From Acidimicrobiia bacterium (lineage in GTDB: Bacteria > Actinomycetota > Acidimicrobiia > Spongiisociales > SHLN01), in the NCBI GenBank assembly GCA_041567895.1, contig JBFGAX010000002.1, forward strand, positions 26,152-90,151: a DNA stretch of 64,000 nucleotides. The letters run 5' to 3'. The notes under the pieces are model-generated. The model was given only the letters and a program-made list of their open reading frames with translations, was not told where the DNA came from and searched no databases. The translations under genes were made by a program, and so were the position numbers. Positions 1 through 64,000 of this stretch are shown here, piece after piece. Each line of letters begins with the position of its first letter. Within the stretch, counting starts at the first letter, position 1.

Positions 1-530
1 GCTCGAAAGGTGGCGGCTCCTCGATTTCTGTCGATGGCCAGAAGTTCAGGAGCACCTTGAGCAGGTCGACTCCGGCCATTCCGTCGATCATGCAGTGGTG
101 CACCTTGGCAATGATCGCGAATTTGCCGTCTTCGAGTCCTTCGACGACCCACACCTCCCACAGTGGCCGAAAGCGATCGAGCTTCTGCGAGAAGATCCTG
201 GCGGCAACGTCTTGCAGCTGTTCCTCGGTGCCGGGATGCGGCAAGCTCGTGTGCCGCACGTGATAGTTGATATCGAAGTGCTCGTCGTCCACCCAGACCG
301 GATGTCCGTCAAACGGGACAGTCATGATGACCTCCCGGTATCTCGGTATGAGATGGAGCTTCGACTCGATGAAGTCACGTATCAAGCCGACATTTACGCT
401 CTTGCCATCGACGAGAGAGCCACCTTCGAAGATCATCACTCCCGCGACATGGAAGTGGGCATTGCGATCTTCCATGGCCAGATAGGTGGAATCGAGAAAG
501 GACAGCCGCTCATAAAAGGTATCAGTCATG
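1..530 (-). CDS. Wax ester synthase/diacylglycerol acyltransferase (WS/DGAT), N-terminal part; gene runs off the window start
   Basis: Reverse-strand translation MTDTFYERLSFLDSTYLAMEDRNAHFHVAGVMIFEG...HHCMIDGMAG carries the HHxxxDG acyltransferase motif. ATG is at complement 528-530. No stop inside the window, so it is absent from the ORF track. Confidence 0.8.
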
Positions 531-656
531 GGTCCCAACGGTAGCGCTCATACTCGACGATGGACGAACGAGAGTCACACGGCGGAATGAAACATTCCTC
601 AAGCGCCCCGATTTGGGTTCCGATACCGGTATCTGAACGTACTGAAGGACCTTGCT

Positions 657-1511
657 ATGAGGCTGCGAGCAATCGCTGGACTACTAACGCTCACCCTCGT
701 TGCCGCGGCGTGCTCCGGCGCAGCGAGCGACGAAGAGCCGACTGATGAACCGGTAGTGGCCGAGCTGCCTGCCACTCAGACCGTGGAGGACATGCCCCTC
801 GCAGATGCGACGTCATCCACGATGATCCCCACGACCACCCTCGCGCGGTACCCGTCCGACTATTCAGGTGTCTCCGACCTGGGTGGGGAAGCTGGCGCAA
901 TTCCACAGGCTTATCTGGACCGCTCCGTCCAGATCGAGGTCATCCAGGAGATGGTCACGGCCCAGGTCCAACACGACTGGGACGTCGTATACGACATGGC
1001 CACACCAGCCCATCGGGATCTCTGCCCCTTCGAGAAGTTTGAATCGCTGACTGCCGGCATGGACGAGCGTGAGGTCGAAGTGGCCTTTGGGGACATGAAG
1101 GTCTCGCAAGGGAACGATGCCGTGTATGCGGATTTCAATCTCTTCGCTACAACGGAGCAGTTGCCTGTCGGATTCCGCGTCGCCACGGCCCCCGAGCTCA
1201 TGACGAACCGGGTTGTACCGTCGGAAAACACCAGCGTCCTACTCGGTGAGCTCACAGCGTCGGGTTTCCCTCACGAGCTACTCGTCGTCGAGTCCTTCGG
1301 GATCGAAGGCGTCGTGGCACACGTGGGTGGTCAAATGCTCGCCATCGAAAACGGACGGTTGATGATGGCGGAGAACCCATGCCTGGTTGCCGAGCTGGCG
1401 GCCAAGACGACTGGTGGGTTGTCCATGTGGGTGTATCCAACCATCGATCCCGTCGAAGACCCGGCTGCTGCTGAGGCCGCAGCAGATGCTGAGACCACTA
1501 CGCCCGAGTGA
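657..1511 (+). CDS. Hypothetical secreted lipoprotein
   Basis: N-terminal signal peptide with lipobox LVAAAC-S; 284 aa; no catalytic motif recognised. Confidence 0.55.
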   Translation: MRLRAIAGLLTLTLVAAACSGAASDEEPTDEPVVAELPATQTVEDMPLADATSSTMIPTTTLARYPSDYSGVSDLGGEAGAIPQAYLDRSVQIEVIQEMVTAQVQHDWDVVYDMATPAHRDLCPFEKFESLTAGMDEREVEVAFGDMKVSQGNDAVYADFNLFATTEQLPVGFRVATAPELMTNRVVPSENTSVLLGELTASGFPHELLVVESFGIEGVVAHVGGQMLAIENGRLMMAENPCLVAELAAKTTGGLSMWVYPTIDPVEDPAAAEAAADAETTTPE

Positions 1512-1529
1512 TCGTTAGTCTCACCATCC

Positions 1530-2741
1530 GTGAGCACCAACGACAAAACCGACGAGCATCCCCAAGAGCAGACGAGAGTTCGCGAAGCTGTTGAACGACT
1601 TCTAGCCGACCACCCTCCCGAAACCACTGACGATCGCGACTTCTGGGCCGCTCAGTTCGATGCCGGTTTGGCGTGGGTCCATTTTCCAGGAGGAAATGGC
1701 GGACTGGGAGTGAGCCCCGCCCACCAGACGCTCGTGTCGAGCATGCTCGACGATGCTGGAGCTTCGCAGCGAAATCGGCTCGTGAATATTCTGGGCATCG
1801 GGATGGGTGCTCCTGTCATCAACACCTTCGGAACCGATCAGCAAAAGCGGATGTTGAGACCAATGTTCATCGTCGATGAGATCTGGTGCCAGATGTTCAG
1901 CGAACCCGGCGCAGGGTCTGATGTTGCAGCCCTCTCAACCCGTGCCGTGAAAGACGGCGATGAATGGATCGTCAACGGCCAGAAGGTGTGGACCACCCTC
2001 GGTCATTTGGCCAAGTGGGGCATGCTCGTGGCGAGAACCGATCCGGATGTACCAAAGCACAAGGGACTCACCTATTTCCTGATCGACATGGAATCACCGG
2101 GTGTCGAGGTTCGACCGCTTCGGCAAATCACCGGTGAGGCCGAATTCAACGAGGTGTACTTCACAGACGCCCGCATCCCGGACTCGATGAGAGTTGGCGA
2201 CGTGGGAGATGGCTGGCGAGTGGCGATCGCTACCTTGATGAACGAGCGGGTCGCTATCGGAGGAAACGTGACACCTCGCGAGTCGGGTTCGATCGGCGAC
2301 GTCATGAAGGTTTGGAAAGAGCGTAGGCCAAACGATTCGGGCAAGCGTGACGAACTCATGAAACTGTGGATCGAAGCCGAAGCCATGCGGCTGACGACGA
2401 TCAGGGCTGGTCAGGCTCGGGAGGCGGGTACCCCTGGTCCGGAGGGATCGACCGGCAAGCTTCATTGGGCAGAAGCAAACAAACGAATCTACGAATTCGG
2501 CATGGAGCTATTGGGGGCCGACGCCATGCTGTTCACCGATTATTCATACCGCGTTCCAAGCGCTGAGCAGCGGCGTGAGGAGAAAGACATCCGTGAGAAG
2601 TTTCTGCGGTCGCGAGCCAATTCGATTGAGGGTGGCACGACCCAGATCATGAAGAACATTCTCGGTGAGCGCGTGCTGGGTCTTCCCGGCGAACCTCGCG
2701 TAGATAAAGACCTGCCCTGGAACGAAGTCCCACGCAGCTAG
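1530..2741 (+). CDS. Acyl-CoA dehydrogenase
   Basis: GTG start. ACAD-type N/middle/C domain pattern (MFSEPGAGSDVAAL..., DEWIVNGQKVWTT...). Confidence 0.85.
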   Translation: MSTNDKTDEHPQEQTRVREAVERLLADHPPETTDDRDFWAAQFDAGLAWVHFPGGNGGLGVSPAHQTLVSSMLDDAGASQRNRLVNILGIGMGAPVINTFGTDQQKRMLRPMFIVDEIWCQMFSEPGAGSDVAALSTRAVKDGDEWIVNGQKVWTTLGHLAKWGMLVARTDPDVPKHKGLTYFLIDMESPGVEVRPLRQITGEAEFNEVYFTDARIPDSMRVGDVGDGWRVAIATLMNERVAIGGNVTPRESGSIGDVMKVWKERRPNDSGKRDELMKLWIEAEAMRLTTIRAGQAREAGTPGPEGSTGKLHWAEANKRIYEFGMELLGADAMLFTDYSYRVPSAEQRREEKDIREKFLRSRANSIEGGTTQIMKNILGERVLGLPGEPRVDKDLPWNEVPRS

Positions 2742-3432
2742 TCAAAAAGCTGGGGAATGATGTCGCCTGCGTTTCCGATGAGTTCGATTCCAACCCCGAG
2801 GTCAAGTGGCTCGAGGTTGACGACGACGATCTTCGCTCCTGATCGGTGCGCAGTTTCGATGAGGCCGGCCGCCGGATAAACGACCGCGCTGGTACCGACA
2901 ACGAGCATCACGTCCGCCTCGTATGCAGCCGATTCCGCGGCTTCCACAACGCGTTCTGGCAGCATTTCACCGAACCAAACGACATCCGGCCTCATAGCAG
3001 CGCCGCACTCGGGACAGTGATATAACCCCGTTCGGGTCGCAGCGACGACGTGTCCGCATCCGGCATGGCATCTGTCTCTGGTGATGGTGCCATGGAGGTG
3101 GAGGACGCCGGTCGCGCCGGCCGCTTCCAGAAGCCCGTCGACGTTCTGTGTCATGTGGATCATGTTCGATTGCGCCGCCAGAGCCAGATGAGCACGATTT
3201 GGTTTGGCAGAGGCGTTTGCCCGGCGCCGGGCGTTGTACCACGCCACGACCCGGTCCGGATCGTTCGAAAAGCCCTCCGGTGTGGCCATCTGCTGAGGAT
3301 CGATCTTGGCCCAGACGCCGTCAGGATCCCGGAAGGTGGCGATACCGGACTCGGCAGACAAGCCCGCCCCCGAGAATGACACCGGGCGGCTGGCTGTCGC
3401 CAGCCACGCCCTGGCTGTGGAGATATCGGTCA
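2738..3432 (-). CDS. cobB: NAD-dependent protein deacylase (sirtuin, CobB/Sir2 family)
   Basis: GAGLSAESGIATFRD, Zn-ribbon CxxC...CxxC, GTSAVVYPAAGL motifs. Alternative upstream start at 3445. Confidence 0.85.
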
Positions 3433-3487
3433 TGGGCGCCCACACTATCGGGCACCGACGCCTGGCCCCTACCGGTAACGTGGCCCG

Positions 3488-3931
3488 GTGCGCAAGGCTG
3501 TCCTATTTCGATCCGTGATCAGATTGCTGGACGAAGGAAGCGAGGTGATCGAGGCCGTTTACATGTGGAAACGGCACCGTCACGTGGTGCCATTCGCCGG
3601 AGTCACGTTTGTCGGCATGGTTTTGCTTTCTGGTTGGCTGGGTTGGGAGGATTGGGCGACCAGAATCGTCATCGGGCTGGCGGCTACTGCGGTCGCCGTT
3701 GCCGCGTCGACCGACTACAAGGTTTTGGCCAGCACTTCGAGCGGTCTTTACCTGCTCGATGCGAGCCGTATCCGCCAGACTGCGAAAGCTATGGGGAGAC
3801 GTCTTCCACCGGGTACCGAAATCAAGCAGGCAGGCGGGACCATGCTCGCAGTGGACTGGGAGGTAGACGGCTCCCTGTACACGGTTCCGAAATCTTCTGA
3901 GCGAGCAATGAACCGGATTGCGGGGAGCTGA
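3488..3931 (+). CDS. Hypothetical membrane protein
   Basis: GTG-start ORF with two predicted TM helices; no homology recognised; start uncertain. Confidence 0.35.
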   Translation: MRKAVLFRSVIRLLDEGSEVIEAVYMWKRHRHVVPFAGVTFVGMVLLSGWLGWEDWATRIVIGLAATAVAVAASTDYKVLASTSSGLYLLDASRIRQTAKAMGRRLPPGTEIKQAGGTMLAVDWEVDGSLYTVPKSSERAMNRIAGS

Positions 3932-3932
3932 G

Positions 3933-4669
3933 TCACAGTCCTTGGAGTCGCGAGAGGGCCGGGTCACATACAAAACTCCGGGTTGGTCCGCCGTCGCCCG
4001 TCGCTCGAGTCAGGAATGCGGCGATTTCGGCGCTGGCGGTGGCCCAGGTCGAGACGCCTTCTTTGCCGGTTGCGAAAACCAACCCGATCAGCCGGTCTTC
4101 TGTGTTGTATACACCGGCTCCGGAGTCCCCCGTAGTAGTTCTTGCATCGAGTTCGTATCCGAGGCGAGTAAAGCGGTCGGATCCGAGGATTTCCTCAATC
4201 GAAAGCGAGACTGCCGCTCTCACGGTGAACGGTACCGTGCCGGAGGAAGCGGCGCCCTCGATGAAGCCAGACGCTCCCACTCCTGCGGACGCGAGCAACA
4301 CATCATCGAAACCTGTGGGTGGCACGAGTAGCAGTGCGAGATCCTTTTCGAGGTCGACAGCGGTGACATGGGCATGAACCGACTCGCCACTCGTCAATGT
4401 GATTTGGATCTCGTCTGCCCGGGCCACGAGGTGTGCGACCGTGAGGATGAGTTCATCTGCAACAGCTACCCCGGAACCAATGCGACCCGACGCGAACCCG
4501 CACCCACTGGTCTCCAAGCGGACTGCTCGTAGTGCCGGATCGTCTGCCAGGTCCGATCCGGTACGGGTATCAACGAGTTGAATCGGCCCGCACCCGCCAA
4601 CCAGCAGCATCGCCGCTAACCAGGGGGCGAGGCAGCCGGACCGATTTCGAAGAATGCTCCACATGGCCA
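3933..4669 (-). CDS. Trypsin-like (S1 family) serine protease, probable lipoprotein
   Basis: GDSGAG serine-protease motif, Ser/His/Asp context, N-terminal signal with lipobox LLVGGC. Start chosen at MAMWSIL (complement 4667-4669). Confidence 0.7.
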
Positions 4670-4719
4670 TATGTTGTAACGTGAGGAAGCTAACCCGTTG
4701 AAATGTAGGAGGAGGTTGA

Positions 4720-5436
4720 TTGAGCGAACTCGAGCCCAAACCGGACGTTACAACGACCGCTGAAGACCTCCTCGAGGGCTTGACCAAGGCTCGCGAAGCG
4801 GAGCCCCTAGACGTGCCGGGAGGCTTGCAGGGATTCTTGTATCACTTGCGACGCGGTATCGAAGCCATCACCACTGTGACTGGAAAGGCGTCCTGGGTGC
4901 TGGCGTGGGTCGTGTTTGTTCTCGGATTCTTCAATGTCGTCACGAGGTATGTGGCGCGGTTCATCCAGCGCGACATCATCGTCGGCGAGGTGTTTGATCT
5001 CCAATGGATGTTGTTCGGTGCGCTGTTTCTGCTCGGTCTCAACTATGGCGTCCGGGAGGGTGTCAACCCCCGAATCGACTTCTGGTGGGCCAACTTCTCG
5101 AATAAGAGAAAAGCGATCATCGACCTGATCGTTCACATATTTCTCTTCTTCCCGTTTCTGATACTCGCGATCAAAACGCTCTGGAGCTGGTCTCTCTCCG
5201 GCATGGGCAGGTCATTTGACGGGAGCTGGTCGACGTGGAGAGTCTGGGAAATATGGGAACAGTCGACTGATGCCGGTGGTCTGCCCCGTGGCCCGATCAA
5301 GCTGCTGATTTTGATTGGATTCATATTGATGGCGAGTCAAATCGTGGCAGAGATCATCAAGCAGATCCTGGTGTTGATGGACCGTGAGGATCTGGCGGGC
5401 GTGGCCGCCATCGAAGCCCCACTGCGGGTGGAGTAG
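4720..5436 (+). CDS. dctQ: TRAP transporter small permease (DctQ family)
   Basis: TTG start preceded by AGGAGGAGG RBS; 4-TM DctQ-like profile; directly precedes dctM. Confidence 0.75.
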   Translation: MSELEPKPDVTTTAEDLLEGLTKAREAEPLDVPGGLQGFLYHLRRGIEAITTVTGKASWVLAWVVFVLGFFNVVTRYVARFIQRDIIVGEVFDLQWMLFGALFLLGLNYGVREGVNPRIDFWWANFSNKRKAIIDLIVHIFLFFPFLILAIKTLWSWSLSGMGRSFDGSWSTWRVWEIWEQSTDAGGLPRGPIKLLILIGFILMASQIVAEIIKQILVLMDREDLAGVAAIEAPLRVE

Positions 5437-5439
5437 AGA

Positions 5440-6846
5440 GTGGATCTCGGCGTCGCGCTTTCGATGGCGATGTTTGTGATCTTCATCGGGTTGATTCTGA
5501 TCGGCTACAACGTCGCGTTCTCGTTTGCAGCGACTGCGCTTCTGTTTTCTTTCATCGGCGACCTGGCAGGTGTGTTCGATCCGACATCTCTCAACGTTCT
5601 GCCCGGCCGATGGTTCGGAGCCGTGTCCGATTCGACACTTCTCGCTGTGCCCTTTTTTGTTCTCATGGGTGCGATTCTCGAGCGATCAGGCCTCGCAGAA
5701 CGTTTGCTGACAGCTATCGGAATGCTGCTCGGTCCACTCAAGGGTGGAGTCGCCGCAGCAGTGATTCTGGTGGGAACACTCCTGGCGGCTGCGACCGGCG
5801 TCGTGGCAGCGACCGTCATCGTGATGGGACTGCTTTCGCTGCCAACCATGGTGCGCCTTGGCTACGACCACAAGCTGGCGACCGGCGCCATCATCGCGTC
5901 CGGAACGCTGGCACAGCTCCTACCGCCGAGTCTCGTGCTGATTCTCCTCGCACAGCAGATGGGGGTCGGGATCCTCGGATTGTTTGCCGGTGCCCTGATC
6001 CCGGGACTGATGCTCAGCGGGTTGTATGTTGCCTACGCACTCGGCGTTTCGTATGTTCGGCCAGGTGTCGGCCCGGCAATGCCTGTTGCGGAGCGGACCC
6101 TCACCGGCAAAGTGCTCGCGCTCGAAGTGCTTTTCTCAGTTGTTCCGATCATCCTGCTGATCGTCGGCGTGTTGTTCTCTATTTTCCAGGGAATCGCCAC
6201 GCCTTCCGAATCCGGAGCCGTCGGCGTGTTTGGCGCTCTGGTGCTGGCGGTGCTGGCCTTTCAATTCGACAAAGTGCTTGTCCGGGCCGGAGCGACGCAC
6301 GTAGTGCCGCGCTGGAGGTTGACGCGCAAAGCGTTGAGAGAGGCCGCTCGATCAACGGCGAACGTGAGCATCCTCGTCATGACGCTGTTGTTTGCGTCGT
6401 CGTTCTTCTCCCTCATGTTTTTACGGCTCGGTGGGTCCGATGCAACGGCGGACTTCCTCGCGGGGATCGGGGGAGGCAAGACCGGCTTCGTTCTCGTGGC
6501 GATGGTCGCTGTGTTCCTGCTCGGGATCAATCTGGAGTTTCTCGAGATCACGTTCATCGTCGTACCGATCTTTCTGCCTGCCATGGATGCGCTCGGATTC
6601 ACTGTCCAGGAAAAGATCTGGTTCACCGTTCTGATGGCGGTGAATCTGAACATGGCGTTCATATCACCACCCGTTGGCTTCTCCCTCTTCTATCTGCAGT
6701 CAGTCGCGCCCCCGGAGGTAAAGACTGCTGACATTCACAAGGGTGCAATTCCGTTCATGGTGCTGCAGGGCGTTGCATTGCTGCTGCTCGGATTTTTTCC
6801 TGGCATCGTGCAGACGTCGTTTGACCTATTCGTTCCTGGTGGGTGA
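5440..6846 (+). CDS. dctM: TRAP transporter large permease (DctM family)
   Basis: 468 aa polytopic membrane protein with typical DctM N-terminus (MDLGVALSMAMFVIFIGLIL...); GTG start 4 nt after the dctQ stop. Confidence 0.9.
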   Translation: MDLGVALSMAMFVIFIGLILIGYNVAFSFAATALLFSFIGDLAGVFDPTSLNVLPGRWFGAVSDSTLLAVPFFVLMGAILERSGLAERLLTAIGMLLGPLKGGVAAAVILVGTLLAAATGVVAATVIVMGLLSLPTMVRLGYDHKLATGAIIASGTLAQLLPPSLVLILLAQQMGVGILGLFAGALIPGLMLSGLYVAYALGVSYVRPGVGPAMPVAERTLTGKVLALEVLFSVVPIILLIVGVLFSIFQGIATPSESGAVGVFGALVLAVLAFQFDKVLVRAGATHVVPRWRLTRKALREAARSTANVSILVMTLLFASSFFSLMFLRLGGSDATADFLAGIGGGKTGFVLVAMVAVFLLGINLEFLEITFIVVPIFLPAMDALGFTVQEKIWFTVLMAVNLNMAFISPPVGFSLFYLQSVAPPEVKTADIHKGAIPFMVLQGVALLLLGFFPGIVQTSFDLFVPGG

Positions 6847-6899
6847 ATTCCCACTGCCGATCCGCTAGACATAGAACCAACGATTCAGGAGGAATCCGA

Positions 6900-8123
6900 A
6901 TGCATGAGAATCCCCTAGACACACAAACCGTCGACGACAGCCAACCCGTATCACGACGCAATTTCATTAAGACAAGCGCCGGCGTTGCCGGATTTGCCGC
7001 AGCGGGATCTTTCCTGGCTGCGTGCACATCGGACCCGACTGGTGAGTCCAGCACGACGGTTGCGACCACGTTGGCCGGTGATATCACCGAAACCACCGAA
7101 GTCATCCTCTCGCAGTCGGATTTGCCGACCGTCAACTGGGAGATGGCTACGAGTTGGCCAGGATCGCTGATCGGAACCATCGGCGCCGGCGCCCAGATCT
7201 TTGCCGATGAGCTCGCGAAGATGACGGGCGGAAAATTCACCATTACGCCCCGGGTGGCGGGCGAGATCGTCGGTGGTCTCGAAGTGCTACCAACGGTGCG
7301 GGACGGCGGTGTGCAGGCCGGCCACACCGCCTCGTACTACTACACGGGACTGAGTCCGGTAACGCAGTTTGGAACTGCGGTGCCGTTCGGCCTCACATCC
7401 AGACAGCAGAATGCCTGGCTGTATGAGGGCGGGGGTCTCGACATGCTCCGTGCCTTCTATGCCGAAGAGTTCGGCCTGATCCAGTTCCCGGCCGGAAACA
7501 CCGGTGTCCAGATGGGCGGTTGGTTCACCAAAGAGATCAATTCGGTTGCAGACCTGCAGGGCTTGAAAATGCGGATTCCGGGTCTTGCCGGGCGCACCTT
7601 CAACAACCTTGGTGCCGAACAGGTAACCGTTGCGGGTGGCGATATCGTCGCCTCGATCGAGACCGGCGCGATCGACGCCGCAGAATGGGTTGGTCCATAC
7701 GACGACATAATCCTCGGCATGACCCAGCTCGGAAGCCAGCTGTTCTATTACCACCCTGGTTGGTGGGAGCCCGGTTCCAGCCTCGAAGTGCAATTGCCGT
7801 TGACGCTGTGGAATGAGTTGCCAGAGGAGTACAAGGCAGCCGTTGAGAACGCTGCGAAGGCTGCCAATATCGGAACGATGGCCAAATACGATGTGCTCAA
7901 CTCCGAGTCGTTGCCTGACATCAAGAACGTCGCCGAGATTCGAGAGTTTCCCGACGACGTACTTACGGCATTCAAGAACGATTTCGAGACCGTTCTCGAT
8001 GATGTGGCGGGATCGGACGGGGCGTTCGCAGAGATTCTGGCACCGTGGCGCCAGTTCCGCGACGCGATCCAGGAATGGCACTCGCTGGCAGAATCGTCCA
8101 TGTTGCGAGCCGCTCTGCTCTGA
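6900..8123 (+). CDS. dctP: TRAP transporter solute-binding protein, Tat-signal lipoprotein
   Basis: ATG at 6900 with CAGGAGGAA RBS; twin-arginine motif RRNFIKTSAGVAG followed by lipobox AAC; DctP-like body. Confidence 0.8.
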   Translation: MHENPLDTQTVDDSQPVSRRNFIKTSAGVAGFAAAGSFLAACTSDPTGESSTTVATTLAGDITETTEVILSQSDLPTVNWEMATSWPGSLIGTIGAGAQIFADELAKMTGGKFTITPRVAGEIVGGLEVLPTVRDGGVQAGHTASYYYTGLSPVTQFGTAVPFGLTSRQQNAWLYEGGGLDMLRAFYAEEFGLIQFPAGNTGVQMGGWFTKEINSVADLQGLKMRIPGLAGRTFNNLGAEQVTVAGGDIVASIETGAIDAAEWVGPYDDIILGMTQLGSQLFYYHPGWWEPGSSLEVQLPLTLWNELPEEYKAAVENAAKAANIGTMAKYDVLNSESLPDIKNVAEIREFPDDVLTAFKNDFETVLDDVAGSDGAFAEILAPWRQFRDAIQEWHSLAESSMLRAALL

Positions 8124-8140
8124 GAGAAACGATTGAATAG

Positions 8141-8174
8141 AAAAGGCGGGTGGATGGATCCACCCGCCTTTTCT
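8141..8174. terminator. Bidirectional intrinsic terminator hairpin after the TRAP operon
   Basis: aaaaGGCGGGTGGAT-gg-ATCCACCCGCCtttt: perfect 11-bp GC-rich stem flanked by an A-tract and a T-tract. Confidence 0.65.
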
Positions 8175-8185
8175 ATTGTCAGGCC

Positions 8186-8833
8186 ATGCGGTTCACGATG
8201 GAATACTGGCCGGGGATCGCGAATGGTTCGGTGACAGTTGCTTTCCGGAGATGGAAACGGCCAACTGTGGTTGCCGGGCGGACGTATCGGACGGGAGGTG
8301 GTCGGGTTGAGGTACTCGACGTGTCTACAACCGATCCCGATCGCATCAGCCGCCAAGACGTTGCCCGGACCGGCCACGCTTCAGCGGACGACGTTCGAAA
8401 ACAACTACGCGGAGAGCCCGATTGGCCGGTCTATCGCGTCGAGTTCAGATACATCGACGAACCTGATCCGAGAGACGTTCTCGCCCACTCGGCAGATCTC
8501 TCAGCTGCTGATCGCCGTGACATCGACCAGAGGCTCGCTCGACTCGATTCCGCGAGCAGACACGGACCCTGGACCCGGGACACCCTTCACCTGATTGCTC
8601 GATATCCGGAAACCCGCGCTCCGGATCTCGCGGCGATGGTCGGGCGCGAAACCCAACCCTTCAAACTGGATGTGCGAAAGCTCAAGAATCTCGGCCTGAC
8701 GTTGAGCTTCAATCCGGGATATCGGCTTTCTCCGCGAGGAGCGGCATACCTCGATGTCCCGTATCAGGCGAGGTCCAACCCGGAGCGTACCAAACCGCCA
8801 GGCTCTCCACCGGCCGGGTCTGAACGCGCCTGA
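8186..8833 (+). CDS. Conserved hypothetical protein
   Basis: 216-aa ORF (ATG 8186, in frame with ORF 8150-8833); basic N-terminal beta-rich region; no motif assignable. Confidence 0.4.
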   Translation: MRFTMEYWPGIANGSVTVAFRRWKRPTVVAGRTYRTGGGRVEVLDVSTTDPDRISRQDVARTGHASADDVRKQLRGEPDWPVYRVEFRYIDEPDPRDVLAHSADLSAADRRDIDQRLARLDSASRHGPWTRDTLHLIARYPETRAPDLAAMVGRETQPFKLDVRKLKNLGLTLSFNPGYRLSPRGAAYLDVPYQARSNPERTKPPGSPPAGSERA

Positions 8834-8841
8834 GTGTTTCT

Positions 8842-9864
8842 TCACGATTCGGCTGAACCCTCGCGGCGCCCGCCTGCTTCAGTATCGTCATCGATACGAT
8901 CGTGGGCATACAACGCCCAGGCAAATCCCCCGTGCTCGGCCGCCAAACCGAGTTCCCAGCCCGGGGTTTGACCAGGGCTTCGCCACAGGAGCCAACGGGC
9001 ACTCTGATGAGCCGCCGACAGCTCGCTGGGATCGACATCGAGCAGCGTCGAAGCTGCATACCAGGCATGTGAGCGTCCCACGGGGTTTCCTCTTCTGGTG
9101 CCGTAAGCTCCGCCGCTGGCCGCAGCCCACGTCATGTGGCTGAGCGCTATGTCGAACTGCACATCACTACCTTCGGCGGCCGAGGCGCCGAGCGCCGCGA
9201 TGGCAGCTTCGGCGGTTCCTTCGATGGAGATGATGCCAACCGCTCCATTTGACTGATCTACCCACGGACGAACGAGTTCGAAGAGAGCGTCTTCGGATTC
9301 GACGTCCTCCATCACGTCTGCGTCCTCTACGAGTTGCAACGTTGCAGCGGTTACCGGCGGAGGAGTCGGGAAGTCGGCTCCGTCCGGCCGGTACTCGGCG
9401 GGCGGATATGTCGGCTCCCATTCCTCAACGGCCAGGGGTGTGACGAGCGGTGAGCCGTCGGCTTCCTCTTCCGCAACAACATCGCCCCTCAGCGCCCGTT
9501 CGTGGGCAACCATCATACGAATGCGGCCCGGTTCCAGCCACGGTTCGAGATCCGCCCACGTGTGCGTGGAGGCCATGACTTCCCACAGGGGACCGAGCGT
9601 GCTGCGACCTGCGCCTTCCTCGACCACCGATGCTGCGAGGGGTGCCGGCGCGTCGAGCGCCATCCGGTACTCCACGTACTGCGTTACGCCCCCCAGTTGT
9701 TTCCCGCGCTCGATGGCGGCACGACACCGGATCCCTGTTTCGAGCACCTCGGCCCAGTCGCGGTCCTTCACCCGCAGGTCGACGTGTCGGAGAAGTCCGG
9801 CAATGTCGCTGGCCTCGACGAGGTCGCGCAGGTTCATCGGCGGCGGCGGCGCTGAGCTCCCCAC
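8842..9864 (-). CDS. Hypothetical acidic protein
   Basis: 340-aa ORF overlapping the stop of the upstream DEAD-box helicase by 30 nt, suggesting co-transcription; no recognisable domain. Confidence 0.45.
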   Translation of the reverse strand: MGSSAPPPPMNLRDLVEASDIAGLLRHVDLRVKDRDWAEVLETGIRCRAAIERGKQLGGVTQYVEYRMALDAPAPLAASVVEEGAGRSTLGPLWEVMASTHTWADLEPWLEPGRIRMMVAHERALRGDVVAEEEADGSPLVTPLAVEEWEPTYPPAEYRPDGADFPTPPPVTAATLQLVEDADVMEDVESEDALFELVRPWVDQSNGAVGIISIEGTAEAAIAALGASAAEGSDVQFDIALSHMTWAAASGGAYGTRRGNPVGRSHAWYAASTLLDVDPSELSAAHQSARWLLWRSPGQTPGWELGLAAEHGGFAWALYAHDRIDDDTEAGGRREGSAES

Positions 9865-11144
9865 ACAGGCTTGTCGGCGGTCACAACCGAAGGTGGCGGC
9901 TCCCAGTTGGCCAGATCCAGCAATCGTGGGTCGGAGGAAAGCATCTTCTCCACGCCGACATCGATTTCGGCGAGCCGGGCAAGCCGCCGGACTTCAATCT
10001 TCTCGTTCCACCGCAGGAGGGTCACTACGAGCCCCTCCTCTCCGGCTCTGGCGGTTCGGCCGGATCGGTGGACAAACGTCTTGTAATCGGCCGGCGGGTC
10101 GTAGTGGATGACCACCCCGACATTGTCGATATGAAGGCCCCGTGCGGCAACGTTGGTTGCGACCAGTGCCCGTATCGTGCCGTCGCGAAACTGCTGGAGC
10201 GCCTTCTCGCGTACACGCTGGGGTAGGTCTCCGTGCACCACACCAACTTTGACACCCTGATCTTTGAGTTCGGAAAACAACCGGTCAGCGCCCCTTTTCG
10301 TCCTCGTGAACATGATGGCGCGGTCGAAGGTGCCTGCGATCGTGGCTGCTACGAGTGCTTTGTCTCGATCGTGTACCTCGATCAGGCGGTGTTCCATGGT
10401 GTCGACTGTCTCGGTTTCAGCTTCAACCGAGTGGTAGACGGGATCCTGCATGAACTGGTTCACGATTGATCCGATTGCGCCGTCCAGCGTCGCGGAAAAG
10501 AGCATCATCTGGTCGAAATTCGGTATCTGGCGTAGTACGTGGCGAACCTGGGGAAGGAACCCCATGTCAGCCATCTGGTCGGCCTCGTCAAGGATGACTA
10601 TCTGCACGTCGCCGAGCGACACGATGCCCCGCTCTTCGAGATCGATGAGTCGGCCCGGAGTTGCGACCAGCAGGTCAATGCCGAGATTCAATGCTTCTTC
10701 CTGCTTTTTCATGGAGGCCCCGCCGTACGCGTACCCGAGCCATTTGCCAATCGACTGGGCAATGGGAGCCAATTCGGTTGCGACTTGAATACAGAGCTCG
10801 CGTGTCGGCACCAGAATCAATCCGAGCGGATGGCGTGGTTTGGCCGAACCAATTCGTTGGAGGATAGGAATGCCGAATGCCAGCGTCTTGCCAGATCCGG
10901 TCTGAGCCTTCCCGGCAACATCACGTCCAGCAAGGGCATCCGGAATTGCTTCAACCTGGATCGGAAACGGTGTGGTGATTTCTTTTGCCGCCAGCGTCTT
11001 GACGATTGCCTGGTCAACTCCGAGGTCTTCGAATGTGGTGATGAGGTACTCCTGAACTGCAGCAATTCGTGCCGTTGCCGTGGCAGATGGCCAAATCGGG
11101 ATCTTCGATCGAGCGGCCAAACGTAGGGCGGTAGATGGCCACAA
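9834..11144 (-). CDS. DEAD-box ATP-dependent RNA helicase
   Basis: Motifs Q (TPFPIQ), I (AQTGSGKT), II (LDEADQM; DEAD variant), III (SAT), VI (HRSGRTARAG). TTG start. Confidence 0.85.
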   Translation of the reverse strand: MWPSTALRLAARSKIPIWPSATATARIAAVQEYLITTFEDLGVDQAIVKTLAAKEITTPFPIQVEAIPDALAGRDVAGKAQTGSGKTLAFGIPILQRIGSAKPRHPLGLILVPTRELCIQVATELAPIAQSIGKWLGYAYGGASMKKQEEALNLGIDLLVATPGRLIDLEERGIVSLGDVQIVILDEADQMADMGFLPQVRHVLRQIPNFDQMMLFSATLDGAIGSIVNQFMQDPVYHSVEAETETVDTMEHRLIEVHDRDKALVAATIAGTFDRAIMFTRTKRGADRLFSELKDQGVKVGVVHGDLPQRVREKALQQFRDGTIRALVATNVAARGLHIDNVGVVIHYDPPADYKTFVHRSGRTARAGEEGLVVTLLRWNEKIEVRRLARLAEIDVGVEKMLSSDPRLLDLANWEPPPSVVTADKPVWGAQRRRRR

Positions 11145-11218
11145 CGGCGGCTCCAGCCAGGGTTATGGTACTGGCCACTGGCGACGATCGATGCTCGCCT
11201 GCGAGGAAAGGGTCCTAC

Positions 11219-11419
11219 ATGACTGTTGCAAAGGTGATCGAGATCTCATCTCGCTCTGACGTGTCGTTCGATGACGCCATCGAGAGCGGGATCGAGAAGG
11301 CATCTGACTCCTTGAACAATATGGAGGCGGCCTGGGTGCAAGATCAACAGGTCTTGATCAAGGACGGCAAAATCACCGGCTATCAGGTATCTCTCCGGAT
11401 CACTTTCATCGTGGGGTGA
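11219..11419 (+). CDS. Dodecin-family flavin-binding protein
   Basis: 66-aa product MTVAKVIEISSRS...DGKITGYQVSLRITFIV matches the dodecin fold pattern; RBS AGGAAAGGG upstream. Confidence 0.65.
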   Translation: MTVAKVIEISSRSDVSFDDAIESGIEKASDSLNNMEAAWVQDQQVLIKDGKITGYQVSLRITFIVG

Positions 11420-11697
11420 CATCTTCTTCTCGCGACTTCACGAGTGAGGTTGTGAGGGTCCTCAAGTCACTCAAACCGGGGGACGTTGTCACGTACGGCG
11501 AGATCGCCGAAGAGGCCGGTTTTCCGGGCGCGGCCCGGGCTGTCGGCAAGGTGCTTCGAGACGGCGAAGGGTTGCCGTGGTGGCGGGTTGTGACATCTAC
11601 CGGACGGTTGGTCCCCGGGTACGAACAGCGACAGTCAGAACTGTTGAGCAGCGAAGGCGTGGAGGTGTCGGGCAACCGCGTCCTGAGACGCCTGTGA
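11416..11697 (+). CDS. Alkyltransferase-like protein (MGMT-family DNA-binding domain, non-catalytic)
   Basis: MGMT C-terminal domain pattern (TYGEIAEEAGFPGAARAVG) with PWWRVV in place of the catalytic PCHRVV, so Trp replaces the Cys acceptor as in ATL proteins. Confidence 0.65.
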   Translation: MTSSSRDFTSEVVRVLKSLKPGDVVTYGEIAEEAGFPGAARAVGKVLRDGEGLPWWRVVTSTGRLVPGYEQRQSELLSSEGVEVSGNRVLRRL

Positions 11698-11714
11698 GGT
11701 TGATCCAGACTGTC

Positions 11715-12236
11715 TCATGTCGGCGGAATCAGGACCAGATCGACCATGAGGTCGGTGGCTACCGCTTCGATGGCGTCGTGCAGGTCGTCGGCAGCCAGTT
11801 CAGCAGGCAGATGGAGAACTGCTTCGGCTTTGAACACGTGCCCGCCCATCGGGGCATCGGCCGTATGGGTTTCCAGTTCTTCGATGCTCGCGCCGAACGT
11901 TGCGATGACATGCGCGACCTCATGGACAATCCCTGGATGGTCCTGCCCTACCAGGCTCAACTGAAGACGGTTGCCGCTCTCAACCGGCTGCTGTTCGGTC
12001 GCCCGCTCTGCCGTGATGTGGAGCAAGCCCGTGGTCTCGAGTGGTTCGAGGTCTGCAATGAGAGCGTCTGTGTGGTGATCGTCGACGGTAACGAGCACAA
12101 TGCCTGCAAATTTGCCTGCGAGCTCGGCCATGTGGCTCCGATCCCAGTTTCCTCCGTGTTCGGCTATGACGCCCGACAACGCATCGACGAGCCCGGACCT
12201 GTCGTCGCCGATCACCGTGATTACCAACTTCGCCAT
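11715..12236 (-). CDS. ACT-domain protein (glycine cleavage system regulator GcvR-like)
   Basis: Two tandem ACT-like segments (KLVITVIGDDRSGLV... and LQLSLVGQDHPGIVHEV...). Confidence 0.6.
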   Translation of the reverse strand: MAKLVITVIGDDRSGLVDALSGVIAEHGGNWDRSHMAELAGKFAGIVLVTVDDHHTDALIADLEPLETTGLLHITAERATEQQPVESGNRLQLSLVGQDHPGIVHEVAHVIATFGASIEELETHTADAPMGGHVFKAEAVLHLPAELAADDLHDAIEAVATDLMVDLVLIPPT

Positions 12237-12321
12237 CGGGTGAGAGTACCCGGACGCCCGCCCGGTTCCTGTCACGAAAAAACATATAAAGCGATCGTCT
12301 CCGCGTGTCGATTCGTGACTG

Positions 12322-12588
12322 GTGAAGATTCAACCATGTCAGATTCAAGCCTGCTGGGCCGCACGGATGCGTGGCTACGCCCACTGTATCGAGCACCAGC
12401 TGACCGTTGACCCATACGCTCTCCTCGACGATGACATCGATGAGCGATATCCGCTGGAACCCACCTGGGTTTGCATTCATGGTGCGGAGATAGGCAGTTG
12501 TTTCCTCAATTGGGTCGCCGAATTTCCCGGCCTGGGCGCTTCGCCATATGAGTTCCGCGACCAGATGTACTCGGTATCTCTCAACTAG
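12322..12588 (+). CDS. Small hypothetical Cys/His-containing protein (doubtful)
   Basis: 88-aa ORF in a 375-nt gap between two minus-strand genes; 5 Cys and 4 His; GC3 moderately elevated; no homology recognised. Confidence 0.2.
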   Translation: MKIQPCQIQACWAARMRGYAHCIEHQLTVDPYALLDDDIDERYPLEPTWVCIHGAEIGSCFLNWVAEFPGLGASPYEFRDQMYSVSLN

Positions 12589-12649
12589 TCGTCGTCGCTA
12601 TCGGTCGTCAAAGAGCAACGTTGCTGATCCGGGCCAGGCCCTCTCAAGA

Positions 12650-14433
12650 TCAGCCTGTGAGATATTTCGGCTCGATGGCGAAGAGGGCGTCGTCAGGGGC
12701 CACAATGGCGTCGACCAATCCGATCGCCTGCGGCAGCAACTGGTCGAGGTAGAACGAGGCCGTAGCGATTTTGGCTTTCACAAAGTCTTGATCCTCGTCC
12801 TGGGTGTTGGCGAGCGACTCAGCTGCTACCAACGATTGGCCCATGAAGTGTCCACCGAGAACCGTACCTAGCAGCCTGAGGAATGGGGTGGCTCCGGCAA
12901 GGGCTTGATTGGGGTCGTGTGGCAAGGCTGCCATGAGATGTGCGGTGGCTGTTTCGACGGCGTCGACGGCCGACCGCAACTTGCTCGCGAGGTTCGGGTG
13001 ATGGGCCAGCATGTCGACGGTGTCTCGCATATCCGCTATGAGCCCGGAAATCACTTCCCCTTTTTCGAGAGGGAGTTTGCGCATTACGAGGTCAATCGCC
13101 TGAATCCCGTTTGTTCCCTCATAGATGGGTGCGATTCTGGCATCCCGATAGTGCTGAGCTGCGCCGGTTTCCTCGATGAAACCCATTCCGCCGTGGACCT
13201 GTAACGCCAGCGACGCGACCTCGCAGCCAAGGTCCGAGGACCATGCCTTGCTGATCGGCGTGAACAACGCCGCCAGGTGGGAGGCACGAGTTCGTTCCTC
13301 GACGGTTGCGGCTCCGACGCTCCGGTCGATGGCTGCGGCATCTGCGTAGATCACACATCGCATGGCTTCGATGTAGGCCTTCATGGTCATGAGCATCCGC
13401 CGGACGTCAGGATGATCGATGATGGGAGACGACTCGGTCGATCCCACTGCGCGGCCTTGATGCCGTTCCTGGGCGAAAATGACTGCCTGCTGATACGCGC
13501 GGTCCGCGATGCCGAGTCCCTCGTTGCCGACTGCAAGACGCGCGCCGTTCATCATCGTGAACATGGCCCGCATGCCCTCGTTTTCACTTCCGATCATGTA
13601 GCCGATGGCGCCATCGGAGTTTTCGCCGTAGTGCATGACCGCCGTCGGGCTTCCGTGGATGCCCATCTTGTGCTCGAGCGAGGCGCACACCACATCGTTG
13701 CGTTCGCCAACGGTTCCGTCTTCGTTCACCAGGAACTTGGGCACGATGAACAGAGAAATCCCTTTCGTCCCCGGTGGTGATCCCGGCGTACGCGCCAGCA
13801 CCATATGGATGATGTTCTCAGCCATATCGTGCTCTCCGTACGTGATGAAGATCTTGGTTCCCTTGATGCGCCAGGTTCCGTCATCTGCAGGCTCAGCCCT
13901 CGTCCGCAGAGCTCCGACATCAGAACCTGCATGCGCCTCGGTCAGATTCATGGTCCCCGACCACTCGCCTGTGAGGAGCTTTGGCAGGTACGTGACTTGC
14001 TGCTCGGGCGTCCCGTGGTGAATGAGCGCATCTATGGAACTCTGGGTCAACAGGGGACAAAGAGCCCACGCCATGTTGGCTGCATTGAGCATTTCCATGA
14101 CGACGGTGCCGACGAGCAGGGGAAATCCGTGCCCGCCGAACTCTTCTGGGACCGGTACCGCACTCCAGCCGGCGTCCACAAACTGGCGATACGCTTCTTT
14201 GAATCCGGGCGGCGTACTGACCGATCCATCGGCGTTGCGAACCGAGCCGATCTGGTCGCCGATCACGTTGAGCGGTGCAACCTGATCCTGCACGAACCGG
14301 GCTGCCTCGTCGAGGGCACCAAAGACGGTTTCCAGGTCTGCCGCAGCGAACGGTGGCATCTCGACGATTTCTTCGAGACCTACCACCGCCTTCAAGACGA
14401 ACCTCATATCGCGCAACGGCGCCTGATAAGACA
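12650..14433 (-). CDS. fadE: Acyl-CoA dehydrogenase, long-chain FadE-like
   Basis: 594 aa; MSYQAPLRDMRFVLK N-terminus typical of FadE-type ACADs; ACAD middle/C domains plus C-terminal extension. Confidence 0.85.
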
Positions 14434-14517
14434 TGTCCTCAGAATAGATGGCGGACGCAGCAAGATTGTCTGACGCGTACGCCACGAGCCCTCAAACCCG
14501 GCAGATAGGGTTGGTTC

Positions 14518-15405
14518 GTGAAAATTGGTATCCAGCTGCCGGAGGTTGAACGAATCGTTCCATGGCCCGAGTATCGGGCTATGGCCATCCTCGCCGAAGA
14601 CGTGGGATTCGATTCCATCTGGCTCGGTGACCACTTGATGTACGACAAGCCGGAAGGGCCTCTCGGTCCGTGGGAGTGCTGGACCCAGTTGGCGGCGATC
14701 GCGGCGGTCACGAATCGGGTGCTTCTTGGCCCGCTCGTCTCGCCGACGGGTTGGCGCAATCCGGCCTTGCTGGTCAAGATGGCAGGAACGGTGGACGAGA
14801 TCTCGGGAGGGCGACTCGTGCTAGGGCTTGGCTCCGGCTGGAACCAGAGGGAGTTCGACGCCTACGGTTTTGCGTTCGACAAGCGCGTGAGCAGATTTGA
14901 AGAAGCGTTCACGGTCATCACGTCGTTGATTCGAACCGGCTACGCGGATGCATCGGGAGACTATTACCACATTCGCGACCTACCCATGGTGCCGCCAACT
15001 CGATCAGATCTTCCGATCATGATTGGATCGACCGGGCCCCGTATGTTGTCCATAACTGCGCCACACATGAATTGGTGGAACGAGTGGTGGAGCAGGTTCA
15101 ACAATGATCCTGCGGGCCTTGATCCACTTCTCGTGCAACTCGACCGAGCTCTCGGTGCGGCGGGGAGAGAACGCACAGATATCACCACTTCGGTGGCGAT
15201 TTCTGTTGCTCTCCCTGAAGGAGGTGGGAGAGTCATGGGAGCCGAGGCCGATGCTTCGCCGATCACGGGCACGACGCAAGAAATCGCGGAACAGATCGCG
15301 GCATTTTCCACAAAAGTCGACCATGTCCAGGTTGTGATCGACCCCATCACCCTCGAGTCGATTGAGACAATGGGCACCATCCTGAGTTTGGTGCGAGCCG
15401 GGTAG
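14518..15405 (+). CDS. LLM-class (luciferase-like) flavin/F420-dependent oxidoreductase
   Basis: MKIGIQLPEV...FDSIWLGDHLM...LGLGSGW pattern of luciferase-like monooxygenases. Confidence 0.8.
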   Translation: MKIGIQLPEVERIVPWPEYRAMAILAEDVGFDSIWLGDHLMYDKPEGPLGPWECWTQLAAIAAVTNRVLLGPLVSPTGWRNPALLVKMAGTVDEISGGRLVLGLGSGWNQREFDAYGFAFDKRVSRFEEAFTVITSLIRTGYADASGDYYHIRDLPMVPPTRSDLPIMIGSTGPRMLSITAPHMNWWNEWWSRFNNDPAGLDPLLVQLDRALGAAGRERTDITTSVAISVALPEGGGRVMGAEADASPITGTTQEIAEQIAAFSTKVDHVQVVIDPITLESIETMGTILSLVRAG

Positions 15406-15465
15406 TTCACCCGGTGCATAGCCAACCGGGTATCGTGCTGCCCAACGTTGGGGACTGGAGACATC

Positions 15466-15966
15466 ATGAAATACGACGCCGCGCCCGAGCTGACCATCGA
15501 TGTGGGCAAAAGCTACACAGCCACGCTGCACACCAACAAAGGAGATATCGAGCTCGAACTCGATGCTGCCCGATCGCCCCAGGCAGTCAACAACTTCCTG
15601 TTCCTGGCGAAGGAGGGTTTCTATGACGGTGTGATATTCCACCGTGTCGTGCCCGGCTTTGTAATCCAGGGCGGCGATCCGACCGGGACCGGGAGCGGCG
15701 GACCCGGCTACAAGTTTCGCGACGAACTCGAGGGCTCTGGCAACTACAGCCGGGGAACGTTGGCCATGGCGAACGCAGGTCCGAATACCAACGGATCACA
15801 GTTCTTCATCTGTCTTGCGGATGTCGGGCTCCCACACGCGTACACGATCTTTGGCGAGGTCACAGCGGGAATGGAAACGGTGGATGCGATTGCGGCCGAA
15901 CCGCGGGCTGGCGAACGACCTATCGAGGAATGTGTAATCGAGAGCGTTTCTATGTCGGAATCCTGA
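15466..15966 (+). CDS. ppiB: Peptidyl-prolyl cis-trans isomerase (cyclophilin type)
   Basis: FHRVVPGFVIQGGDPTGTG...GTLAMANAGPNTNGSQFFI cyclophilin signature. Confidence 0.9.
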   Translation: MKYDAAPELTIDVGKSYTATLHTNKGDIELELDAARSPQAVNNFLFLAKEGFYDGVIFHRVVPGFVIQGGDPTGTGSGGPGYKFRDELEGSGNYSRGTLAMANAGPNTNGSQFFICLADVGLPHAYTIFGEVTAGMETVDAIAAEPRAGERPIEECVIESVSMSES

Positions 15967-15980
15967 GGCACCGGCTCGGG

Positions 15981-16907
15981 TCAGTCGCCGTCGAAGATCG
16001 TGGTGGTGGTGGGCTGTTGGGTTTCCGGGATTGTGGTGGTCGTTTGCTCCTGAGGATCTACGACGGTTGTCGTAGTCACGGTTGTTGAGGTCACCGTTGT
16101 AGACGTGGTCGTCGACGGTGGAAGGGTGGTGGTTGATTCCGGAACGGTGGTCGTTGGTGCCGTGGTGACGGGGACCGTTGGAGCCTGGGTCGTCGAGGGC
16201 GCCTCCGGTTGTCCGCCGATGGTGGTGATTGAGGTCGGTGTCCCGATTTCGGGAACCGTCGTGCTGGGAGTCTCGGTGACAACCGTGGTGGTTGTGGTCG
16301 AATCCAATGTGATCGGTCCCGGATCGGTTGGTAGCAGCGCCGTTGTGACCGTTGAAGGTCTTGGCGAAGAAGGTGACGGTGCGGTGGTATCCGGGACCGA
16401 AGTCGTGGCGGTCGTGGTCGACGCAATCGGACCGAGGGGCTGGCCGACGGTGACCTCTGCGCCAGAGGTGGTGGTTGCTGCGGAGGTGTCCGAGACGTTG
16501 CTCGCGAGTACCTCAACCGCCGGAGCCTCTGGCTGTGAAATCTGAGCGGCCATGAAGAGTCCCGCCAAAACCATGATGGTTCCGAGGCCGCCGGTGAACA
16601 TCGGCAGGACCCGACGTGACGGGGGTTCGCTCGGAGCGGTTTCGCCATGCTTGTGGCGACGGTGGCGGACACTGGCAGCCCGCAGAAGGTCCGTTGTGCG
16701 ATCATCTACCGTGCCTGGTGATGTTGCAGAGGAGGTCGAAGGCGGAGAGAGTTCCCGAATGTGGGGGGTCGAGTATTCCGCTCGCAGTGCCGGAGCGGCA
16801 CTCCGGGATGGGCGCGCTACATCGGACGCCCGCTTTCCGGATGTTGTGGCATCCGCGTTCCGCCGTTCGCTCGGGCCGACACCATGCAGCCTGAGTTCCT
16901 CGCCCAC
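15981..16907 (-). CDS. Thr/Pro-rich membrane-anchored low-complexity protein
   Basis: One TM (TIMVLAGLFMAAQI) followed by ~200 aa of T/P/S-rich repeats; start uncertain. Confidence 0.5.
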   Translation of the reverse strand: MGEELRLHGVGPSERRNADATTSGKRASDVARPSRSAAPALRAEYSTPHIRELSPPSTSSATSPGTVDDRTTDLLRAASVRHRRHKHGETAPSEPPSRRVLPMFTGGLGTIMVLAGLFMAAQISQPEAPAVEVLASNVSDTSAATTTSGAEVTVGQPLGPIASTTTATTSVPDTTAPSPSSPRPSTVTTALLPTDPGPITLDSTTTTTVVTETPSTTVPEIGTPTSITTIGGQPEAPSTTQAPTVPVTTAPTTTVPESTTTLPPSTTTSTTVTSTTVTTTTVVDPQEQTTTTIPETQQPTTTTIFDGD

Positions 16908-16992
16908 TGGGTTCCTTCCCCTTACGAGAGCCCCTCCCTTACGGGCGATATCTTACCCGGGCCAACGGGAACCGCGTTCGGTGGTCACCGGT

Positions 16993-18549
16993 TCAGTCGA
17001 GGAGCTGCTGGACCTCGTCGGACAGCTGGTCGATCGTGAACGGCTTGGCGAGTACCGACGCAAACCCGGCCGCAATGCATTCGTCGATCGAAACGTGATC
17101 GACGCGACCCGTGGCAGCGAGGGCCGGTGTATCGGTTTGAGCACGTATTCGTTTCGCGAAATCGATTCCATCCATGTCCGGAAGTCCGAGGTCGGAGATG
17201 ATGAGGTCGAACCTCCGAACCGAAATTGCATCAAGAGCTTCAGTAGCGCTGCCGACCGCTATGACCGAGTAGTCGAGCTGTTCCAACATGTGGACCGTGA
17301 CCCGCCGGTTCACATCATCGTCCTCGACCACGAGGACCGAGCGACGTGGTTGCTGCTCACGCAGCCAGTGGCGTGTGATGAGCTGGGTGACACCGCTGCG
17401 AGCGGCATTGATCGCCGCGGACAACTCATCGTTACTGATCGGGCGGGTCAGATAGCCGGAAACACCGAGCTCGGTGCTACGGGCCGCATCGCCTCGCTGG
17501 CCGGTGGTCGTGACAATGATCACCGGGTTGTCGGGATTGTCGGATCGGATTGATTCGATGTCGTTGAAGTCGATGTGGTCGAGGTCGACGATGATGACGT
17601 CATCTGCGGCCAGAGCTTCTGCAACGGGGGTGAGGTCAAGGCCAGCCACGAGGTCTGCCACACTCCCGGGACCGGGGTGAGAGGGCACGACGACTGCCCG
17701 GACCGCGGCGGCCACGTCTGCGAACTCGAACTCGGCCGATGCGCGCGTTGCGAACTCCACGACCATGGTGAACGTCGAACCCCGTCCCAATGTCGAGGTA
17801 ACGGTGAGCCTGCCGCCCATGAGATCGGCGAGTTGGCTGCAAATCGCGAGTCCGAGACCCGTCCCGCCATGGGTACGCGTTGTCGAGTCGGCTGCTTGTT
17901 CGTATGGGTCGAAAATCGCTTCGAGACGATCCGCCGGGATACCGGCACCCGTGTCCACCACGTCGATGCGGATGGTGGCACGGTCGGGCGCGGCAGACAC
18001 CACGCCGATACGGACGACGACAGAGCCCTGATCAGTGAATTTGATGGCGTTGCCCACGAGGTTGATGAGGATCTGACGCAGCCTTCCGGGGTCCCCGATG
18101 ACCAGGTCGGGCACACCAATTTTGATGTCGGAGGCGAGATAGATGTCCTTTTCCGTGGCGAGCGGGCGAAGGATGGACAACACCTGGCCTACCGCATCTG
18201 TTATGTCAAAGGGCACCGCTTCGAGTCGCATGCCATCTGCGTCGAGTTTCGAGAGGTCGAGGATGTCGTTGATGAGCGTCAGCAACTCGTCGCTCGCCTG
18301 CTTGGAGACCTCCAACATCTCTCGTTGCATGTCAGTCGGGTCCGTGTCGAGCAACAGGTCGATCATGCCGAGGATGGCCGACATCGGCGTCCTCAGCTCG
18401 TGAGACAGGTGAGCAAGAAGCATCGTGCGTCGGTTGGCGTCTTCTGCCTGCTCTTCGATTGCATGTTCGAGCGTGTCGATGTGCGCAGCCATCGATTCCA
18501 TCGAGGCGAAAGCCGGTCGCTCTTCATGTACGTGTTCAGGGAGGCCCAT
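16993..18549 (-). CDS. Hybrid sensor histidine kinase/response regulator, cytoplasmic
   Basis: HisKA ([10 protein letters not shown]), HATPase_c (N, G1 DTGAGI, G2 GGTGLGL) and C-terminal receiver ([12 protein letters not shown]...DLGLPDMDG); no TM or sensor domain. Confidence 0.8.
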
Positions 18550-18675
18550 CGCCTAGATATCGGCACGAATGCTCTCCGAGTACAGGAGAAATGCCGCTCC
18601 CTGCGTTTGAGCGCACGCGTCTGCAGATGGCTACAGTTTGGCGCCGACACCATGTGAAGTGAGAAAGGACCGTGA

Positions 18676-19242
18676 ATGGGTCTCATCGAATTCGTAAAGG
18701 CCGCTGGCCGAAAGATCGGCATTGGGGACGACGAGGAGGACAAGAAAGCCGAAGCAGCCGCCGCCCAGCGGGCTCGCCAGGCCGAGGCCAATGCGAGGGA
18801 GGCCGCTTCTGACAGAGCGGAGGCTGAGGCCAAGGAAGAGGCGACCGCAGATCGCGTCGAGCAGCTGAACCGACAGAAGGACATCATGGACTTCGTCAAG
18901 AAGTTCGATTTTGACGTCAAGAACTTCGGTTTGCAGCTCAATGACGACATCGCCGTCGTGACCGGAGAGGCTGCCACGCAAATCGATCGCGAGAAAGCCG
19001 TGCTCGTAGTCGGCAATCACGAGGGCATCGCGGCGGTCGACGATCGTATGACGGTCGCCGACCCTGCAGAAGAGTCGAAGTTTCACACGGTCGTCAAGGG
19101 CGATACGCTCTCAAAAATCGCCAAGTCGTATTACGGCGACGCGATGAAGTACCCCGAGATCTTTGATGCGAATCGCCCGATGCTCAAGGATCCCGACCTG
19201 ATCTATCCCGGACAGGTTCTTCGCATTCCAGCTCTCGACTGA
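18676..19242 (+). CDS. BON + LysM domain protein (YgaU/Kbp-like)
   Basis: Central BON-like segment and C-terminal LysM (HTVVKGDTLSKIAKSYYGD...YPGQVLRIP). Confidence 0.7.
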   Translation: MGLIEFVKAAGRKIGIGDDEEDKKAEAAAAQRARQAEANAREAASDRAEAEAKEEATADRVEQLNRQKDIMDFVKKFDFDVKNFGLQLNDDIAVVTGEAATQIDREKAVLVVGNHEGIAAVDDRMTVADPAEESKFHTVVKGDTLSKIAKSYYGDAMKYPEIFDANRPMLKDPDLIYPGQVLRIPALD

Positions 19243-19267
19243 CGCAAGCTTCCGACTGAGATGGCTG

Positions 19268-19294
19268 CCGGGGTCGGGGTCAAACCGGCCCCGG
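19268..19294. terminator. Stem-loop between convergent genes (weak terminator candidate)
   Basis: CCGGGGTCGG-ggtcaaa-CCGGCCCCGG, 10-bp stem with one G-U pair; no clear U-tract. Confidence 0.3.
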
Positions 19295-19355
19295 GCGGGC
19301 TCTCAGGACTGCGATCAGTTCGACCGGTGGTCCCCATCCGTACCGGGTGGTCGGC

Positions 19356-21338
19356 TCAGGACCGGAGATACTCCAGAATGAGGCGCTCTCCTTCTGAGCC
19401 CAGCGAGTTCAAAGCCGCCCAGCTTCCGCCGTTTGATCCACCGTTCAGGTGTTCTCCCCATTGCCATCGTTCGTTGTGACCGAAAACGATCGCAGACACA
19501 CCGGCATTGTGAGCGGCCTGTACGTCGGCGAGAACGCTGCTCGCCGGAACCGGAGAACCCCCGGGTGGCGAGCACCAGCTCGGGCTGATGTTCTCATACC
19601 TGAGTTCCCCGGCATAAACCGGCTTCCAGGTTGACTGGACGACGGACGAGAGTTGTTGATAGGTCGTGTCGGCTCCCTGACAATGGCCGGTTTGGGGAGC
19701 GATGAAGTCGACCCACCATTCGTTGACGAATCGAAGGTGCCCGTCCTGGCCCGGGATGGCAGGCGGGTGGTAACCGACTTCTTGTGTGGCACCTGCCTCC
19801 CGCAGACCCGACACCATATTTGCCCAGATGGCGGGGTCTTCCTTGCTCCCGAAGTTGTCACCGCCCGCCACCCAATGGGCAATCGCGGGATGGTCACCGA
19901 AGAGCTCTCCGAGCTGTTTTCCGAGCGAGTATGAGTTATCTCGATTGAGGGCTCCATTGTTGATGTAACGCTGCGCCCAGATCATGACGAAACCGACCTT
20001 CTGGTCATGCCGTTCTGCGGCATCGAGGATGCCTCGCATGTGCGCGGCATAGCCGGCATCGAGTGCAAACTGCTGGCCCCATCCTCCGGTCGCCACCCAA
20101 TCTCCGTTGACGTTATAGCCATCGATTCCTGTGTTGATGTGATTGAAGTAACCGAGCCACGCTCCCGTGAATCCGGCCTCGGAGAGGTGCCGGAAGTAGG
20201 CATCGGCGTCATCGAGCGTCGCGAACGATGGAAGTTCCCACGCTGTGTCGTAGACCGGAACGACGGTCTGGCCCGCTGAGGAAGCGGGTGTTCGGAAATT
20301 CCGGATCACCGTGGCGGATTTGATGCCTCGATCTCCGATCGCCCACATTTGGAGGCTGTAGTCGATCTCCGGTGCGAGTCCCCAGAGATCCCATGGACCC
20401 TCCTGGTCACCTTCGGGGGTTATGCGGCTGACGAGGGCTGTCCCCTGCCGAACCTCGAGTACGAATCCGCCTCGAGCATCCGCCTGGCTCGTCCACTTGA
20501 CCGTCACATGGTCGACCGACGGATCGATCCATTCGATATTCGGTTGGGAGGGGCGAACCGCGGGGTCAGGACTGTTGCTGGTGTCGCTCTTTGCGATAGT
20601 CCCGGCTACCGCGATTCCCGTCAACGTCGTCTCCCGGATCTCGGTGCTATTGGAGAATTCGAGGTGTATAGCGCCTCCGGACCTATAGACGCCGAGCTGG
20701 TCGGTTCCGTCTCGTTCCCAATCGCCGACAAGGAGTTGATCTCCGGGAACCCCGAAGTTTCTCGTGAGGATCGGGGGAGCGTCGTTGGTTCCGCCGGCGA
20801 TAGCCACCCTGCCGGTCGCTGGATTCCACAACCCGACGGTGTCCGTGCCGTCTCCATCGAAGTCGCCGGCGACAGGTACGCCCGTCGCATCGCTGACGGT
20901 GAAGGAAAGGTCGGCGAAACCCTGGGTATTGGAATTGCGAAGATAAAACCGACTTTGTGACGGGCGAAACACGCCGACCGTATCCACTCCGTCACCGTTC
21001 CAGTCTCCACAGACTGGCGCGTCCTCGGGTATACCAAAGAAGATCTCCTTCTCGGCTACACCCTGGGTATTCGTGTTTCGCAGGTAGAGGAATCCGGAAT
21101 GACGTCGATAGAGCCCAACCGTGTCTTCGCCGTCGCCGTCCCAGTCACACAGCATCGGAGAATCTCCAGGATTTCCGAAGTAGAAGTCCTTGCCATCGTC
21201 GAACCGCCACCGGCCGGTCGACGCGTCGAAGAAGCCGAAACCGAGGCTTTCCTCGGCTGCAGCCTCCGCTGTGGGTATGACGCCGATCAAGGCGATGAGA
21301 GCGCCCGCCATTACAGAACGCCAAGAGAGTTTCAGCAT
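19356..21338 (-). CDS. Secreted multidomain protein: four FG-GAP/VCBS-like repeats + FN3-like + glycoside-hydrolase-like (DUF4038-like) C-terminal domain
   Basis: Signal peptide MLKLSWRSVMAGALIALIGVIPTAEA. Four ~45-aa repeats with DWDGDGxDTVGxYR cores, then a (beta/alpha)8-like C-terminal region. Confidence 0.6.
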   Translation of the reverse strand: MLKLSWRSVMAGALIALIGVIPTAEAAAEESLGFGFFDASTGRWRFDDGKDFYFGNPGDSPMLCDWDGDGEDTVGLYRRHSGFLYLRNTNTQGVAEKEIFFGIPEDAPVCGDWNGDGVDTVGVFRPSQSRFYLRNSNTQGFADLSFTVSDATGVPVAGDFDGDGTDTVGLWNPATGRVAIAGGTNDAPPILTRNFGVPGDQLLVGDWERDGTDQLGVYRSGGAIHLEFSNSTEIRETTLTGIAVAGTIAKSDTSNSPDPAVRPSQPNIEWIDPSVDHVTVKWTSQADARGGFVLEVRQGTALVSRITPEGDQEGPWDLWGLAPEIDYSLQMWAIGDRGIKSATVIRNFRTPASSAGQTVVPVYDTAWELPSFATLDDADAYFRHLSEAGFTGAWLGYFNHINTGIDGYNVNGDWVATGGWGQQFALDAGYAAHMRGILDAAERHDQKVGFVMIWAQRYINNGALNRDNSYSLGKQLGELFGDHPAIAHWVAGGDNFGSKEDPAIWANMVSGLREAGATQEVGYHPPAIPGQDGHLRFVNEWWVDFIAPQTGHCQGADTTYQQLSSVVQSTWKPVYAGELRYENISPSWCSPPGGSPVPASSVLADVQAAHNAGVSAIVFGHNERWQWGEHLNGGSNGGSWAALNSLGSEGERLILEYLRS

Positions 21339-21568
21339 GAATTGGTTCCCTGGTGCCAGCCGCCGGGAAGTGTACACCCTGAGTAACGGATTCGCCACTG
21401 AAAGTGTTCGACGTCTCTGTTGTCGGGGGGGTCGGTGCTCACACGGGTTGAGCGCCTAGCCTGACCTCCAATTGGAGGCGTCCGAGCGCCTGGTGGGCTC
21501 CTCGGTCTTCAAAACCGATGAAGGGTTCTATGAGCCCTTGGCGGGTTCGATTCCCGTCCGCCTCCGCT

Positions 21569-22831
21569 ATGGAAGAACAATTGACCCCTTTGGAAGATGC
21601 GCAGCTGCAGGTGTTTGCGTCGCTTCCGCGGCTGGATTCCGAATCGGTCCCCCTCGCGGCTGCTAACGGGAGGGTGAGCACGGGCAGTGTCGTCACGCCC
21701 GAGGCGATACCGCCCTTCAGGAACTCGGCAATGGATGGGTATGCCGTGATCGCAAAGGATCTCGCGGACGCCCCTGTTTCACTCGAGGTCATCGCAGGCG
21801 TGGCGGCCGGCAACGTAACGGCGGTCGATATACGTCCCGGCACTGCGATCAAAATCATGACGGGTGCTCCCGTCCCGGACGGCGCCGACTCGGTGGTGCC
21901 GGTCGAGCTCACCTCGGTCGATGCCGGTCGGGTCATTATTCATGAGGCCGTCGCGTCCGGCAATGCGATCCGGCAAGCCGGCAGTGACCTGTCGCTCGGA
22001 ACCACCGTTCTGCAGCCGGGTGTCATGCTCACGCCATATCACCTCGGGGTTCTGGCATCCATCGGCCACACCGATGTTGTCGTATCGAGGCTCCCTACCG
22101 TGGCGATCATGTCGACCGGCAACGAAGTGATGTCGCCGCAGACCCGCGAGCTCGAACCGGGTCAGATTCGTGACAGCAACCGGACGGTGATGAGGGCCCT
22201 GCTCGAAGATCTCGGTGTCGACATTGTCGACTTTGGAATTCTCGCTGACGATCGCGACATTGTGGGACGCACACTCGCCAAAGCGGCCGCCGAAGCGGAC
22301 GTCGTGGTCACGTCCGGGGGAGTGTCCATGGGGGAATTCGACTACGTCCGAGACGTCATGGCCGAGCTCGGCGCAGCCACGTCATGGAAAGTAGCGATGC
22401 AGCCTGCCAAGCCTTTCACGTTCGGAACAATCGACGGAACACCCGCGTTCGGGTTGCCGGGCAATCCGGTTTCGGTCTCGGTAGCGTTCGAGCAATTCCT
22501 GCGGCCTGGTCTTCTCAGCATGATGGGCGCCGATCGCATATTCCGACCGCGAGTTCTCGCTGTCGCCGGCACAGCCTTCACAACTGCAGTTGCCAAGACC
22601 GTGTTCTTGCGGGTCAGCCTCCGGCAAGAAGAAGGACGGCTCATGGCATCATTGTCCGGCGGTCAAAGCTCGCATCAGCTGGGGGCATTGGCCGATGCTG
22701 ACGGTTTTGCGGTTGTCGAACGGGGCGTCGATGTGGTCCCGGAAGGTGCTCATGTCTGGGTGGAGCTGCACCGGGCACCTGCCCAGGTGACGTTGGCAGA
22801 TCGCTGTCACCCCGACAATCACACTGGCTAG
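21569..22831 (+). CDS. moeA: Molybdopterin molybdotransferase MoeA
   Basis: MoeA N-terminal and MoCF-biosynthesis domain motifs (PPFRNSAMDGYAV, GGVSMGEFD, GLPGNPVS). ATG 21569 chosen; ORF opens at 21518. Confidence 0.85.
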   Translation: MEEQLTPLEDAQLQVFASLPRLDSESVPLAAANGRVSTGSVVTPEAIPPFRNSAMDGYAVIAKDLADAPVSLEVIAGVAAGNVTAVDIRPGTAIKIMTGAPVPDGADSVVPVELTSVDAGRVIIHEAVASGNAIRQAGSDLSLGTTVLQPGVMLTPYHLGVLASIGHTDVVVSRLPTVAIMSTGNEVMSPQTRELEPGQIRDSNRTVMRALLEDLGVDIVDFGILADDRDIVGRTLAKAAAEADVVVTSGGVSMGEFDYVRDVMAELGAATSWKVAMQPAKPFTFGTIDGTPAFGLPGNPVSVSVAFEQFLRPGLLSMMGADRIFRPRVLAVAGTAFTTAVAKTVFLRVSLRQEEGRLMASLSGGQSSHQLGALADADGFAVVERGVDVVPEGAHVWVELHRAPAQVTLADRCHPDNHTG

Positions 22832-22840
22832 CCTGCTGCT

Positions 22841-23506
22841 ATGGATTTCGGGGAAATGATCGGCGCCGGTCGTCGGGCCATGGGTTTCTCGCAGGATGAG
22901 CTCGCCGAGGTGCTCGATCGCGAACCGTCCGACGTCGCCGTTTGGGAGGCGGGACTGGAGGTTCCAAGCAGTCCGACGACTGTGATGGAGTTGGCGGCCG
23001 CTCTCAAAATCGATGCTGACGACCTCATGGAAGCGGCGGTGCGTGCAGACCTGCCGGACACGCTTGCCGATGGTCCGGATTCTGACCCTGAGGATGACGA
23101 AGGCGACAATGACACCGTGGCGGGTCCTATCGATGCGGACGTTCGGTTGGGTGACGACATCGACGACGCCGACGACATCGACGACGACATCGACGACGAC
23201 ATCGACGACGACTACGACGCCGGCGGTGACGAACGGCAAGAGAGCGCGCTCAGCCGGCTGGGCGGCAGAGTGATGACCAGAACCGCACCGCCTTCGCCGA
23301 GCCAGGTTGCCGTGGCCCGTGCCCAGATGCCGGCCCCACCGCCGAGCTACATGGACGACGCTCAACTGATGCGGCTGTATCGACTCCGATTGATAGCCAC
23401 CGCGGTTGTCGGCATCGTGATGCTCTGGCTGTTCTTCTGGGCGCTTGGCAACATGCTCGATGCGATTGGGGTTCTCTGGGGTTCGCTGCGACCTGGCGGT
23501 TCCTGA
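22841..23506 (+). CDS. XRE-family HTH protein with acidic repeat region and C-terminal TM anchor
   Basis: N-terminal HTH_XRE (GFSQDELAEVL), poly-acidic (DDID)n tract, C-terminal hydrophobic helix LIATAVVGIVMLWLFFWALG. Confidence 0.6.
   Translation: MDFGEMIGAGRRAMGFSQDELAEVLDREPSDVAVWEAGLEVPSSPTTVMELAAALKIDADDLMEAAVRADLPDTLADGPDSDPEDDEGDNDTVAGPIDADVRLGDDIDDADDIDDDIDDDIDDDYDAGGDERQESALSRLGGRVMTRTAPPSPSQVAVARAQMPAPPPSYMDDAQLMRLYRLRLIATAVVGIVMLWLFFWALGNMLDAIGVLWGSLRPGGS
23153..23218 (+). repeat. In-frame tandem 12-nt repeat (gacgacatcgac)n encoding (DDID)n
   Basis: About 5 imperfect copies visible directly at nucleotide level inside CDS 22841-23506. Confidence 0.7.
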
Positions 23507-23514
23507 CCGACGCT

Positions 23515-24252
23515 TCACAAATCGAGGAGCGCCCTTCCGATCAACGAGACGGCGGCCAGGCTGGACATCACGAGGACTGGAGTGCGAAGACCGCGACGAT
23601 CTATCTTCGATCGGGCCGGCCCGGCGATGGAGAAACCGAGGAACATTGGTGGCAGCATCGAGAGGCCGATGACGAGATCGCTGGTTCCGAATTCCCCTCC
23701 GAGTAATCGGAGCCCAATGCTGATGAGTGCGCCGATCAAAAAGACCATCCCGAGCTGAGATCTCGTCGTTTTTCCGGTTTCGTCTCTATACAGAAGAATG
23801 AGGGGCGGTCCACCGATCGACGATACGATGCTCGTGAATCCGGATGCGAAGCCAGCGAGACTCTCTGTTACGGGTGTCCGAACGATCGTGATATTGGTCG
23901 AGAGGATCGCAACGGCCAGCAGCACGATCACGCCGATCGAGATGTCTAGCCAGAATGCGGTTGCGAGACCGATCACCGCCAACCCGGCCAGGCCACCGAC
24001 CGGTCTGCCGGCCAGTACGTACGCCACATCTTTGAGTTCCCCAAGGCGACCCCGCTCTCTGATCACCGTGGCCGCCGATAGCACAGCCGTGATCACGAGT
24101 TGAGGATTAGGTGCCAGATCCGGGTGGATCAAGCTCATCAACGGCACTGCGAGGATGTTGAACCCGAAGCCGATGGTCGCCTGAGTGAGCGCGGCGATCG
24201 CCACGACAATCCAGGCGAGCGTCAGCGCCCAGACCGGGATTTCGGCGATCAT
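23515..24252 (-). CDS. TSUP-family sulfite/anion exporter (TauE/SafE)
   Basis: 245-aa protein with ~8 TM helices and typical TauE two-halves glycine-rich pattern. Confidence 0.7.
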   Translation of the reverse strand: MIAEIPVWALTLAWIVVAIAALTQATIGFGFNILAVPLMSLIHPDLAPNPQLVITAVLSAATVIRERGRLGELKDVAYVLAGRPVGGLAGLAVIGLATAFWLDISIGVIVLLAVAILSTNITIVRTPVTESLAGFASGFTSIVSSIGGPPLILLYRDETGKTTRSQLGMVFLIGALISIGLRLLGGEFGTSDLVIGLSMLPPMFLGFSIAGPARSKIDRRGLRTPVLVMSSLAAVSLIGRALLDL

Positions 24253-24382
24253 TTGGAGGTTTCTGTTTCACGACGCGGGCCTGAATTGCCACCCGGACCC
24301 ACGCCAGACACCGTAATTTCACTAGGGATTTGGGCAGTAGGTAGCATCGTCACAGACCAGAGCCAGAGGTGCAGGTATTCGG

Positions 24383-25462
24383 GTGAAGCGTAGGTTCCAA
24401 CAAATTGATCGGATGAACCCGTCCCCGTCTCTTGCGCGCCCTTCTATGTTGATGCGACTCGCACCACTTGGCCTCCTCGTGGTTCTCTTGCTCTCGTCGT
24501 GCTCCGACAATTTGCCGCGCAGCACGCTCAACCCTGTTGGGGAGAACGCTCAAACCATCGACGACCTTTTCCGGCTGACCCTTGCCATTGCTGCCGTGTT
24601 TTTCGTGGGAGTAAACGGTGCCGTGGTCTATGCGGCCATTCGGTATCGGGCTCGCAAGAACGATGACACCGAGCCAAAGCAGATCCATGGCAATGACACG
24701 CTTGAAATCACGTGGACGGTCATCCCGGCGCTGATCCTGGCGGTGATCGCGGTGCCGACGGTACGCACCATTTTCGAACTCGCAGAAGAGCCACCTAACG
24801 CTCTGCAGGTAGAGGTGATCGGGCACCAGTGGTGGTGGGAGTATCGGTATCCCGAGCTCGGTGTTGTCACAGCCAACGAGCTATGGATCCCCACCGACCA
24901 GCCCGTCTTCTTGTCCATGACGACCGACGACGAAGACGTCATTCACTCGTTCTGGATTCCGAACCTGAATGGCAAGCGTGACGTGGTCCCGGGACGCGTG
25001 AATACCCTGACCATCTCGGCGCCTGAACCAGGTGTGTACCTCGGCCAGTGTGCTGAGTTCTGTGGCCTTTCTCATGCGCGGATGCGGATGACGGTACATG
25101 CTGCCGAACCGGCTGATTTCGATGCATGGGTCGATCAGCAGCTGGCACCTGGCGACGTGGACGAGGACAGTGCAGGGTGGGGTCTTTTTCTGGACAAAGG
25201 TTGTTCTGCCTGTCACGCCATCGGTGGGACGATTGCCCAAGGCGGTGGACTGAATCCGGGACCCGACCTCACCCATATTGGAAGCAGGAGTACCTTCGCC
25301 GGCGCGAGTTTTGAACTCACCACGGAGAACCTGAAGGCCTGGCTTCGAAACCCGTCCGACCTCAAACCGATGGAGCCCGATTCCAACCGTGGTATGCCGA
25401 ACCTCGGCCTCAACGAAGACGAGATTGACACCCTGGTCGCGTTTCTGCAAGATCTGAAGTAG
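24383..25462 (+). CDS. ctaC: Cytochrome c oxidase subunit II with fused C-terminal cytochrome c domain (caa3-type)
   Basis: CuA ligands (H..CAEFCG..H..M); C-terminal CSACH heme-c motif; lipoprotein-type signal (LLSSC). Alternative start at 24446. Confidence 0.85.
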   Translation: MKRRFQQIDRMNPSPSLARPSMLMRLAPLGLLVVLLLSSCSDNLPRSTLNPVGENAQTIDDLFRLTLAIAAVFFVGVNGAVVYAAIRYRARKNDDTEPKQIHGNDTLEITWTVIPALILAVIAVPTVRTIFELAEEPPNALQVEVIGHQWWWEYRYPELGVVTANELWIPTDQPVFLSMTTDDEDVIHSFWIPNLNGKRDVVPGRVNTLTISAPEPGVYLGQCAEFCGLSHARMRMTVHAAEPADFDAWVDQQLAPGDVDEDSAGWGLFLDKGCSACHAIGGTIAQGGGLNPGPDLTHIGSRSTFAGASFELTTENLKAWLRNPSDLKPMEPDSNRGMPNLGLNEDEIDTLVAFLQDLK

Positions 25463-25470
25463 GAGAGACA

Positions 25471-27570
25471 ATGGCGACACTCACACCAGAGGTACTTGAC
25501 ACACAAGAGCCGGGTTCGCACGAGGCTACCGGCGGTTTGTGGAGCTGGATCACGACGGTCGACCACAAGCGGATTGGCTTGATGTACGGCGCAACGGCAA
25601 TGTTTTTCTTCTTGCTCGGCGGGATCGAGGCGCTCTTCATTCGCCTGCAATTGGCTGTCCCCGACGGAACCGTGTTGACATCTGACCAATACAACCAACT
25701 GTTCACCATGCATGGGACAACCATGGTGTTCCTGGTGATCATGCCGCTGGCTGCGGCGTTCGGCAACTACTTGCTGCCGTTGATGATTGGCGCCAGGGAC
25801 GTGGCGTTCCCACGAATGAATGCGATGAGTTACTGGGTTTTCTTGTTCGGCGGCATCTTCTTGTCGAGCTCCTTCTTTCTGGGAGGCTTTCCCGATGGTG
25901 GCTGGTTCGGATACGCGCCGTTGTCGACGCAATCCGAAGTCATACGCATGGATTTCTGGGCGATCGGCCTGCTCATACTGGGAATCGCCTCTCTCGCCGG
26001 TGCAGTCAACTTCACAACGACGATCTTCACGATGCGCGCCCCTGGCATGTCCATGTTCAAGATGCCGGTGTTCGTCTGGATGCAGCTGGTCGTTGCGTTC
26101 TTGCTTCTGTTCTCGCTCCCGGTGATCACCGTTGCTCTGTTCGAGGTGCTCTTCGACCGCAACTTCGGGACTCTGTTCTTCGACCCGGCCGCCGGCGGCG
26201 ATCCCATTCTGTACCAACACCTGTTCTGGCTGTTCGGGCATCCCGAGGTGTACATCCTGATTCTTCCTTCGATGGGGATCGTTTCAGAGGTGTTGCCCGT
26301 GTTCAGCCGCAAGCCTCTGTTTGGCTATCAGTTCGTGGTGTTTGCCGGTGCCGCCATTGCGCTTCTGGGCTTTGGCGTCTGGTCTCACCACATGTTTACG
26401 AGCGGCCTCGGTCCTGTCGCCGAATCGGCTTTCTCGTTGACGACGATGTTCATCGCGGTCCCGACGGGGATCAAAATCTTCAACTGGATCGGTACGACGT
26501 GGGGCGGCAAGATCAGTTTGAAAACGCCGATGTTGTTTTCGCTCGGATTCATCGCGATGTTCACCATCGGCGGTCTCTCGGGTGTGACGCACTCGGTTGT
26601 TCCAGCCGACACTCAGCAGACCGATACCTATTACGTCGTGGCTCACTTCCACTACGTTCTTTTCGGTGGAGCGATGTTCGGCATCTTCGCCGGCATCTAT
26701 TACTGGTGGCCCAAGATCAGTGGGCGATATCTCAGCGAGACGCTCGGCAAGTGGCATTTCTGGCTGATGTTGCTCGGATTCAATCTCACGTTTGCACCCC
26801 AGCACTGGTTGGGGCTCCAGGGTATGGCGAGGCGAACGGCCGTCTATCCCCCCGATATCGGACTCGATGCGCTCAATATGGTTTCCACGATCGGGGCCTT
26901 CACCATTGCGGTGTCGATGCTGCCGTTCCTCTACGCGATGGTCGTGAATTCGCGCAAAGGAACACCTGCTCCGGCGGACGCCTGGGATGGGAGAACGCTC
27001 GAATGGTCCATTTCGTCACCGCCGCCGCACCACAATTTTCACGAGGTGCCGAACGTCGAAGCGATCGATGACTTCTGGCATCGTAAATACGGTGAGGACG
27101 AGGAGGGACGGGCCGTGAGGGTCAAGACTTTCCCCGAGCCCTCTCGCTACACCGACGAGTACATCCATCTTCCGTCGCCTTCGTATTACCCGATCATGCT
27201 CGCTGCGGGCCTGGTGTTGATGGCTTACGGCTTCGTCTTCGCCCCCCTCGGCATCCCGCTGTTCGTGATCGGTGCCCTGATGCTGTTCGGCGGAGCCTTC
27301 GGATGGGCGCAGGAAGATCCCGACCATCCGATGGGCGATCACGACGATCACCACGGCGAGGTTCACGACGACGAAGGAACGGGTGAGGAATTGGCCCTGG
27401 ACGATAGCGACGCACGGACTGACGCAATCACGTCAGACAACGTGGAGCCAGACAACATGGAGCTTGACAAGGTGGGCTCCGACGATGTGGAGGCAGACGA
27501 TCTGGAGTCGAGCGACGTCAATCAAGTTGAAGTCGAGTCAGCAGAAGAGGCCGGAGGTGACGACGTCTGA
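25471..27570 (+). CDS. ctaD: Cytochrome c oxidase subunit I with ~130-aa C-terminal extension
   Basis: Canonical subunit I helices and His ligands through ~aa 560, then an extra predicted TM segment and a His/Asp/Glu-rich tail. Confidence 0.9.
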   Translation: MATLTPEVLDTQEPGSHEATGGLWSWITTVDHKRIGLMYGATAMFFFLLGGIEALFIRLQLAVPDGTVLTSDQYNQLFTMHGTTMVFLVIMPLAAAFGNYLLPLMIGARDVAFPRMNAMSYWVFLFGGIFLSSSFFLGGFPDGGWFGYAPLSTQSEVIRMDFWAIGLLILGIASLAGAVNFTTTIFTMRAPGMSMFKMPVFVWMQLVVAFLLLFSLPVITVALFEVLFDRNFGTLFFDPAAGGDPILYQHLFWLFGHPEVYILILPSMGIVSEVLPVFSRKPLFGYQFVVFAGAAIALLGFGVWSHHMFTSGLGPVAESAFSLTTMFIAVPTGIKIFNWIGTTWGGKISLKTPMLFSLGFIAMFTIGGLSGVTHSVVPADTQQTDTYYVVAHFHYVLFGGAMFGIFAGIYYWWPKISGRYLSETLGKWHFWLMLLGFNLTFAPQHWLGLQGMARRTAVYPPDIGLDALNMVSTIGAFTIAVSMLPFLYAMVVNSRKGTPAPADAWDGRTLEWSISSPPPHHNFHEVPNVEAIDDFWHRKYGEDEEGRAVRVKTFPEPSRYTDEYIHLPSPSYYPIMLAAGLVLMAYGFVFAPLGIPLFVIGALMLFGGAFGWAQEDPDHPMGDHDDHHGEVHDDEGTGEELALDDSDARTDAITSDNVEPDNMELDKVGSDDVEADDLESSDVNQVEVESAEEAGGDDV

Positions 27571-28160
27571 TGGCTTCCGAAACGGCAGTGCATGGGCCGA
27601 TCGGCACAGATGGCGCAGACATCCGCAAGACGGCAATGTGGGCGTTTCTCGGATCCGAGTGCTTGTTTTTCGGTTCCTTCATCGCAACGTTTCTGCTCTA
27701 TAGCGATGAAACCAACGGAGGCCCTGGAACCGAGCTGTTTGATATTCCCTTCACCTCGGTCAGCTCATTTGTTCTCTTGATGAGCTCGTTGACGATGGTG
27801 CTGGCCCACAACGCCTACGAGCGTGAAGACAAACGACAAATGCAAATCTGGTTGACGGCCACAGCTTTGCTCGGCACGGTGTTTCTCGGTGGCCAGGTCT
27901 TCGAGTTCACCACGTTTTATGCCGAAGGATTGCGTATGGACATCTCACCATTCGGTTCAGCTTTTTTCGTGTTGACCGGATTCCACGGGGCTCACGTCGC
28001 GGTCGGCGTGATCATGCTCACCTCGATGGTCATCCTGTCTCGCAGGGGGAATCTGCATGCGCACAGAGGCATGAACGTTGAGCTCGTCGGACTGTATTGG
28101 CACTTTGTCGATATCGTCTGGATCGTCATCTTCACAGTCGTCTATCTGTTGCAGGTGTGA
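27570..28160 (+). CDS. ctaE: Cytochrome c oxidase subunit III
   Basis: 196 aa, 5 TM, conserved FFVLTGFHGAHVAVG motif; start overlaps the ctaD stop (ATGA). Confidence 0.85.
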   Translation: MASETAVHGPIGTDGADIRKTAMWAFLGSECLFFGSFIATFLLYSDETNGGPGTELFDIPFTSVSSFVLLMSSLTMVLAHNAYEREDKRQMQIWLTATALLGTVFLGGQVFEFTTFYAEGLRMDISPFGSAFFVLTGFHGAHVAVGVIMLTSMVILSRRGNLHAHRGMNVELVGLYWHFVDIVWIVIFTVVYLLQV

Positions 28161-28165
28161 CGGAC

Positions 28166-28480
28166 ATGTCGACAGCAGAAACCACTACTTCCACGAGAGA
28201 GCATCCAACCGAAAAGCGCTACTGGCTGATCGCGTTGTTTCTCGGAATTGTCACGGCTATCGAAATCGCGATTGCCTACATCCCGGACTTGAACCGTACC
28301 GTGCTCACGGTCGGTTTGATCGGGCTCGGCATTTTGAAGTTCGGCGTGGTTGTCGGATGGTTCATGCATTTGCGATTCGAGAACAAGACCATGAATCGCC
28401 TCTTTGCGATCGGTCTGATACTTGCGCTGAGCCTGTTTTTTGTCGTGCTGGCGACGTTTAGCGGGATTCTCGCCTCTTAG
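28166..28480 (+). CDS. ctaF: Cytochrome c oxidase subunit IV (bacterial caa3 type)
   Basis: 104-aa 3-TM protein immediately downstream of ctaE; sequence pattern of prokaryotic CoxD. Confidence 0.6.
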   Translation: MSTAETTTSTREHPTEKRYWLIALFLGIVTAIEIAIAYIPDLNRTVLTVGLIGLGILKFGVVVGWFMHLRFENKTMNRLFAIGLILALSLFFVVLATFSGILAS

Positions 28481-29360
28481 TCGCTGCTCGCGGCCGATAC
28501 GCGGCGAACGCCGCAAACCCCAGAATCACCGCGGAGATCAGCGAGGCGATGATCAGCAACGGAGCCTTGTTCACATCGCCTGAAGCCTCTTCTCCTCCGT
28601 GCGGGACGACTTCCGGTGAAATGCCCAGGAACAGGGCACCGAATGCGGCGACGACCACGAGGACAACCACCATTGCCATCACCGGTACGCCCACAGCCCT
28701 CGCGGTTGCTCGCTTGAATTCCTCCGGGGTCTCCCAACCGAGTTCATCGAGGCCTATGACATCTGGCCGTGACAACAGGTGAGAGAGTCCTGCGACTGCG
28801 GAGCCGATCGACACCCCGGCAAGCAGGGCCCACAGCAGCCCCGGTACGATCGGAATCTCAGCGGTTGTCGTGGCTTGTTCACCGAGCCAGATGACTGCAC
28901 CCTGGGCGAATAGCAAGCCGGTTATCGCGCCGGTCAATGCTCCGGACGTGAGCACTTTTCCCGAATTTCGTGGCACTACTGCATCGGGATCGAAAGCCCG
29001 GGGCATCCACTGCAGCGCGGCGGAGGTGACGAGACCGGCGAATCCAAACCCGAGTGCGGCAAACACGCTCACCAATCCGAGGGGCGAAATCTCGACCGTC
29101 CCGGTGAAAAGCGTGGTTTCGCCCATGTCGACCAGGTGAGGGAGTTCAAGCGAGGCCGACCCGATAGAAAAGAAGGTTTCGACCCTGGCCGTTCCGTCGC
29201 CGAGAAGACGGGCATCGACATTATTGATCATGATGGGCGCCAGGATCAGAAGAGCAACGATCCCCGTCACCAGACCGATCAACGCTCCGAATATCAGAGA
29301 TCGTCCAAATCGCATGTTCACAGCCGAGATAGTAGCTATACCCGACAACCAGGTGAGCAA
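28458..29360 (-). CDS. Hypothetical polytopic membrane protein
   Basis: ~300 aa with ~7 predicted TM helices; convergent with ctaF; start uncertain. Confidence 0.4.
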   Translation of the reverse strand: MLTWLSGIATISAVNMRFGRSLIFGALIGLVTGIVALLILAPIMINNVDARLLGDGTARVETFFSIGSASLELPHLVDMGETTLFTGTVEISPLGLVSVFAALGFGFAGLVTSAALQWMPRAFDPDAVVPRNSGKVLTSGALTGAITGLLFAQGAVIWLGEQATTTAEIPIVPGLLWALLAGVSIGSAVAGLSHLLSRPDVIGLDELGWETPEEFKRATARAVGVPVMAMVVVLVVVAAFGALFLGISPEVVPHGGEEASGDVNKAPLLIIASLISAVILGFAAFAAYRPRAATKRRESR

Positions 29361-29486
29361 GCTAAAGCCTCGCCGGGTTACTGACGACGTTTTAGGTGAA
29401 ACCTAAACTCGGGTCTCCGTTCCCAATGGATTGTGTAGCGTGCTGATTCTGAAAGACCATTCTCATCTGACGCGCTCGGAGCGCTC

Positions 29487-30470
29487 GTGAGCCGCCGCTA
29501 CCTGGTCACCGGCGGTGCAGGCTTCATCGGCTCGAATTTCATCCGCCTCGTGCTGGAACGAGAACCGGACTCCTCGGTCACGAATCTCGACGCCCTCACC
29601 TATGCCGGCGTTGAAGCCACGGTCGAAGAACTGGACGCATCAGAGAGGCACACGTTCGTCAAAGGCGATATTCGCGATGCCGCTCTGGTCGAGGAAGTCA
29701 TGCCGGGTCACGATGTTGTCGTCAATTTCGCCGCCGAAAGCCACGTTGATCGCTCGATTCATGGACCTTCGGTGTTTCTGCACACGAATGTGGTGGGAAC
29801 GGGTGTACTCATCGATGCCGCCAGGCGTTACGAGATCGGTACGTACATTCAGGTCTCGACCGATGAGGTCTACGGCTCGCTCGATGAAGGATTTGCAAGC
29901 GAGCGTCACCCGCTCGAGCCCTCTTCGCCCTATTCGGCGTCGAAGGCGGGGGCTGATCTCCTCGTGCAGTCGTACGGGGTGACATACGACTATCCCGCGA
30001 TCATCACGCGCTGCACGAACAACTACGGCCCGTATCACTTTCCTGAGAAACTCATCCCTCTCTTTGTGACAAATCTGTTCGAGGGACAGAAGGTTCCGGT
30101 ATATGGAGATGGTCTCAACGAACGGGACTGGATCTATGTCGAGGATCATTGCGCAGCCATCCACCTCCTGGTCGATCAGGGCTCACCAGGCGAGATCTAC
30201 AACATCGGAGCCAACGCACAGACCACGAACCTCGAGCTCACCCACAAGCTGATCGAGCTGACCGGACGTGATGAAGGCTTCATCGACTATGTCGAGGATC
30301 GCCCGGGACACGATCGTCGGTACGCGGTCGACTCGTCAAAAATCCGGGCGCTTGGATGGGCACCGGCCAACACTCTTGAAGAGCGGTTGATCGACACGGT
30401 GCAGTGGTATCGGGACCGTGAGGACTGGTGGCGGCCGCTGAAGAGAGAACAGGCGTCTGATGAGAAGTGA
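29487..30470 (+). CDS. rmlB: dTDP-glucose 4,6-dehydratase
   Basis: TGGAGFIGSNF Rossmann motif, YxxxK (YSASKAG), full-length RmlB pattern. Confidence 0.9.
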   Translation: MSRRYLVTGGAGFIGSNFIRLVLEREPDSSVTNLDALTYAGVEATVEELDASERHTFVKGDIRDAALVEEVMPGHDVVVNFAAESHVDRSIHGPSVFLHTNVVGTGVLIDAARRYEIGTYIQVSTDEVYGSLDEGFASERHPLEPSSPYSASKAGADLLVQSYGVTYDYPAIITRCTNNYGPYHFPEKLIPLFVTNLFEGQKVPVYGDGLNERDWIYVEDHCAAIHLLVDQGSPGEIYNIGANAQTTNLELTHKLIELTGRDEGFIDYVEDRPGHDRRYAVDSSKIRALGWAPANTLEERLIDTVQWYRDREDWWRPLKREQASDEK

Positions 30471-30482
30471 CAGGGGGCTGCG

Positions 30483-31544
30483 ATGAGAGGTGTTGTCCTT
30501 GCCGGAGGTGCCGGAAGCAGGCTACGACCGATTACGTTTTCGATGTCGAAGCAGCTCGTCCCCGTCGCCAACAAGCCCATCCTGTTCTACGGGTTGAGTG
30601 ATCTGGCCGAAGCGGGTATCGAAGAGGTCGGCATCATCATCTCTCCGGAAACCGGTGGCGAGATACGCCGGGCGGTAGGCAAGGGCGAGCGGTTCGGGCT
30701 GAAGCGAGTCGAGTTCATCGTCCAGGATCGACCACTGGGTCTCGCACACGCGCTGAACATGGCCATGCCGTTCGTGGACGGCGATGATTGCCTGATGTAC
30801 CTGGGTGACAACCTCATCAAGCGTGGTGTAGCCGATACCGTCACCGACTTCAAAGAACACAGACCGAACGCGCAGATCTTGTTGGCCCAGGTGCCGAACC
30901 CCTCCGAATTCGGTGTTGCGGAACTCGACGATGAGGGGGTTGTCGTGCGACTGGTCGAAAAACCCAAGGTGCCCCCGTCGAACCTCGCTCTGGTCGGCTG
31001 TTATCTCTTCGACGCTGGTGTGCAGAAAGCGATCGACAGCATCAAGCCGTCGGGCCGGGGCGAACTCGAGATCACTGACGCGATCCAGTGGTTGATAGAC
31101 GACGGTCAGGAGGTTCGGGCTTCGATGATCACCGGGTGGTGGAAAGACACGGGCAAGAAGGAGGACCTTCTCCATGCGAGCGAACTCGTACTGAGTGATC
31201 TGAGCGAAAAGATAAGCGGCGAAGTCATCGACACCGAGATCCGGGGTGCCGTGACCATTGGTGTCGGTTCCCGGGTCGTTGACAGCCAGATCATCGGACC
31301 CGTGGTCATCGGTGACAACGTGGAGATTGTTCGGTCGAGGCTCGGGCCCAACACGACAATCGGCCACGGTAGCCACATTCACGACGCGGCAATCGAAGAC
31401 AGCCTGCTGATGGACGGTGCGGAGGTGTCCAACTGGAAGCTTCGATTCTCCCTGATGGGTGCCAACGCCAGACTCACGGGCACGCCTGCGCCCGGTTTCG
31501 TGGAGTTGACCGTCGGCGAGCGCTCAGAGATAATCGGAACCTGA
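30483..31544 (+). CDS. Glucose-1-phosphate thymidylyltransferase, long form with C-terminal left-handed beta-helix
   Basis: N-terminal GxGxRL nucleotidyltransferase motif (LAGGAGSRLRPIT) and C-terminal hexapeptide repeats. Confidence 0.8.
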   Translation: MRGVVLAGGAGSRLRPITFSMSKQLVPVANKPILFYGLSDLAEAGIEEVGIIISPETGGEIRRAVGKGERFGLKRVEFIVQDRPLGLAHALNMAMPFVDGDDCLMYLGDNLIKRGVADTVTDFKEHRPNAQILLAQVPNPSEFGVAELDDEGVVVRLVEKPKVPPSNLALVGCYLFDAGVQKAIDSIKPSGRGELEITDAIQWLIDDGQEVRASMITGWWKDTGKKEDLLHASELVLSDLSEKISGEVIDTEIRGAVTIGVGSRVVDSQIIGPVVIGDNVEIVRSRLGPNTTIGHGSHIHDAAIEDSLLMDGAEVSNWKLRFSLMGANARLTGTPAPGFVELTVGERSEIIGT

Positions 31545-31573
31545 GCGGTTTCACACCCGGGGTGGGAGAGTGG

Positions 31574-32719
31574 CTATCCCCTGCCGCAGCTGTCCGGGCT
31601 GTAAATCCCGGTAACGATGCCTTCGGCCTCGTTGGACGTCACGGGTCCCCATAACAGGAGTTGCCCGTCGCTTGGCCTCCACAATTGGAAAATGACGCCG
31701 TCTTCCGGATCCTGGACGAATTGAACTCTGAGCGAAGAATATGTGTTTTTGAGCGAAGCGACCGTGTCGCCCAACTTCACGCCGCTGATGGTCGAGAGCC
31801 CCGATGGCTCACCCTCGAAATTCAGGTCGGTTCGATAGCTGCGAAATGCACGAACTCCATCTGACCCCTCGACCCCCACGATGATCAATTGTCCGTAGCG
31901 CACCGTATGGATTGTCGAGCCCGCACACGTCCCGTATTGTCCGGCGGACTCGATGGGACCAACGACTTCTGCCGGAGGTCCGAGAGACGCTGCGAGCCGC
32001 GCTGCGACGAAATCGAACTCGACATCGAAGTCGAACTCGCCAAGTCCGAATGCACCCATCCCGAGATCACCAACCGGAATGGGGTCGCCGATCGGTGCGA
32101 TCGTTCGTGCGGGAATGGTGGTAGGCGGGAGGGTCGTCGTCGTTGTGACCGTCGTCGGCACCGCGACCGTGGCCGGCGGAGATGATGTGCTCGTCGTCGA
32201 TTGCACCGTGTTGCCGAGCACATCTACCGATCGGTCCGGGCCCGTGAGTACGCGGGTGATACCCAATACCGCTATCGCCGACACGACCAGAGCTGCCAGC
32301 ACGGCATTGAGGGAGATAGGGGCCGGCGTGTATTGCCGGGGGATGGATCCCATGTCGGTGACTTCCGCCGGGTCTTCGGGGTTCCAAAGCAGTTCGTCAT
32401 CGTCCGGGTCCAGCAATTGCTGATAGATGGCCGGAATGCTCGATGTCGTCTCCGCGGTTGTGTCCGCGGTCGGGTCAGCGCTCGTCCCTGCGCGATGATC
32501 CCGGATGCCACCCTCGAGTTCCCTCCGGGCTCCCGCCATGGCGGGTTCTCTCGTCGCAGCCCAGGAGGTGCCACAGGACGCGCATTTCCGCAAGCCCGTC
32601 AAGCGGGCTTGCTCGCAGTTGTCACAGGAGGCGGGTGGTGCGTAGCCACATGCCGTGCAGGCATCCGCCGATGACTCAGAAGGACCGGCACAAACCGGAC
32701 AGCGAATCGTCACGGCCAA
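31574..32719 (-). CDS. Zinc-ribbon membrane protein with extracytoplasmic domain
   Basis: Two N-terminal CxxC pairs (CPVCAG...CTACG; CDNCEQ...CASCG), one TM, Thr/Pro linker, C-terminal globular domain of unknown function. Confidence 0.5.
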   Translation of the reverse strand: MAVTIRCPVCAGPSESSADACTACGYAPPASCDNCEQARLTGLRKCASCGTSWAATREPAMAGARRELEGGIRDHRAGTSADPTADTTAETTSSIPAIYQQLLDPDDDELLWNPEDPAEVTDMGSIPRQYTPAPISLNAVLAALVVSAIAVLGITRVLTGPDRSVDVLGNTVQSTTSTSSPPATVAVPTTVTTTTTLPPTTIPARTIAPIGDPIPVGDLGMGAFGLGEFDFDVEFDFVAARLAASLGPPAEVVGPIESAGQYGTCAGSTIHTVRYGQLIIVGVEGSDGVRAFRSYRTDLNFEGEPSGLSTISGVKLGDTVASLKNTYSSLRVQFVQDPEDGVIFQLWRPSDGQLLLWGPVTSNEAEGIVTGIYSPDSCGRG

Positions 32720-32777
32720 AGGTTATGCCGGTTTTTGCACTTTACGTGCCTTTGTTTGGCCGGTTCTTGCTCGCAGG

Positions 32778-34793
32778 TCAGTCGAGCTGGGCGGCGAGGA
32801 TCTTCGGATCCGACACCGGCGCCTGACAAGCGAACTGACGGCAAACATACGCCAGCGCTCCATCGTCGGGTTGTCCCTTGCCTGCGAGAAGGGGAACGAT
32901 CCTCTCATCTTCGTCGCTCCTCCGAAGCGCCAGCACCACGTTCGGTCGGAATCTCTGCCATATGACGTCGGACAGGGGACGCGTCGGAGATCCGGTGATT
33001 GCAACCTCGAGGTTGTCGTCGTCGACCGTGTACTGAACGGCCAGGAGGTGTCCCACGGCCGTCGGATGCCGATTCATCAATTCCGCCCCGGCCCGCAAGA
33101 TTGCATCCTGGGCAACCAGCCGGTCAGATCTTCCGGACAGCAAATACGAGATGTGAAGCGCTTCGGCTGCGAGGCTGTTGCCTGATGCCGAGGGGTTGTC
33201 CATGGCATCGGTCGGCCGTGTTATGAGCTCTTCCGCGTCGGAACCGGTTGCATAGAACCCGGCGTCGTCACGGAAGAGGCGCAGCATGTCGTCTATGAGC
33301 GTTTCGGCCTCCATGTACCAGGTCGTGTTACCGGTTGCCTGATAGAGCGTCAACAAGCCGAGGGCGTAACCGCCGTAGTCCTCCAGAACAGCGAGCGGTC
33401 CCGGAGTTCCCCGGCGCCACGTTCGGTAGAGCCTCCCATCCGCCCGACGACAATGTTCCAGTATGAATGTGGCGTTACGTTCAGCGGCCGCGAGGTAGTC
33501 GGGTTTGTTCAGCACTGCGCCTGCTTCAGCCAGAGCCCGGATGGCCAAGCCGTTCCACGCCACCACCACCTTGTCGTCCAGGCCGGGTCGCTGACGCCGG
33601 CTGCGGGCAGCAAGAAGGGCCTGCTTTGCTTCGGTGATGATGGCATCGATCTCGTCGGTGGAAAGGCCGGCAGTGGTTGCGAGGTCTTCGCTCGCGACAG
33701 CCCGATGGAGAATGTTGCTCCCCTCGAAATTTCCTTCGGGACTGACCCCGAAGTAGCCGGCCATGAGGTCGGTGTTATCTCGCACGATATCGGCGAATTC
33801 GGTCGCCGTGAACACGTAGAACTTTCCCTCCTCACCCTCTGAATCGGCGTCCTCTGACGTCGCGAAACCGCCACCCGGTAATCCAAGGTCCTGCAGGATG
33901 TATTCGAGCGTCTCCTGTGCGACCCGAAGAAAGTCCTGGCGGTCGACGACCTGGCCTGCCCTGAGATACAGGCGCGCGAGATTGGCGTTGTCGTACAGCA
34001 TCTTTTCAAAATGCGGCACGAGCCAGATCCGATCAACGGCATAGCGCGCAAATCCTCCGCCGAGATGATCGTAGATACCGCCATCGGCCATTTTTTCGAG
34101 CGTCAGTGTCAGGGCGTTCCATGCTTCGGGCGCCCACTCCTTTGATCCGGCTCGCAGCAGGAACTCGAGGTTGGGGGGCTGCGGGAATTTGGGAGCGCCT
34201 CCGAATCCGCCATAGGTATGGTCCAGATTCTCGAGATGGGTCCGGTAGGCCCTCTCGAGCGCGGATGGATCGACGAGGCCGACGCTTGGCGAGACGGCGG
34301 TTCCAACGGCAGCCGTCAAACTTGCTGCCTGGTCCTCGAGGTCACCGCGACGGTTTTCCCACGCCTCGGCGACACTCGCCAGAACGCGGGGGAAGCCGGC
34401 GTGACCGGGTCGATCTTCGGGCGGGTAATACGTGCCTGCGAAGAAGGGTTTCCCGTCGGGAGTCGCAAAGACTGTCATCGGCCAGCCTCCGTGCCCGGCA
34501 AGCGCCTGCAGCGCGGTCATGTAGATGGCGTCGATGTCGGGACGTTCTTCACGATCTACTTTGATATTCACGAACCAACGGTTCATCAGTTCGGCGATGG
34601 TCGGGTTCTCGAACGACTCGCGCTCCATGACATGACACCAATGACAGGCTGCGTAGCCGACTGAGAGCAGAATCGGACGATCCTCTTGTTTCGCGCGATC
34701 GAGTGCCTCCGAGCCCCATGGGTACCAGTCGACGGGGTTGTCTTTGTGTTGAAGCAAATAGGGTGAGGATTCGTGTGCGAGGCGATTTGACAT
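32778..34793 (-). CDS. Thioredoxin-domain protein (DUF255/YyaL family, N-terminal Trx fold + six-hairpin glycosidase-like fold)
   Basis: N-terminus ...SPYLLQHKDNPVDWYPWG...SVGYAACHWCHVM conserved in the YyaL/SPATA20 family. Confidence 0.8.
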   Translation of the reverse strand: MSNRLAHESSPYLLQHKDNPVDWYPWGSEALDRAKQEDRPILLSVGYAACHWCHVMERESFENPTIAELMNRWFVNIKVDREERPDIDAIYMTALQALAGHGGWPMTVFATPDGKPFFAGTYYPPEDRPGHAGFPRVLASVAEAWENRRGDLEDQAASLTAAVGTAVSPSVGLVDPSALERAYRTHLENLDHTYGGFGGAPKFPQPPNLEFLLRAGSKEWAPEAWNALTLTLEKMADGGIYDHLGGGFARYAVDRIWLVPHFEKMLYDNANLARLYLRAGQVVDRQDFLRVAQETLEYILQDLGLPGGGFATSEDADSEGEEGKFYVFTATEFADIVRDNTDLMAGYFGVSPEGNFEGSNILHRAVASEDLATTAGLSTDEIDAIITEAKQALLAARSRRQRPGLDDKVVVAWNGLAIRALAEAGAVLNKPDYLAAAERNATFILEHCRRADGRLYRTWRRGTPGPLAVLEDYGGYALGLLTLYQATGNTTWYMEAETLIDDMLRLFRDDAGFYATGSDAEELITRPTDAMDNPSASGNSLAAEALHISYLLSGRSDRLVAQDAILRAGAELMNRHPTAVGHLLAVQYTVDDDNLEVAITGSPTRPLSDVIWQRFRPNVVLALRRSDEDERIVPLLAGKGQPDDGALAYVCRQFACQAPVSDPKILAAQLD

Positions 34794-35045
34794 CGGACTT
34801 CCAGGGTGGGAAAACCAAGACTATGGTTTGTCGGCGTCACATACGAAGGCAATCCGCAGCTGAATGAGGAACATCTGCGGACCCCCCTGGGGAGGTTGCT
34901 TCGGTTGGTCTCTGGCCTGAGCTGGAAAGCGAACAACCTGAAGGGGCCTTCACAAGATGGCGATCGTGTGGCATAGTGAAAAGCCGAGGCTGGACTTCCC
35001 CGCAGGTTCAACCTGGCACCATCAGGCTGAGGAGGATGAAGCCGT

Positions 35046-36254
35046 ATGGCGAGTAGAACGCTGAGCTCTGCGACGAAAACCGCGGCTAAAAAGCCCAAAT
35101 CCACGGAGGGCGGCCCCGCCGGGAAGACCAACGGCAGCTCAACCAATGGCGCCCCAAACGGCAGCAGTGGGAACGCCAAATCCCGAACCCAGGGCTCCAA
35201 CGGTGCAGGAGCCAATGGATCGGGAGTAAACGGTGGACGGGCGAAGAATGGAGGCCGTACGAAGCTGGCCAGGTCGTCGCTTGCCAACCCGCCGCTCGGA
35301 AAGCCGCCGGTGTCCAAGAATGAGAGCAAACTCACGGATGATCGGGGACGCCTCACAACCGATCTCGTAAGCCAGTACCTCACCGCAATCGGCGAGTACG
35401 ACCTTCTCACCGCTGAGCTCGAAGTTGAATTCGCTCAGAAGATCGAAGCCGGACAAACTGCGGCGGACCGCCTCGAATCGAACGAATTCAAAGGCAAGAA
35501 GGAAGAAGTCGAACTGCGTCGGCTGGTCCGCCTCGGCGCACACGCCAAGTCGGACTTCCTCACGGCCAACCTGCGACTTGTCGTCGCAAACGCGAGAAGA
35601 TACGCAAACACATCCGGCATCGACTTTCTCGACCTGATTCAGGAAGGCAACCTCGGTCTCATCCGCGCCGTGGAAAAGTTCGATTGGCGAAAAGGCTTCA
35701 AGTTCTCGACGTACGCCACGTGGTGGATCCGTCAGGCGATTACGAGGGCAATCGCAGACAAATCTCGCACCGTACGCATCCCTGTTCACCTCCACGACAC
35801 CCTGGCAGCGGTCCGTGCTGCTCAGGCCAGCTTGAAAGCCGAGTACGGGCGTGACCCCAATCCGGCCGAGATAGCCGAAGAAGCAGGCGTTACGGTCGAC
35901 AAAGTCGAGTTGGCTCTGGCAGTCGCCGACACGGTCTCTCTCGAGCAACCGGTCGGCGAAGATGGTGCACAGCTCGGTGATTTCATTGAGGACCTGGATG
36001 CTGTCGATCCGATGCGGGCGACTGAAGAAATGGACATTGCGAGCAATCTCCGCAAGTCGATTGGTCGCCTCCCCGAACGGGAAGGAAAGATTCTCGCCCT
36101 TCGATATGGATTCCACGACGGCGTGCCCCGCACGCTCGAAGAAATCGGCGAGGAATTCAACCTGACTCGTGAGCGGATCCGTCAGCTCGAAAAGCTCGCG
36201 CTCTGCCGGCTTCGTCATCCGAGCTTCGGTATTCGGGAACAGGATCTGGTTTAG
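35046..36254 (+). CDS. RNA polymerase principal/principal-like sigma-70 factor
   Basis: Regions 1.2, 2 ([31 protein letters not shown]), 3 and 4 ([18 protein letters not shown]) preceded by a low-complexity N/G/K-rich N-terminus. Confidence 0.85.
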
Positions 36255-36265
36255 ATCTACCGGTT

Positions 36266-37477
36266 CTAGACGCCCGCTCTCAGAGCATCCACCGGTTCGA
36301 GTGATGCTGCGCGGAGGCTCGGGTAGACGCCTGCTATGAGACCAACTGCCGCGCCGACCCCAGGAGCGGCGAGCGGAACCCATGCATCGAGAACGGGAGT
36401 CCACTGGTTGTAGGCAGAGGCTCCGACGATTGCCAGCACTCCTGCTGAAGCGCCGATGACGCCGCCGATCAGACCCATGAGAAGGCTCTCGAACAGGAAC
36501 TGGCGAGCGATATGTCGGCGCCCGGCACCCAGAGCCCGCCTGAGGCCGATCTCCCCGATTCGTTCGATGACCGATACCAGAACCACATTTGCGATTCCGA
36601 TCGCGCCGACGAGCAACGTGATGCCGCCCAGAACGAGGAACAATGAGTTGACGTCTTCCTCGACCACCTGGCGGACTTCCCGGGGATCGCGAGCAGTTCT
36701 CGCTTCGAGCAAATCCGGGTTATTCGGCGCCAGGGCGATGGGCGCCTGGCGCGCTATCAGTTGATTTGCCCCGATGACGGTGTCAACGTGGACTTCGGCC
36801 GGGGCTCCGAGATCGTACAGTTCTCGTGCGGTACCGTCCGGAATCACCACAGCTGACAGCAATGACGGCTCCCTGGCCACATCGTCGATGATGCCGATAA
36901 CCGAGAATATGCGTTCTCCGATCTTGATCGCAGGTTGCTGATCGACCCTCGTCAGATTCAACCGGTTCGCTACACCCGGCCCGATGACGGCGACCGGATC
37001 CGCCCGGTTGCTGTGGCCCTCGTCGAAGAAACGGCCGGTTGCAATCGTCCCGCGGACGGACGCGAGGAGATCCGCAGAGGCCGCATACACACTGAAGCTG
37101 AATTCGGTTTGCCGAAGCGGGTCGTTGAACGGAACCGCCGATATCAGGCCGTCGACCGGTACCTGGCTCAGGGTCGCTGCGGCCGCGACCCCATTCAGCC
37201 TGGAAAGTCGGGCACCTGCGTCCCATGGAATCACACTCTGACGTCGTGCACCCGGTTGCGAAACCGGCTCTATCAGTACTTCGGTCTGAGCAAGCGCATC
37301 AAACCGTGTCACGATCTGATTTCCGGCAGTCTTCGCGATGCCGAGGGTTGCGACAAGAGTCCCGACTCCGAGCGCGGTCCCAAGAATCGTCAGTATCGCG
37401 CGTCCTGGACGCGAAAACAGACCGGCAATCGATTCGCCTACCAGGTCGACAAAGGAAAAACGTGAACCGGCGATCAT
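36266..37477 (-). CDS. ABC transporter permease, MacB/FtsX-like
   Basis: N-terminal TM, large extracytoplasmic domain, C-terminal FtsX 3-TM bundle. Confidence 0.8.
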   Translation of the reverse strand: MIAGSRFSFVDLVGESIAGLFSRPGRAILTILGTALGVGTLVATLGIAKTAGNQIVTRFDALAQTEVLIEPVSQPGARRQSVIPWDAGARLSRLNGVAAAATLSQVPVDGLISAVPFNDPLRQTEFSFSVYAASADLLASVRGTIATGRFFDEGHSNRADPVAVIGPGVANRLNLTRVDQQPAIKIGERIFSVIGIIDDVAREPSLLSAVVIPDGTARELYDLGAPAEVHVDTVIGANQLIARQAPIALAPNNPDLLEARTARDPREVRQVVEEDVNSLFLVLGGITLLVGAIGIANVVLVSVIERIGEIGLRRALGAGRRHIARQFLFESLLMGLIGGVIGASAGVLAIVGASAYNQWTPVLDAWVPLAAPGVGAAVGLIAGVYPSLRAASLEPVDALRAGV

Positions 37478-38190
37478 GCGTACTCCGTCAGGAGCCCATC
37501 GATGATGTTGACGGTTCTCGGAGCCCTCGCTGACACAGCTTCGTCGTGGGTGATGACCACCAGCGTGAGTCCGTCAACTCGATGAAGGTCCTCGAAAAGT
37601 TCCATGATCGATTCCGTTGTTGCCGAGTCGAGGTTCCCCGTCGGTTCGTCGCACAGAAGCACGCTCGGCGAATGTGCGATCGCTCTCGCGATTGCGACCC
37701 GTTGGCGTTCGCCGCCGGAAAGGCGATCGGGTCGGAAATCGATCCGGTGCCCAAGGCCGACACGTTCGAGGGCGGCGATCGCCCGGGGCTTGCGTTCGGC
37801 GCGCGGGATTCTGTTGTAGATCTGGCCTACGACGACGTTGTCGAGGACGGTGCGGGTATTCAGCAGGTGAAATGCCTGGAAAACGAATCCGATCCGTTGG
37901 CCTCTCACCGACGCTCGCCTGCGATCACCCAAATCGGACGTATCGATCCCGTCGAGGAGATATGTTCCGCTCGTCGGCCGGTCGAGCAGGCCGAGCAGGT
38001 TCAGCAACGTTGATTTGCCGGACCCGCTCGGTCCCGAAATAGAAACGTATTCGCCTTCAGCGATGGCGAGGTTGACGTCTCTGAGAGCATGTACCGGTGG
38101 GGTGGTGTCAAAAACCCGAGATACGTCGACGAGCTCTACGACGGGTTGATCCGGACCGACCGTGACGCTCGTCGGGGCTGGGAGGGTCAT
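37474..38190 (-). CDS. ABC transporter ATP-binding protein (MacB/LolD-type)
   Basis: Walker A GPSGSGKST, signature LSGGERQRVAIARA, Walker B LLCDEPTGNLD; overlaps the permease start by 4 nt. Confidence 0.9.
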   Translation of the reverse strand: MTLPAPTSVTVGPDQPVVELVDVSRVFDTTPPVHALRDVNLAIAEGEYVSISGPSGSGKSTLLNLLGLLDRPTSGTYLLDGIDTSDLGDRRRASVRGQRIGFVFQAFHLLNTRTVLDNVVVGQIYNRIPRAERKPRAIAALERVGLGHRIDFRPDRLSGGERQRVAIARAIAHSPSVLLCDEPTGNLDSATTESIMELFEDLHRVDGLTLVVITHDEAVSARAPRTVNIIDGLLTEYA

Positions 38191-39686
38191 CGTCCCACGA
38201 CAACCTGGTCGCCCTCGGCGAGTTCTCCATCAATCGGCGAAACTTCTGCTGTTCCCTCGGTTGTGAGCCCAACATCGACCTTCACGAACCGGGTTGTGCC
38301 ATCCTGGTTCTCGACCTCCACAATCGAGTCTCCATCGGCGGCGAGCGACAAGGCGGCAAGCGGTACAGCCAGCACCCTTCCCCCGGAGGAGATGACCGGA
38401 ATCGTCAGGCGCACGGAAACGTTGCGCAAATTGTCGAACTCCTCTTCCGTTGCGTCGATTGGCTCGACTTCGAAGTAATACCTCGTTGCGTCAACGCCGT
38501 TGGTTCCTGACTCGTCGGCCACGAAACTCAACACGCCATCGATTGTTTCACCGGTGTCACGGTTCTCGATCTCGACAGAGTCGCCTTCGGTCACGAGCGT
38601 CCAGCGATCCCGGGGGAGAGAACCGGTGATGACGAGATTCTGTCCGGTAACGGTCATGACAACTCCCTGCGCAAAATCGCCCCGCGCCACGGGAACGGTA
38701 TCAATCCGGCCAGGGAGACCATCAATGAAAACGATTTCGCTCAGCGGGACAGAGACACCGGTCGTGTTGCGTAGCCGGGCGAGCGTCTTGTTGGCTTCAG
38801 TGCGGCTTCTGATAGCGAGGTCGAGTGCCTCAACCAGCTGTTCGCGCTCTGGCTCGATCGCAGCCGCAGCGGCTGCCTTGGCTGCTTCAAAGCCGTTGCT
38901 CGTTGCTTCGACCTGCTGCGATGCTTCGTCAACCGCGGCCTGTAGCAGGGCCAGCTCGGTCGGACCGGTACCGGGCGGTGCGGCCGCCAATGCCTGCTCG
39001 GCTGACGCCTGAGCTGCCTGCGCGGCGGCGAAAGCCGCATAAGCAGCAATCACACCCTCGTCGAGCAGGATCGAGTCGTCGAGATCAGAAATGGCCTGGC
39101 GAGCGTCAACTACTGCGTCGTGAGCATCGGAGGCCGCAAGCTGAGCACTCTCGATGGCATCGATCTGTGACTCACCGGGTTGGGTTGCATCGAAACCGCG
39201 GGACGCGTAAAAATCGGTGACGGCGCCCTGGGTGCGCGGACCAAAAACGCCGTCTATGGGTCCCGGATCAAATCCGAGCCTGGCCAAGGACTCCTGGAGT
39301 TGGACGACATCGGAGCCTTCGGTGGCGGGGATGATCGGTCGCCACATCGGCAGATCCCCGTCGAAAACGAAGAGAGGGCGGCCGTTGACAACCAGGGCAA
39401 CGTCACCCTCGTTGATCTCGGTGCCCCGCTCGGGTGCGACTTCGATGACACCCTCCGCCGTGATGCTCACGGCGACAGGTTCTTCGAATCGGCTCGTCCC
39501 GGAGGTGATGACAGCATCCTCCAACTCGATGAACTCGACGGGCACGGTTATGAGCGAAGGTTCCGGGGGAGCGGTTTCCGCCTGTATTTCGGCAGGAGAT
39601 CGTATGCGCGATGCGAAAGCCCAGGCGACTGCCGCCGCAGCTATCGCAGCGACGACCACGAGTATCAGAACTCGACCTGGTCGCAT
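38187..39686 (-). CDS. Membrane-fusion (HlyD-like) periplasmic adaptor with peptidoglycan-binding domain
   Basis: N-terminal TM, PG_binding_1-like segment (VVQLQESLARLGFDPGPIDGVFGPRTQGAV), long Ala-rich coiled coil, C-terminal beta-barrel; overlaps the ABC ATPase start by 4 nt. Confidence 0.65.
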   Translation of the reverse strand: MRPGRVLILVVVAAIAAAAVAWAFASRIRSPAEIQAETAPPEPSLITVPVEFIELEDAVITSGTSRFEEPVAVSITAEGVIEVAPERGTEINEGDVALVVNGRPLFVFDGDLPMWRPIIPATEGSDVVQLQESLARLGFDPGPIDGVFGPRTQGAVTDFYASRGFDATQPGESQIDAIESAQLAASDAHDAVVDARQAISDLDDSILLDEGVIAAYAAFAAAQAAQASAEQALAAAPPGTGPTELALLQAAVDEASQQVEATSNGFEAAKAAAAAAIEPEREQLVEALDLAIRSRTEANKTLARLRNTTGVSVPLSEIVFIDGLPGRIDTVPVARGDFAQGVVMTVTGQNLVITGSLPRDRWTLVTEGDSVEIENRDTGETIDGVLSFVADESGTNGVDATRYYFEVEPIDATEEEFDNLRNVSVRLTIPVISSGGRVLAVPLAALSLAADGDSIVEVENQDGTTRFVKVDVGLTTEGTAEVSPIDGELAEGDQVVVGR

Positions 39687-39791
39687 GAAACTCCTCGTAG
39701 ATCTGATGTGTCTTGCTCTGTTGTGACGTTGTTCAGCCTCTGGACGTTCCTCATTCTGTCCTAGCGCCGGCGCAGACGGGCGACAATCGCA

Positions 39792-40733
39792 TCACCCGTC
39801 CGTGGCGGCGTTGCCACCAACGACGCTGTCGAGAAGTTCACGGTTCTCCTCGATGAACAGTGGTTCGAGTTCCTCTCGAACTTCTTGCTCAACCTCGTTG
39901 ACGTGTAGATCTCGACAGTCCTGATCGGCATTGGCAACGGTGATTTCTTCTGCCGCCAGGGCCTCGAGTCCGCTCGTGTCGAGGTTGGCGAAGCCGATGC
40001 TGCCGGGAGACGTGAGATCTTCGCCGGATGCAAGCAACGCGGAGAAGAGCTCCTGCTGGGCCAGGGCGGTGAATTCTTGCTCGGGTTGGCTGAGGGTGGT
40101 GTATGTGTATCCGGCCTCTGTCATGCATGTCGCCCAATCGACGGTGACATCGATGATGCGGGGATCAGCGTCGAACTGTGCTTGAAGATCCTCGAGCTTC
40201 GACTGGAGATCAAAAAGAACTTGAAAATCCCCTACAACCGACTGGGTCGCCTCGATGAGACAGCCCTCGGTGGGTATGAACTGGTCCGAGAGTTGCTCTT
40301 CGTCCAGATCCGGACCGTAGAGGGCGGTGTCGTAGGCGGCCTGTTCTTCGGGGCTCAGGGCGTCGTAGTACGGCGCATTCGGATCATCGGGTGTCTCCTG
40401 CGCGATGAACGGGGCCTCGAGCAAGACAGGAGCACCTCCATATCCGTACTGTCTTCGGAACTCCGCCGGATCGGTTGGAAACTCGTCGTCGTCGAACGTG
40501 AAGCCGGCCAGGGTTGCCGCCTGATATTCGAAGCCCTCCTGCGCCATGCACGCAACGGTGGCCTCCTCGATGAGACGATTCTGTTCTTCCTGGCTTCCGA
40601 ATCCAATGGCGCCGAAATAGTCGTCAAGCGTTTCGGGCGCAGGCATGACTTCCGACTCACTGCTACCACACGCCGAAGTTATCAGGGCGACGAAGGCGAA
40701 CAGGACGACTGCCGTGACGTGGCGAAGATTCAT
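39792..40733 (-). CDS. Hypothetical acidic lipoprotein
   Basis: Signal peptide with lipobox ITSACG; highly acidic mature protein; same strand and operon position as the ABC system. Confidence 0.55.
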   Translation of the reverse strand: MNLRHVTAVVLFAFVALITSACGSSESEVMPAPETLDDYFGAIGFGSQEEQNRLIEEATVACMAQEGFEYQAATLAGFTFDDDEFPTDPAEFRRQYGYGGAPVLLEAPFIAQETPDDPNAPYYDALSPEEQAAYDTALYGPDLDEEQLSDQFIPTEGCLIEATQSVVGDFQVLFDLQSKLEDLQAQFDADPRIIDVTVDWATCMTEAGYTYTTLSQPEQEFTALAQQELFSALLASGEDLTSPGSIGFANLDTSGLEALAAEEITVANADQDCRDLHVNEVEQEVREELEPLFIEENRELLDSVVGGNAATDG

Positions 40734-40769
40734 AGGGAGGTATTCAACTTTGTTCGCCGGTCTATCGGG

Positions 40770-43121
40770 TCACACAGGGATGTAAACCACGGCAATCTCG
40801 TCTACTGAGATGTCGTTCTTTTCCAGGCCCACCTCGACTGTCTCGAGCTCGGCGGCGACGTCCTCCCAGCGGTCCTCGATTTCGGCGACCGCTTCCATCA
40901 GATCCTGTTCCAGATCGAGCACTTCTGCCTCCTTGTCCGCCAGGTTCGACTGCGCGGTCCGCAGCCGTTCGGCCGTACGTTGACTCTGGCCTCGTCGGCG
41001 AGCTGCTCCCGACATCGAACGCTTTCGTCGACCTCCGAGGACCATGCCGAGCAAGTCAGATGCTCCCGATACCAGCTCTTCACGCTTGCGCGTATCGAGG
41101 TCGATCTCCAATTCCTGCATTCTTCGATAGTTGGTGGTGAGTTGATCTTTGGCTCGGTCGATTTTGGTTTCGAAACGCTCCTTGACCTTTGCGATCTCGG
41201 CGTCTGCTGCTTCCTCCGCAGCGCTATCGAGACGTTGTTGAAACTCGTCTTCAGTCTCACCGATTCTCGAATACAGCTTGAGTGTGGGGTTGAACATCAC
41301 AGACACTTCTGCATGCCGATAGAGATGTTCCTTGATCGCCGATTCGGCCGACGTGAAGAATTGGGCAGAATCCAGGGGAGCCTCTGACAACACGTATGTC
41401 GCACCTTCCGGAGGTTCATTGCGAAAGTCGCGTTCGTCGTAGTCGACAGCGACGGCATCTGCAGGATCGAATTGCTCGGTCAAAGGAAAGAAGATCGCTT
41501 CCCATTCCTGGTTGTGGTCCAGATCGGCACGCGTTTCGTCGAAGGTCAGATGAACCCGAACTGCGAGGGCAGGCTGCAGACGCCTGCTTTGCGGGTTGGC
41601 GTTGACTTCGCCCGCCCACGGTGCGGCAGGGTCCAGGTAGTACACGGGCACTCGCGCGATTTTGGGAGCGACGCTGGTTTCGTCATCATCGAGTGTTCGT
41701 GTTTCAGGGGCCACGGTTCCTTGCGGAATCGTCTCTATCGATTGCCGATCATCTGCTGTCAGGACACTGATCTGATCTCTCGTGAGTGGGCCGCGCAAGT
41801 AGGACATCGCCCACCGGGTCGAAAAAACCGACGGAGCGGATTCGTGCGTGTTGTGCAGCAGGAATTGGCGCTTGCCGAGGCCTGACACCATGGCGTTGAT
41901 CGCCTTGATGTCGGTTCCGCCGGCTGCCGACTCGAGGGCCTCCAAAATGCGGGCTTTGTCTCGCTCGGTCTGCAGGCGCCCGATCATCCAGGTTCCGGTA
42001 TTGGACATTGCCTTGTAATCGAGGTCAACCGGATTTTGCGTGCTCAGCACCAGACCAACGCCGAAAGCACGTGCCTGCTTCAGCATTGTCAGGATCGGCT
42101 TTTTCGATGGTGGAGACGCCGTGGGGGGTGCGAAACCGAAAACCTCATCCATGTATATGAGCGCGCGGAGGTCGGAGGCGCCAGACAGGCTGCGCATCCA
42201 GCTCACGACCTTGGACAAAAGGAGGGTAACAACGAATTGCCGTTCGTCATCGTTGAGGTGCGCCAGGTACACGACTGCTGCCCGCGGCTTATCGCCGTCG
42301 TAGAGCATCGATTCGATATCCAGGGGAGGTCCCGTCAACCACGACGCAAATGTCGGCGACGCGACAACCCCATTGAGCTGCATGGCGAGTGCTGTGCGGT
42401 CCTTCTCGGGAAAGAACGCGTCTACCTCGAAGACGCCCAGTTTTCGCAATGGCGGGTTCTGAACCTGACCTATCAGGGTCGCCAGGTCGAGGTCCTGGCC
42501 GTCGCGCCAGGCCTTGGCAACGATATTCGACAACAGGATGTGTTCTCTTCCCGAGACGGGATCCGAATCGACGCCGGCGAGAGTGAGGAGCGACGCGACG
42601 AGGCCGTCGATCTCACCGAGAATGGCTTCGCTCTCGGTCTCCCAACTCAAGTCCGGGGCCCGCAGCGATCCGAGGATGTTCACCGGAATACCGGCGCTCG
42701 AGCCCGGCGTATAAATCGAAACCGGGATGTCGCTGAGCTGTTTGATCCGATCGTGGTCAGGATCCCACGAGCCGACACCCGCTTTCCACATGTCGGATGT
42801 CTTCGCAGCCAGTTCGGAGGTGGTGATGTCATCCTGGCGCGCCTCGTCTTTACTCACCCAGGGTTCGAAGTCGGACGGCTGAAATGCTGGGAAGGTCAGC
42901 GCGAGATTCCCCATGTCGCCCTTGGGGTCGATAGCCAGAACGGGCACGCCGGACAACAGTGCCTCCTCGAGAAGAATGACGCCAAGTCCAGTTTTGCCCG
43001 AGCCTGTCATGCCGACAATGACCCCGTGGGTCGTGAGGTCTGATCGGTCGTACGCGACGCGTTCGCCGGTCGGCTCACCGTCAACCGGATTGATGATGTC
43101 TCCAAGATAAAAGTCGCTCAT
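40770..43121 (-). CDS. HerA-superfamily P-loop NTPase, DUF853 (YjgR-like), with long C-terminal coiled-coil extension
   Basis: Walker A GMTGSGKTG, conserved IDPKGD, Walker B LIYMDEVFGF, STQNPVDLD motif. Start at MSDFYLG (complement ATG 43119-43121), because the longer ORF is a shadow of manA. Confidence 0.7.
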   Translation of the reverse strand: MSDFYLGDIINPVDGEPTGERVAYDRSDLTTHGVIVGMTGSGKTGLGVILLEEALLSGVPVLAIDPKGDMGNLALTFPAFQPSDFEPWVSKDEARQDDITTSELAAKTSDMWKAGVGSWDPDHDRIKQLSDIPVSIYTPGSSAGIPVNILGSLRAPDLSWETESEAILGEIDGLVASLLTLAGVDSDPVSGREHILLSNIVAKAWRDGQDLDLATLIGQVQNPPLRKLGVFEVDAFFPEKDRTALAMQLNGVVASPTFASWLTGPPLDIESMLYDGDKPRAAVVYLAHLNDDERQFVVTLLLSKVVSWMRSLSGASDLRALIYMDEVFGFAPPTASPPSKKPILTMLKQARAFGVGLVLSTQNPVDLDYKAMSNTGTWMIGRLQTERDKARILEALESAAGGTDIKAINAMVSGLGKRQFLLHNTHESAPSVFSTRWAMSYLRGPLTRDQISVLTADDRQSIETIPQGTVAPETRTLDDDETSVAPKIARVPVYYLDPAAPWAGEVNANPQSRRLQPALAVRVHLTFDETRADLDHNQEWEAIFFPLTEQFDPADAVAVDYDERDFRNEPPEGATYVLSEAPLDSAQFFTSAESAIKEHLYRHAEVSVMFNPTLKLYSRIGETEDEFQQRLDSAAEEAADAEIAKVKERFETKIDRAKDQLTTNYRRMQELEIDLDTRKREELVSGASDLLGMVLGGRRKRSMSGAARRRGQSQRTAERLRTAQSNLADKEAEVLDLEQDLMEAVAEIEDRWEDVAAELETVEVGLEKNDISVDEIAVVYIPV

Positions 43122-43302
43122 GGAGAGCGATTGTAAGGTCTCATGAGGGGACACCCCGACCTCGGTGCTTGAATGGGATCCTCGATCTGAAAGGGTCATC
43201 GAAGAACACAGTGAAGAACACAGGTACGCATTCAGGAAGAATGACGGGCATGCCGAATTCGTTGGAGTTCGGTAACGCAAGCCGGTATGTGGGTAGCAGC
43301 GG

Positions 43303-44343
43303 TTGGATATAGACACCACATCCGGTACCGGAGATCTCGATCGACCATATCCGTTGCTTTTTGAACCGATCCTCGTCGACAAAGTCTGGGGCGGCAATCG
43401 ATTGGAGCGGCTGGGCAAGGAGCTGCCGCCCGGGGTGGCAGTCGGTGAATCCTGGGAACTCGCAGACCTCGAAGTCACCAGTCGTGGTGCGGCAGCGGGG
43501 TCGATCATCGGCAATGGCGCACTGGCAGGCAGGCCGATTCGCGAAGCGATCCATCGGTGGGGAGACGCCCTGATGGGTGGTGTGGAACTCGCCGAATGGG
43601 GAGGTTTCCCGGCGTTGGTGAAGTACCTGGATGCCACCCAGCATTTGTCGGTTCAGGTCCACCCCGATGCCGACTATGCGCTGCTCCATGAGGGAGCCGA
43701 TCTCAAATCTGAATGCTGGTATGTGATCGAGGCAGAAGCGGGTGCCACCTTGTATCTAGGTCTGGCCGAAGGCGTTGAGCCTTCTGATTTGATCGAGAGA
43801 GCTCGCACGGGGTCGGTGATCGATCTCCTTCAGGCTCACGAGGCCATTCCCGGGACGTGGTACAACGTCCCGAGCGGCACCGTTCACGCTCTAGGCGCCG
43901 GCGTCCTGGTTGCTGAAATACAGACGGCTTCCGACACGACCTTCCGCGTCTACGACTGGGCAGAAGAATACGGTCGAAGTGGACGAACCCTCCATCTCGA
44001 GGAAGCCGCGCAGTCCATACGCACGGACAGGCCCCCGCCGCCCATGGCACTGGATCCGGTCGCACGCGACGGCGTGGTTGTACGTACGCCCTTCTTCACC
44101 GTGTCCGAATTCCGGATGGAAGCCAGAGAAACCATCGAACCGACCGCGGCCGATGCGGGGTGCAGGATCCTCATGGCCACCTCCGGCTCGGTCGAGGTGC
44201 GAACAGTCGGAAACGACCCTGTGACGCTCTCGTTGGGTGATACGTGTCTCGTGCCAGCCAATTGTCTCTCGGGGCTCGAAGTCGAAGGCATCGAGGACAC
44301 CGTGTTGATCGTCGTCAGGTTCAACGACGGCGATGATCGCTGA
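43303..44343 (+). CDS. manA: Mannose-6-phosphate isomerase, class I
   Basis: YPLLFEPILVDKVWGG N-terminal PMI type I signature and cupin core with His/Glu metal ligands; TTG start. Confidence 0.8.
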   Translation: MDIDTTSGTGDLDRPYPLLFEPILVDKVWGGNRLERLGKELPPGVAVGESWELADLEVTSRGAAAGSIIGNGALAGRPIREAIHRWGDALMGGVELAEWGGFPALVKYLDATQHLSVQVHPDADYALLHEGADLKSECWYVIEAEAGATLYLGLAEGVEPSDLIERARTGSVIDLLQAHEAIPGTWYNVPSGTVHALGAGVLVAEIQTASDTTFRVYDWAEEYGRSGRTLHLEEAAQSIRTDRPPPPMALDPVARDGVVVRTPFFTVSEFRMEARETIEPTAADAGCRILMATSGSVEVRTVGNDPVTLSLGDTCLVPANCLSGLEVEGIEDTVLIVVRFNDGDDR

Positions 44344-44464
44344 ATACTTTCGACATTCAGGGAACTTTTCTGTCGCCGTTGGGTCATATCTGTGACTTCA
44401 TCGTCATGTTCTGCCGATCCGGCAGACAACACACATAGGCCTCCTCTGGAGGCCAACCGACACC

Positions 44465-44508
44465 GCAGCAGGGCTCTCTCGCAAGAGGGAGCCCTGCTGT
44501 TTGGTTTG
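44465..44508 (+). terminator. Intrinsic terminator-like hairpin
   Basis: CAGCAGGGCTCTCTC-gcaa-GAGGGAGCCCTGCTG followed by TTTGGTTTG; lies 120 nt after the manA stop and is preceded by two further hairpins. Confidence 0.5.
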
Positions 44509-44599
44509 TACCGACCAGCGTTTGGATCCCCCGATGCGTGAGGTTGGATCGTCCGATGCTCATTCTCTTGACGATTGATCGGCCACCTATTCTTCGCGG

Positions 44600-46036
44600 A
44601 TGTTTGATCTGGCAACAGCCGCAGTCGAAGGAGCGCTTGCTGCCGGCGCCACATATGCAGACGCACGAGCGATGATCACCCGGGAAGAGCGGATCGATTG
44701 TCTCAATACGGTTGTGGAGTCGCTCGACCAAACCGAAAACGCCGGTGTAGGTGTGCGAGCTCTCATTGGATCTTCCTGGGGTTTCTACGCAACGTCTGAG
44801 ACCACCGAGGCTGCTGCCCGATCTGCCGGCGAGCAGGCTTCGGCGATAGCCAGGGCGTCGGCAATGGTGCCGGGACCCCACATCGAACTCGCCGACGTTC
44901 TCGTAAGCGAGGCTCACTGGGAGAACGAGGTCGAAGAAGACCCGTTCTCGATCCCGCTTTCTGCCAAGGCCGATCTCCTCGTGGCAGCGACTGCCACGAT
45001 GGCTGAGACTGCAGGCGTTGCACTGGCCAGGGGAGAAATGGGGTTTTTCCGTACAGAGAAGTACTTCGTCTCAAGCCAGGGCCATCGGATTTCTCAGATA
45101 ATCACCGAATCGGGTGGAGGGATTTCTGCGACGGCGGTAGGTGCGAGCGAAACCCAACGGCGGTCTTATCCGCAAGCCTTCGGGCAATACGAGACATCGG
45201 GTTTCGAGACAATCCGCCGGTTCGATTTCGTCGAGAACGCTTCCAGGATTGCCGAAGAATCGGTTCAATTGCTTGCTGCTCCGCAATGCCCGCAGGGCAC
45301 GAGCGATCTCATTCTCGGATCGAGCCAGCTGGCTCTGCAGATTCACGAATCGGTGGGCCATGCCATCGAGCTCGATCGCATTCTCGGCTGGGAGGCGGCG
45401 TTCGCCGGAACTTCGTTCCTGGACCTCGAGGACCTCGGATCACTCCAGTACGGGTCGACCCTCATGAACATCACCGCAGACGCCACATTGGTCGGAGCAC
45501 TCGGTTCGTTTGGATTCGACGACGAGGGTACGCCGGCTCAGCGGGTGGATATCGTCAAGGAGGGCGTCTGGGTCGGAGTTTTGACCGGCCGTGATTCGGC
45601 GTCGATTGCCGGATTGCCGCCAGGTGGCATGGTGCGCGGGGATGGGTATAACCGGCTGCCAATGGTGAGGATGACCAACGTGGGTTTGCTGCCAGGCCCC
45701 TCTTCGCTCGAAGAGATCATCTCCGAGACCAGCGACGGCGTGTTCATGTCAGAAAATCGGTCGTGGTCGATCGACGATCGGAGGCTCAACTTTCAGTTCG
45801 GATGTGAAATTGGATGGGAAGTCAAGAATGGCAAGCTGGGTCGCATGGTTCGGAACCCGACGTACACCGGAATCACACCTCAGTTCTGGGGGTCGCTCGA
45901 CATGCTCGCCGGTGAGTCGGAAATCACTTACTGGGGTACTCCGAATTGTGGCAAGGGTCAGCCGATGCAGGTGGGCCACACCGGGCATCCGGCCGCACCT
46001 GCCCGTTTTCGCGATGTCAGGATCGGTGTTCGCTGA
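44600..46036 (+). CDS. tldD: TldD-family metalloprotease
   Basis: HESVGHAIE HExxxH motif and conserved TldD scaffold. Confidence 0.85.
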   Translation: MFDLATAAVEGALAAGATYADARAMITREERIDCLNTVVESLDQTENAGVGVRALIGSSWGFYATSETTEAAARSAGEQASAIARASAMVPGPHIELADVLVSEAHWENEVEEDPFSIPLSAKADLLVAATATMAETAGVALARGEMGFFRTEKYFVSSQGHRISQIITESGGGISATAVGASETQRRSYPQAFGQYETSGFETIRRFDFVENASRIAEESVQLLAAPQCPQGTSDLILGSSQLALQIHESVGHAIELDRILGWEAAFAGTSFLDLEDLGSLQYGSTLMNITADATLVGALGSFGFDDEGTPAQRVDIVKEGVWVGVLTGRDSASIAGLPPGGMVRGDGYNRLPMVRMTNVGLLPGPSSLEEIISETSDGVFMSENRSWSIDDRRLNFQFGCEIGWEVKNGKLGRMVRNPTYTGITPQFWGSLDMLAGESEITYWGTPNCGKGQPMQVGHTGHPAAPARFRDVRIGVR

Positions 46037-47373
46037 TGAACGAAAACAGCATTGACGAAATCGCGGAATCGGTGCTCCACCGGGTCGGTGATCGGGGGGA
46101 GGCGGCCGTGTCGGTGCAGTCGGGAACCTCCGACCTCACGAGGTTCGCCAATTCGTTCATCCATCAAAATGTTGCCGAGCGGCGCCTGCAGGTCGCCTTA
46201 GAGGTCGCGTTCGAGAATCGAGCTGCTTCGGCCTCGATTGATCGAGTCGACTCGGACAGCCTGGACCGTCTCGTCGAGCGCACCGTGCACGCTGCTCGCC
46301 TCCATACGGCTGACACCGACTGGCCAGGCCTCATCGGGCCGACCCCGATCCCGGAGGCTGCCAATTGGGACCCGGCCGTCGCCAACGCCACGCCCGACGA
46401 CCGGGCGACGCAGGTCGCCGGGTTTGTTGGAGCGGCAGCGGGGATGCGAGCAGCAGGATTCTTCGACACCGAGGCCTATGACGTGGTGTACGCCAATAAC
46501 AACGGACAGCATGCGCGTGGACGGTTCACCAGAACCTCGCTGGACGGGATTCACCAGACAGACTCTTCGGCGGGCAGAGGGCACGCGACGTCTGCACGTT
46601 GGGCCGATATCGATGCTATCGCGGTCGGCGCCGCAGCGGCCAAAACTGCGGCCATGTCGCAAAACCCCGGTGAACTTGCACCTGGCGAATATGAGGTCGT
46701 GCTGGCGCCCGAATGTGTAGCGACGATCATCGTATTCCTTGCTTTCTACGGCTTCAATGCCAAGGCCGCGATCCAGGGTCAGAGTTTCTTCGAAGCGGGT
46801 GAGATGCAGTTCGATCCACAGATCTCTCTCGTGGACGACGGCACGGATCCACGGGCTATCGGGCTCTTGTTCGACAATCAAGGGGTACCAAAGCGCCGCA
46901 ACACGCTGATCGAACGCGGCGTGAGTCGTTCGTTGAATCACGACCGGAGAACAGCCCCCAAAATGAAAACCTCCTCAACCGGAAACGCGGTCCCCGGGAG
47001 CGCCTCGTTCGGTCCGGTTGCGACCGACCTGTTCCTGGATGCCGGGCAGGCTGCCCCTCTTGACATGATCGCTGCGACCGAAAGAGGTGTGTTTGTCACA
47101 GAATTCAATTATTGCCGGATCCTCGATCCGAAGACCCAGGTGGTCACTGGTCTCACGCGCAATGGCACGTTTTTGATCGAGAATGGCGAGCTGGCCGGTC
47201 CGGTGTCCAACCTTCGATTCACCCAGTCGTTTGTCGACGCACTCCAACCGGGTCAGGTGCTGGCGGTCGGCGACGACGACCGGTTCGCGAGAAACGAGTT
47301 CGCGGACGGCACGACCCATGTCCCGTCTTTGCACCTGGCATCCTGGAACTTCACCGGCAACGCGCAAGGCTGA
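46036..47373 (+). CDS. pmbA: TldE/PmbA-family protein
   Basis: PmbA/TldD-fold paralog lacking HExxxH; ATG overlaps the tldD stop (TGATG). Confidence 0.8.
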   Translation: MNENSIDEIAESVLHRVGDRGEAAVSVQSGTSDLTRFANSFIHQNVAERRLQVALEVAFENRAASASIDRVDSDSLDRLVERTVHAARLHTADTDWPGLIGPTPIPEAANWDPAVANATPDDRATQVAGFVGAAAGMRAAGFFDTEAYDVVYANNNGQHARGRFTRTSLDGIHQTDSSAGRGHATSARWADIDAIAVGAAAAKTAAMSQNPGELAPGEYEVVLAPECVATIIVFLAFYGFNAKAAIQGQSFFEAGEMQFDPQISLVDDGTDPRAIGLLFDNQGVPKRRNTLIERGVSRSLNHDRRTAPKMKTSSTGNAVPGSASFGPVATDLFLDAGQAAPLDMIAATERGVFVTEFNYCRILDPKTQVVTGLTRNGTFLIENGELAGPVSNLRFTQSFVDALQPGQVLAVGDDDRFARNEFADGTTHVPSLHLASWNFTGNAQG

Positions 47374-47445
47374 CGGCTCACGGCAAATTTGTTTCGTCTA
47401 CCATCTGTCCGCAAGATTGAACTTCTGAGGAGCGGAAAAACCACT

Positions 47446-47760
47446 ATGGGTTTAATGGATACGATCAAGAACATGTTCGGCGGCGCCAAAGACGCCGCCG
47501 AAGGGGCGAAGGATGTTGCGGGTGGCGCCATGTCCAAGGCGAGCGATATGGCAAGCGATGCCGTCGAAAAGGCTTCGGACATGGCCGGTAGCGCTCTCGA
47601 CAAGGCAGCCGAGAAAGTATCGGACATGGGCGGACCTGTTGCCGACATGGCCGGGGGTGCGGTTGACAAAGTCAGAGATGCAGTCGGTGGCATGTCCGAT
47701 GCGGCAGAGGCGGCCATCGAGGACGCGACGGACGGTGAAGACGCCACCGAAGGCGCATAA
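47446..47760 (+). CDS. Small Ala/Asp-rich Rv0909-like protein (antitoxin-like family), paralog 1
   Basis: MGLMDTIKNMFGG N-terminus and repeated A-x-D-x-A-x-x-K-A-x-D heptad-like units; RBS GAGGAGCGG. Confidence 0.5.
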   Translation: MGLMDTIKNMFGGAKDAAEGAKDVAGGAMSKASDMASDAVEKASDMAGSALDKAAEKVSDMGGPVADMAGGAVDKVRDAVGGMSDAAEAAIEDATDGEDATEGA

Positions 47761-47781
47761 CGACATTGGTTCGATCGACTG

Positions 47782-47810
47782 ACGGGGACCGTGTTCGGTC
47801 CCCGTTGTTG
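47782..47810 (+). terminator. Stem-loop between Rv0909-like gene and crcB (terminator or attenuator candidate)
   Basis: ACGGGGACCG-tgtt-CGGTCCCCGT followed by TGTTG. Confidence 0.35.
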
Positions 47811-48155
47811 CGTCCAGCCGACCTCCCGTGGGTCTTCGTTGGTGGCGCTGCGGGGGCGTGGTCGCGTTACGGCGTCGCGGTGGCGGTGCGCGAGTTCTCT
47901 GCAGCAGATCCGATGTGGGCGACCCTCATCGTGAACGTGGTTGGGACGCTCGCTCTGGCAATGCTTCTGGTTCGCAAACCCGGTCGCAGGGCTCGACTGG
48001 CAGCCGGAACCGGGTTCCTCGGCTCATTCACGACCTTTTCGGCCTTCGCAGTCGACGCGATCGAAGCCGGGTTTGGTCGAGGTGTCCTGTACGTGGTCCT
48101 GAGTCTGGGGCTCGGATGGATAGCCGTTCAACTCGGTAGTCGGCAGCGAGCATGA
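47808..48155 (+). CDS. crcB: Fluoride ion channel CrcB/Fluc, subunit 1
   Basis: GGAAGAWSRYGV...GFLGSFTTFSAF signature. Start ambiguous: TTG 47808 after the hairpin or TTG 47766 before it. Confidence 0.65.
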   Translation: MRPADLPWVFVGGAAGAWSRYGVAVAVREFSAADPMWATLIVNVVGTLALAMLLVRKPGRRARLAAGTGFLGSFTTFSAFAVDAIEAGFGRGVLYVVLSLGLGWIAVQLGSRQRA

Positions 48156-48445
48156 TCTTCGCTGTCGCTGCGGGTCTCGGAGCCGTATCCCGATTCGTTC
48201 TCCGATCTGTCGTGAATTCGCCGACCGGCACAATGCTCGCAAATGTCATTGGCGCAGCAATGCTGGGATGGCTCGTAGCAGGCCCCTGGACCGATCATGA
48301 GCTGTGGGTGGTTGGAACGGGATTCCTGGGTTCCTTCACCACGTTCTCCACCTGGATGTGGGAGTCGAAGGAGAATCCGGCCCCCATTTTCGTGACACTG
48401 GTAGCCGGTCTCATCGGCGCCTGGATCGGCTCGCTGGCTGCTTAG
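48152..48445 (+). CDS. crcB: Fluoride ion channel CrcB/Fluc, subunit 2
   Basis: Second CrcB paralog (GFLGSFTTFSTW), start overlapping the crcB1 stop; consistent with a heterodimeric Fluc. Confidence 0.75.
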   Translation: MIFAVAAGLGAVSRFVLRSVVNSPTGTMLANVIGAAMLGWLVAGPWTDHELWVVGTGFLGSFTTFSTWMWESKENPAPIFVTLVAGLIGAWIGSLAA

Positions 48446-49227
48446 GGTCGCCTGGTTCCACGGGTATTGATGAGATCAACCAGCACATCAGGGCGGTCCG
48501 TGATGATTCCGTGTACGCCGGTATCCAGGAAAGCGGACATGGTGGCGGGATCATTCACGGTCCAAACGTGAACCTGGCGATCGATCGACTCGGCCGCCTC
48601 TACGAGGGAGCGATCGGCAATATTGCGAAACAGAAACTCCTCGGGGAATTGCAGTGCTCGAGCCCTGGTTTTCAGTGGCCTGCCTCGCCGTGATGCCGCG
48701 AATATCGCAAGACTTTCGGCAGGCCCGGCGGAAGTCGCAATCCGGTTGTCGCTCGCTCTTCGGAATGCTCGCAGACGGCGATCGGAGAAGCTGCCAACGA
48801 TCACTCGACCTTCCCACCCGTGTCGGTTGAGAAATCCGGCAAGTTCCTCCTCGAAGCCTGCTTCTTTGAGGTCGAGCACAAATCCGACATCTGGAAAAGC
48901 CTCCATCGCCTCTTCCAACGAGGGGATGGTCATACCCTGGCCTCGCTCGGGAAAACCCTGATGGGGAGCGAACCAGAACCCAGCGTCGCGTTCCTGGAGC
49001 TCCGCCCAGGTGTACCCGCGAACCGGGCCAATCCCGTCCGTGGTGCGATGGAGTGCATCGTCGTGAAAGCAGACGAGGACGCCATCGGAGGTTCGGTGCA
49101 CATCCGTTTCGATGAAACGAATTCCCAGGTCAATGGCTCCCTGGAACGCCGTCATCGTGTTTTCCGGCCACAGCAGTCTGCTACCGCGATGGGCGATAGC
49201 GAGGGGCAAAGCCGATTCCCAAAACAT
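48442..49227 (-). CDS. Glycerophosphodiester phosphodiesterase
   Basis: GDPD motifs AHRG...EN and ETDVHRTSDGVLVCFHDDAL. Confidence 0.8.
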   Translation of the reverse strand: MFWESALPLAIAHRGSRLLWPENTMTAFQGAIDLGIRFIETDVHRTSDGVLVCFHDDALHRTTDGIGPVRGYTWAELQERDAGFWFAPHQGFPERGQGMTIPSLEEAMEAFPDVGFVLDLKEAGFEEELAGFLNRHGWEGRVIVGSFSDRRLRAFRRASDNRIATSAGPAESLAIFAASRRGRPLKTRARALQFPEEFLFRNIADRSLVEAAESIDRQVHVWTVNDPATMSAFLDTGVHGIITDRPDVLVDLINTRGTRRP

Positions 49228-49268
49228 GATGCGAGCATAAAGGATGACCCCCTCTAACCTCACCCGAT

Positions 49269-49610
49269 ATGATCGCCTGGCTCGCCACCATCCTCGCGTT
49301 TCTTCAAGCCCGGCTAGAAGAATTGCCAAGCGATCTGCTCGACCGGCTTCCCTCCGATACCGTCGAAAAGATCAAGCAGGGCGCATTGGAGAGGCTGCCT
49401 TCCGATGTGGTCGACGCCTTGCCTGACGAGGTCGCGGCCCAGATTCCGGATTCGCTGGTCGAGGCAGCGCAGCGCAATCAGCTGCTGGCCGTGCTCGCCG
49501 TTCTCGCCGCGATCGGTTTCGTCTGGGGCCTGTTCAAACGGCTTGTCAAACTCGCGATCGGTCTGGCCGTACTTGCTGTCGTGCTCTGGTTTCTCTACCT
49601 GCGGTCCTGA
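49269..49610 (+). CDS. Hypothetical membrane protein with LPSD repeats
   Basis: Four LPSDxxDxLP-like repeats followed by two TM helices. Confidence 0.4.
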   Translation: MIAWLATILAFLQARLEELPSDLLDRLPSDTVEKIKQGALERLPSDVVDALPDEVAAQIPDSLVEAAQRNQLLAVLAVLAAIGFVWGLFKRLVKLAIGLAVLAVVLWFLYLRS

Positions 49611-49615
49611 ACCGG

Positions 49616-50225
49616 CTAGAGCCTCGGTTTGAACGACGGACGGGATGCCTCGAAAGCGGCAACTTCTTCGCCGTGAGCGAGTGTCAGGGCAATATCATCG
49701 AGTCCGTTCTGCAGGCAGTGTTTCACGAACGGGTCGATGGTGAAGTGGGCGTTGAAGCCATCGGCAGTCACCGTTTGTTCTTCGAGATCAATCGTGACAA
49801 TCGTGCTGTGGTCGGCCGTCGCCATTTCACCGAGTTCTGCAACCTCATCCGGGCTGAGCTCAATGGGGAGAAGGGCGTTCTTGTAGCAATTGTTGCGGAA
49901 GATATCGGCGAAACTCGGCGCGATGACAGCTTCAAATCCCCGGTCGCTGATGGCCCAGGGAGCGTGTTCGCGGCTCGAGCCCGAACCGAAGTTCTCGCCA
50001 GTGACCAGGACGTTCGCTCTTTGATAATCAGGGTGGTTCAATATGAAATCGGGTTTGGCTTCTCCTTCATCGTCGTAGGCCCACTCGTGGAACAGATACG
50101 GGCCGAACCCGCTTCGTTCGACTCGTTTCAGAAAGTTTTTGGGGATGATCTGGTCGGTATCGAGGTTGTTGACCAGGAGCGGAACCATGGTCCCCGTGAT
50201 CGTTGATACCGACTTCATGCCCATT
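49616..50225 (-). CDS. leuD: 3-isopropylmalate dehydratase small subunit
   Basis: LeuD pattern ([14 protein letters not shown]...[16 protein letters not shown]); start overlaps the leuC stop. Confidence 0.85.
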
Positions 50226-51618
50226 CCCGAATATCGACGAAATGTCCCTCGACGGCGGCTGCCATCGCCATCGCCGGACTGACCAGGTGAGTTCGTCCAC
50301 CCCGACCCTGCCGGCCCTCGAAATTGCGGTTCGAGGTGGAGGCGCATCGCTCGCCGGGGTTCAAGATGTCGGGGTTCATTCCGAGACACATGGAACAACC
50401 GGCGTCTCGCCACTCGAATCCGGCATTCTTGAATATGACATCGAGGCCCTCTGCTTCTGCCTGGAGTTTCACGAGGCCTGACCCCGGCACCACCATCGCC
50501 GAAACGCTCGGATGGACGGTCTTTCCCTCGAGGACGGCAGCGGCCGCCCTGAGATCTTCGATCCGGCCGTTTGTGCACGAGCCGAGGAACACCCTATCTA
50601 TCGAAATGTCGCGGACGGGTACCCCTGCGGGCAAGTTCATATATTCGAGTGCCCTGGCAACAGACGCCCTTTCCACCGGATCGCTGTAATCGTTCGGTGA
50701 GGGAACCGTCCCTGTCACCGGCACCGACTGGCCGGGATTGGTGCCCCAGGTCACGAAGGGAACGATATCGTTGCCGTTCAGCTGGATCTCGCTGTCGAAT
50801 GCGGCGCCCTCGTCGGTATGGAGCGAACGCCAGTAGCTCAATGCTTCTTCCCAATCCGAACCGGTCGGGGCGTGGTTGCGTCCTTTGAGGTATGCGAATG
50901 TGGTTTCGTCCGGGGCGATGAGCCCCGCCCGGGCCCCGCCTTCGATTGACATGTTGCAGACCGTCATTCGACCTTCCATCGAGAGTGATTCGATGACCTC
51001 CCCGCGATACTCGATGACGTAGCCCGTACCGCCTGCCACTCCGATCTCATGGATGATCGACAAAATCACGTCTTTGGCCGTCACTCCTGGCCCCAGCTGA
51101 CCGTCGACGGTAACCGCCATCGATCGTGGCTTGCGCTGTGTGAGTGTCTGAGTTGCGAGTACGTGCTCGACTTCCGATGTTCCGATACCAAACGCCAGCG
51201 CCCCGAACGCTCCGTGTGTTGCGGTGTGGCTGTCGCCACACACAATGGTCATGCCAGGTTGCGTGATCCCCTGCTCGGGACCGATGATGTGCACTATGCC
51301 CTGGCGGGGATCATCGAGTCCATAGAGCGTGATTCCGAACTCCTCGCAATTGGCGATCAGGGTTTCGATCTGCTGGCGAGAAAGGGGGTCGGTGATGCCG
51401 AGTTCGCGATTGGCAGTCGGCACACCATGGTCGATGGTCGCGAGCGTGAGATCGGGCCTGCGTACGCGCCGATCTTCGGCCCGCAAGCCCTCAAAGGCCT
51501 GCGGCGAGGTCACTTCATGGACCAGGTGCATGTCCACGAACAGCAGTGCCGGCTGGCCGGGAGGCTGATGGACGACGTGATCGTCCCAGATCTTTTCGAA
51601 CAGCGTACGGGGTTTCAT
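50215..51618 (-). CDS. leuC: 3-isopropylmalate dehydratase large subunit
   Basis: Aconitase-family Fe-S cysteine ligands (CGDSHT, GSCTNGR, CSMCLG) and LeuC N-terminus [14 protein letters not shown]. Confidence 0.9.
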
Positions 51619-51643
51619 TGCGGATTACACCGTAGCGGTACGT

Positions 51644-52189
51644 TTGCTGAACCGGAAGGCGCAGCGGATCTCGCTCGACGGTACCATCCGGTCGATGGCT
51701 CTCGTTCTCCTCGCACTGTCCATCTCGCTTGGCAGCGCTTTTCCTGCGGTCTCCGCCGATGCGACTCTTGAAGGATCACAGCTGTCAATCGAGTTGACGG
51801 TAACCCTCGGCGAGGCGCTGACGGCTACCACCGTTGTCGCCCACATCGGGAGCGCGAGTAATCAGTCGACATTCCAGCTCGGACCCGAAGGAGACAACGT
51901 CTATTCGGGCAAACTATCGAGCGCCGCCAGAAACCAGTTTGTGATCATCGAGGCGATCCTCCAGGACGGATCGGTCGTCTTCTCGCGAGCCGCCACGCTT
52001 GCCGAACTCGGCGTTGACGAGACGCTCCTTGGTACGGCCGCTGCTACGAGCGACGCGACCGATGATGGATCCCCGCCAGAAACGGACAGGTCCGGCCTGC
52101 TGGTCCCCGCACTGCTCGTGCTGGCTGCATCGATCGCGATCGTCATGACCGTGCGGGTGTTCCGACGTGGAGTACAGTCTTCGGAATGA
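51644..52189 (+). CDS. Hypothetical secreted, C-terminally anchored protein
   Basis: Signal-like N-terminus (MALVLLALSISLGSAFPAVSA) and C-terminal TM; start uncertain. Confidence 0.4.
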   Translation: MLNRKAQRISLDGTIRSMALVLLALSISLGSAFPAVSADATLEGSQLSIELTVTLGEALTATTVVAHIGSASNQSTFQLGPEGDNVYSGKLSSAARNQFVIIEAILQDGSVVFSRAATLAELGVDETLLGTAAATSDATDDGSPPETDRSGLLVPALLVLAASIAIVMTVRVFRRGVQSSE

Positions 52190-52797
52190 ACGCGCAGGGT
52201 TGGGACGATCGATATCGTGATTCCGAATTCGTATGGTCGATGGGCCCAAATGCCACTGTTCAGAAGTACCTGCACGGGTTGGCTCCCGGCTCCGCGCTCG
52301 ATCTGGGAGCGGGGGAGTGCCGGAACGCGGTATGGCTCGCCTCGCAGGGCTGGAACGTCACCGCGGTTGATTTCTCGAGGATCGGCCTCGACAAGGGCCG
52401 CAAGTTGGCGGCGAACAAGGGCGTGGACGTCACGTTCGTGCTTGCCGACGTGGAGACATTCGATATGGGTACCCGGGCCTGGGATCTCGTATTGGTCTCG
52501 TACCTCCAAATCCCGAACCCGCAACGGCTCGATGTGTTGGAGAGGGCGGCCGAAGCGGTGGCACCGGACGGTCTCTTGATGGTCATCGCCCATGACCGGT
52601 CGAACGTCTCTGATGGGTGGGGCGGGCCTCCTGATGAGGAGGTCTGCTACACCGTAGAGGAGACGGTTTCGGTCCTGCGAGGCTTCGACGTGCAGATCGC
52701 AGGCATCATCGAACGAGAAGTCGATACCGAATCCGGACCTCGCGTCGCTCTCGACACCCTCGTGGTTGCCCACCGGGCCACGACCGGGATCAGCTGA
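52186..52797 (+). CDS. Class I SAM-dependent methyltransferase
   Basis: Motif I ALDLGAGECRNAVWLA and post-I acidic residue; TehB-like size. Confidence 0.75.
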   Translation: MNAQGWDDRYRDSEFVWSMGPNATVQKYLHGLAPGSALDLGAGECRNAVWLASQGWNVTAVDFSRIGLDKGRKLAANKGVDVTFVLADVETFDMGTRAWDLVLVSYLQIPNPQRLDVLERAAEAVAPDGLLMVIAHDRSNVSDGWGGPPDEEVCYTVEETVSVLRGFDVQIAGIIEREVDTESGPRVALDTLVVAHRATTGIS

Positions 52798-53584
52798 GTC
52801 GTTTCCGGCTTCTCAGCACGATGGCGAGGCCGATAAGGGCCGCCGAACCCAGCACAGCGGCGGTGGACACCAACGGCGATGGCCTGTTCACATCCCCCAG
52901 CCTGGTACGCATGTTGACAGGCAGCTTGAACTCCTTGATGGGCCAGCCTTCGGCTTCGGCCTTGGCCCGCAGATCTCTGTCCGGATTCACCGCAACCGGG
53001 TTGCCCACCGCCTCCATCATCGGGACGTCGGTAAAAGAGTCTGAATAGGCGAAGCTACGCGAGAGGTCGATGTCTCCTTCTACGGCCAGCTTGTGAATAG
53101 CGTCAGCCTTGGTTGGGCCATATGCGTAGAAATCGATACCACCGCTGTAGAGACCGTCACGGTCGATTGCCAGTTCGGTGGCGATGACATCGGTCACGCC
53201 CAGGTAGCGCCCGAGCGGACGAACGATCTCGATCGGGCTGCTCGAGACGATCACCACTCTGTCACCCTCGCGGTGGTGTTCGTCGATGAGAAACAGTGCC
53301 TCGGCATATACCAGAGGTTCCACCACTTCGTCGAGTGTCTCGCTCACAATGCGCTCGACCGTGTCACGGTCCCACCCTTTGACAAGCGTGGTCAACGACT
53401 CCCGGATTCGTTCCATCTGGTCATGGCTCGCGCCGAACAAGACATAAAAGGTCTGGGCCACCCCCAGCTTGAGAAGGGTCGAGAGATTGAGGAATCCGGC
53501 CTGGTATAGCTGCCTGCGGTAAGCGAGGGTGGACGATTTGGCGATGATGGTTTTGTCGAGATCGAAGAAGGCTGCGGCTTGCAT
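52790..53584 (-). CDS. HAD-IB family hydrolase
   Basis: AAFFDLDKTII motif I, HAD-IB cap, C-terminal TM; RBS GGAGGG before ATG (complement 53582-53584). Confidence 0.75.
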   Translation of the reverse strand: MQAAAFFDLDKTIIAKSSTLAYRRQLYQAGFLNLSTLLKLGVAQTFYVLFGASHDQMERIRESLTTLVKGWDRDTVERIVSETLDEVVEPLVYAEALFLIDEHHREGDRVVIVSSSPIEIVRPLGRYLGVTDVIATELAIDRDGLYSGGIDFYAYGPTKADAIHKLAVEGDIDLSRSFAYSDSFTDVPMMEAVGNPVAVNPDRDLRAKAEAEGWPIKEFKLPVNMRTRLGDVNRPSPLVSTAAVLGSAALIGLAIVLRSRKRLS

Positions 53585-53687
53585 CCCTCCAAGGTAGCCC
53601 TTTGGCGTCTGTTCGGGTGTCCCAATATTTCGCAGCGTACGTCTTGATCTCTCCCGGGCGAACTGGCACCTTGACCCGAGACCGGAG

Positions 53688-54239
53688 GTGCAGATGCAGG
53701 TAGTAGCCACCTGGGCTCCGGAGGACGGAATATTGGGCGCTCTTGCGCCGCTTGGTTTGGCGAACGCCCGCCCGACCTGTCTCGTCGTCGATCTCGATCC
53801 TGCCGGCCCCCAATACCCGGGAGAACTCAGTCTCGCCGACCTCGTCGAACGAGGTCCGACGAAAGCCGAGTTGTCGCCCGTTCGCTCCGGGGTGTGTGTG
53901 ATGAAGAACGGCGGTGCCGGCGTAGTCGAGAGCATCGAAGTGATTCATGCCATGTCGTTGTCGTGGCCACACGTCGTTGTGCGATTGCCTGCCGCAGGCC
54001 TGGACGTTCCGTGGCAATCGGTCAAGGTGCGTCCATTGTTGCCCGGCAATCTGTTCGGCCGCCTGGAACAGCACACGGTCTATCAGCGCAGCTACTGGCC
54101 GGTTCCGGCTCCCGATCGAAGCATTGTCCTTCCGGTTCCCAGACCGGCGGTGGTGGCGGCGCTCCTCGCGGGCAACAGGGTCAGGCGTTCGCCGTGGGTC
54201 AAGGCCTGGGGACCGGTTTGGGATGACTCATGGGGGTAG
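53688..54239 (+). CDS. CpaE-like degenerate ParA-family protein (helicase/secretion neighbourhood type), short
   Basis: ParA/MinD-like fold signature without intact Walker A; position immediately upstream of tadA. Confidence 0.4.
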   Translation: MQMQVVATWAPEDGILGALAPLGLANARPTCLVVDLDPAGPQYPGELSLADLVERGPTKAELSPVRSGVCVMKNGGAGVVESIEVIHAMSLSWPHVVVRLPAAGLDVPWQSVKVRPLLPGNLFGRLEQHTVYQRSYWPVPAPDRSIVLPVPRPAVVAALLAGNRVRRSPWVKAWGPVWDDSWG

Positions 54240-55291
54240 TCGAGCGCTTGAGTCGCGAGCTCTTGAGTCGAGACGTCGCGCTCGATCGCGAATCGCTGCG
54301 TGGGGAGCTCGAGTCGCTCATCCCCGAGCATGCACCTCTCGCAAGACCGGCCGACATGGAAGCCGTGCTAGATGGTCTGGTGGGCCTTGGGCCGGTAGAA
54401 CACTTCCTCGCCGACACCGGGGTCACCGACATCCTGGTGAACAGATACGACGATGTTTGGGTGGAACGTGCGGGGCATCTCGAGCACACGCCGGTCAGAT
54501 TCTCGAGCCCCGATGCCGTGCTGGCGGCGATCGAACGCGTCCTAGCGCCGTCCGGCCTTCGCCTGGACCGCGCGTCACCCTCTGTGGATGCCCGCCTGGC
54601 GGACGGCTCACGTCTCCACGCGACGCTGCCACCGATCTCCGTTGACGGACCGGCTTTTGCCCTCCGTCGCTTTGTCCCGAAGGCTCGAACGCTCAGCGAG
54701 CTCGAGGCGGGCGGTTCTCTCGATCGTCAGGCTTCCGGATATCTCGCAGACGCGGTTCGGAACCGCCGGAACATCGTCGTGACGGGCGGCACCGGATCCG
54801 GAAAAACCACCCTCCTCAATGTGTTGTCAGGTGAGATTCCCTCGTCCCAGCGGACGATCACCGTGGAAGACTCCGCAGAGCTTTCGCTGCAAGGTCACAC
54901 GCTGCGACTGGAGTCGAGGCCTGCCAATGCTGAAGGAGCGGGCCAGGTGACGGTGCAGCAGTTGGTACGAAACGCGCTCCGGCTGAGGCCGGATCGAATC
55001 ATCGTCGGTGAGGTTCGGGGTCCGGAGGCTCTCGACATGATCTCGGCGATGAATACGGGACACGACGGATCGATGAGCACGGTGCATGCCAACGGACCTG
55101 ACGAAGCGCTGTGGCGGATCGAGACGCTCGCACTTTCGGGTGAGCGAAGAGTGTCCGAGCTCGCTGTGCACCGTCAACTTCGATCTGCGATCCACGTGTT
55201 GGTCCACACCGCGCGCGTCACGGGTGGACGACAGGTTGCGAGCATCCACGAAGTCGATCGGCATGGCCTGCGGGAGGTGTGGCGGTGCTGA
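54230..55291 (+). CDS. tadA: Tad/Flp pilus assembly ATPase (CpaF/TadA, type II/IV secretion NTPase)
   Basis: Walker A GGTGSGKTT, Asp box, Walker B IIVGEVRG, His box (GHDGSMSTVHAN). Confidence 0.85.
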   Translation: MGVVERLSRELLSRDVALDRESLRGELESLIPEHAPLARPADMEAVLDGLVGLGPVEHFLADTGVTDILVNRYDDVWVERAGHLEHTPVRFSSPDAVLAAIERVLAPSGLRLDRASPSVDARLADGSRLHATLPPISVDGPAFALRRFVPKARTLSELEAGGSLDRQASGYLADAVRNRRNIVVTGGTGSGKTTLLNVLSGEIPSSQRTITVEDSAELSLQGHTLRLESRPANAEGAGQVTVQQLVRNALRLRPDRIIVGEVRGPEALDMISAMNTGHDGSMSTVHANGPDEALWRIETLALSGERRVSELAVHRQLRSAIHVLVHTARVTGGRQVASIHEVDRHGLREVWRC

Positions 55292-55941
55292 TCGTCGCTG
55301 GAGTGCTGGTGGCCGAGCGTGTTCCGTGGATGCTGGTGTTGGCTGCTTTCGGGATAGCTCTTCATCCGTTGATAGCGCTTCTCATCATCGTGTTCTACGT
55401 CGTTTGGCATTGGACACGGCGAGACCCCAAACCATCTCCTGCAATGGAGGCTGCGTTCTATCAGCGACTCCTGAGCGAACTGGAGTCAGGTTCGAGCGTA
55501 AGAAGCGGTCTTGCAGCTGCGATCGCAGCGGAGCATGATCTCGACCTGGCGGATGTGGCCAGACGACTGCATGCAGGCTCACATCTGGAATATGCCCTAG
55601 AGCCGCTCGAGCACCGGCTGCCCCATACGGGCATGCTGGCGAGAGCGGCTTTGCTACTCGGGTCCGAAACCGGGGGCGAGATCCGTTCCTCGATTGCGGA
55701 CCTGGGAGCCATGGCCAGAGACTTGATCGAGGTTGAGAGGCAAGTTGGTGTCCACACGGCGCAGGCGCGCCTCTCTGCTCTGGTGGTGGGTGTTTTGCCA
55801 TTGGTTGCAGCCATCGGTCTGATGGCAGCACGGGGTGGGCTTCCCGACCCTGGTATCGGCCGAGCGCTGGTTGTGGCGGGACTCGGTTTTCAAATCGCCG
55901 GTCTCGGATTCGTTGCGCTCATCTTGCGAGGATCGGCATGA
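55279..55941 (+). CDS. tadB: Tad pilus assembly membrane protein TadB-like (T2SS-F family)
   Basis: GTG start with GGGAGG RBS; TM-cytoplasmic-TM topology typical of TadB. Confidence 0.6.
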   Translation: MAVLIVAGVLVAERVPWMLVLAAFGIALHPLIALLIIVFYVVWHWTRRDPKPSPAMEAAFYQRLLSELESGSSVRSGLAAAIAAEHDLDLADVARRLHAGSHLEYALEPLEHRLPHTGMLARAALLLGSETGGEIRSSIADLGAMARDLIEVERQVGVHTAQARLSALVVGVLPLVAAIGLMAARGGLPDPGIGRALVVAGLGFQIAGLGFVALILRGSA

Positions 55942-56555
55942 TGGCGATCGGCGCCGCGACGTTTTCCGCGCTGGTGGTTTCGAGGTATGTGTCGGGGAGG
56001 GCACTCGAGGTCTTCGTTCTGGTCTCTGCGGCCTTGTGGTGGCCCCACTTGACGATTCCCGTTGTCACGAGCATGGAGGTGCTCCGCAGGGCCAGGGGGC
56101 TCCGGCAAACCCGGCAGGGGACCATTGCCGCCGACCGGGAGCTCCTGCTGCTGAGCCAATCGGTTGGCATTGGATTGCGGGCGGGCCTTGCTCCGATACC
56201 CGCCCTGCATCGGGCGGCAGATTTGCTCACGTCAGATCTCGGTGCGGAGGTCCAGCGAGTTCTCCGGCACGGGGCTCTGGTCGGTGCAGGCCCGGCGCTT
56301 TCGGCAGGCGCGGGACGCGCCGGCGTCCTCTTCAGGATGATCGGACGCGCGGTTCAGACCGGCTCTCCACTCGCTGCGGCGGTGGACGCGACGACGGCCG
56401 AGATCGTGCGAGATCGACTCGCGACGAGATTGACAACGGTCCGCAAGCTGCCCGTGAGGCTGATGATCCCCCTCACGCTTTGCATACTCCCCGGTTTCGT
56501 GTTGATGACCCTGGGACCGGTCATTGATCAAGCAGTAAAGCAGTTCTCGCTCTGA
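55938..56555 (+). CDS. tadC: Tad pilus assembly membrane protein TadC-like
   Basis: Similar topology to tadB; start overlaps the tadB stop. Confidence 0.55.
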   Translation: MMAIGAATFSALVVSRYVSGRALEVFVLVSAALWWPHLTIPVVTSMEVLRRARGLRQTRQGTIAADRELLLLSQSVGIGLRAGLAPIPALHRAADLLTSDLGAEVQRVLRHGALVGAGPALSAGAGRAGVLFRMIGRAVQTGSPLAAAVDATTAEIVRDRLATRLTTVRKLPVRLMIPLTLCILPGFVLMTLGPVIDQAVKQFSL

Positions 56556-56569
56556 AGAAAGGAAAACGC

Positions 56570-56764
56570 ATGCACCAACGTACGCACGTAAACATGGCGG
56601 TCGACCACCCGGACACCGGACAGGCAACGGCCGAGTATGCCCTGGTGATTCTGGCCGCAGCGCTCATCGCGGTGGCTTTGATGACATGGGCGACCGGAGG
56701 GGGCGGCATTACGACATTGTTCCAAGCGGTGCTCGACAGAGTCATCGGCCTGGTGGGGGGGTGA
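56570..56764 (+). CDS. flp: Flp-family pilin / DUF4244-type pilin-like protein
   Basis: 64 aa; G-QATAEY prepilin-peptidase-like motif followed by a hydrophobic helix; RBS AAGGAAAA. Confidence 0.55.
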   Translation: MHQRTHVNMAVDHPDTGQATAEYALVILAAALIAVALMTWATGGGGITTLFQAVLDRVIGLVGG

Positions 56765-57126
56765 TGACCGATCGAGGTTCGGTAGTTGTTGAAGCCGCGA
56801 TCATCATCCCACTCTTGCTCCTCGTCTTCCTTGCCGGCGTCGAGCTGTTCGGTGTCGCCCGAACGCAGGTGGAAGTGACAGCCGCGGCTCGGGAGGGAGC
56901 CCGGCAGGCCGCAACCAGCCCCGACCCGGCGAGAGCCGTACAGTCGGTTCGAGCCGCGCTGGGACCGGCTACGAGATCGGATGCTGCCGTCAGCGTGCGC
57001 AGGCCGACAGTTGTGGGTGCCATCGCAACCGTGTCGGTCCGTGTCGAATATCGATTCGTCTCGTTTCTCTGGGGCGGTGTGCGCATTCCGCTACGTGGGT
57101 CGGCCTCCATGCGGACCGAGCGATGA
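56765..57126 (+). CDS. TadE-like pilus assembly protein
   Basis: N-terminal VVEAAIIIPLLLLV TadE/TadG signature; ATG immediately follows the flp stop. Confidence 0.6.
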
Positions 57127-57584
57127 CTGCAGACGACCACGGGGTGGCGGGCATCGTTGCCCTCATGCTGGTCGCGGCAGCAGCGGTGTCCGGGCTTGCT
57201 TTCTTCACCGGTAGTCAGCTCATCGTTGCCCGTGTCGAGGCCGCAAACGCGGCGGATGCTGCTGCTCTGGCAGCAGCTCCCGTCACCTTCCGCGCGTTTG
57301 GCGCCCGCGGCTCCCCTCGTGCGGAAGCCGCTCGCCTTGCCGAGGCAAACGGAGCACGGCTGAAGCGTTGTTTTTGCACCGTCGATCACAGCATGCGAAG
57401 GAGGATCGTCGAAGTCGAAGTGGTCGTTGCTCGGAACTTATGGCTGCTTGGCACAGTGTCGGTACATGGAAGTAGCAGGGCTGAATTTGATCCGTCCCTC
57501 CTCTTGGAACCGGGCACGAATCCCCCGAAATCTGACGCAAACCCTCTCATGTTTTTCGGGCAAATACCGATGGATTCGTTATGA
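57123..57584 (+). CDS. TadE-like pilus assembly protein (Rv3655c-like)
   Basis: N-terminal hydrophobic TadE-like segment; overlaps the preceding gene by 4 nt. Confidence 0.5.
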   Translation: MTADDHGVAGIVALMLVAAAAVSGLAFFTGSQLIVARVEAANAADAAALAAAPVTFRAFGARGSPRAEAARLAEANGARLKRCFCTVDHSMRRRIVEVEVVVARNLWLLGTVSVHGSSRAEFDPSLLLEPGTNPPKSDANPLMFFGQIPMDSL

Positions 57585-57862
57585 CGCTGGCTCATAACAT
57601 CTTCTACCGGGCCTACACACTCGTTGAGTCTGCAGTCGATTATGAATCGGCGGTTGAGGACCTCATCACCCTCGCACGCGGCAATCGCCATACGCTCGAG
57701 GCAGCCCGGGAATTGATGGATGAACTCGCGGTTGTCGGCGATCCTGGAGAGCGGTTGGATGTGGCTGCCGTCGTCGGATTCGATGAAGGAGTAGCCGATT
57801 TCGAGGCTTACCAGCGCAGCGCCGTCCGAACGCTCTTGAACCGGGCCGTGGAAGCGGCCTAA
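57581..57862 (+). CDS. Hypothetical small protein, translationally coupled to the tad operon
   Basis: ATGA overlap with the preceding tadE-like gene; 93 aa; no recognisable homology. Confidence 0.35.
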   Translation: MTLAHNIFYRAYTLVESAVDYESAVEDLITLARGNRHTLEAARELMDELAVVGDPGERLDVAAVVGFDEGVADFEAYQRSAVRTLLNRAVEAA

Positions 57863-58251
57863 ACCGGTTCCTCTTTCAGGTGCATCGCCGTGACCGAGGT
57901 CACATGATGGTCGATCAAACCATCGGACAGTGTCATCATCTCTACCAGGTCCGCTGCCCCGAAAGACGTGTGGAGCACCGCCTCGAGCAACACGAGATCC
58001 TCGGCTTCCTCGGATTGTTCGGCAGAGAAGGTCACGACCTTCCCGAGGTTTTCCAGATACTCACGCCACCATGCTTCGACTGCTTGTCGTCCTCTGGCAA
58101 CCTGATCGATACGCATCATGACCGGCTCGGGACCATACAAACTCATGATCGTATCCAGATCGGCGAGAGCGACTGCGCGCAGGTATCGGTCAAGCACCCC
58201 GATATGGTGGTGGTCTCGTCGTCGAAATCGTGGGAAATCGACCCGGGACAT
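57859..58251 (-). CDS. NTF2-like (SnoaL/DUF4440-like) protein
   Basis: 130 aa; alpha+beta cone pattern with conserved W/Y residues (AVEAWWREYLENLG). Confidence 0.4.
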   Translation of the reverse strand: MSRVDFPRFRRRDHHHIGVLDRYLRAVALADLDTIMSLYGPEPVMMRIDQVARGRQAVEAWWREYLENLGKVVTFSAEQSEEAEDLVLLEAVLHTSFGAADLVEMMTLSDGLIDHHVTSVTAMHLKEEPV

Positions 58252-58380
58252 TCAACCGGAGTTTTGACCTCCGAAACGGACCCCGGATGAAATCGGCCCG
58301 TTCAGATTGTGGGGCAGTCCGAGCGGGCAGCGATGGCGCGGCAGATACAATGGCACTGCCTAAGAAAGGACCGAATCAGG

Positions 58381-58665
58381 ATGAGCTTCCTCGACAAAGC
58401 ACGAGATGCAATGGGAGATATGGCCGACAAGGTGGCCGATGGGGTTGAAAAAGTGACCGACTTCGTCGACGAAAAGACGGATGGAAAGTTTTCAGAACAG
58501 CTCGACAAGGTCGACGACATGGCCGAAAAGCTGGCCGACAAGATCGACGGCGACGAGATGGAAGCCGCCAAGGACGCTGCTGGTGATGCAGTCGATTCTG
58601 CAAAAGAAGCCGCAGGCGAAATGATGGACGCAGCCGAGGATGCTGCCGAGGATGCCGTCGAGTAG
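58381..58665 (+). CDS. Small Rv0909-like protein (antitoxin-like family), paralog 2
   Basis: MSFLDKARDAMGDMADKV...FVDEKTDGKFSEQLDKVDD resembles the conserved FVDEKTGGKY core of mycobacterial Rv0909-type proteins. Confidence 0.55.
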   Translation: MSFLDKARDAMGDMADKVADGVEKVTDFVDEKTDGKFSEQLDKVDDMAEKLADKIDGDEMEAAKDAAGDAVDSAKEAAGEMMDAAEDAAEDAVE

Positions 58666-58690
58666 CGCGAACGTGACCTGCTGGTCAACG

Positions 58691-58728
58691 AACAATGCCC
58701 CGGGTTACCCGGGGCATTGTTCTGTTGT
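58691..58728 (+). terminator. Intrinsic terminator
   Basis: AACAATGCCCCGGG-tta-CCCGGGGCATTGTT, a perfect 14-bp stem, followed by CTGTTGT. Confidence 0.6.
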
Positions 58729-58754
58729 AGGTACGGTTAACGGGAGGAGGCACT

Positions 58755-59192
58755 GTGGATGAGTTCTTGTCTGCGGCGATCAACGAGGCATTGGTCGGTG
58801 CAGAGGAGGGGGGTATTCCGATCGGTTCCGTTCTGGTGATTGACGGCGAAATCGTGGGACGTGGCCACAACCGTCGGGTCCAGAAGGCGAGTCCAGTGTT
58901 ACACGCCGAGATGGACTGTCTCGAACATGCCGGGCGCCTGTCTGCGGCCGATTATCGGCGGTCGGTCCTGTATTCGACATTGTCTCCCTGTGACATGTGT
59001 AGCGGGGCAGTTTTGCTGTACGACATACCGCGTGTCGTCATCGGCGAGAACCGAACGTTTCGAGGGCCCGAGGAGTACGTTGCATCGCGTGGTGTCGTAC
59101 TCCAAATCGTCAACGATGAGACGTGCATGCGCCTGATGAGCGATTTCATCGAGAACAATCCGGAGCTGTGGAACGAAGATATCGGGGTTTGA
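58755..59192 (+). CDS. Cytosine deaminase of the CDA fold (yeast Fcy1-like) / nucleoside deaminase
   Basis: HAE...PCxxC zinc motif (LHAEMDCL, LSPCDMCSGA) and C-terminal FIENNPELWNEDIG closely paralleling Fcy1 (FIDERPQDWFEDIGE); GTG start with GGGAGGAGG RBS. Confidence 0.75.
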   Translation: MDEFLSAAINEALVGAEEGGIPIGSVLVIDGEIVGRGHNRRVQKASPVLHAEMDCLEHAGRLSAADYRRSVLYSTLSPCDMCSGAVLLYDIPRVVIGENRTFRGPEEYVASRGVVLQIVNDETCMRLMSDFIENNPELWNEDIGV

Positions 59193-59203
59193 ATGAACGC
59201 CGT

Positions 59204-61468
59204 CTAGTCAGAGTCGACACCTGCGGCTCGCAGAAGTGCCGCAGCTCCAGCTTTGTCGAGCGGGTCGTTGAAGTTCCCACACTTTGGCGACTGTACGCAT
59301 GAAGGACATCCGCTCACACAAGGGCATTCATTGATGACCCGAAGCGTGGCAAGCAGGAGGTCGGCCGCCCGATCGAAACCAATCGGGGCTATACCGGATC
59401 CGCCGGCGTGACCGTCGTAGATGAACCATCCAGCACCGGCTTCGAGATCGGGGTGAAACGGGGTTGATATTCCTCCGATGTCCCAGCGATCGCAAATGGC
59501 GAAGAGCGGCATCATCCCGATGGCCGCGTGTTCGGCGGCATGAAGAGTTCCCGGTATCTCACGGGGTCCGATCCCTGCCTCGTCGAACAGTGCATCCGGA
59601 ATTGTGAACCAGAAGGCTTGAGTCTCGTAGGTCTGCGGTGGCAGTTCGAGGTACTCCATACCGAGGTTCTCGCCACCGCGTCGCGATTTGCGCTTGAAAC
59701 CGGTGATCTGGGATTCGACTTGCACCCGGCCGTGTGCCAGGCCGACGGCTCCCAGCGGACGATGTTCGGTGACCTCTAGAACTTCGATCCACTTGTCCTC
59801 TTTGGGTTCTGTGTAATAGCCGAGGGTCTCTTCGCTGACGCGAGCCTCCGATCGATCGAGGTCGAGTTTGTGTACGAGATAGCTCGACCCCTGGTGAAGG
59901 TACACGGCTCCTTCATGAACCTGACCGTAGGCCTGGGTTCGCCCAACGGTGCCGAGCAATTCACCGCGACGGCCGTCAATGATCGAAATCGGTGGTCCAC
60001 CCGACGAGCGGAGGCCGATGCCGGACGCGGGTGACGCTCCTCGACCCCAGATGAGCCCTCCGGCTCCGAGCCGCAGGCGCCCTTGAGCCACGAGTCGTGT
60101 GCCTGCCTCCTCGAGGTGGTCACCAAAGAAGCGCCTGTCAGCCGGCTCTAGCGGAAGCTCATAAGCCGCACAGGTGAGATGACCGTCGAGAATCAGAGGG
60201 TTGGTGGGGTTGATAACGCCTGCCTCCGGTGCTCTGGAAAACAGTTGCTCGGGATGATGCATGAAGTACTGGTCGAGTGCGTCGGAGCCGCCGACCAGAA
60301 CGGCAATGGATTCGGCCCGAGAACGCCCGGCACGCCCCGCCTGCTGTCGCAGAGATGCGATCGTTCCGGGATACGTCGTCAGGATCGCCGCCTCGAGGCC
60401 TCCGATATCGATGCCAAGCTCGAGCGCGTTTGTCGTCACGACGCCAATCAGCTCTCCCGCAAACAATCGCCGTTCGGTTTCTCGCCGGTCGGCCGCCTTG
60501 TAGCCTCCTCGATAAGGTGCCACGCGGTCGGCGAGCGCCGATGGCAGCCGATCTCTCACCCTGGCATAGATGAGCTCGGTTGCCTTTCGGCTCCTGGCAA
60601 ACACGATCGTGGGATGCCCCTGCTCGACGATTCGAGCCATGACTTCCGCTGATTCGGCAACCGGGCTGCCGCGATCGCCGCTTTCGGGGTCATCGGCGTC
60701 GAGCGGAGGGTTCCACAACACCCAGTGTTTGCGACCCGTCGGGGAATCGTCGCGGTCGACAACCGCCACTTCATCACCGATCAGCCCGGAAGCCAGATCA
60801 TCCGGATTGCCGATGGTGGCCGAGGTGAACACGAACGTCGGCTGAGATCCATAGTGATCGGCGATGCGCCGGAGCCTTCGCAGAGTCATGGAAACATGGG
60901 TTCCGAACACTCCCCGCAACATGTGCATCTCATCTACAACGACAAAGCGAAGGCGGTGGAAAAAGTCGGCCCATCGGGCATGGTTGGGCAGAATGCCGAT
61001 GTGCAACATGTCCGGGTTGGTGAGCAGCACATTGGCATGCTTGCGCACCCAGGTGCGTTGAGATCTATCGGTGTCCCCGTCGTAGGTCGCAGCGACCAGA
61101 TTCTTCTGGTCGAAGATTGCAAAACCCCTCAGCTGATCTTGAGCGAGGGCTTTGGTCGGGTACATGGCGATTGCCGTCGATTTCGGTTCCTCCTCAATGG
61201 CCTCGGCGATCGGAATCTGGTAGGCAAGTGATTTTCCTGAGGCCGTCCCGGCAACGACGACGGTGTGGTTTCCGCCCCGCACCAGCTCAACGGCCTCAGC
61301 CTGGTGACCGTACAGCCCTGAGATCTGCAGAGACGCCAGCCGGGCGCGCACTCCCGGCGACAGGTCGATGTCGGCATAGACCGGCGAGCGCTCGGGGGTG
61401 ATCTCGATGTGGGCCAATCGGCCGGCGACGTCGGGGTCGTCGCGCCACTCCTTGATCAGCCGGTCCAT
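59204..61468 (-). CDS. DEAD/DEAH-box helicase with C-terminal DUF1998 Zn-binding domain (helicase/secretion-neighbourhood type; MrfA/YprA-like)
   Basis: Motif I AGTASGKS, motif II VVDEMH, motifs III (SAT) and VI (QAGRAGR); C-terminal CPCVSGCPSC...C cysteine cluster. Start chosen at MDRLIKEW (complement 61466-61468). Confidence 0.85.
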   Translation of the reverse strand: MDRLIKEWRDDPDVAGRLAHIEITPERSPVYADIDLSPGVRARLASLQISGLYGHQAEAVELVRGGNHTVVVAGTASGKSLAYQIPIAEAIEEEPKSTAIAMYPTKALAQDQLRGFAIFDQKNLVAATYDGDTDRSQRTWVRKHANVLLTNPDMLHIGILPNHARWADFFHRLRFVVVDEMHMLRGVFGTHVSMTLRRLRRIADHYGSQPTFVFTSATIGNPDDLASGLIGDEVAVVDRDDSPTGRKHWVLWNPPLDADDPESGDRGSPVAESAEVMARIVEQGHPTIVFARSRKATELIYARVRDRLPSALADRVAPYRGGYKAADRRETERRLFAGELIGVVTTNALELGIDIGGLEAAILTTYPGTIASLRQQAGRAGRSRAESIAVLVGGSDALDQYFMHHPEQLFSRAPEAGVINPTNPLILDGHLTCAAYELPLEPADRRFFGDHLEEAGTRLVAQGRLRLGAGGLIWGRGASPASGIGLRSSGGPPISIIDGRRGELLGTVGRTQAYGQVHEGAVYLHQGSSYLVHKLDLDRSEARVSEETLGYYTEPKEDKWIEVLEVTEHRPLGAVGLAHGRVQVESQITGFKRKSRRGGENLGMEYLELPPQTYETQAFWFTIPDALFDEAGIGPREIPGTLHAAEHAAIGMMPLFAICDRWDIGGISTPFHPDLEAGAGWFIYDGHAGGSGIAPIGFDRAADLLLATLRVINECPCVSGCPSCVQSPKCGNFNDPLDKAGAAALLRAAGVDSD

Positions 61469-61650
61469 CCGCACGAGGGTAGGCCACGGGTCGGACAATT
61501 GGAGCAGTGCTCGACAGAACTTCACTGACGCGAGATCCGGTAGCCTTGACCGGCCATGGCTCACGTCGAACCTCCAATCAAGCGACGCCCCACCTGGGTA
61601 CAGTCCGATCGCCCGGTACCGACGCTGTTCGTCAGGCCGGTGCGACGCTT

Positions 61651-62920
61651 CATGGACCTCGAAGCGTCGTCCGGCGTCGTGTTGCTCATCATGGCTGTCG
61701 TGGCGCTGATCTGGGCGAATTCGGCGTTCGCAGATTCCTACTTCGGATTGCTCGATTACCACGTGGTTGTGGAGTTGGGTGACCTGCACATCCTGGACGA
61801 ATCGATCAAGCATCTGATCAATGATGGACTGATGGTGTTGTTCTTCTTCGTGGTAGGCATGGAGATCAAGCGAGAGCTGGTCATCGGTGAGCTGAACGAT
61901 GCCAAAACAGCCGCCCTCCCGGCCATTGCCGCACTCGGGGGGATGGTCGTGCCCGCCCTGATCTACGTGGCGTTTGCGGCCGGGATCGAAGACGCCGGAT
62001 CGGGTTGGGGGATTCCCATGGCAACCGACATCGCGTTTTCAGTGGGCATCGTTGCGTTGCTCGGGAGCAGGGTCCCTCTCACGGCCAAGCTCTTTTTGCT
62101 CGCGTTGGCGATCGTCGATGACATCGGCGCCATAGCGGTCATCGCCATTTTCTATACGAGCGACCTTGCTTTCGGTTGGCTCTTGGCAGCAATCGGGATG
62201 CTGGCGCTCATCTACGTGCTCTCACGCACGAGCGTGCGGCTCACGGGGGTCTACTGGGTATTGGGGATTCTGGCGTGGTATTTCATGTTGGAGAGCGGAG
62301 TGCACGCAACGCTGGCGGGCGTGGCGATCGGTCTGATAACACCGGCAAGGCCTTTCTATTCGAGCCGTGAGTACGATGCGCTGGCGAGGCGCACGATCGA
62401 GTTGTATTCGGCTGACGAAACGACTCAGGACGCCCGCGAAGAGGTCGATTTCGAAGTCCTGCAGCTCGCGAAAGTTGCTCGCGATTCCGTTGCCCCGCTG
62501 ACGAGGCTGGAGCATGCACTGGCGCCCTGGACGTCGTTTTTCGTCGTTCCACTTTTTGCACTTGCGAACGCCGGGATCAGCTTCGATGGCGTTGACATCG
62601 GAGAGGCGATAACGAGTGGGGTGGCGCTCGGTGTGGCGCTCGGCCTGGTGTTGGGCAAGACATTCGGAGTGACGTTGTTTGCATGGCTGGCTGTGAAAGC
62701 TGGAATCGGCAGCATGCCGCGGGGTGCCAACTGGCGGATGATGACCGGACTCGCGATGCTGGCCGGCGTCGGGTTCACGGTATCGCTGTTCATCACTGAA
62801 CTGGCGTTCGAAGCCCAATCGCCTCTCGTCGATCTGGCCAAGATCGGAATTTTCATCGGATCCGCCGTTGCCGGGGTAGGTGGCTATCTGTTGCTTCGCA
62901 TGCGATCGAGAACGGCCTGA
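61651..62920 (+). CDS. nhaA: Na+/H+ antiporter NhaA
   Basis: NhaA N-terminus (FxxxExxSGxxLL...ALxWANS) and conserved DD motif region (LALAIVDDIGAI). ATG 61651 chosen; ORF opens at 61556. Confidence 0.85.
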
Positions 62921-63007
62921 CCGAACCAATTTCTTCGCGAGCTGCCTCGACGATCGCCCTATACTCGCCGAGATTTTTCCCCCCTTAGGAGCAGGTACGT
63001 GGATCCG

Positions 63008-64000
63008 GATATTTGGGTTTGGCTGGCCGGCGCATCAGCGATAGCGGCGTTGGTGCTCGCAACCGTGTTCGCCAGGCAGGTAGTTGCTGCTGACCCTGGC
63101 AACGTGCGCATGGTCGAGATCGGTGATGCCATCAGGGAGGGCGCCATGGCGTTCCTCAAGCGTGAATACACCTGGATCTCGGGGTTTGTCGTGATCATGA
63201 CCATCCTGATTCTCACGCTCCTCGACAACGGTGGGGCGAAGGCGGTGGCCTATGTCTTCGGTGCATTGCTGTCGGCATTTGCCGGTTTCGTCGGCATGAG
63301 GATTGCCACGGCCGCCAACAACCGGACCGCCGAAGCCGCCCGCATTGGCGGGGTGCAGGCTGCTCTGCCTCTCGCTTTTCGTGGTGGGGCGGTCATGGGA
63401 TTCTCGGTTGCAGGCCTCGGCTTGTTCGGATTCGTGCTGATGTTCCTGCTCTGGGTCAACTGGGTTGAGATCGACTTGCCTTTCGATGTCGTGGCGGCCA
63501 TGGGCCTCGGAGCTTCCTCGATTGCCCTCTTCGCACGCGTGGGCGGTGGCATCTATACCAAGGCGGCTGACGTTGGCGCCGACCTGGTTGGCAAGGTCGA
63601 AGCCGGTATTCCGGAAGACGACCCTCGCAATCCAGCAACGATTGCGGACAACGTCGGCGACAACGTTGGCGACGTGGCGGGTATGGGCGCCGACCTTTTC
63701 GAGAGCTACGTAGGTTCGCTGGTTGCTCCGATCGTGTTCGCAGCCGTCGCGTTTCAGGGCCAGGAATTCCTTCCGGCAGCCATAGCGTTCCCGCTCGCGA
63801 TTGCCGCGGTTGGCATGGTTGCCTCGATAGTCGGAGCGTTCCTCGTCAAGCCGAGAAGCGCCGACGACCTGGCCGCGGCACTTCACCGCGGTACCAACAT
63901 GGCGATGTTGCTCGCTGCCGTTGCGGCGCTGGTCGTTGCATTCCTGCTCTTCGGTGACACTGCCGGGGTCGATAATCCAATCGGACTGTGGCTTGCGGTC
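63008..64000 (+). CDS. hppA: Membrane-bound H+-translocating pyrophosphatase (HppA), N-terminal part; runs off the window end
   Basis: GTG 63008 with TAGGAGCAGG RBS. Translation VDPDIWVWLAGASAIAALVL...IGDAIREGAMAFLKREY...GVQAALPLAFRGGAVMG matches V-PPase helices 1-5. No stop inside the window. Confidence 0.85.

Follow-up and report, generated by a model that had tools for sequence, protein, structure and literature searches.

Five genes lie in the same direction on the minus strand of the window, the 64,000-nucleotide stretch of an Acidimicrobiia contig that we analysed, and they raise the question of whether a HerA-like ATPase, a lipoprotein and a MacAB-like transporter form one machine or belong to separate units. 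An earlier sequence-only reading had proposed a single five-gene operon led by the ATPase. All five open reading frames were found exactly where it had placed them. Its 4-nt overlaps were exact at 37474-37477 (permease and ABC ATPase) and 38187-38190 (ABC ATPase and adaptor), the ABC ATPase gene overlapping each neighbour by 4 nt, and so were its gaps of 105 nt between adaptor and lipoprotein and 36 nt between lipoprotein and HerA-like ATPase. The features are as follows.

35046-36254, plus strand: principal-type sigma-70 factor (Sigma70 regions 1.2, 2, 3 and 4), convergent with the cassette
36266-37477, minus strand: MacB-type permease, 403 aa, four TM helices, type VII ABC
37474-38190, minus strand: ABC ATPase, nucleotide-binding subunit of the MacB/LolD type, 238 aa
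38187-39686, minus strand: MFP-like periplasmic adaptor, membrane-anchored, with PG_binding_1, 499 aa
39792-40733, minus strand: lipoprotein, first gene of the four-gene cassette, 313 aa
40734-40769, minus strand: spacer from ATPase stop to lipoprotein start, 36 nt, holding TTGAATA at 40741-40747
40770-43121, minus strand: HerA/FtsK-superfamily P-loop ATPase, cytoplasmic, 783 aa, outside the cassette

We compared about 170 related loci in total and observed their synteny directly. The comparison drew on two samples of best matches, neither of them a census: 80 genome loci from many phyla for the ATPase, and 80 metagenome loci retrieved with a lipoprotein profile. A lipoprotein or adaptor homolog stood beside the ATPase in none of the 80 best-matching genome loci, where the single MacB-like pair (L005) was 7 kb off, and the ATPase was found in none of the 80 best-matching metagenome loci of the lipoprotein. 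Sixteen lipoprotein loci had flanks of 4.5 kb or more on either side, and in 15 of them the adaptor, ABC ATPase and MacB-type permease genes were co-directional; 11 of these 15 shared the gene order of the window, and in the others the lipoprotein came last. The five-gene arrangement occurred only in relatives whose ATPase is at least about 80% identical to that of the window (L081, L082 and L084). At 67% identity (L083), unrelated convergent genes follow the ATPase. The neighbourhood check that the sequence-only reading had named as a test against itself thus found ATPase and cassette not to be syntenic, and its idea of a HerA-like ATPase leading or working with an exporter and a lipoprotein is contradicted in both 80-locus samples. 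Because ATPase and cassette do not co-occur outside one lineage in the loci compared, the unit comprises four genes, not five.

The surroundings of the ATPase follow a backbone of TldD/PmbA, (PMI,) ATPase, sigma-70 and DsbH, an order that L083, L084 and L001 share; L025 shows its ATPase, sigma-70, DsbH part. Only the window, L081/L082 and L084 carry the cassette between the ATPase and sigma-70 genes. In related Acidimicrobiia without the cassette, sigma-70 homologs of 82-89% identity are convergent downstream of the ATPase. To judge from these neighbourhoods, the cassette appears to have been inserted into the conserved backbone, with sigma-70 marking one side. We consider it likely that the locus holds two independent units, a MacAB-like pump cassette and a stand-alone ATPase, adjacent and co-directional in one narrow Acidimicrobiia lineage only. 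The first is a soluble ATPase (40770-43121) within a housekeeping backbone that here includes PMI. The second (36266-40733) appears to be an envelope cassette of four genes, found repeatedly as one block in Actinomycetota and Chloroflexota.

The junction between the two units measures 36 nt in the window, 51 nt in L081/L082 and 113 nt in L084, and the five-gene arrangement has been retained over a protein divergence of at least about 20%. A sequence scan recognised no terminator-like site or stable hairpin in the 36-nt spacer, and read-through transcription from the ATPase into the cassette is possible in the window lineage; such co-transcription would not demonstrate shared function. The motif TTGAATA stands 7-9 nt ahead of the lipoprotein ATG in the window, L081/L082 and L084, the rest of the spacer having diverged, and its conservation hints at separate control.

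The domain content and topology of the four cassette proteins, and their homology to MacA and MacB, could be observed directly. The lipoprotein has the lipobox LITSAC with Cys22, invariant among 30 homologs. Its family is all-helical, has four invariant cysteines beyond that of the lipobox and numbers more than 10,000 representative clusters; it has neither a Pfam family nor a solved structural relative. The protein had been described as acidic, which its pI of 4.05 bears out, but acidity is not particular to it (the pI is 4.08 for the adaptor and 4.60 for the HerA-like ATPase). Lipoproteins of only 28-31% identity still lie within a cassette (L087, L088 and L086, the last with two cassettes), and the gene preceding the adaptor is a family member in L090 (hhalign 100%, E 9e-54) and in L091, an Anaerolineae locus with fused MacB (hhalign 99.6%, E 7e-24). 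At the same loci, the lipoproteins are about 30% identical, compared with 58-65% in the case of the ABC ATPase and 58-60% in that of the permease. Tandem lipoprotein duplicates precede one transporter in L088, L112, L120 and L163.

The adaptor begins with a TM segment (residues 1-28), which is followed by a PG_binding_1 domain (residues 124-164, Pfam E 1.3e-09) and contains a long Ala-rich helical region of widely variable length, relatives ranging from 467 to 834 aa. Pfam gave no HlyD/MFP match; residues 351-499 aligned with residues 223-367 of E. coli MacA (hhalign probability 90.5%, E 1.4e-6), homology being limited to the C-terminal 150 adaptor residues, the beta-barrel and membrane-proximal region. 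The earlier designation as a membrane-fusion adaptor with a peptidoglycan-binding domain is therefore supported by PG_binding_1 and the alignment to MacA, although the protein is invisible to Pfam MFP models. A few relatives carry PF25967 or the JGI name AcrA-like. The call of a MacB-type ABC ATPase and permease was upheld by matches to ABC_tran (1.2e-33) in the former and to FtsX (4.7e-18, residues 282-395) and MacB_PCD (1.8e-15, residues 28-221) in the latter. LolD (4.3e-63) and MacB (1.1e-60) were the top NCBIfam models for the ABC ATPase, which shares 44% identity with the NBD of E. coli MacB (E 5e-55). The permease has TM-like segments at 27-48, 275-308, 327-355 and 366-385, with an extracytoplasmic domain of about 225 aa between TM1 and TM2, and its TM2-TM4 region is 38% identical to E. 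coli MacB 510-645 (E 2e-17).

Among Gram-positive bacteria, YknWXYZ and AS-48EFGH represent MacB systems of four components, encoded in the order accessory, adaptor, NBD, permease, and the adaptor YknX binds peptidoglycan (PMC5985334). The cassette shares with YknWXYZ (Bacillus subtilis / B. amyloliquefaciens) and AS-48EFGH (Enterococcus) this gene order, a likeness at the level of layout. Like the cassette, these are monoderm systems of four co-transcribed genes with a separate ABC ATPase and no outer-membrane duct. Their accessory spans the membrane several times, with four TM helices predicted for AS-48E, whereas that of the cassette is a soluble-domain lipoprotein of a helical family; the cassette further differs in the discrete PG_binding_1 of its adaptor, in having no adjacent toxin or bacteriocin locus, and in its hosts, Actinomycetota and Chloroflexota. 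With E. coli MacAB-TolC it has in common the NBD, the permease with MacB_PCD/FtsX and the homology to the MacA barrel. Its ABC ATPase and permease, unlike those of MacB, are two distinct proteins, although the Anaerolineae relative L091 has them fused; it has no TolC-like gene, and it adds PG_binding_1 on the adaptor and a conserved extra lipoprotein. Spr0693-0694-0695 of Streptococcus pneumoniae, which has solved structures and is implicated in antimicrobial peptide and antibiotic resistance (PMC5768738; PMC5985334), likewise combines a monoderm adaptor, a separate ABC ATPase and a MacB-type permease. It has three genes, no lipoprotein partner and no reported PG_binding_1 on the adaptor. The cassette would thus be a monoderm MacAB-like pump of YknWXYZ gene order, distinguished by the PG_binding_1 of its adaptor and its helical four-cysteine lipoprotein. 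The non-standard module of the earlier reading survives in that the combination of lipoprotein, PG-binding adaptor and MacB transporter is conserved and this form was not described in the literature searched, but the module has four genes.

The mechanism of the MacB family is established (PMC5985334), and from it we infer the functional steps of the cassette, its substrate and the role of its lipoprotein. The ABC ATPase dimer would hydrolyse ATP in the cytoplasm, and the permease would relay the motion through its long TM1 and TM2 helices to the extracytoplasmic domain (mechanotransmission), no substrate passing across the membrane. The adaptor, anchored by one TM helix, would touch the permease with its beta-barrel and membrane-proximal domains, while its helical region would reach the wall zone and be tethered there by PG_binding_1. 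The system would take up material at the outer leaflet or in the inner-wall zone and expel it outward, the likely cargo being an amphipathic peptide, a lipid-linked compound or a xenobiotic. The lipoprotein on the outer leaflet may be a dedicated accessory fourth component, as argued from its operon position, which matches that of YknW in Bacillus YknWXYZ.

The cassette could instead be an FtsEX-like mechanotransducer for wall remodelling, in which ABC ATPase and permease drive a PG-bound coiled-coil adaptor that switches on or places an effector acting on the wall, perhaps together with the lipoprotein. FtsEX systems drive coiled-coil hydrolase activators without any transport (PMC5985334), and the FtsX and MacB_PCD architecture of the permease, the PG_binding_1 domain and the variable Ala-rich helical region would all suit this role. 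We nevertheless regard it as unlikely, given that the adaptor C-terminus is homologous to MacA domains and not to EnvC, PcsB or RipC-type partners, that a hydrolase domain was found in none of the cassette proteins, that ABC ATPase and permease are nearer to MacB/LolD than to FtsE/FtsX models, and that the gene order is that of a YknWXYZ-type pump.

Quite unlikely, in our view, is that the lipoprotein is itself the cargo, a Lol-like or Aat-like cassette extracting its own lipoprotein from the membrane and passing it via the adaptor into the wall. The cargo of Aat is lipid-modified. Precedents exist in the MacB-type LolCDE, which handles lipoproteins, and in Aat, which exports the protein dispersin (PMC5985334); lipoprotein and transporter are almost always co-encoded, and the lipoprotein evolves faster than its transporter and has been duplicated in tandem. 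However, its fast evolution and duplication would suit an exposed accessory or specificity factor equally, and no LolA/LolB-like chaperone or acceptor and no AatD-like acyltransferase was seen in the cassette.

That all five genes form one machine, with the HerA-like ATPase feeding substrate to the MacB-type exporter or powering it, fits the co-directional genes, the short gap, the junction without a terminator-like site and the arrangement kept in L081/L082 and L084, but is very improbable in view of the mutual absence in both 80-locus samples, the loss of the cassette at 67% ATPase identity, the ABC ATPase that the cassette has of its own, the varying spacer with its conserved motif, and a HerA-like ATPase in which no membrane segment is predicted. 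MacB-type permeases load substrate from the extracytoplasmic side (PMC5985334), so that it is hard to see where a feeder motor in the cytoplasm would fit.

As a unit by itself, the HerA-like ATPase is one member of a very large family of chromosomally encoded proteins about 790 aa long; the family spans many phyla and is virtually absent from plasmids. Neighbour clustering of the 80 best-matching genome loci found no gene partner conserved across phyla; the largest clusters, covering 9-11 of the 80 loci, are explained by synteny within a lineage or by generic ABC-F genes. HerA (HerA-NurA; Sir2, DUF4297 and Tdp defence partners) and VirB4/TrwB-type proteins are only 12-19% identical to it. A nuclease, Sir2 or secretion-system partner was near the ATPase in none of the 80 loci, and it lies in a housekeeping setting instead of a defence island or mobile element. 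We counted 783 aa, not the 784 given before; the public gene call has 794 aa from a GTG start at 43154. A Pfam check proposed earlier returned DUF87 and HerA_C, both at E about 1e-6. The previous YjgR/DUF853 label holds at the level of the P-loop ATPase superfamily, with HerA_C (PF05872) at 28.7 bits against a gathering threshold of 22, but that match is confined to a stretch of 45 residues that surrounds Walker A (21-65 of the 502 profile positions), the YjgR structure (11kk) aligns with residues 31-74 only (E 0.0057), and length and C-terminal architecture differ from those of YjgR/DUF853. The C-terminal module of about 300 aa, which had no match among PDB sequences, had been taken for a coiled-coil extension and is not all coiled coil in a structure model, which places a beta-rich domain at about 480-620, a helical hairpin at 624-757 and strands at the very end (760-782). 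The protein has a HerA-type fold, and the C-terminal beta domain and helical hairpin are specific to its family.

We evaluated the proposal, made from the sequence alone, that five minus-strand genes form one envelope machine led by a HerA-like ATPase. The gene anatomy was reproduced exactly, with all five ORFs at the positions first read, 4-nt overlaps among the adaptor, ABC ATPase, and permease genes, and remaining gaps of 105 nt and 36 nt. The genes are as follows, with the first four minus-strand genes referred to here as the cassette:

35046-36254, plus strand: principal sigma-70 factor, a homolog of a neighbor cluster found at nine ATPase loci
36266-37477, minus strand: MacB-type permease
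37474-38190, minus strand: ABC ATPase
38187-39686, minus strand: adaptor
39792-40733, minus strand: lipoprotein
40770-43121, minus strand: large HerA-like ATPase

Homologs of the large ATPase begin near the ATG at 43121, and one public gene call starts at a GTG at 43154. A 955-aa ORF (40770-43637, minus strand) lengthens the ATPase ORF upstream, into the divergent PMI-like gene, and has no support, and a 421-aa ORF (35139-36404, minus strand) was rejected as an artefact antisense to the sigma-70 gene. The window has a G+C content of ~60%, and the closest public proteins to its own come from Acidimicrobiia metagenome-assembled genomes. Strongly acidic proteins encoded in 36266-43121 are the lipoprotein (pI 4.05), the adaptor (4.08), and the ATPase (4.60); the acidity seems to characterize the organism's proteome and not just the lipoprotein.

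We took a comparative approach from both ends of the proposed unit. A homolog search with the large ATPase scored at least 8000 proteins, and at least 595 stretches of species-representative genomes encode a relative. The best 80 of these loci (L001-L080) come from Acidimicrobiia, Thermoleophilia, Euzebya, several Chloroflexota classes, Gemmatimonadota, Planctomycetaceae, Myxococcales, WOR-3, Chlorobiaceae, contigs binned as Gammaproteobacteria, and one Bathyarchaeia bin. MAG contigs assigned to the genera Euzebya and Ardenticatena are among those with homologs of the ATPase. Using tblastn with the window's genes up to 10 kb either side of the ATPase, we found lipoprotein or adaptor homologs at none of the 80 loci; one distant MacB-like pair, 7 kb from the ATPase in L005, was the sole case of its kind. 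Clustering of the neighboring ORFs at the same loci identified no partner common to several phyla. The commonest clusters were ABC-F-like ATPases (11), a CBS protein (10), and sigma-70 (9), the first being generic and the other two confined to Acidimicrobiia.

The reciprocal search gave the same picture. Among the best 80 metagenome loci found with the lipoprotein profile (27-37% identity), none carried the large ATPase. Sixteen loci extended at least 4.5 kb to each side of the lipoprotein gene; 15 of them encoded an adaptor, ABC ATPase, and permease on the lipoprotein's strand, and 11 of these 15 complete cassettes had the gene order of the window, with the lipoprotein last or in the middle in the others. 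In L086, L087, and L088, whose surroundings are unrelated and lack the large ATPase, lipoproteins only 28-31% identical still directly precede a PG_binding_1 protein, an ABC ATPase, and a MacB_PCD/FtsX permease. L086 has two complete cassettes either side of an ECF sigma gene (302-12402), L087 has a single cassette, and L088 has two tandem lipoprotein paralogs (6952-8819). Tandem duplication of the lipoprotein, before or after one transporter, was also seen in L112, L120, and L163. Two further loci, L090 and L091 (Anaerolineae), were reached from distant adaptor homologs rather than from the lipoprotein, and in both the gene preceding the adaptor is a lipoprotein-family member (hhalign 100%, E 9e-54, and 99.6%, E 7e-24, respectively). 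The MacB of L091 is a fused polypeptide.

Both synteny sets are the best 80 matches of longer lists rather than a census, and the two directions agree in giving no support to a five-gene machine. Loss of synteny between the ATPase and ABC genes in related genomes, which the sequence-only reading had itself named as grounds for refutation, is what we observed beyond close relatives (0/80 and 0/80 reciprocal loci). The five-gene arrangement was seen only where the ATPase is ~80% identical or more and was absent at 67%. It is highly probable, in our view, that the large ATPase forms a unit apart from the cassette and that the cassette itself represents a MacB-type system. This removes a false lead: there would be no HerA-driven envelope exporter, just two units joined in one lineage.

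The local gene order suggests how they came to be joined. The backbone common to related Acidimicrobiia consists of TldD/PmbA, (PMI), the ATPase, sigma-70, and DsbH. One flank of the window holds a DsbH-like thioredoxin and the principal sigma-70 factor (32778-36254), and the opposite flank holds a PMI-like cupin protein and a TldD/PmbA pair (43303-47373). The cassette lies between the ATPase and sigma-70 in the window, in L081 and L082 (ATPase 80% identical), and in L084. In L083 (ATPase 67% identical), an aminotransferase, a Macro protein, and a CBS protein occupy its place. The ATPase-sigma-70 interval is short in L001 and L025 (~0.4-0.9 kb), and the two genes likewise adjoin in L054. Most simply, the ancestor of a narrow clade would have gained the cassette at this position. 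Searches for insertion scars around the cassette identified only short, chance-like repeats, with no integrase and no G+C shift.

No terminator-like site was found at either junction, and the 36-nt gap between the ATPase and lipoprotein genes has no stable hairpin. A scan for sigma-70-like promoters returned no sites (2.0 expected by chance). The ATPase-lipoprotein spacer ranges from 36 to 113 nt among the window, L081, L082, and L084 and has otherwise diverged, except for a TTGAATA heptamer (window 40741-40747, minus strand) that is kept 7-9 nt before the lipoprotein start in those relatives and could serve the cassette as its own promoter or control element. The stop codon of the lipoprotein gene is covered by a 10-bp hairpin (window ~39775-39800, minus strand); because this hairpin lacks a U tract and is absent from L081 and L084, it is probably no terminator. 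At roughly 9-12 of the 80 metagenome loci (L103, L105-L107, L112, L124, L129, L131, L138, and others) and in L091 (9870-11944), the cassette has a histidine kinase and an OmpR-type response regulator next to it. Together with the ECF sigma gene of L086, these regulators hint weakly that the cassette is linked to envelope stress; neither a two-component system nor an ECF sigma gene adjoins the cassette in the window.

The transporter genes of the cassette are readily classified. The permease has four TM helices (TM-like segments at residues 27-48, 275-308, 327-355, and 366-385) with an outside domain of ~225 aa after the first, which is the MacB-type architecture. Pfam identified MacB_PCD (1.8e-15, residues 28-221) and FtsX (4.7e-18, residues 282-395), and TM2-TM4 are 38% identical to residues 510-645 of E. 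coli MacB (E 2e-17). The ABC ATPase has a Pfam ABC_tran domain and shares 44% identity with the NBD of E. coli MacB (E 5e-55). It is a cognate NBD of the MacB/LolD/FtsE clade, encoded adjacent to the permease rather than fused to it, in a gene that shares one of the 4-nt overlaps with the permease gene; its best NCBIfam models are LolD (4.3e-63) and MacB (1.1e-60), each below its equivalog cut-off.

The adaptor has a single N-terminal TM helix (residues 1-28) and a predicted peptidoglycan-binding domain, PG_binding_1 (PF01471; 38.5 bits against a cut-off of 23, E 1.3e-09, residues 124-164). This domain was present in all six adaptors examined and in essentially all 120 relatives listed. It is followed by a helical, Ala-rich region (~170-310) of highly variable length, and the relatives range from 467 to 834 aa. 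Neither HlyD nor Biotin_lipoyl from Pfam matched any of the six adaptors at E<=1. In profile searches of the adaptor against the PDB, PG-binding domains alone were significant, with weak matches to SilB (0.037) and ZneB (0.066). However, direct alignment of a 35-sequence profile matched adaptor residues 351-499 to E. coli MacA 223-367 (hhalign 90.5%, E 1.4e-6), placing the beta-barrel and membrane-proximal domains of MacA against the last 150 residues of the adaptor. The protein thus combines the N-terminal anchor and C-terminal beta-barrel/membrane-proximal homology of a MacA-like adaptor, and a few of its relatives carry a PF25967 or JGI AcrA label. Our literature searches found no description of a PG-binding adaptor with MacB.

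The remaining cassette gene encodes a predicted lipoprotein of 313 aa, in which an N-terminal hydrophobic segment (residues 3-26) serves as the signal peptide and the lipobox LITSAC includes Cys22, invariant in 30 of 30 homologs. Four more cysteines (62, 158, 203, and 273) are invariant in these homologs, which also have the motifs CMxxEGFEY, YGYG, DPN, ALYG, and WxxCMxxAGY in common. The CM..G[FY].[FY] motif is present twice. When the two halves were compared using hhalign, just this 18-residue motif aligned (probability 66%), a weak hint of a possible internal duplication. Apart from the signal-peptide segment, the model predicts only a soluble, all-helical domain. Pfam and NCBIfam assigned no family to the protein or 29 relatives, a PDB sequence search gave no match, and no solved structural relative was found. 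The lipoprotein profile matched 10,429 clusters at E<=1e-3 (6,312 at E<=1e-10) among 1.84 billion representatives, and the named members, which include proteins of Microbacterium sp. NC79 and Propionicimonas sp. (RefSeq), are all labeled "hypothetical protein". The lipoprotein diverges faster than the transporter, and its place in the operon is fixed. Its operon place, fast divergence, and tandem duplication fit an exposed accessory or specificity factor and a cargo equally well. The four-gene cassette is a variant of the MacB-type system that includes a large lipoprotein family unannotated in Pfam and NCBIfam.

The cassette is thus classed as MacAB-like, in a monoderm host. In organization, its closest described relatives are the four-component Gram-positive MacB systems YknWXYZ (Bacillus) and AS-48EFGH (Enterococcus), in which genes for accessory, adaptor, NBD, and permease follow one another in this order; peptidoglycan binding is described for YknX, the Bacillus adaptor (PMC5985334). 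The same order was found in the window, L081, L084, L086-L088, L090, and the 11 metagenome cassettes. The cassette differs from both systems in the discrete PG_binding_1 domain on its adaptor and in its accessory protein. While YknW and AS-48E are polytopic membrane proteins, the accessory here is a lipoprotein that is not polytopic and has no Pfam family, and it is therefore a functional analogue of YknW/AS-48E at most, not a member of that family.

Mechanotransmission without transmembrane transport would be expected of the cassette from its family membership (PMC5985334). By analogy with that family, an ABC ATPase dimer would hydrolyze ATP, the permease would relay the movement to its outside domain, the wall-tethered adaptor would provide the outward path, and the lipoprotein would be the fourth component. 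A less likely possibility is that the cassette is an envelope machine so far undescribed yet widespread among monoderm bacteria of the Actinomycetota and Chloroflexota, in which a MacB mechanotransducer acts on or through a dedicated lipoprotein whose fold has no solved relative. Such a machine might, for example, extract a lipoprotein or lipid-linked cargo and hand it over across the wall zone, or the lipoprotein might supply a wall-spanning conduit with its specificity or receiver module. The cassette would then be a distinct MacB class and not another drug or peptide efflux pump. Two other readings of the cassette, an FtsEX-like switch for wall remodeling and Lol-like handling of its own lipoprotein, are each considered improbable.

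The cassette bears on a question posed by the 2018 MacB review, namely the purpose of the adaptor in MacB systems. Adaptor-bearing MacB systems are poorly understood in bacteria without an outer membrane, and the cassette is a widespread natural variant whose adaptor carries an explicit, predicted wall-binding domain. The lipoprotein, as the fourth component, represents a family of over 10,000 representative clusters that lacks both a Pfam model and a relative of solved structure. Because named isolates such as Microbacterium sp. NC79 encode family members, genetics could probably address what the lipoprotein does and which substrate is handled.

The large ATPase is a second item, independent of the cassette and worth separate notice. 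It is soluble and belongs to the HerA/FtsK superfamily, with an ASCE P-loop core, Walker A (residues 37-44) and Walker B motifs, the sequences LIYMDE at ~321-326 and TQNP at 361, and a HerA/VirB4-like fold. In the AF2 model (pLDDT 75), an N-terminal core (residues 1-440) is followed by a disordered linker (442-476), a beta-rich domain (~480-620), and a helical hairpin (624-757) that terminal strands close off. Ahead of the P-loop, where HerA proper has its HAS barrel, the model shows no more than two short strands (4-10 and 17-24). Pfam reports DUF87/HerA_C, and the protein had been labeled DUF853/YjgR in the sequence-only reading. That label did not hold up: HerA_C (PF05872) matches at profile positions 21-65 of 502 only, a stretch of 45 residues around Walker A, and the solved YjgR (11kk) aligns only with residues 31-74 (E 0.0057).

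The C-terminal 306 residues matched no PDB sequence. The relatives are ~780-880 aa, with a few truncated, among 120 listed of at least 8000 scored. Nearly all complete copies align across residues 1-783, and the C-terminal module therefore defines the family; full-length alignments include copies from Actinomycetota, Chloroflexota, Gemmatimonadota, Planctomycetota, and other groups. We found no literature description of this ~790-aa HerA-like ATPase family. The protein is an orphan of a broad, uncharacterized family with a unique C-terminal beta domain and hairpin.

Other roles considered for the ATPase were rejected. A repair or defence HerA is not indicated, as the neighbors are housekeeping genes and no partner of HerA proper (NurA, Sir2, DUF4297, or TdpB) is a conserved neighbor across the 80 ATPase loci. 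As a defence-system component, it has housekeeping neighbors and only generic P-loop matches in PADLOC (mad8, 3e-15), a model that the ABC ATPase of the cassette also matches. As a mobile-element or conjugation ATPase, it had one weak match among 72,556 plasmids, with no integrase and no repeats.

Homologs 50-62% identical to the Acidimicrobiia protein occur in L004, L014, L026, L034, and L052, whose contigs were assigned by binning to Gammaproteobacteria, Granulosicoccaceae, or Chromatiaceae; these copies could be the result of horizontal transfer or mis-binning. In L084 (5509-7887), the ATPase is called as three ORFs (249, 180, and 381 aa), and its tblastn pieces run on from frame to frame at 74-92% identity. 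This split is most likely due to frameshifts in the assembly, with a pseudogene also possible.

Follow-up and report, generated by a model that had tools for sequence, protein, structure and literature searches.

The Tad pilus operon of Mycobacterium tuberculosis has the order tadZ(Rv3660c)-tadA-tadB-tadC-flp-tadE-tadF (PMC9531140), and its TadZ, Rv3660c, has kept Walker A and carries 112 additional aa at its N-terminus (residues 1–112) (PMC10482377). TadZ/CpaE is a polar, MinD-like protein needed for assembly of the apparatus (PMC11407121); the proteins of Aggregatibacter, Caulobacter and Eubacterium rectale are MinD/ParA-family pilus-positioning proteins with atypical receiver and atypical ATPase domains. 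SftH (Rv3649), the helicase of the M. tuberculosis neighbourhood, is a 3'-5' DNA helicase with a DUF1998 domain (PMC3424565). Micrococcus luteus, likewise a monoderm actinobacterium, has tad clusters that serve Flp-dependent natural transformation, and it is reported to lack any TadZ ortholog (PMC4322843).

We analysed a 64,000-nucleotide stretch of chromosomal DNA (the window) from an uncultured member of the Acidimicrobiia. It contains a Tad/Flp (type IVc) pilus operon and a convergent helicase gene (Table 1). Gene identities were assigned by profile searches against Pfam and NCBIfam, and the starts of tadB, the HAD gene and the MT0933-family gene were taken from gene calls in a 99.86% identical contig (L086).

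Table 1. Features of the pilus locus, in window coordinates, with the evidence for each assignment
Feature	Position	Strand	Evidence
HAD-IB family hydrolase, 264 aa, C-terminal hydrophobic anchor	52790..53584	-	TIGR01490 181.8 bits (cutoff 98.3), PF12710
Z181, TadZ/CpaE-position protein, 181 aa	53694..54239	+	SD + ATG at 53684/53694, AF2 fold, tadA-adjacent family
tadA, TadA/CpaF-type pilus assembly ATPase, 353 aa	54230..55291	+	PF00437 185.9 bits
tadB-like platform protein, 218 aa	55285..55941	+	PF00482 T2SSF 19.9 bits, below gathering score 25.2
tadC-like platform protein, 205 aa	55938..56555	+	PF00482 T2SSF 22.8 bits, below gathering score 25.2
flp, Flp-type prepilin, 64 aa	56570..56764	+	PF14029 DUF4244 30.8 bits (cutoff 27)
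tadE, minor pilin, Rv3655c type, 120 aa	56764..57126	+	NF041390 TadE_Rv3655c 41.8 bits (cutoff 40)
tadF, Rv3654c-like TadE/G-type minor pilin, 153 aa	57123..57584	+	PF13400 29.1 bits (above 22.3)
93-aa acidic all-helical protein	57581..57862	+	no family match; ATGA-coupled to tadF
SnoaL/NTF2-like protein, 130 aa	57859..58251	-	PF12680 28.8 bits (cutoff 27), PF13474 28.5 bits
MT0933/Rv0909-family small protein, 94 aa	58381..58665	+	PF14013 MT0933_antitox 45 bits
Yeast Fcy1-type cytosine deaminase, 145 aa	58755..59192	+	PF00383 72.2 bits
SftH/MrfA/Hrq1-type SF2 DExH DNA helicase, C-terminal Cys4 MZB (DUF1998)	59204..61468	-	TIGR03817 875.5 bits

[quoted passage not shown] Z181 and tadA overlap by 10 nt, tadA and tadB meet in GTGCTGA, ATGA overlaps join tadB to tadC and tadE to tadF, and the 14-nt gap between tadC and flp holds an AGGAAA box. 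At the flp/tadE junction (TGATG), the tadE start and the flp stop codon have one base in common. An earlier note on this DNA had described a tadA-tadB-tadC-flp-tadE-tadE series with coupled starts, and every one of these genes was found, in place or a few bases off. The best NCBIfam matches of tadA and tadF fell short of their cutoffs: TIGR03819 (heli_sec_ATPase) for tadA, with 316.4 bits against 373.15, and the Rv3654c family TIGR03816 for tadF, the second tadE-like gene, with 43.2 bits against 50.95. The tadB call is backed by position and by homologues in related loci, where tadB and tadC homologues carry PF00482 (for tadC, in loci L002, L003 and L004). The flp product has the prepilin processing motif G|QATAEY and a sub-threshold Flp_Fap match (17.2 bits), and tadE also matched PF07811 at 39.1 bits. 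For four of the core genes, tadA, tadB, tadC and tadF, the best model scores under its curated cutoff. Profile search found no prepilin peptidase among the window ORFs scanned (the larger ORFs of 1–50 kb).

Gene order is identical to that of M. tuberculosis Rv3654c–Rv3660c, including a gene at the tadZ position (PMC9531140). In contrast to Rv3660c, Z181 lacks Walker A and the N-terminal domain of about 112 aa (PMC10482377), and it fails TIGR03815 wholly. Further differences are the sub-cutoff scores of tadA and tadF and the other genes that lie between operon and helicase; further likenesses are the DUF4244-type pilin, the nearby DUF1998/MZB helicase and the two minor pilins, of which tadE scores above the cutoff of the Rv3655c model and the second is closest to the Rv3654c family. 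The earlier proposal of an actinobacterial helicase/secretion neighbourhood (TIGR03815–TIGR03819), as NCBIfam/TIGRFAMs names it, stands for the arrangement, for TIGR03817 and for the Rv3655c model; TIGR03819 and TIGR03816 are the best matches but fall below cutoff, and TIGR03815 gave none. The HAD gene is divergent from the operon across a 109-bp spacer, and of 74 related loci, 55 have a divergent HAD homologue no more than 600 bp upstream of the Z181 gene. Rv3661, the divergent upstream neighbour in M. tuberculosis, is presumably also HAD-like. No 6C/B11 sRNA was found in the window's spacer to the upstream gene (location of B11 from PMC3384566).

Our preferred reading, to which we give a probability of about 70%, is that of a Tad pilus operon in the helicase/secretion layout (a divergent HAD-IB hydrolase gene, then a TadZ-position gene followed by tadA-tadB-tadC-flp-tadE-tadF, then a convergent SftH/MrfA-type helicase gene) in which Z181 is a nucleotide-independent adaptor in the place of TadZ and the helicase is separate, its adjacency being ancestral. 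The pilus machine would follow the scheme of other monoderm Tad systems: assembly on a TadB/TadC platform would be powered by TadA, a prepilin peptidase would cut the Flp prepilin, and TadE and TadF would prime the filament. Z181, which lacks a receiver-like N-domain and a phosphate-binding loop and has a basic residue predicted at Walker B, would substitute for TadZ/CpaE as a pseudo-ATPase adaptor. Translational coupling would keep its synthesis stoichiometric with that of TadA, a motor that Z181 may dock or position on the platform or the membrane. The helicase gene would encode a 3'-5' DNA helicase with no direct coupling to the pilus, kept beside it in some lineages as ancestral synteny, and the 93-aa, SnoaL, MT0933-like and cytosine deaminase genes would be lineage-specific insertions in a variable spacer. 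The neighbourhood is already known; what is new is the TadZ-like Z181, which is probably independent of nucleotide.

The convergent DUF1998 helicase gene expected 1.6 kb downstream of the operon is there. Its product just exceeds the TIGR03817 cutoff of 874.1 bits, contains DEAD, Helicase_C, WHD_HRQ1 and MZB (= DUF1998) domains, and has the motifs GTASGKS, DEMH, QQAGRAGR and CPCVSGCPSC; motif II is thus of the DExH kind and not DEAH, as had been proposed. An alternative GTG start at 61525 would give 773 aa. A helicase homologue was found within 10 kb downstream in 19 of the 50 related loci with enough flank. It is always convergent, and these loci are spread over several deep branches of the TadA tree. 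Conservation beside the pilus genes is therefore far above chance without being universal, and it speaks for a rival reading in which helicase and pilus form one DNA-handling module, the pilus serving DNA uptake or transfer and the SftH-type helicase processing the incoming or outgoing strand. In the TIGRFAMs descriptions, the same pairing defines TIGR03815–TIGR03819 in other Actinobacteria. M. luteus, moreover, needs Tad pili for natural transformation, also without TadZ (PMC4322843). We nevertheless consider a joint module unlikely: in 31 of the 50 loci a helicase is absent from the 10 kb downstream, the helicase gene forms its own convergent unit beyond a variable spacer of 0.4–5 kb with unrelated genes, the window ORFs scanned included neither comEA nor comEC nor any other competence gene, and helicases related to SftH/MrfA are known to be of the repair type (PMC3424565). 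The phrase "secretion neighborhood" was found in just one paper of the library searched, which gives no experimental support either way for a helicase–pilus link.

Z181 itself has no Pfam or NCBIfam match, even at E ≤ 10, and neither TIGR03815 nor any ParA/MinD model matched any of 40 family members in profile searches. Its AlphaFold (AF2) model is very confident and compact (pLDDT 93.5, pTM 0.89), and against the PDB (Foldseek) it matched FleN, FlhG, MinD, BcsQ, HypB and Soj with TM-scores, normalised to the query, of 0.50–0.62. The top structures (8pb9, 5j1j, 4rz2, 4v02 and 6yay) had E values of 6.5e-5 to 9e-4 and TM-scores of 0.51–0.61, and the best 50 PDB matches listed were MinD/ParA-kind P-loop NTPases (also NifH) or their near relatives CapB, Cfd1 and MMAA. 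Z181 is thus predicted to have a MinD/ParA-fold core at half the usual TadZ size; its putative homology to TadZ and MinD is argued from predicted structure and gene position, while profiles find nothing. The best structural matches, MinD, FleN, FlhG and BcsQ, are SIMIBI-class ParA/MinD ATPases, and the beta2 motif VVDLD of Z181 resembles their switch I; in contrast to them, Z181 shares only 10–17% identity, lacks roughly 60–90 residues of the fold (181 aa against targets of 240–270) and lacks the ATP-binding motifs. The comparison with TadZ/CpaE is similar. Z181 lies at the head of tadA, has a predicted MinD/ParA-type fold and appears to follow the family's tendency towards a deviant Walker A, but it lacks both a receiver-like domain and any glycine-rich loop, Arg replaces the Walker B Asp, sequence profiles do not detect it, and its function is putative. 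Unlike the M. luteus clusters, which also lack a canonical TadZ, the window keeps a dedicated, conserved gene of predicted MinD fold (PMC4322843).

At the P-loop position Z181 has T/A-P-E-D-G, a five-residue beta1-alpha1 loop with one Gly, two acidic residues and, after the A/T of the first position, no Lys, Ser or Thr. The place of the Mg-coordinating Walker B Asp is predicted to be taken by an invariant Arg (R99). Both placements (R99 at Walker B, D13-G14 at the P-loop) follow secondary-structure order and a single insignificant hhalign segment (E 0.09) against E. coli MinD, which aligns LGLA..ALVVDLDP with TGLAQKGKKTVVIDFDIG in the alpha1-beta2-switch I region and puts D13-G14 on MinD K16-T17. 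We infer that nucleotide binding has been lost. Z181 might instead be a working nucleotide-binding protein or NTPase with a remodelled pocket, switching in the manner of MinD, FleN and FlhG. Many of its conserved positions fall, by secondary-structure order, at places of the MinD nucleotide pocket (D13-G14, D35-L36-D37-x-x-G40-P41-x-Y43-P44-G45, N74-G75-G76 and R99, all invariant except P41, Y43, P44 and G45, which are at least 90% conserved), which suggests that the pocket is still under selection. Moreover, E. rectale TadZ is reported (cited in PMC10482377) to be ATPase-active though both Walker A lysines are lost, so that loss of canonical residues is no proof of lost nucleotide binding. 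A working nucleotide-binding protein or NTPase nonetheless seems improbable to us, given the Lys-free acidic loop, the Arg at Walker B and the failure of P-loop NTPase profiles to detect any of the 40 members.

The start of Z181 is most likely ATG 53694, five nucleotides after GGAGG at 53684–53688 and in agreement with the gene call in L086. The earlier note's ParA-like protein without a P-loop survives in its predicted fold and missing loop, at 181 rather than 183 aa. Z181 is not a remnant; it is a member of a conserved family of unnamed proteins about 180 aa long, which occurs almost exclusively in MAGs titled Acidimicrobiia. Its 136 homologues (about 181–186 aa) are all unnamed, with no Pfam domain on record among the matches listed. 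The family comprises 131 clusters among 1.84 billion representatives, a search that returned no longer, P-loop-bearing relatives. Alignment gave 20 invariant columns, Q133 among them, at 38–69% pairwise identity to the window protein. That Z181 is a decaying, truncated or frameshifted CpaE/TadZ, as its half length relative to Rv3660c-type proteins (which we take to be 350 aa), its missing P-loop and its lack of a family-model match had suggested, is effectively refuted: a mere 109 bp of upstream DNA separates it from the HAD gene, its ATG is preceded by the GGAGG box, its start and a length of 179–186 aa recur in homologues from over 100 lineages, longer matches are visibly frameshifted or chimeric assemblies, the predicted fold is compact, and in all 78 related loci, nearly every one of them from a MAG titled Acidimicrobiia or Actinomycetota, the family member directly precedes tadA.

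The four genes between tadF and the helicase occur only in the closest relatives (L004, L008 and L086). The 93-aa ORF is a real gene restricted to these: it has only four homologues (67–90% identity), with dN/dS about 0.1 at saturated synonymous sites. The earlier note proposed comparing it with Rv3654c/Rv3655c; it is not a pseudopilin of that type, having no profile match and no hydrophobic N-terminus; its AF2 model (pLDDT 80) is a soluble bundle of five helices, with no fold match in the PDB (best E 1.8). Its supposed translational coupling holds here and is peculiar to the window lineage, since in L004 (gene calls) and L008 (estimated from tblastn offsets) it lies roughly 0.3–0.4 kb beyond the end of the upstream gene. 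Profile and structure matches agree with the NTF2-like, Rv0909-like and Fcy1-type identities proposed for the other three. The SnoaL gene is convergent with the 93-aa ORF, their stop codons overlapping, and keeps its strand in L004 and L008. The cytosine deaminase matched the yeast structures 1ysb, 1uaq and 1ox7 over residues 6–144, with E 1.4e-43 to 1ysb.

The locus is a Tad/Flp system similar to the Rv3649–Rv3661 region of mycobacteria. ORF listing and inspection of the junctions revealed eight consecutive ORFs whose stops and starts overlap or almost abut (see table), the first encoding Z181, a 181-aa protein in the TadZ/CpaE slot. In profile searches, a match to PF00437 (185.9 bits) identified the tadA product as a TadA/CpaF-type secretion ATPase; its top NCBIfam match was TIGR03819, at 316.4 bits under a cutoff of 373.15. 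The tadB and tadC products matched PF00482 (T2SSF) with 19.9 and 22.8 bits, both under the gathering score of 25.2; their position and size fit, and their orthologs in three related loci (L002, L003 and L004) have PF00482 assigned. The flp product matched DUF4244 (30.8 bits, above 27) and carries the Flp processing motif DTG/QATAEY, and the tadE product matched both the Rv3655c model NF041390 (41.8, above 40) and PF07811. For tadF, PF13400 scored above threshold (29.1 against 22.3), and the sole NCBIfam match was the Rv3654c family TIGR03816, at 43.2 bits under a cutoff of 50.95. The window thus holds a Flp prepilin with a G/xxxxEY site together with TadE and TadF minor pilins, the combination that marks a Tad/Flp system. 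By homology, the operon would encode a monoderm Tad pilus machine with TadA as its motor, TadB and TadC as its platform, Flp as its filament and TadE and TadF as minor pilins. These searches bore out the set of Tad genes and neighbors described in an earlier note, and the gene boundaries used here match the gene calls in L086, an Acidimicrobiia-series MAG contig (GCA_041633215.1) that is 99.86% identical to this part of the window.

Neither a prepilin peptidase (TadV/CpaA) nor competence (com) genes were found among the 30 larger window ORFs scanned, which between 1 and 50 kb were those of 230 aa and above (TadV-type peptidases belong to the smaller size class); the locus itself likewise contained no prepilin peptidase. 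In Actinobacteria this peptidase is often unlinked from the tad locus (PMC4322843). A scan of the locus and its flanks for sigma-70 promoters returned 0 promoters, with none detected in the spacer upstream of Z181, and terminator-like sites occurred only at the level expected by chance.

Positions of features in the window, with the junction between each operon gene and the next
Feature	Position (strand)	Junction with next gene
Selenocysteine tRNA	21474-21565 (+)	
MoeA ORF (listed)	21518-22831	
313-aa ORF	39792-40733 (-)	
955-aa ORF	40770-43637 (-)	
Stretch matching L086	52127-64000	
HAD-IB hydrolase	52790-53584 (-)	
Promoter and terminator scan	53400-59400	
Divergent spacer, 109 bp	53585-53693	
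Shine-Dalgarno GGAGG	53684-53688	
Listed GTG start of Z181	53688	
Operon, eight ORFs	53694-57862 (+)	
Z181 (ATG 53694)	53694-54239 (+)	10-nt overlap
tadA		GTGCTGA
tadB		ATGA
tadC		14-nt gap with AGGAAA
flp		TGATG
tadE		ATGA
tadF		ATGA
93-aa ORF, stop TAA	57860-57862 (+)	
SnoaL/NTF2-like gene, stop TAG	57859-57861 (-)	
Cytosine deaminase	58755-59192 (+)	

The first gene is where this locus departs from known systems. AlphaFold2, run on a 40-sequence alignment of the Z181 family (A1), gave a very confident model (pLDDT 93.5, pTM 0.89), and the best 50 Foldseek matches listed from the PDB were P-loop NTPases that belong to the MinD/ParA type or are closely related to it, including FleN, FlhG, MinD, BcsQ, HypB, Soj, NifH, ParF, SegA and CapB. 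The best of these had E values down to 6.5e-5, query-normalized TM-scores of 0.50–0.62 and sequence identities of 10–17%. The order of secondary structure in the model is that of MinD (beta1, loop, alpha1, beta2 with ‘VVDLD’, and onward), and Z181 is predicted to have a MinD/ParA-type alpha/beta fold. Sequence comparison gave no such match. Neither TIGR03815 nor any other ParA/MinD model matched any of the 40 family members (for the window protein, none at E≤10), the family profile had 0 matches among PDB sequences at E≤10, and a comparison of the family with E. coli MinD by hhalign (MinD sequence verified against 3Q9L) was insignificant, with E 0.09 over 18 columns. Its single segment spans alpha1-beta2-switch I, in a register that puts D13-G14 of Z181 at K16-T17 of MinD.

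The model points to the loss of the motifs that define these ATPases. In the beta1-alpha1 loop, the family has A/T-P-E-D-G in place of the deviant Walker A motif (xKGGxxK[ST]), with no Lys, Ser or Thr, and the strand at the Walker B position reads VV(L/V)RLP, with an invariant R99 instead of aspartate; we infer these residue equivalences to MinD at the P-loop and Walker B positions. The ParA-like protein without a P-loop that had been noticed from the sequence alone thus holds up as a predicted MinD/ParA fold with a replaced Walker A loop. The N-terminal atypical receiver domain of TadZ is also absent, since Z181 begins with beta1 of the MinD-like core at residue 5 and the 109-bp spacer leaves no room upstream. 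Z181 therefore differs from TadZ/CpaE in being half the size and in lacking both P-loop and receiver domain, while the predicted fold is kept; it also differs from M. tuberculosis Rv3660c, in which Walker A is retained and 112 additional aa are present at the N-terminus (PMC10482377). At the C-terminus, the family has a Trp stripe (W170, W174, W178, W182; consensus RWxRAWRxVW), whose helical hydrophobic moment is high in the family (median 0.63) and falls in the top-3 window in 25 of the 40 members, with just 0.38 in the window protein. The high pLDDT of these helices (~93–95) suggests that they pack on the domain, and a MinD-like membrane-targeting helix is at best a faint possibility.

The positioning of Tad pilus machines is attributed to TadZ and CpaE, acting by a MinD-like, nucleotide-dependent mechanism. 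Both are MinD-like and pole-localized, and assembly of the apparatus depends on them (PMC11407121). Z181 sits in their slot. Because it is a reduced core that has lost both phosphate-binding motifs, we infer that it is a nucleotide-independent adaptor, which would dock or position the TadA motor. The Z181-family protein is always translationally coupled to tadA, and in the window the overlap of the two genes would keep their products at a fixed ratio. If Z181 does work without nucleotide, it would be a natural minimal positioning or docking module, would reveal which part of TadZ pilus assembly truly needs, and would give the ParA/MinD family a clear pseudo-ATPase.

A less likely alternative is a protein that still binds or hydrolyzes nucleotide in a remodeled pocket. 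The alignment has 20 invariant columns, including D13, G14, D35, D37, G40, N74-G75-G76, R99 and Q133, and the conserved residues appear concentrated at the site of the ancestral nucleotide pocket, which leaves room for a remodeled ligand site; E. rectale TadZ lacks the lysines and still has ATPase activity (cited in PMC10482377). Against this stands the loss of both phosphate-binding motifs, from which we favor the nucleotide-independent adaptor. A frameshifted or truncated full-length CpaE, a possibility raised in the earlier note, is ruled out by the 109-bp spacer, the Shine-Dalgarno–ATG arrangement and the length and start conserved throughout the family.

This start is most likely not the GTG originally listed, which overlaps the Shine-Dalgarno sequence, but an ATG with a 5-nt spacer from it, and the resulting length of 181 aa is shared by the closest homolog and by L086. 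Z181 is neither an orphan nor a remnant, since 136 homologs, nearly all of 179–186 aa, were recovered from 5.8 billion proteins. None is named past ‘hypothetical protein’, and the 120 homologs listed have no Pfam domain on record. Z181 itself had no match in Pfam or NCBIfam even at E≤10, and the family has no model in either. When 1.84 billion (1.84e9) cluster representatives were searched exhaustively with a profile, only 131 Z181 clusters were recovered, and neither longer, P-loop-bearing relatives nor bridge sequences; the long matches (P0188, P0228, P0233 and P0239) were frameshifted or chimeric calls. Among 185,579 species-representative genomes, 115 Z181 loci were found and 80 kept, nearly all from Acidimicrobiia or Actinomycetota MAGs and a few with other bin labels. 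In an entire class of bacteria, TadZ appears to have given way to a half-size, P-loop-less protein of the same predicted fold, and Z181 typifies a new family that occupies the TadZ position, has a predicted MinD/ParA fold and lacks the ATPase motifs that define such proteins. The locus is well explained and not surprising in outline; it holds an unannotated family of putative pseudo-ATPases, and a profile built from the alignment would improve the annotation of Acidimicrobiia genomes.

To determine the surroundings of Z181, loci with enough flank were examined by tblastn with the window proteins. TadA lies directly downstream in 78 of 78 loci. A divergent gene for a HAD-IB hydrolase lies within 600 bp upstream in 55 of 74 and therefore seems to be a conserved member of the neighborhood; the window copy matches TIGR01490 (181.8 bits) and ends in a hydrophobic tail (…STAAVLGSAALIGLAIVLRSRKRLS). 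In M. tuberculosis, the 6C/B11 sRNA lies between Rv3660c and Rv3661 (PMC3384566), whereas an Rfam search (E≤5) found none in the equivalent spacer of the window. Downstream, 1.6 kb from the operon and convergent with it, lies a helicase of 754–773 aa that matches TIGR03817 (875.5 bits, cutoff 874.1) and MZB (DUF1998; 73.1 bits). Its domains (DEAD, Helicase_C, WHD_HRQ1, MZB) and motifs (GTASGKS, DEMH, QQAGRAGR, CPCVSGCPSC) make it an SF2 motor with a C-terminal DUF1998 bearing a CxCx3Cx2C cluster, which places it in the SftH/MrfA/Hrq1 clade. The SftH/Rv3649 architecture, with the same motif pattern, has been characterized as a 3'-5' DNA helicase (PMC3424565).

The helicase/secretion neighborhood proposed for this locus was upheld in part. 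Among the models for this neighborhood, formally just the helicase (TIGR03817) and Rv3655c-type models scored above cutoff; of the others in the series TIGR03815–TIGR03819, TIGR03819 and TIGR03816 stayed under cutoff and TIGR03815 had no match. A TIGR03817-like helicase lies within 10 kb downstream of Z181 in 19 of 50 loci, always convergent, and is unlinked in most relatives. For a single-copy gene, this frequency (38%) greatly exceeds what chance would give. The spacer between the two convergent units is variable, and in several loci (e.g., L047, L052 and L074) nothing separates the helicase from the last pilin gene. On a neighbor-joining tree of TadA, helicase-adjacent loci occupy several deep branches and are absent from one large clade, a distribution consistent with an ancestral linkage that was later lost, or with relocation. 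When TadA was compared with plasmids by tblastn, the top matches were only proteobacterial CpaF loci. The literature searched contained essentially nothing on this neighborhood, and the synteny count is a first quantitative statement on it beyond the well-known Actinomycetes.

Natural transformation of Micrococcus luteus, a species reported to lack TadZ, requires Flp pili (PMC4322843), and by analogy a role of this locus in DNA uptake is possible. One could go further and speculate that the Tad operon and the convergent helicase form an apparatus for DNA uptake or transfer, in which DNA captured or exported by the pilus would be processed by the SftH-type helicase. Z181 would then dock the TadA motor with no need of an ATP switch, and would be the first protein of ParA/MinD fold known to have lost all nucleotide binding and yet to remain an obligatory assembly factor. 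We consider this whole reading improbable, at roughly one chance in eight.

Between operon and helicase lie the intervening genes expected from the earlier note: a minus-strand SnoaL/NTF2-like gene, a member of the MT0933/Rv0909 family and a cytosine deaminase. The deaminase is clearly a yeast Fcy1-type enzyme (E 1.4e-43 to 1ysb), with an alignment that covers residues 6–144, nearly its full length, and takes in the W(N/F)EDIG motif at the C-terminus; it adjoins the helicase in the window lineage, L004 and L008. Outside the window, these three genes and the 93-aa ORF occur only in the related loci L004, L008 and L086. The 93-aa ORF has only four homologs (67–90% identity); synonymous sites are saturated and pN is ~0.2, and dN/dS of ~0.1 shows that the gene is real. 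It is modeled as a soluble protein of five helices (pLDDT 80), with no structural match in a fold search (best E 1.8). A kinship with Rv3654c/Rv3655c is rejected, and a pseudopilin is ruled out by the lack of a profile match, of a hydrophobic N-terminus and of a fold match. In L004 and L008 a gap of roughly 0.3–0.4 kb separates it from tadF (the L008 value is estimated from tblastn offsets), so its translational coupling is lineage-specific. Its stop codon shares bases with that of the convergent SnoaL gene, leaving no room for a terminator. Over the same stretch, the gene caller for L086 has a 127-aa plus-strand ORF without a Pfam match.

Elsewhere in the window, a tRNA for selenocysteine (Rfam RF01852, 72.9 bits, E 5e-13) begins just upstream of a MoeA ORF and overlaps its listed start, implying that this genome uses selenoproteins. 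The 955-aa ORF has weak HerA/DUF87 ATPase matches limited to residues ~199–246 and is followed by the 313-aa ORF, which belongs to no Pfam family; the two may be an uncharacterized HerA-like NTPase pair. Among the relatives, two metagenome contigs carrying the Z181 homolog P0065 (L001 and L002) are identical up to that gene, which is followed by tadA-tadB-tadC-flp in L002 but by a DDE transposase gene in L001. In one population, the tad operon seems to have been disrupted or rearranged in association with an IS.
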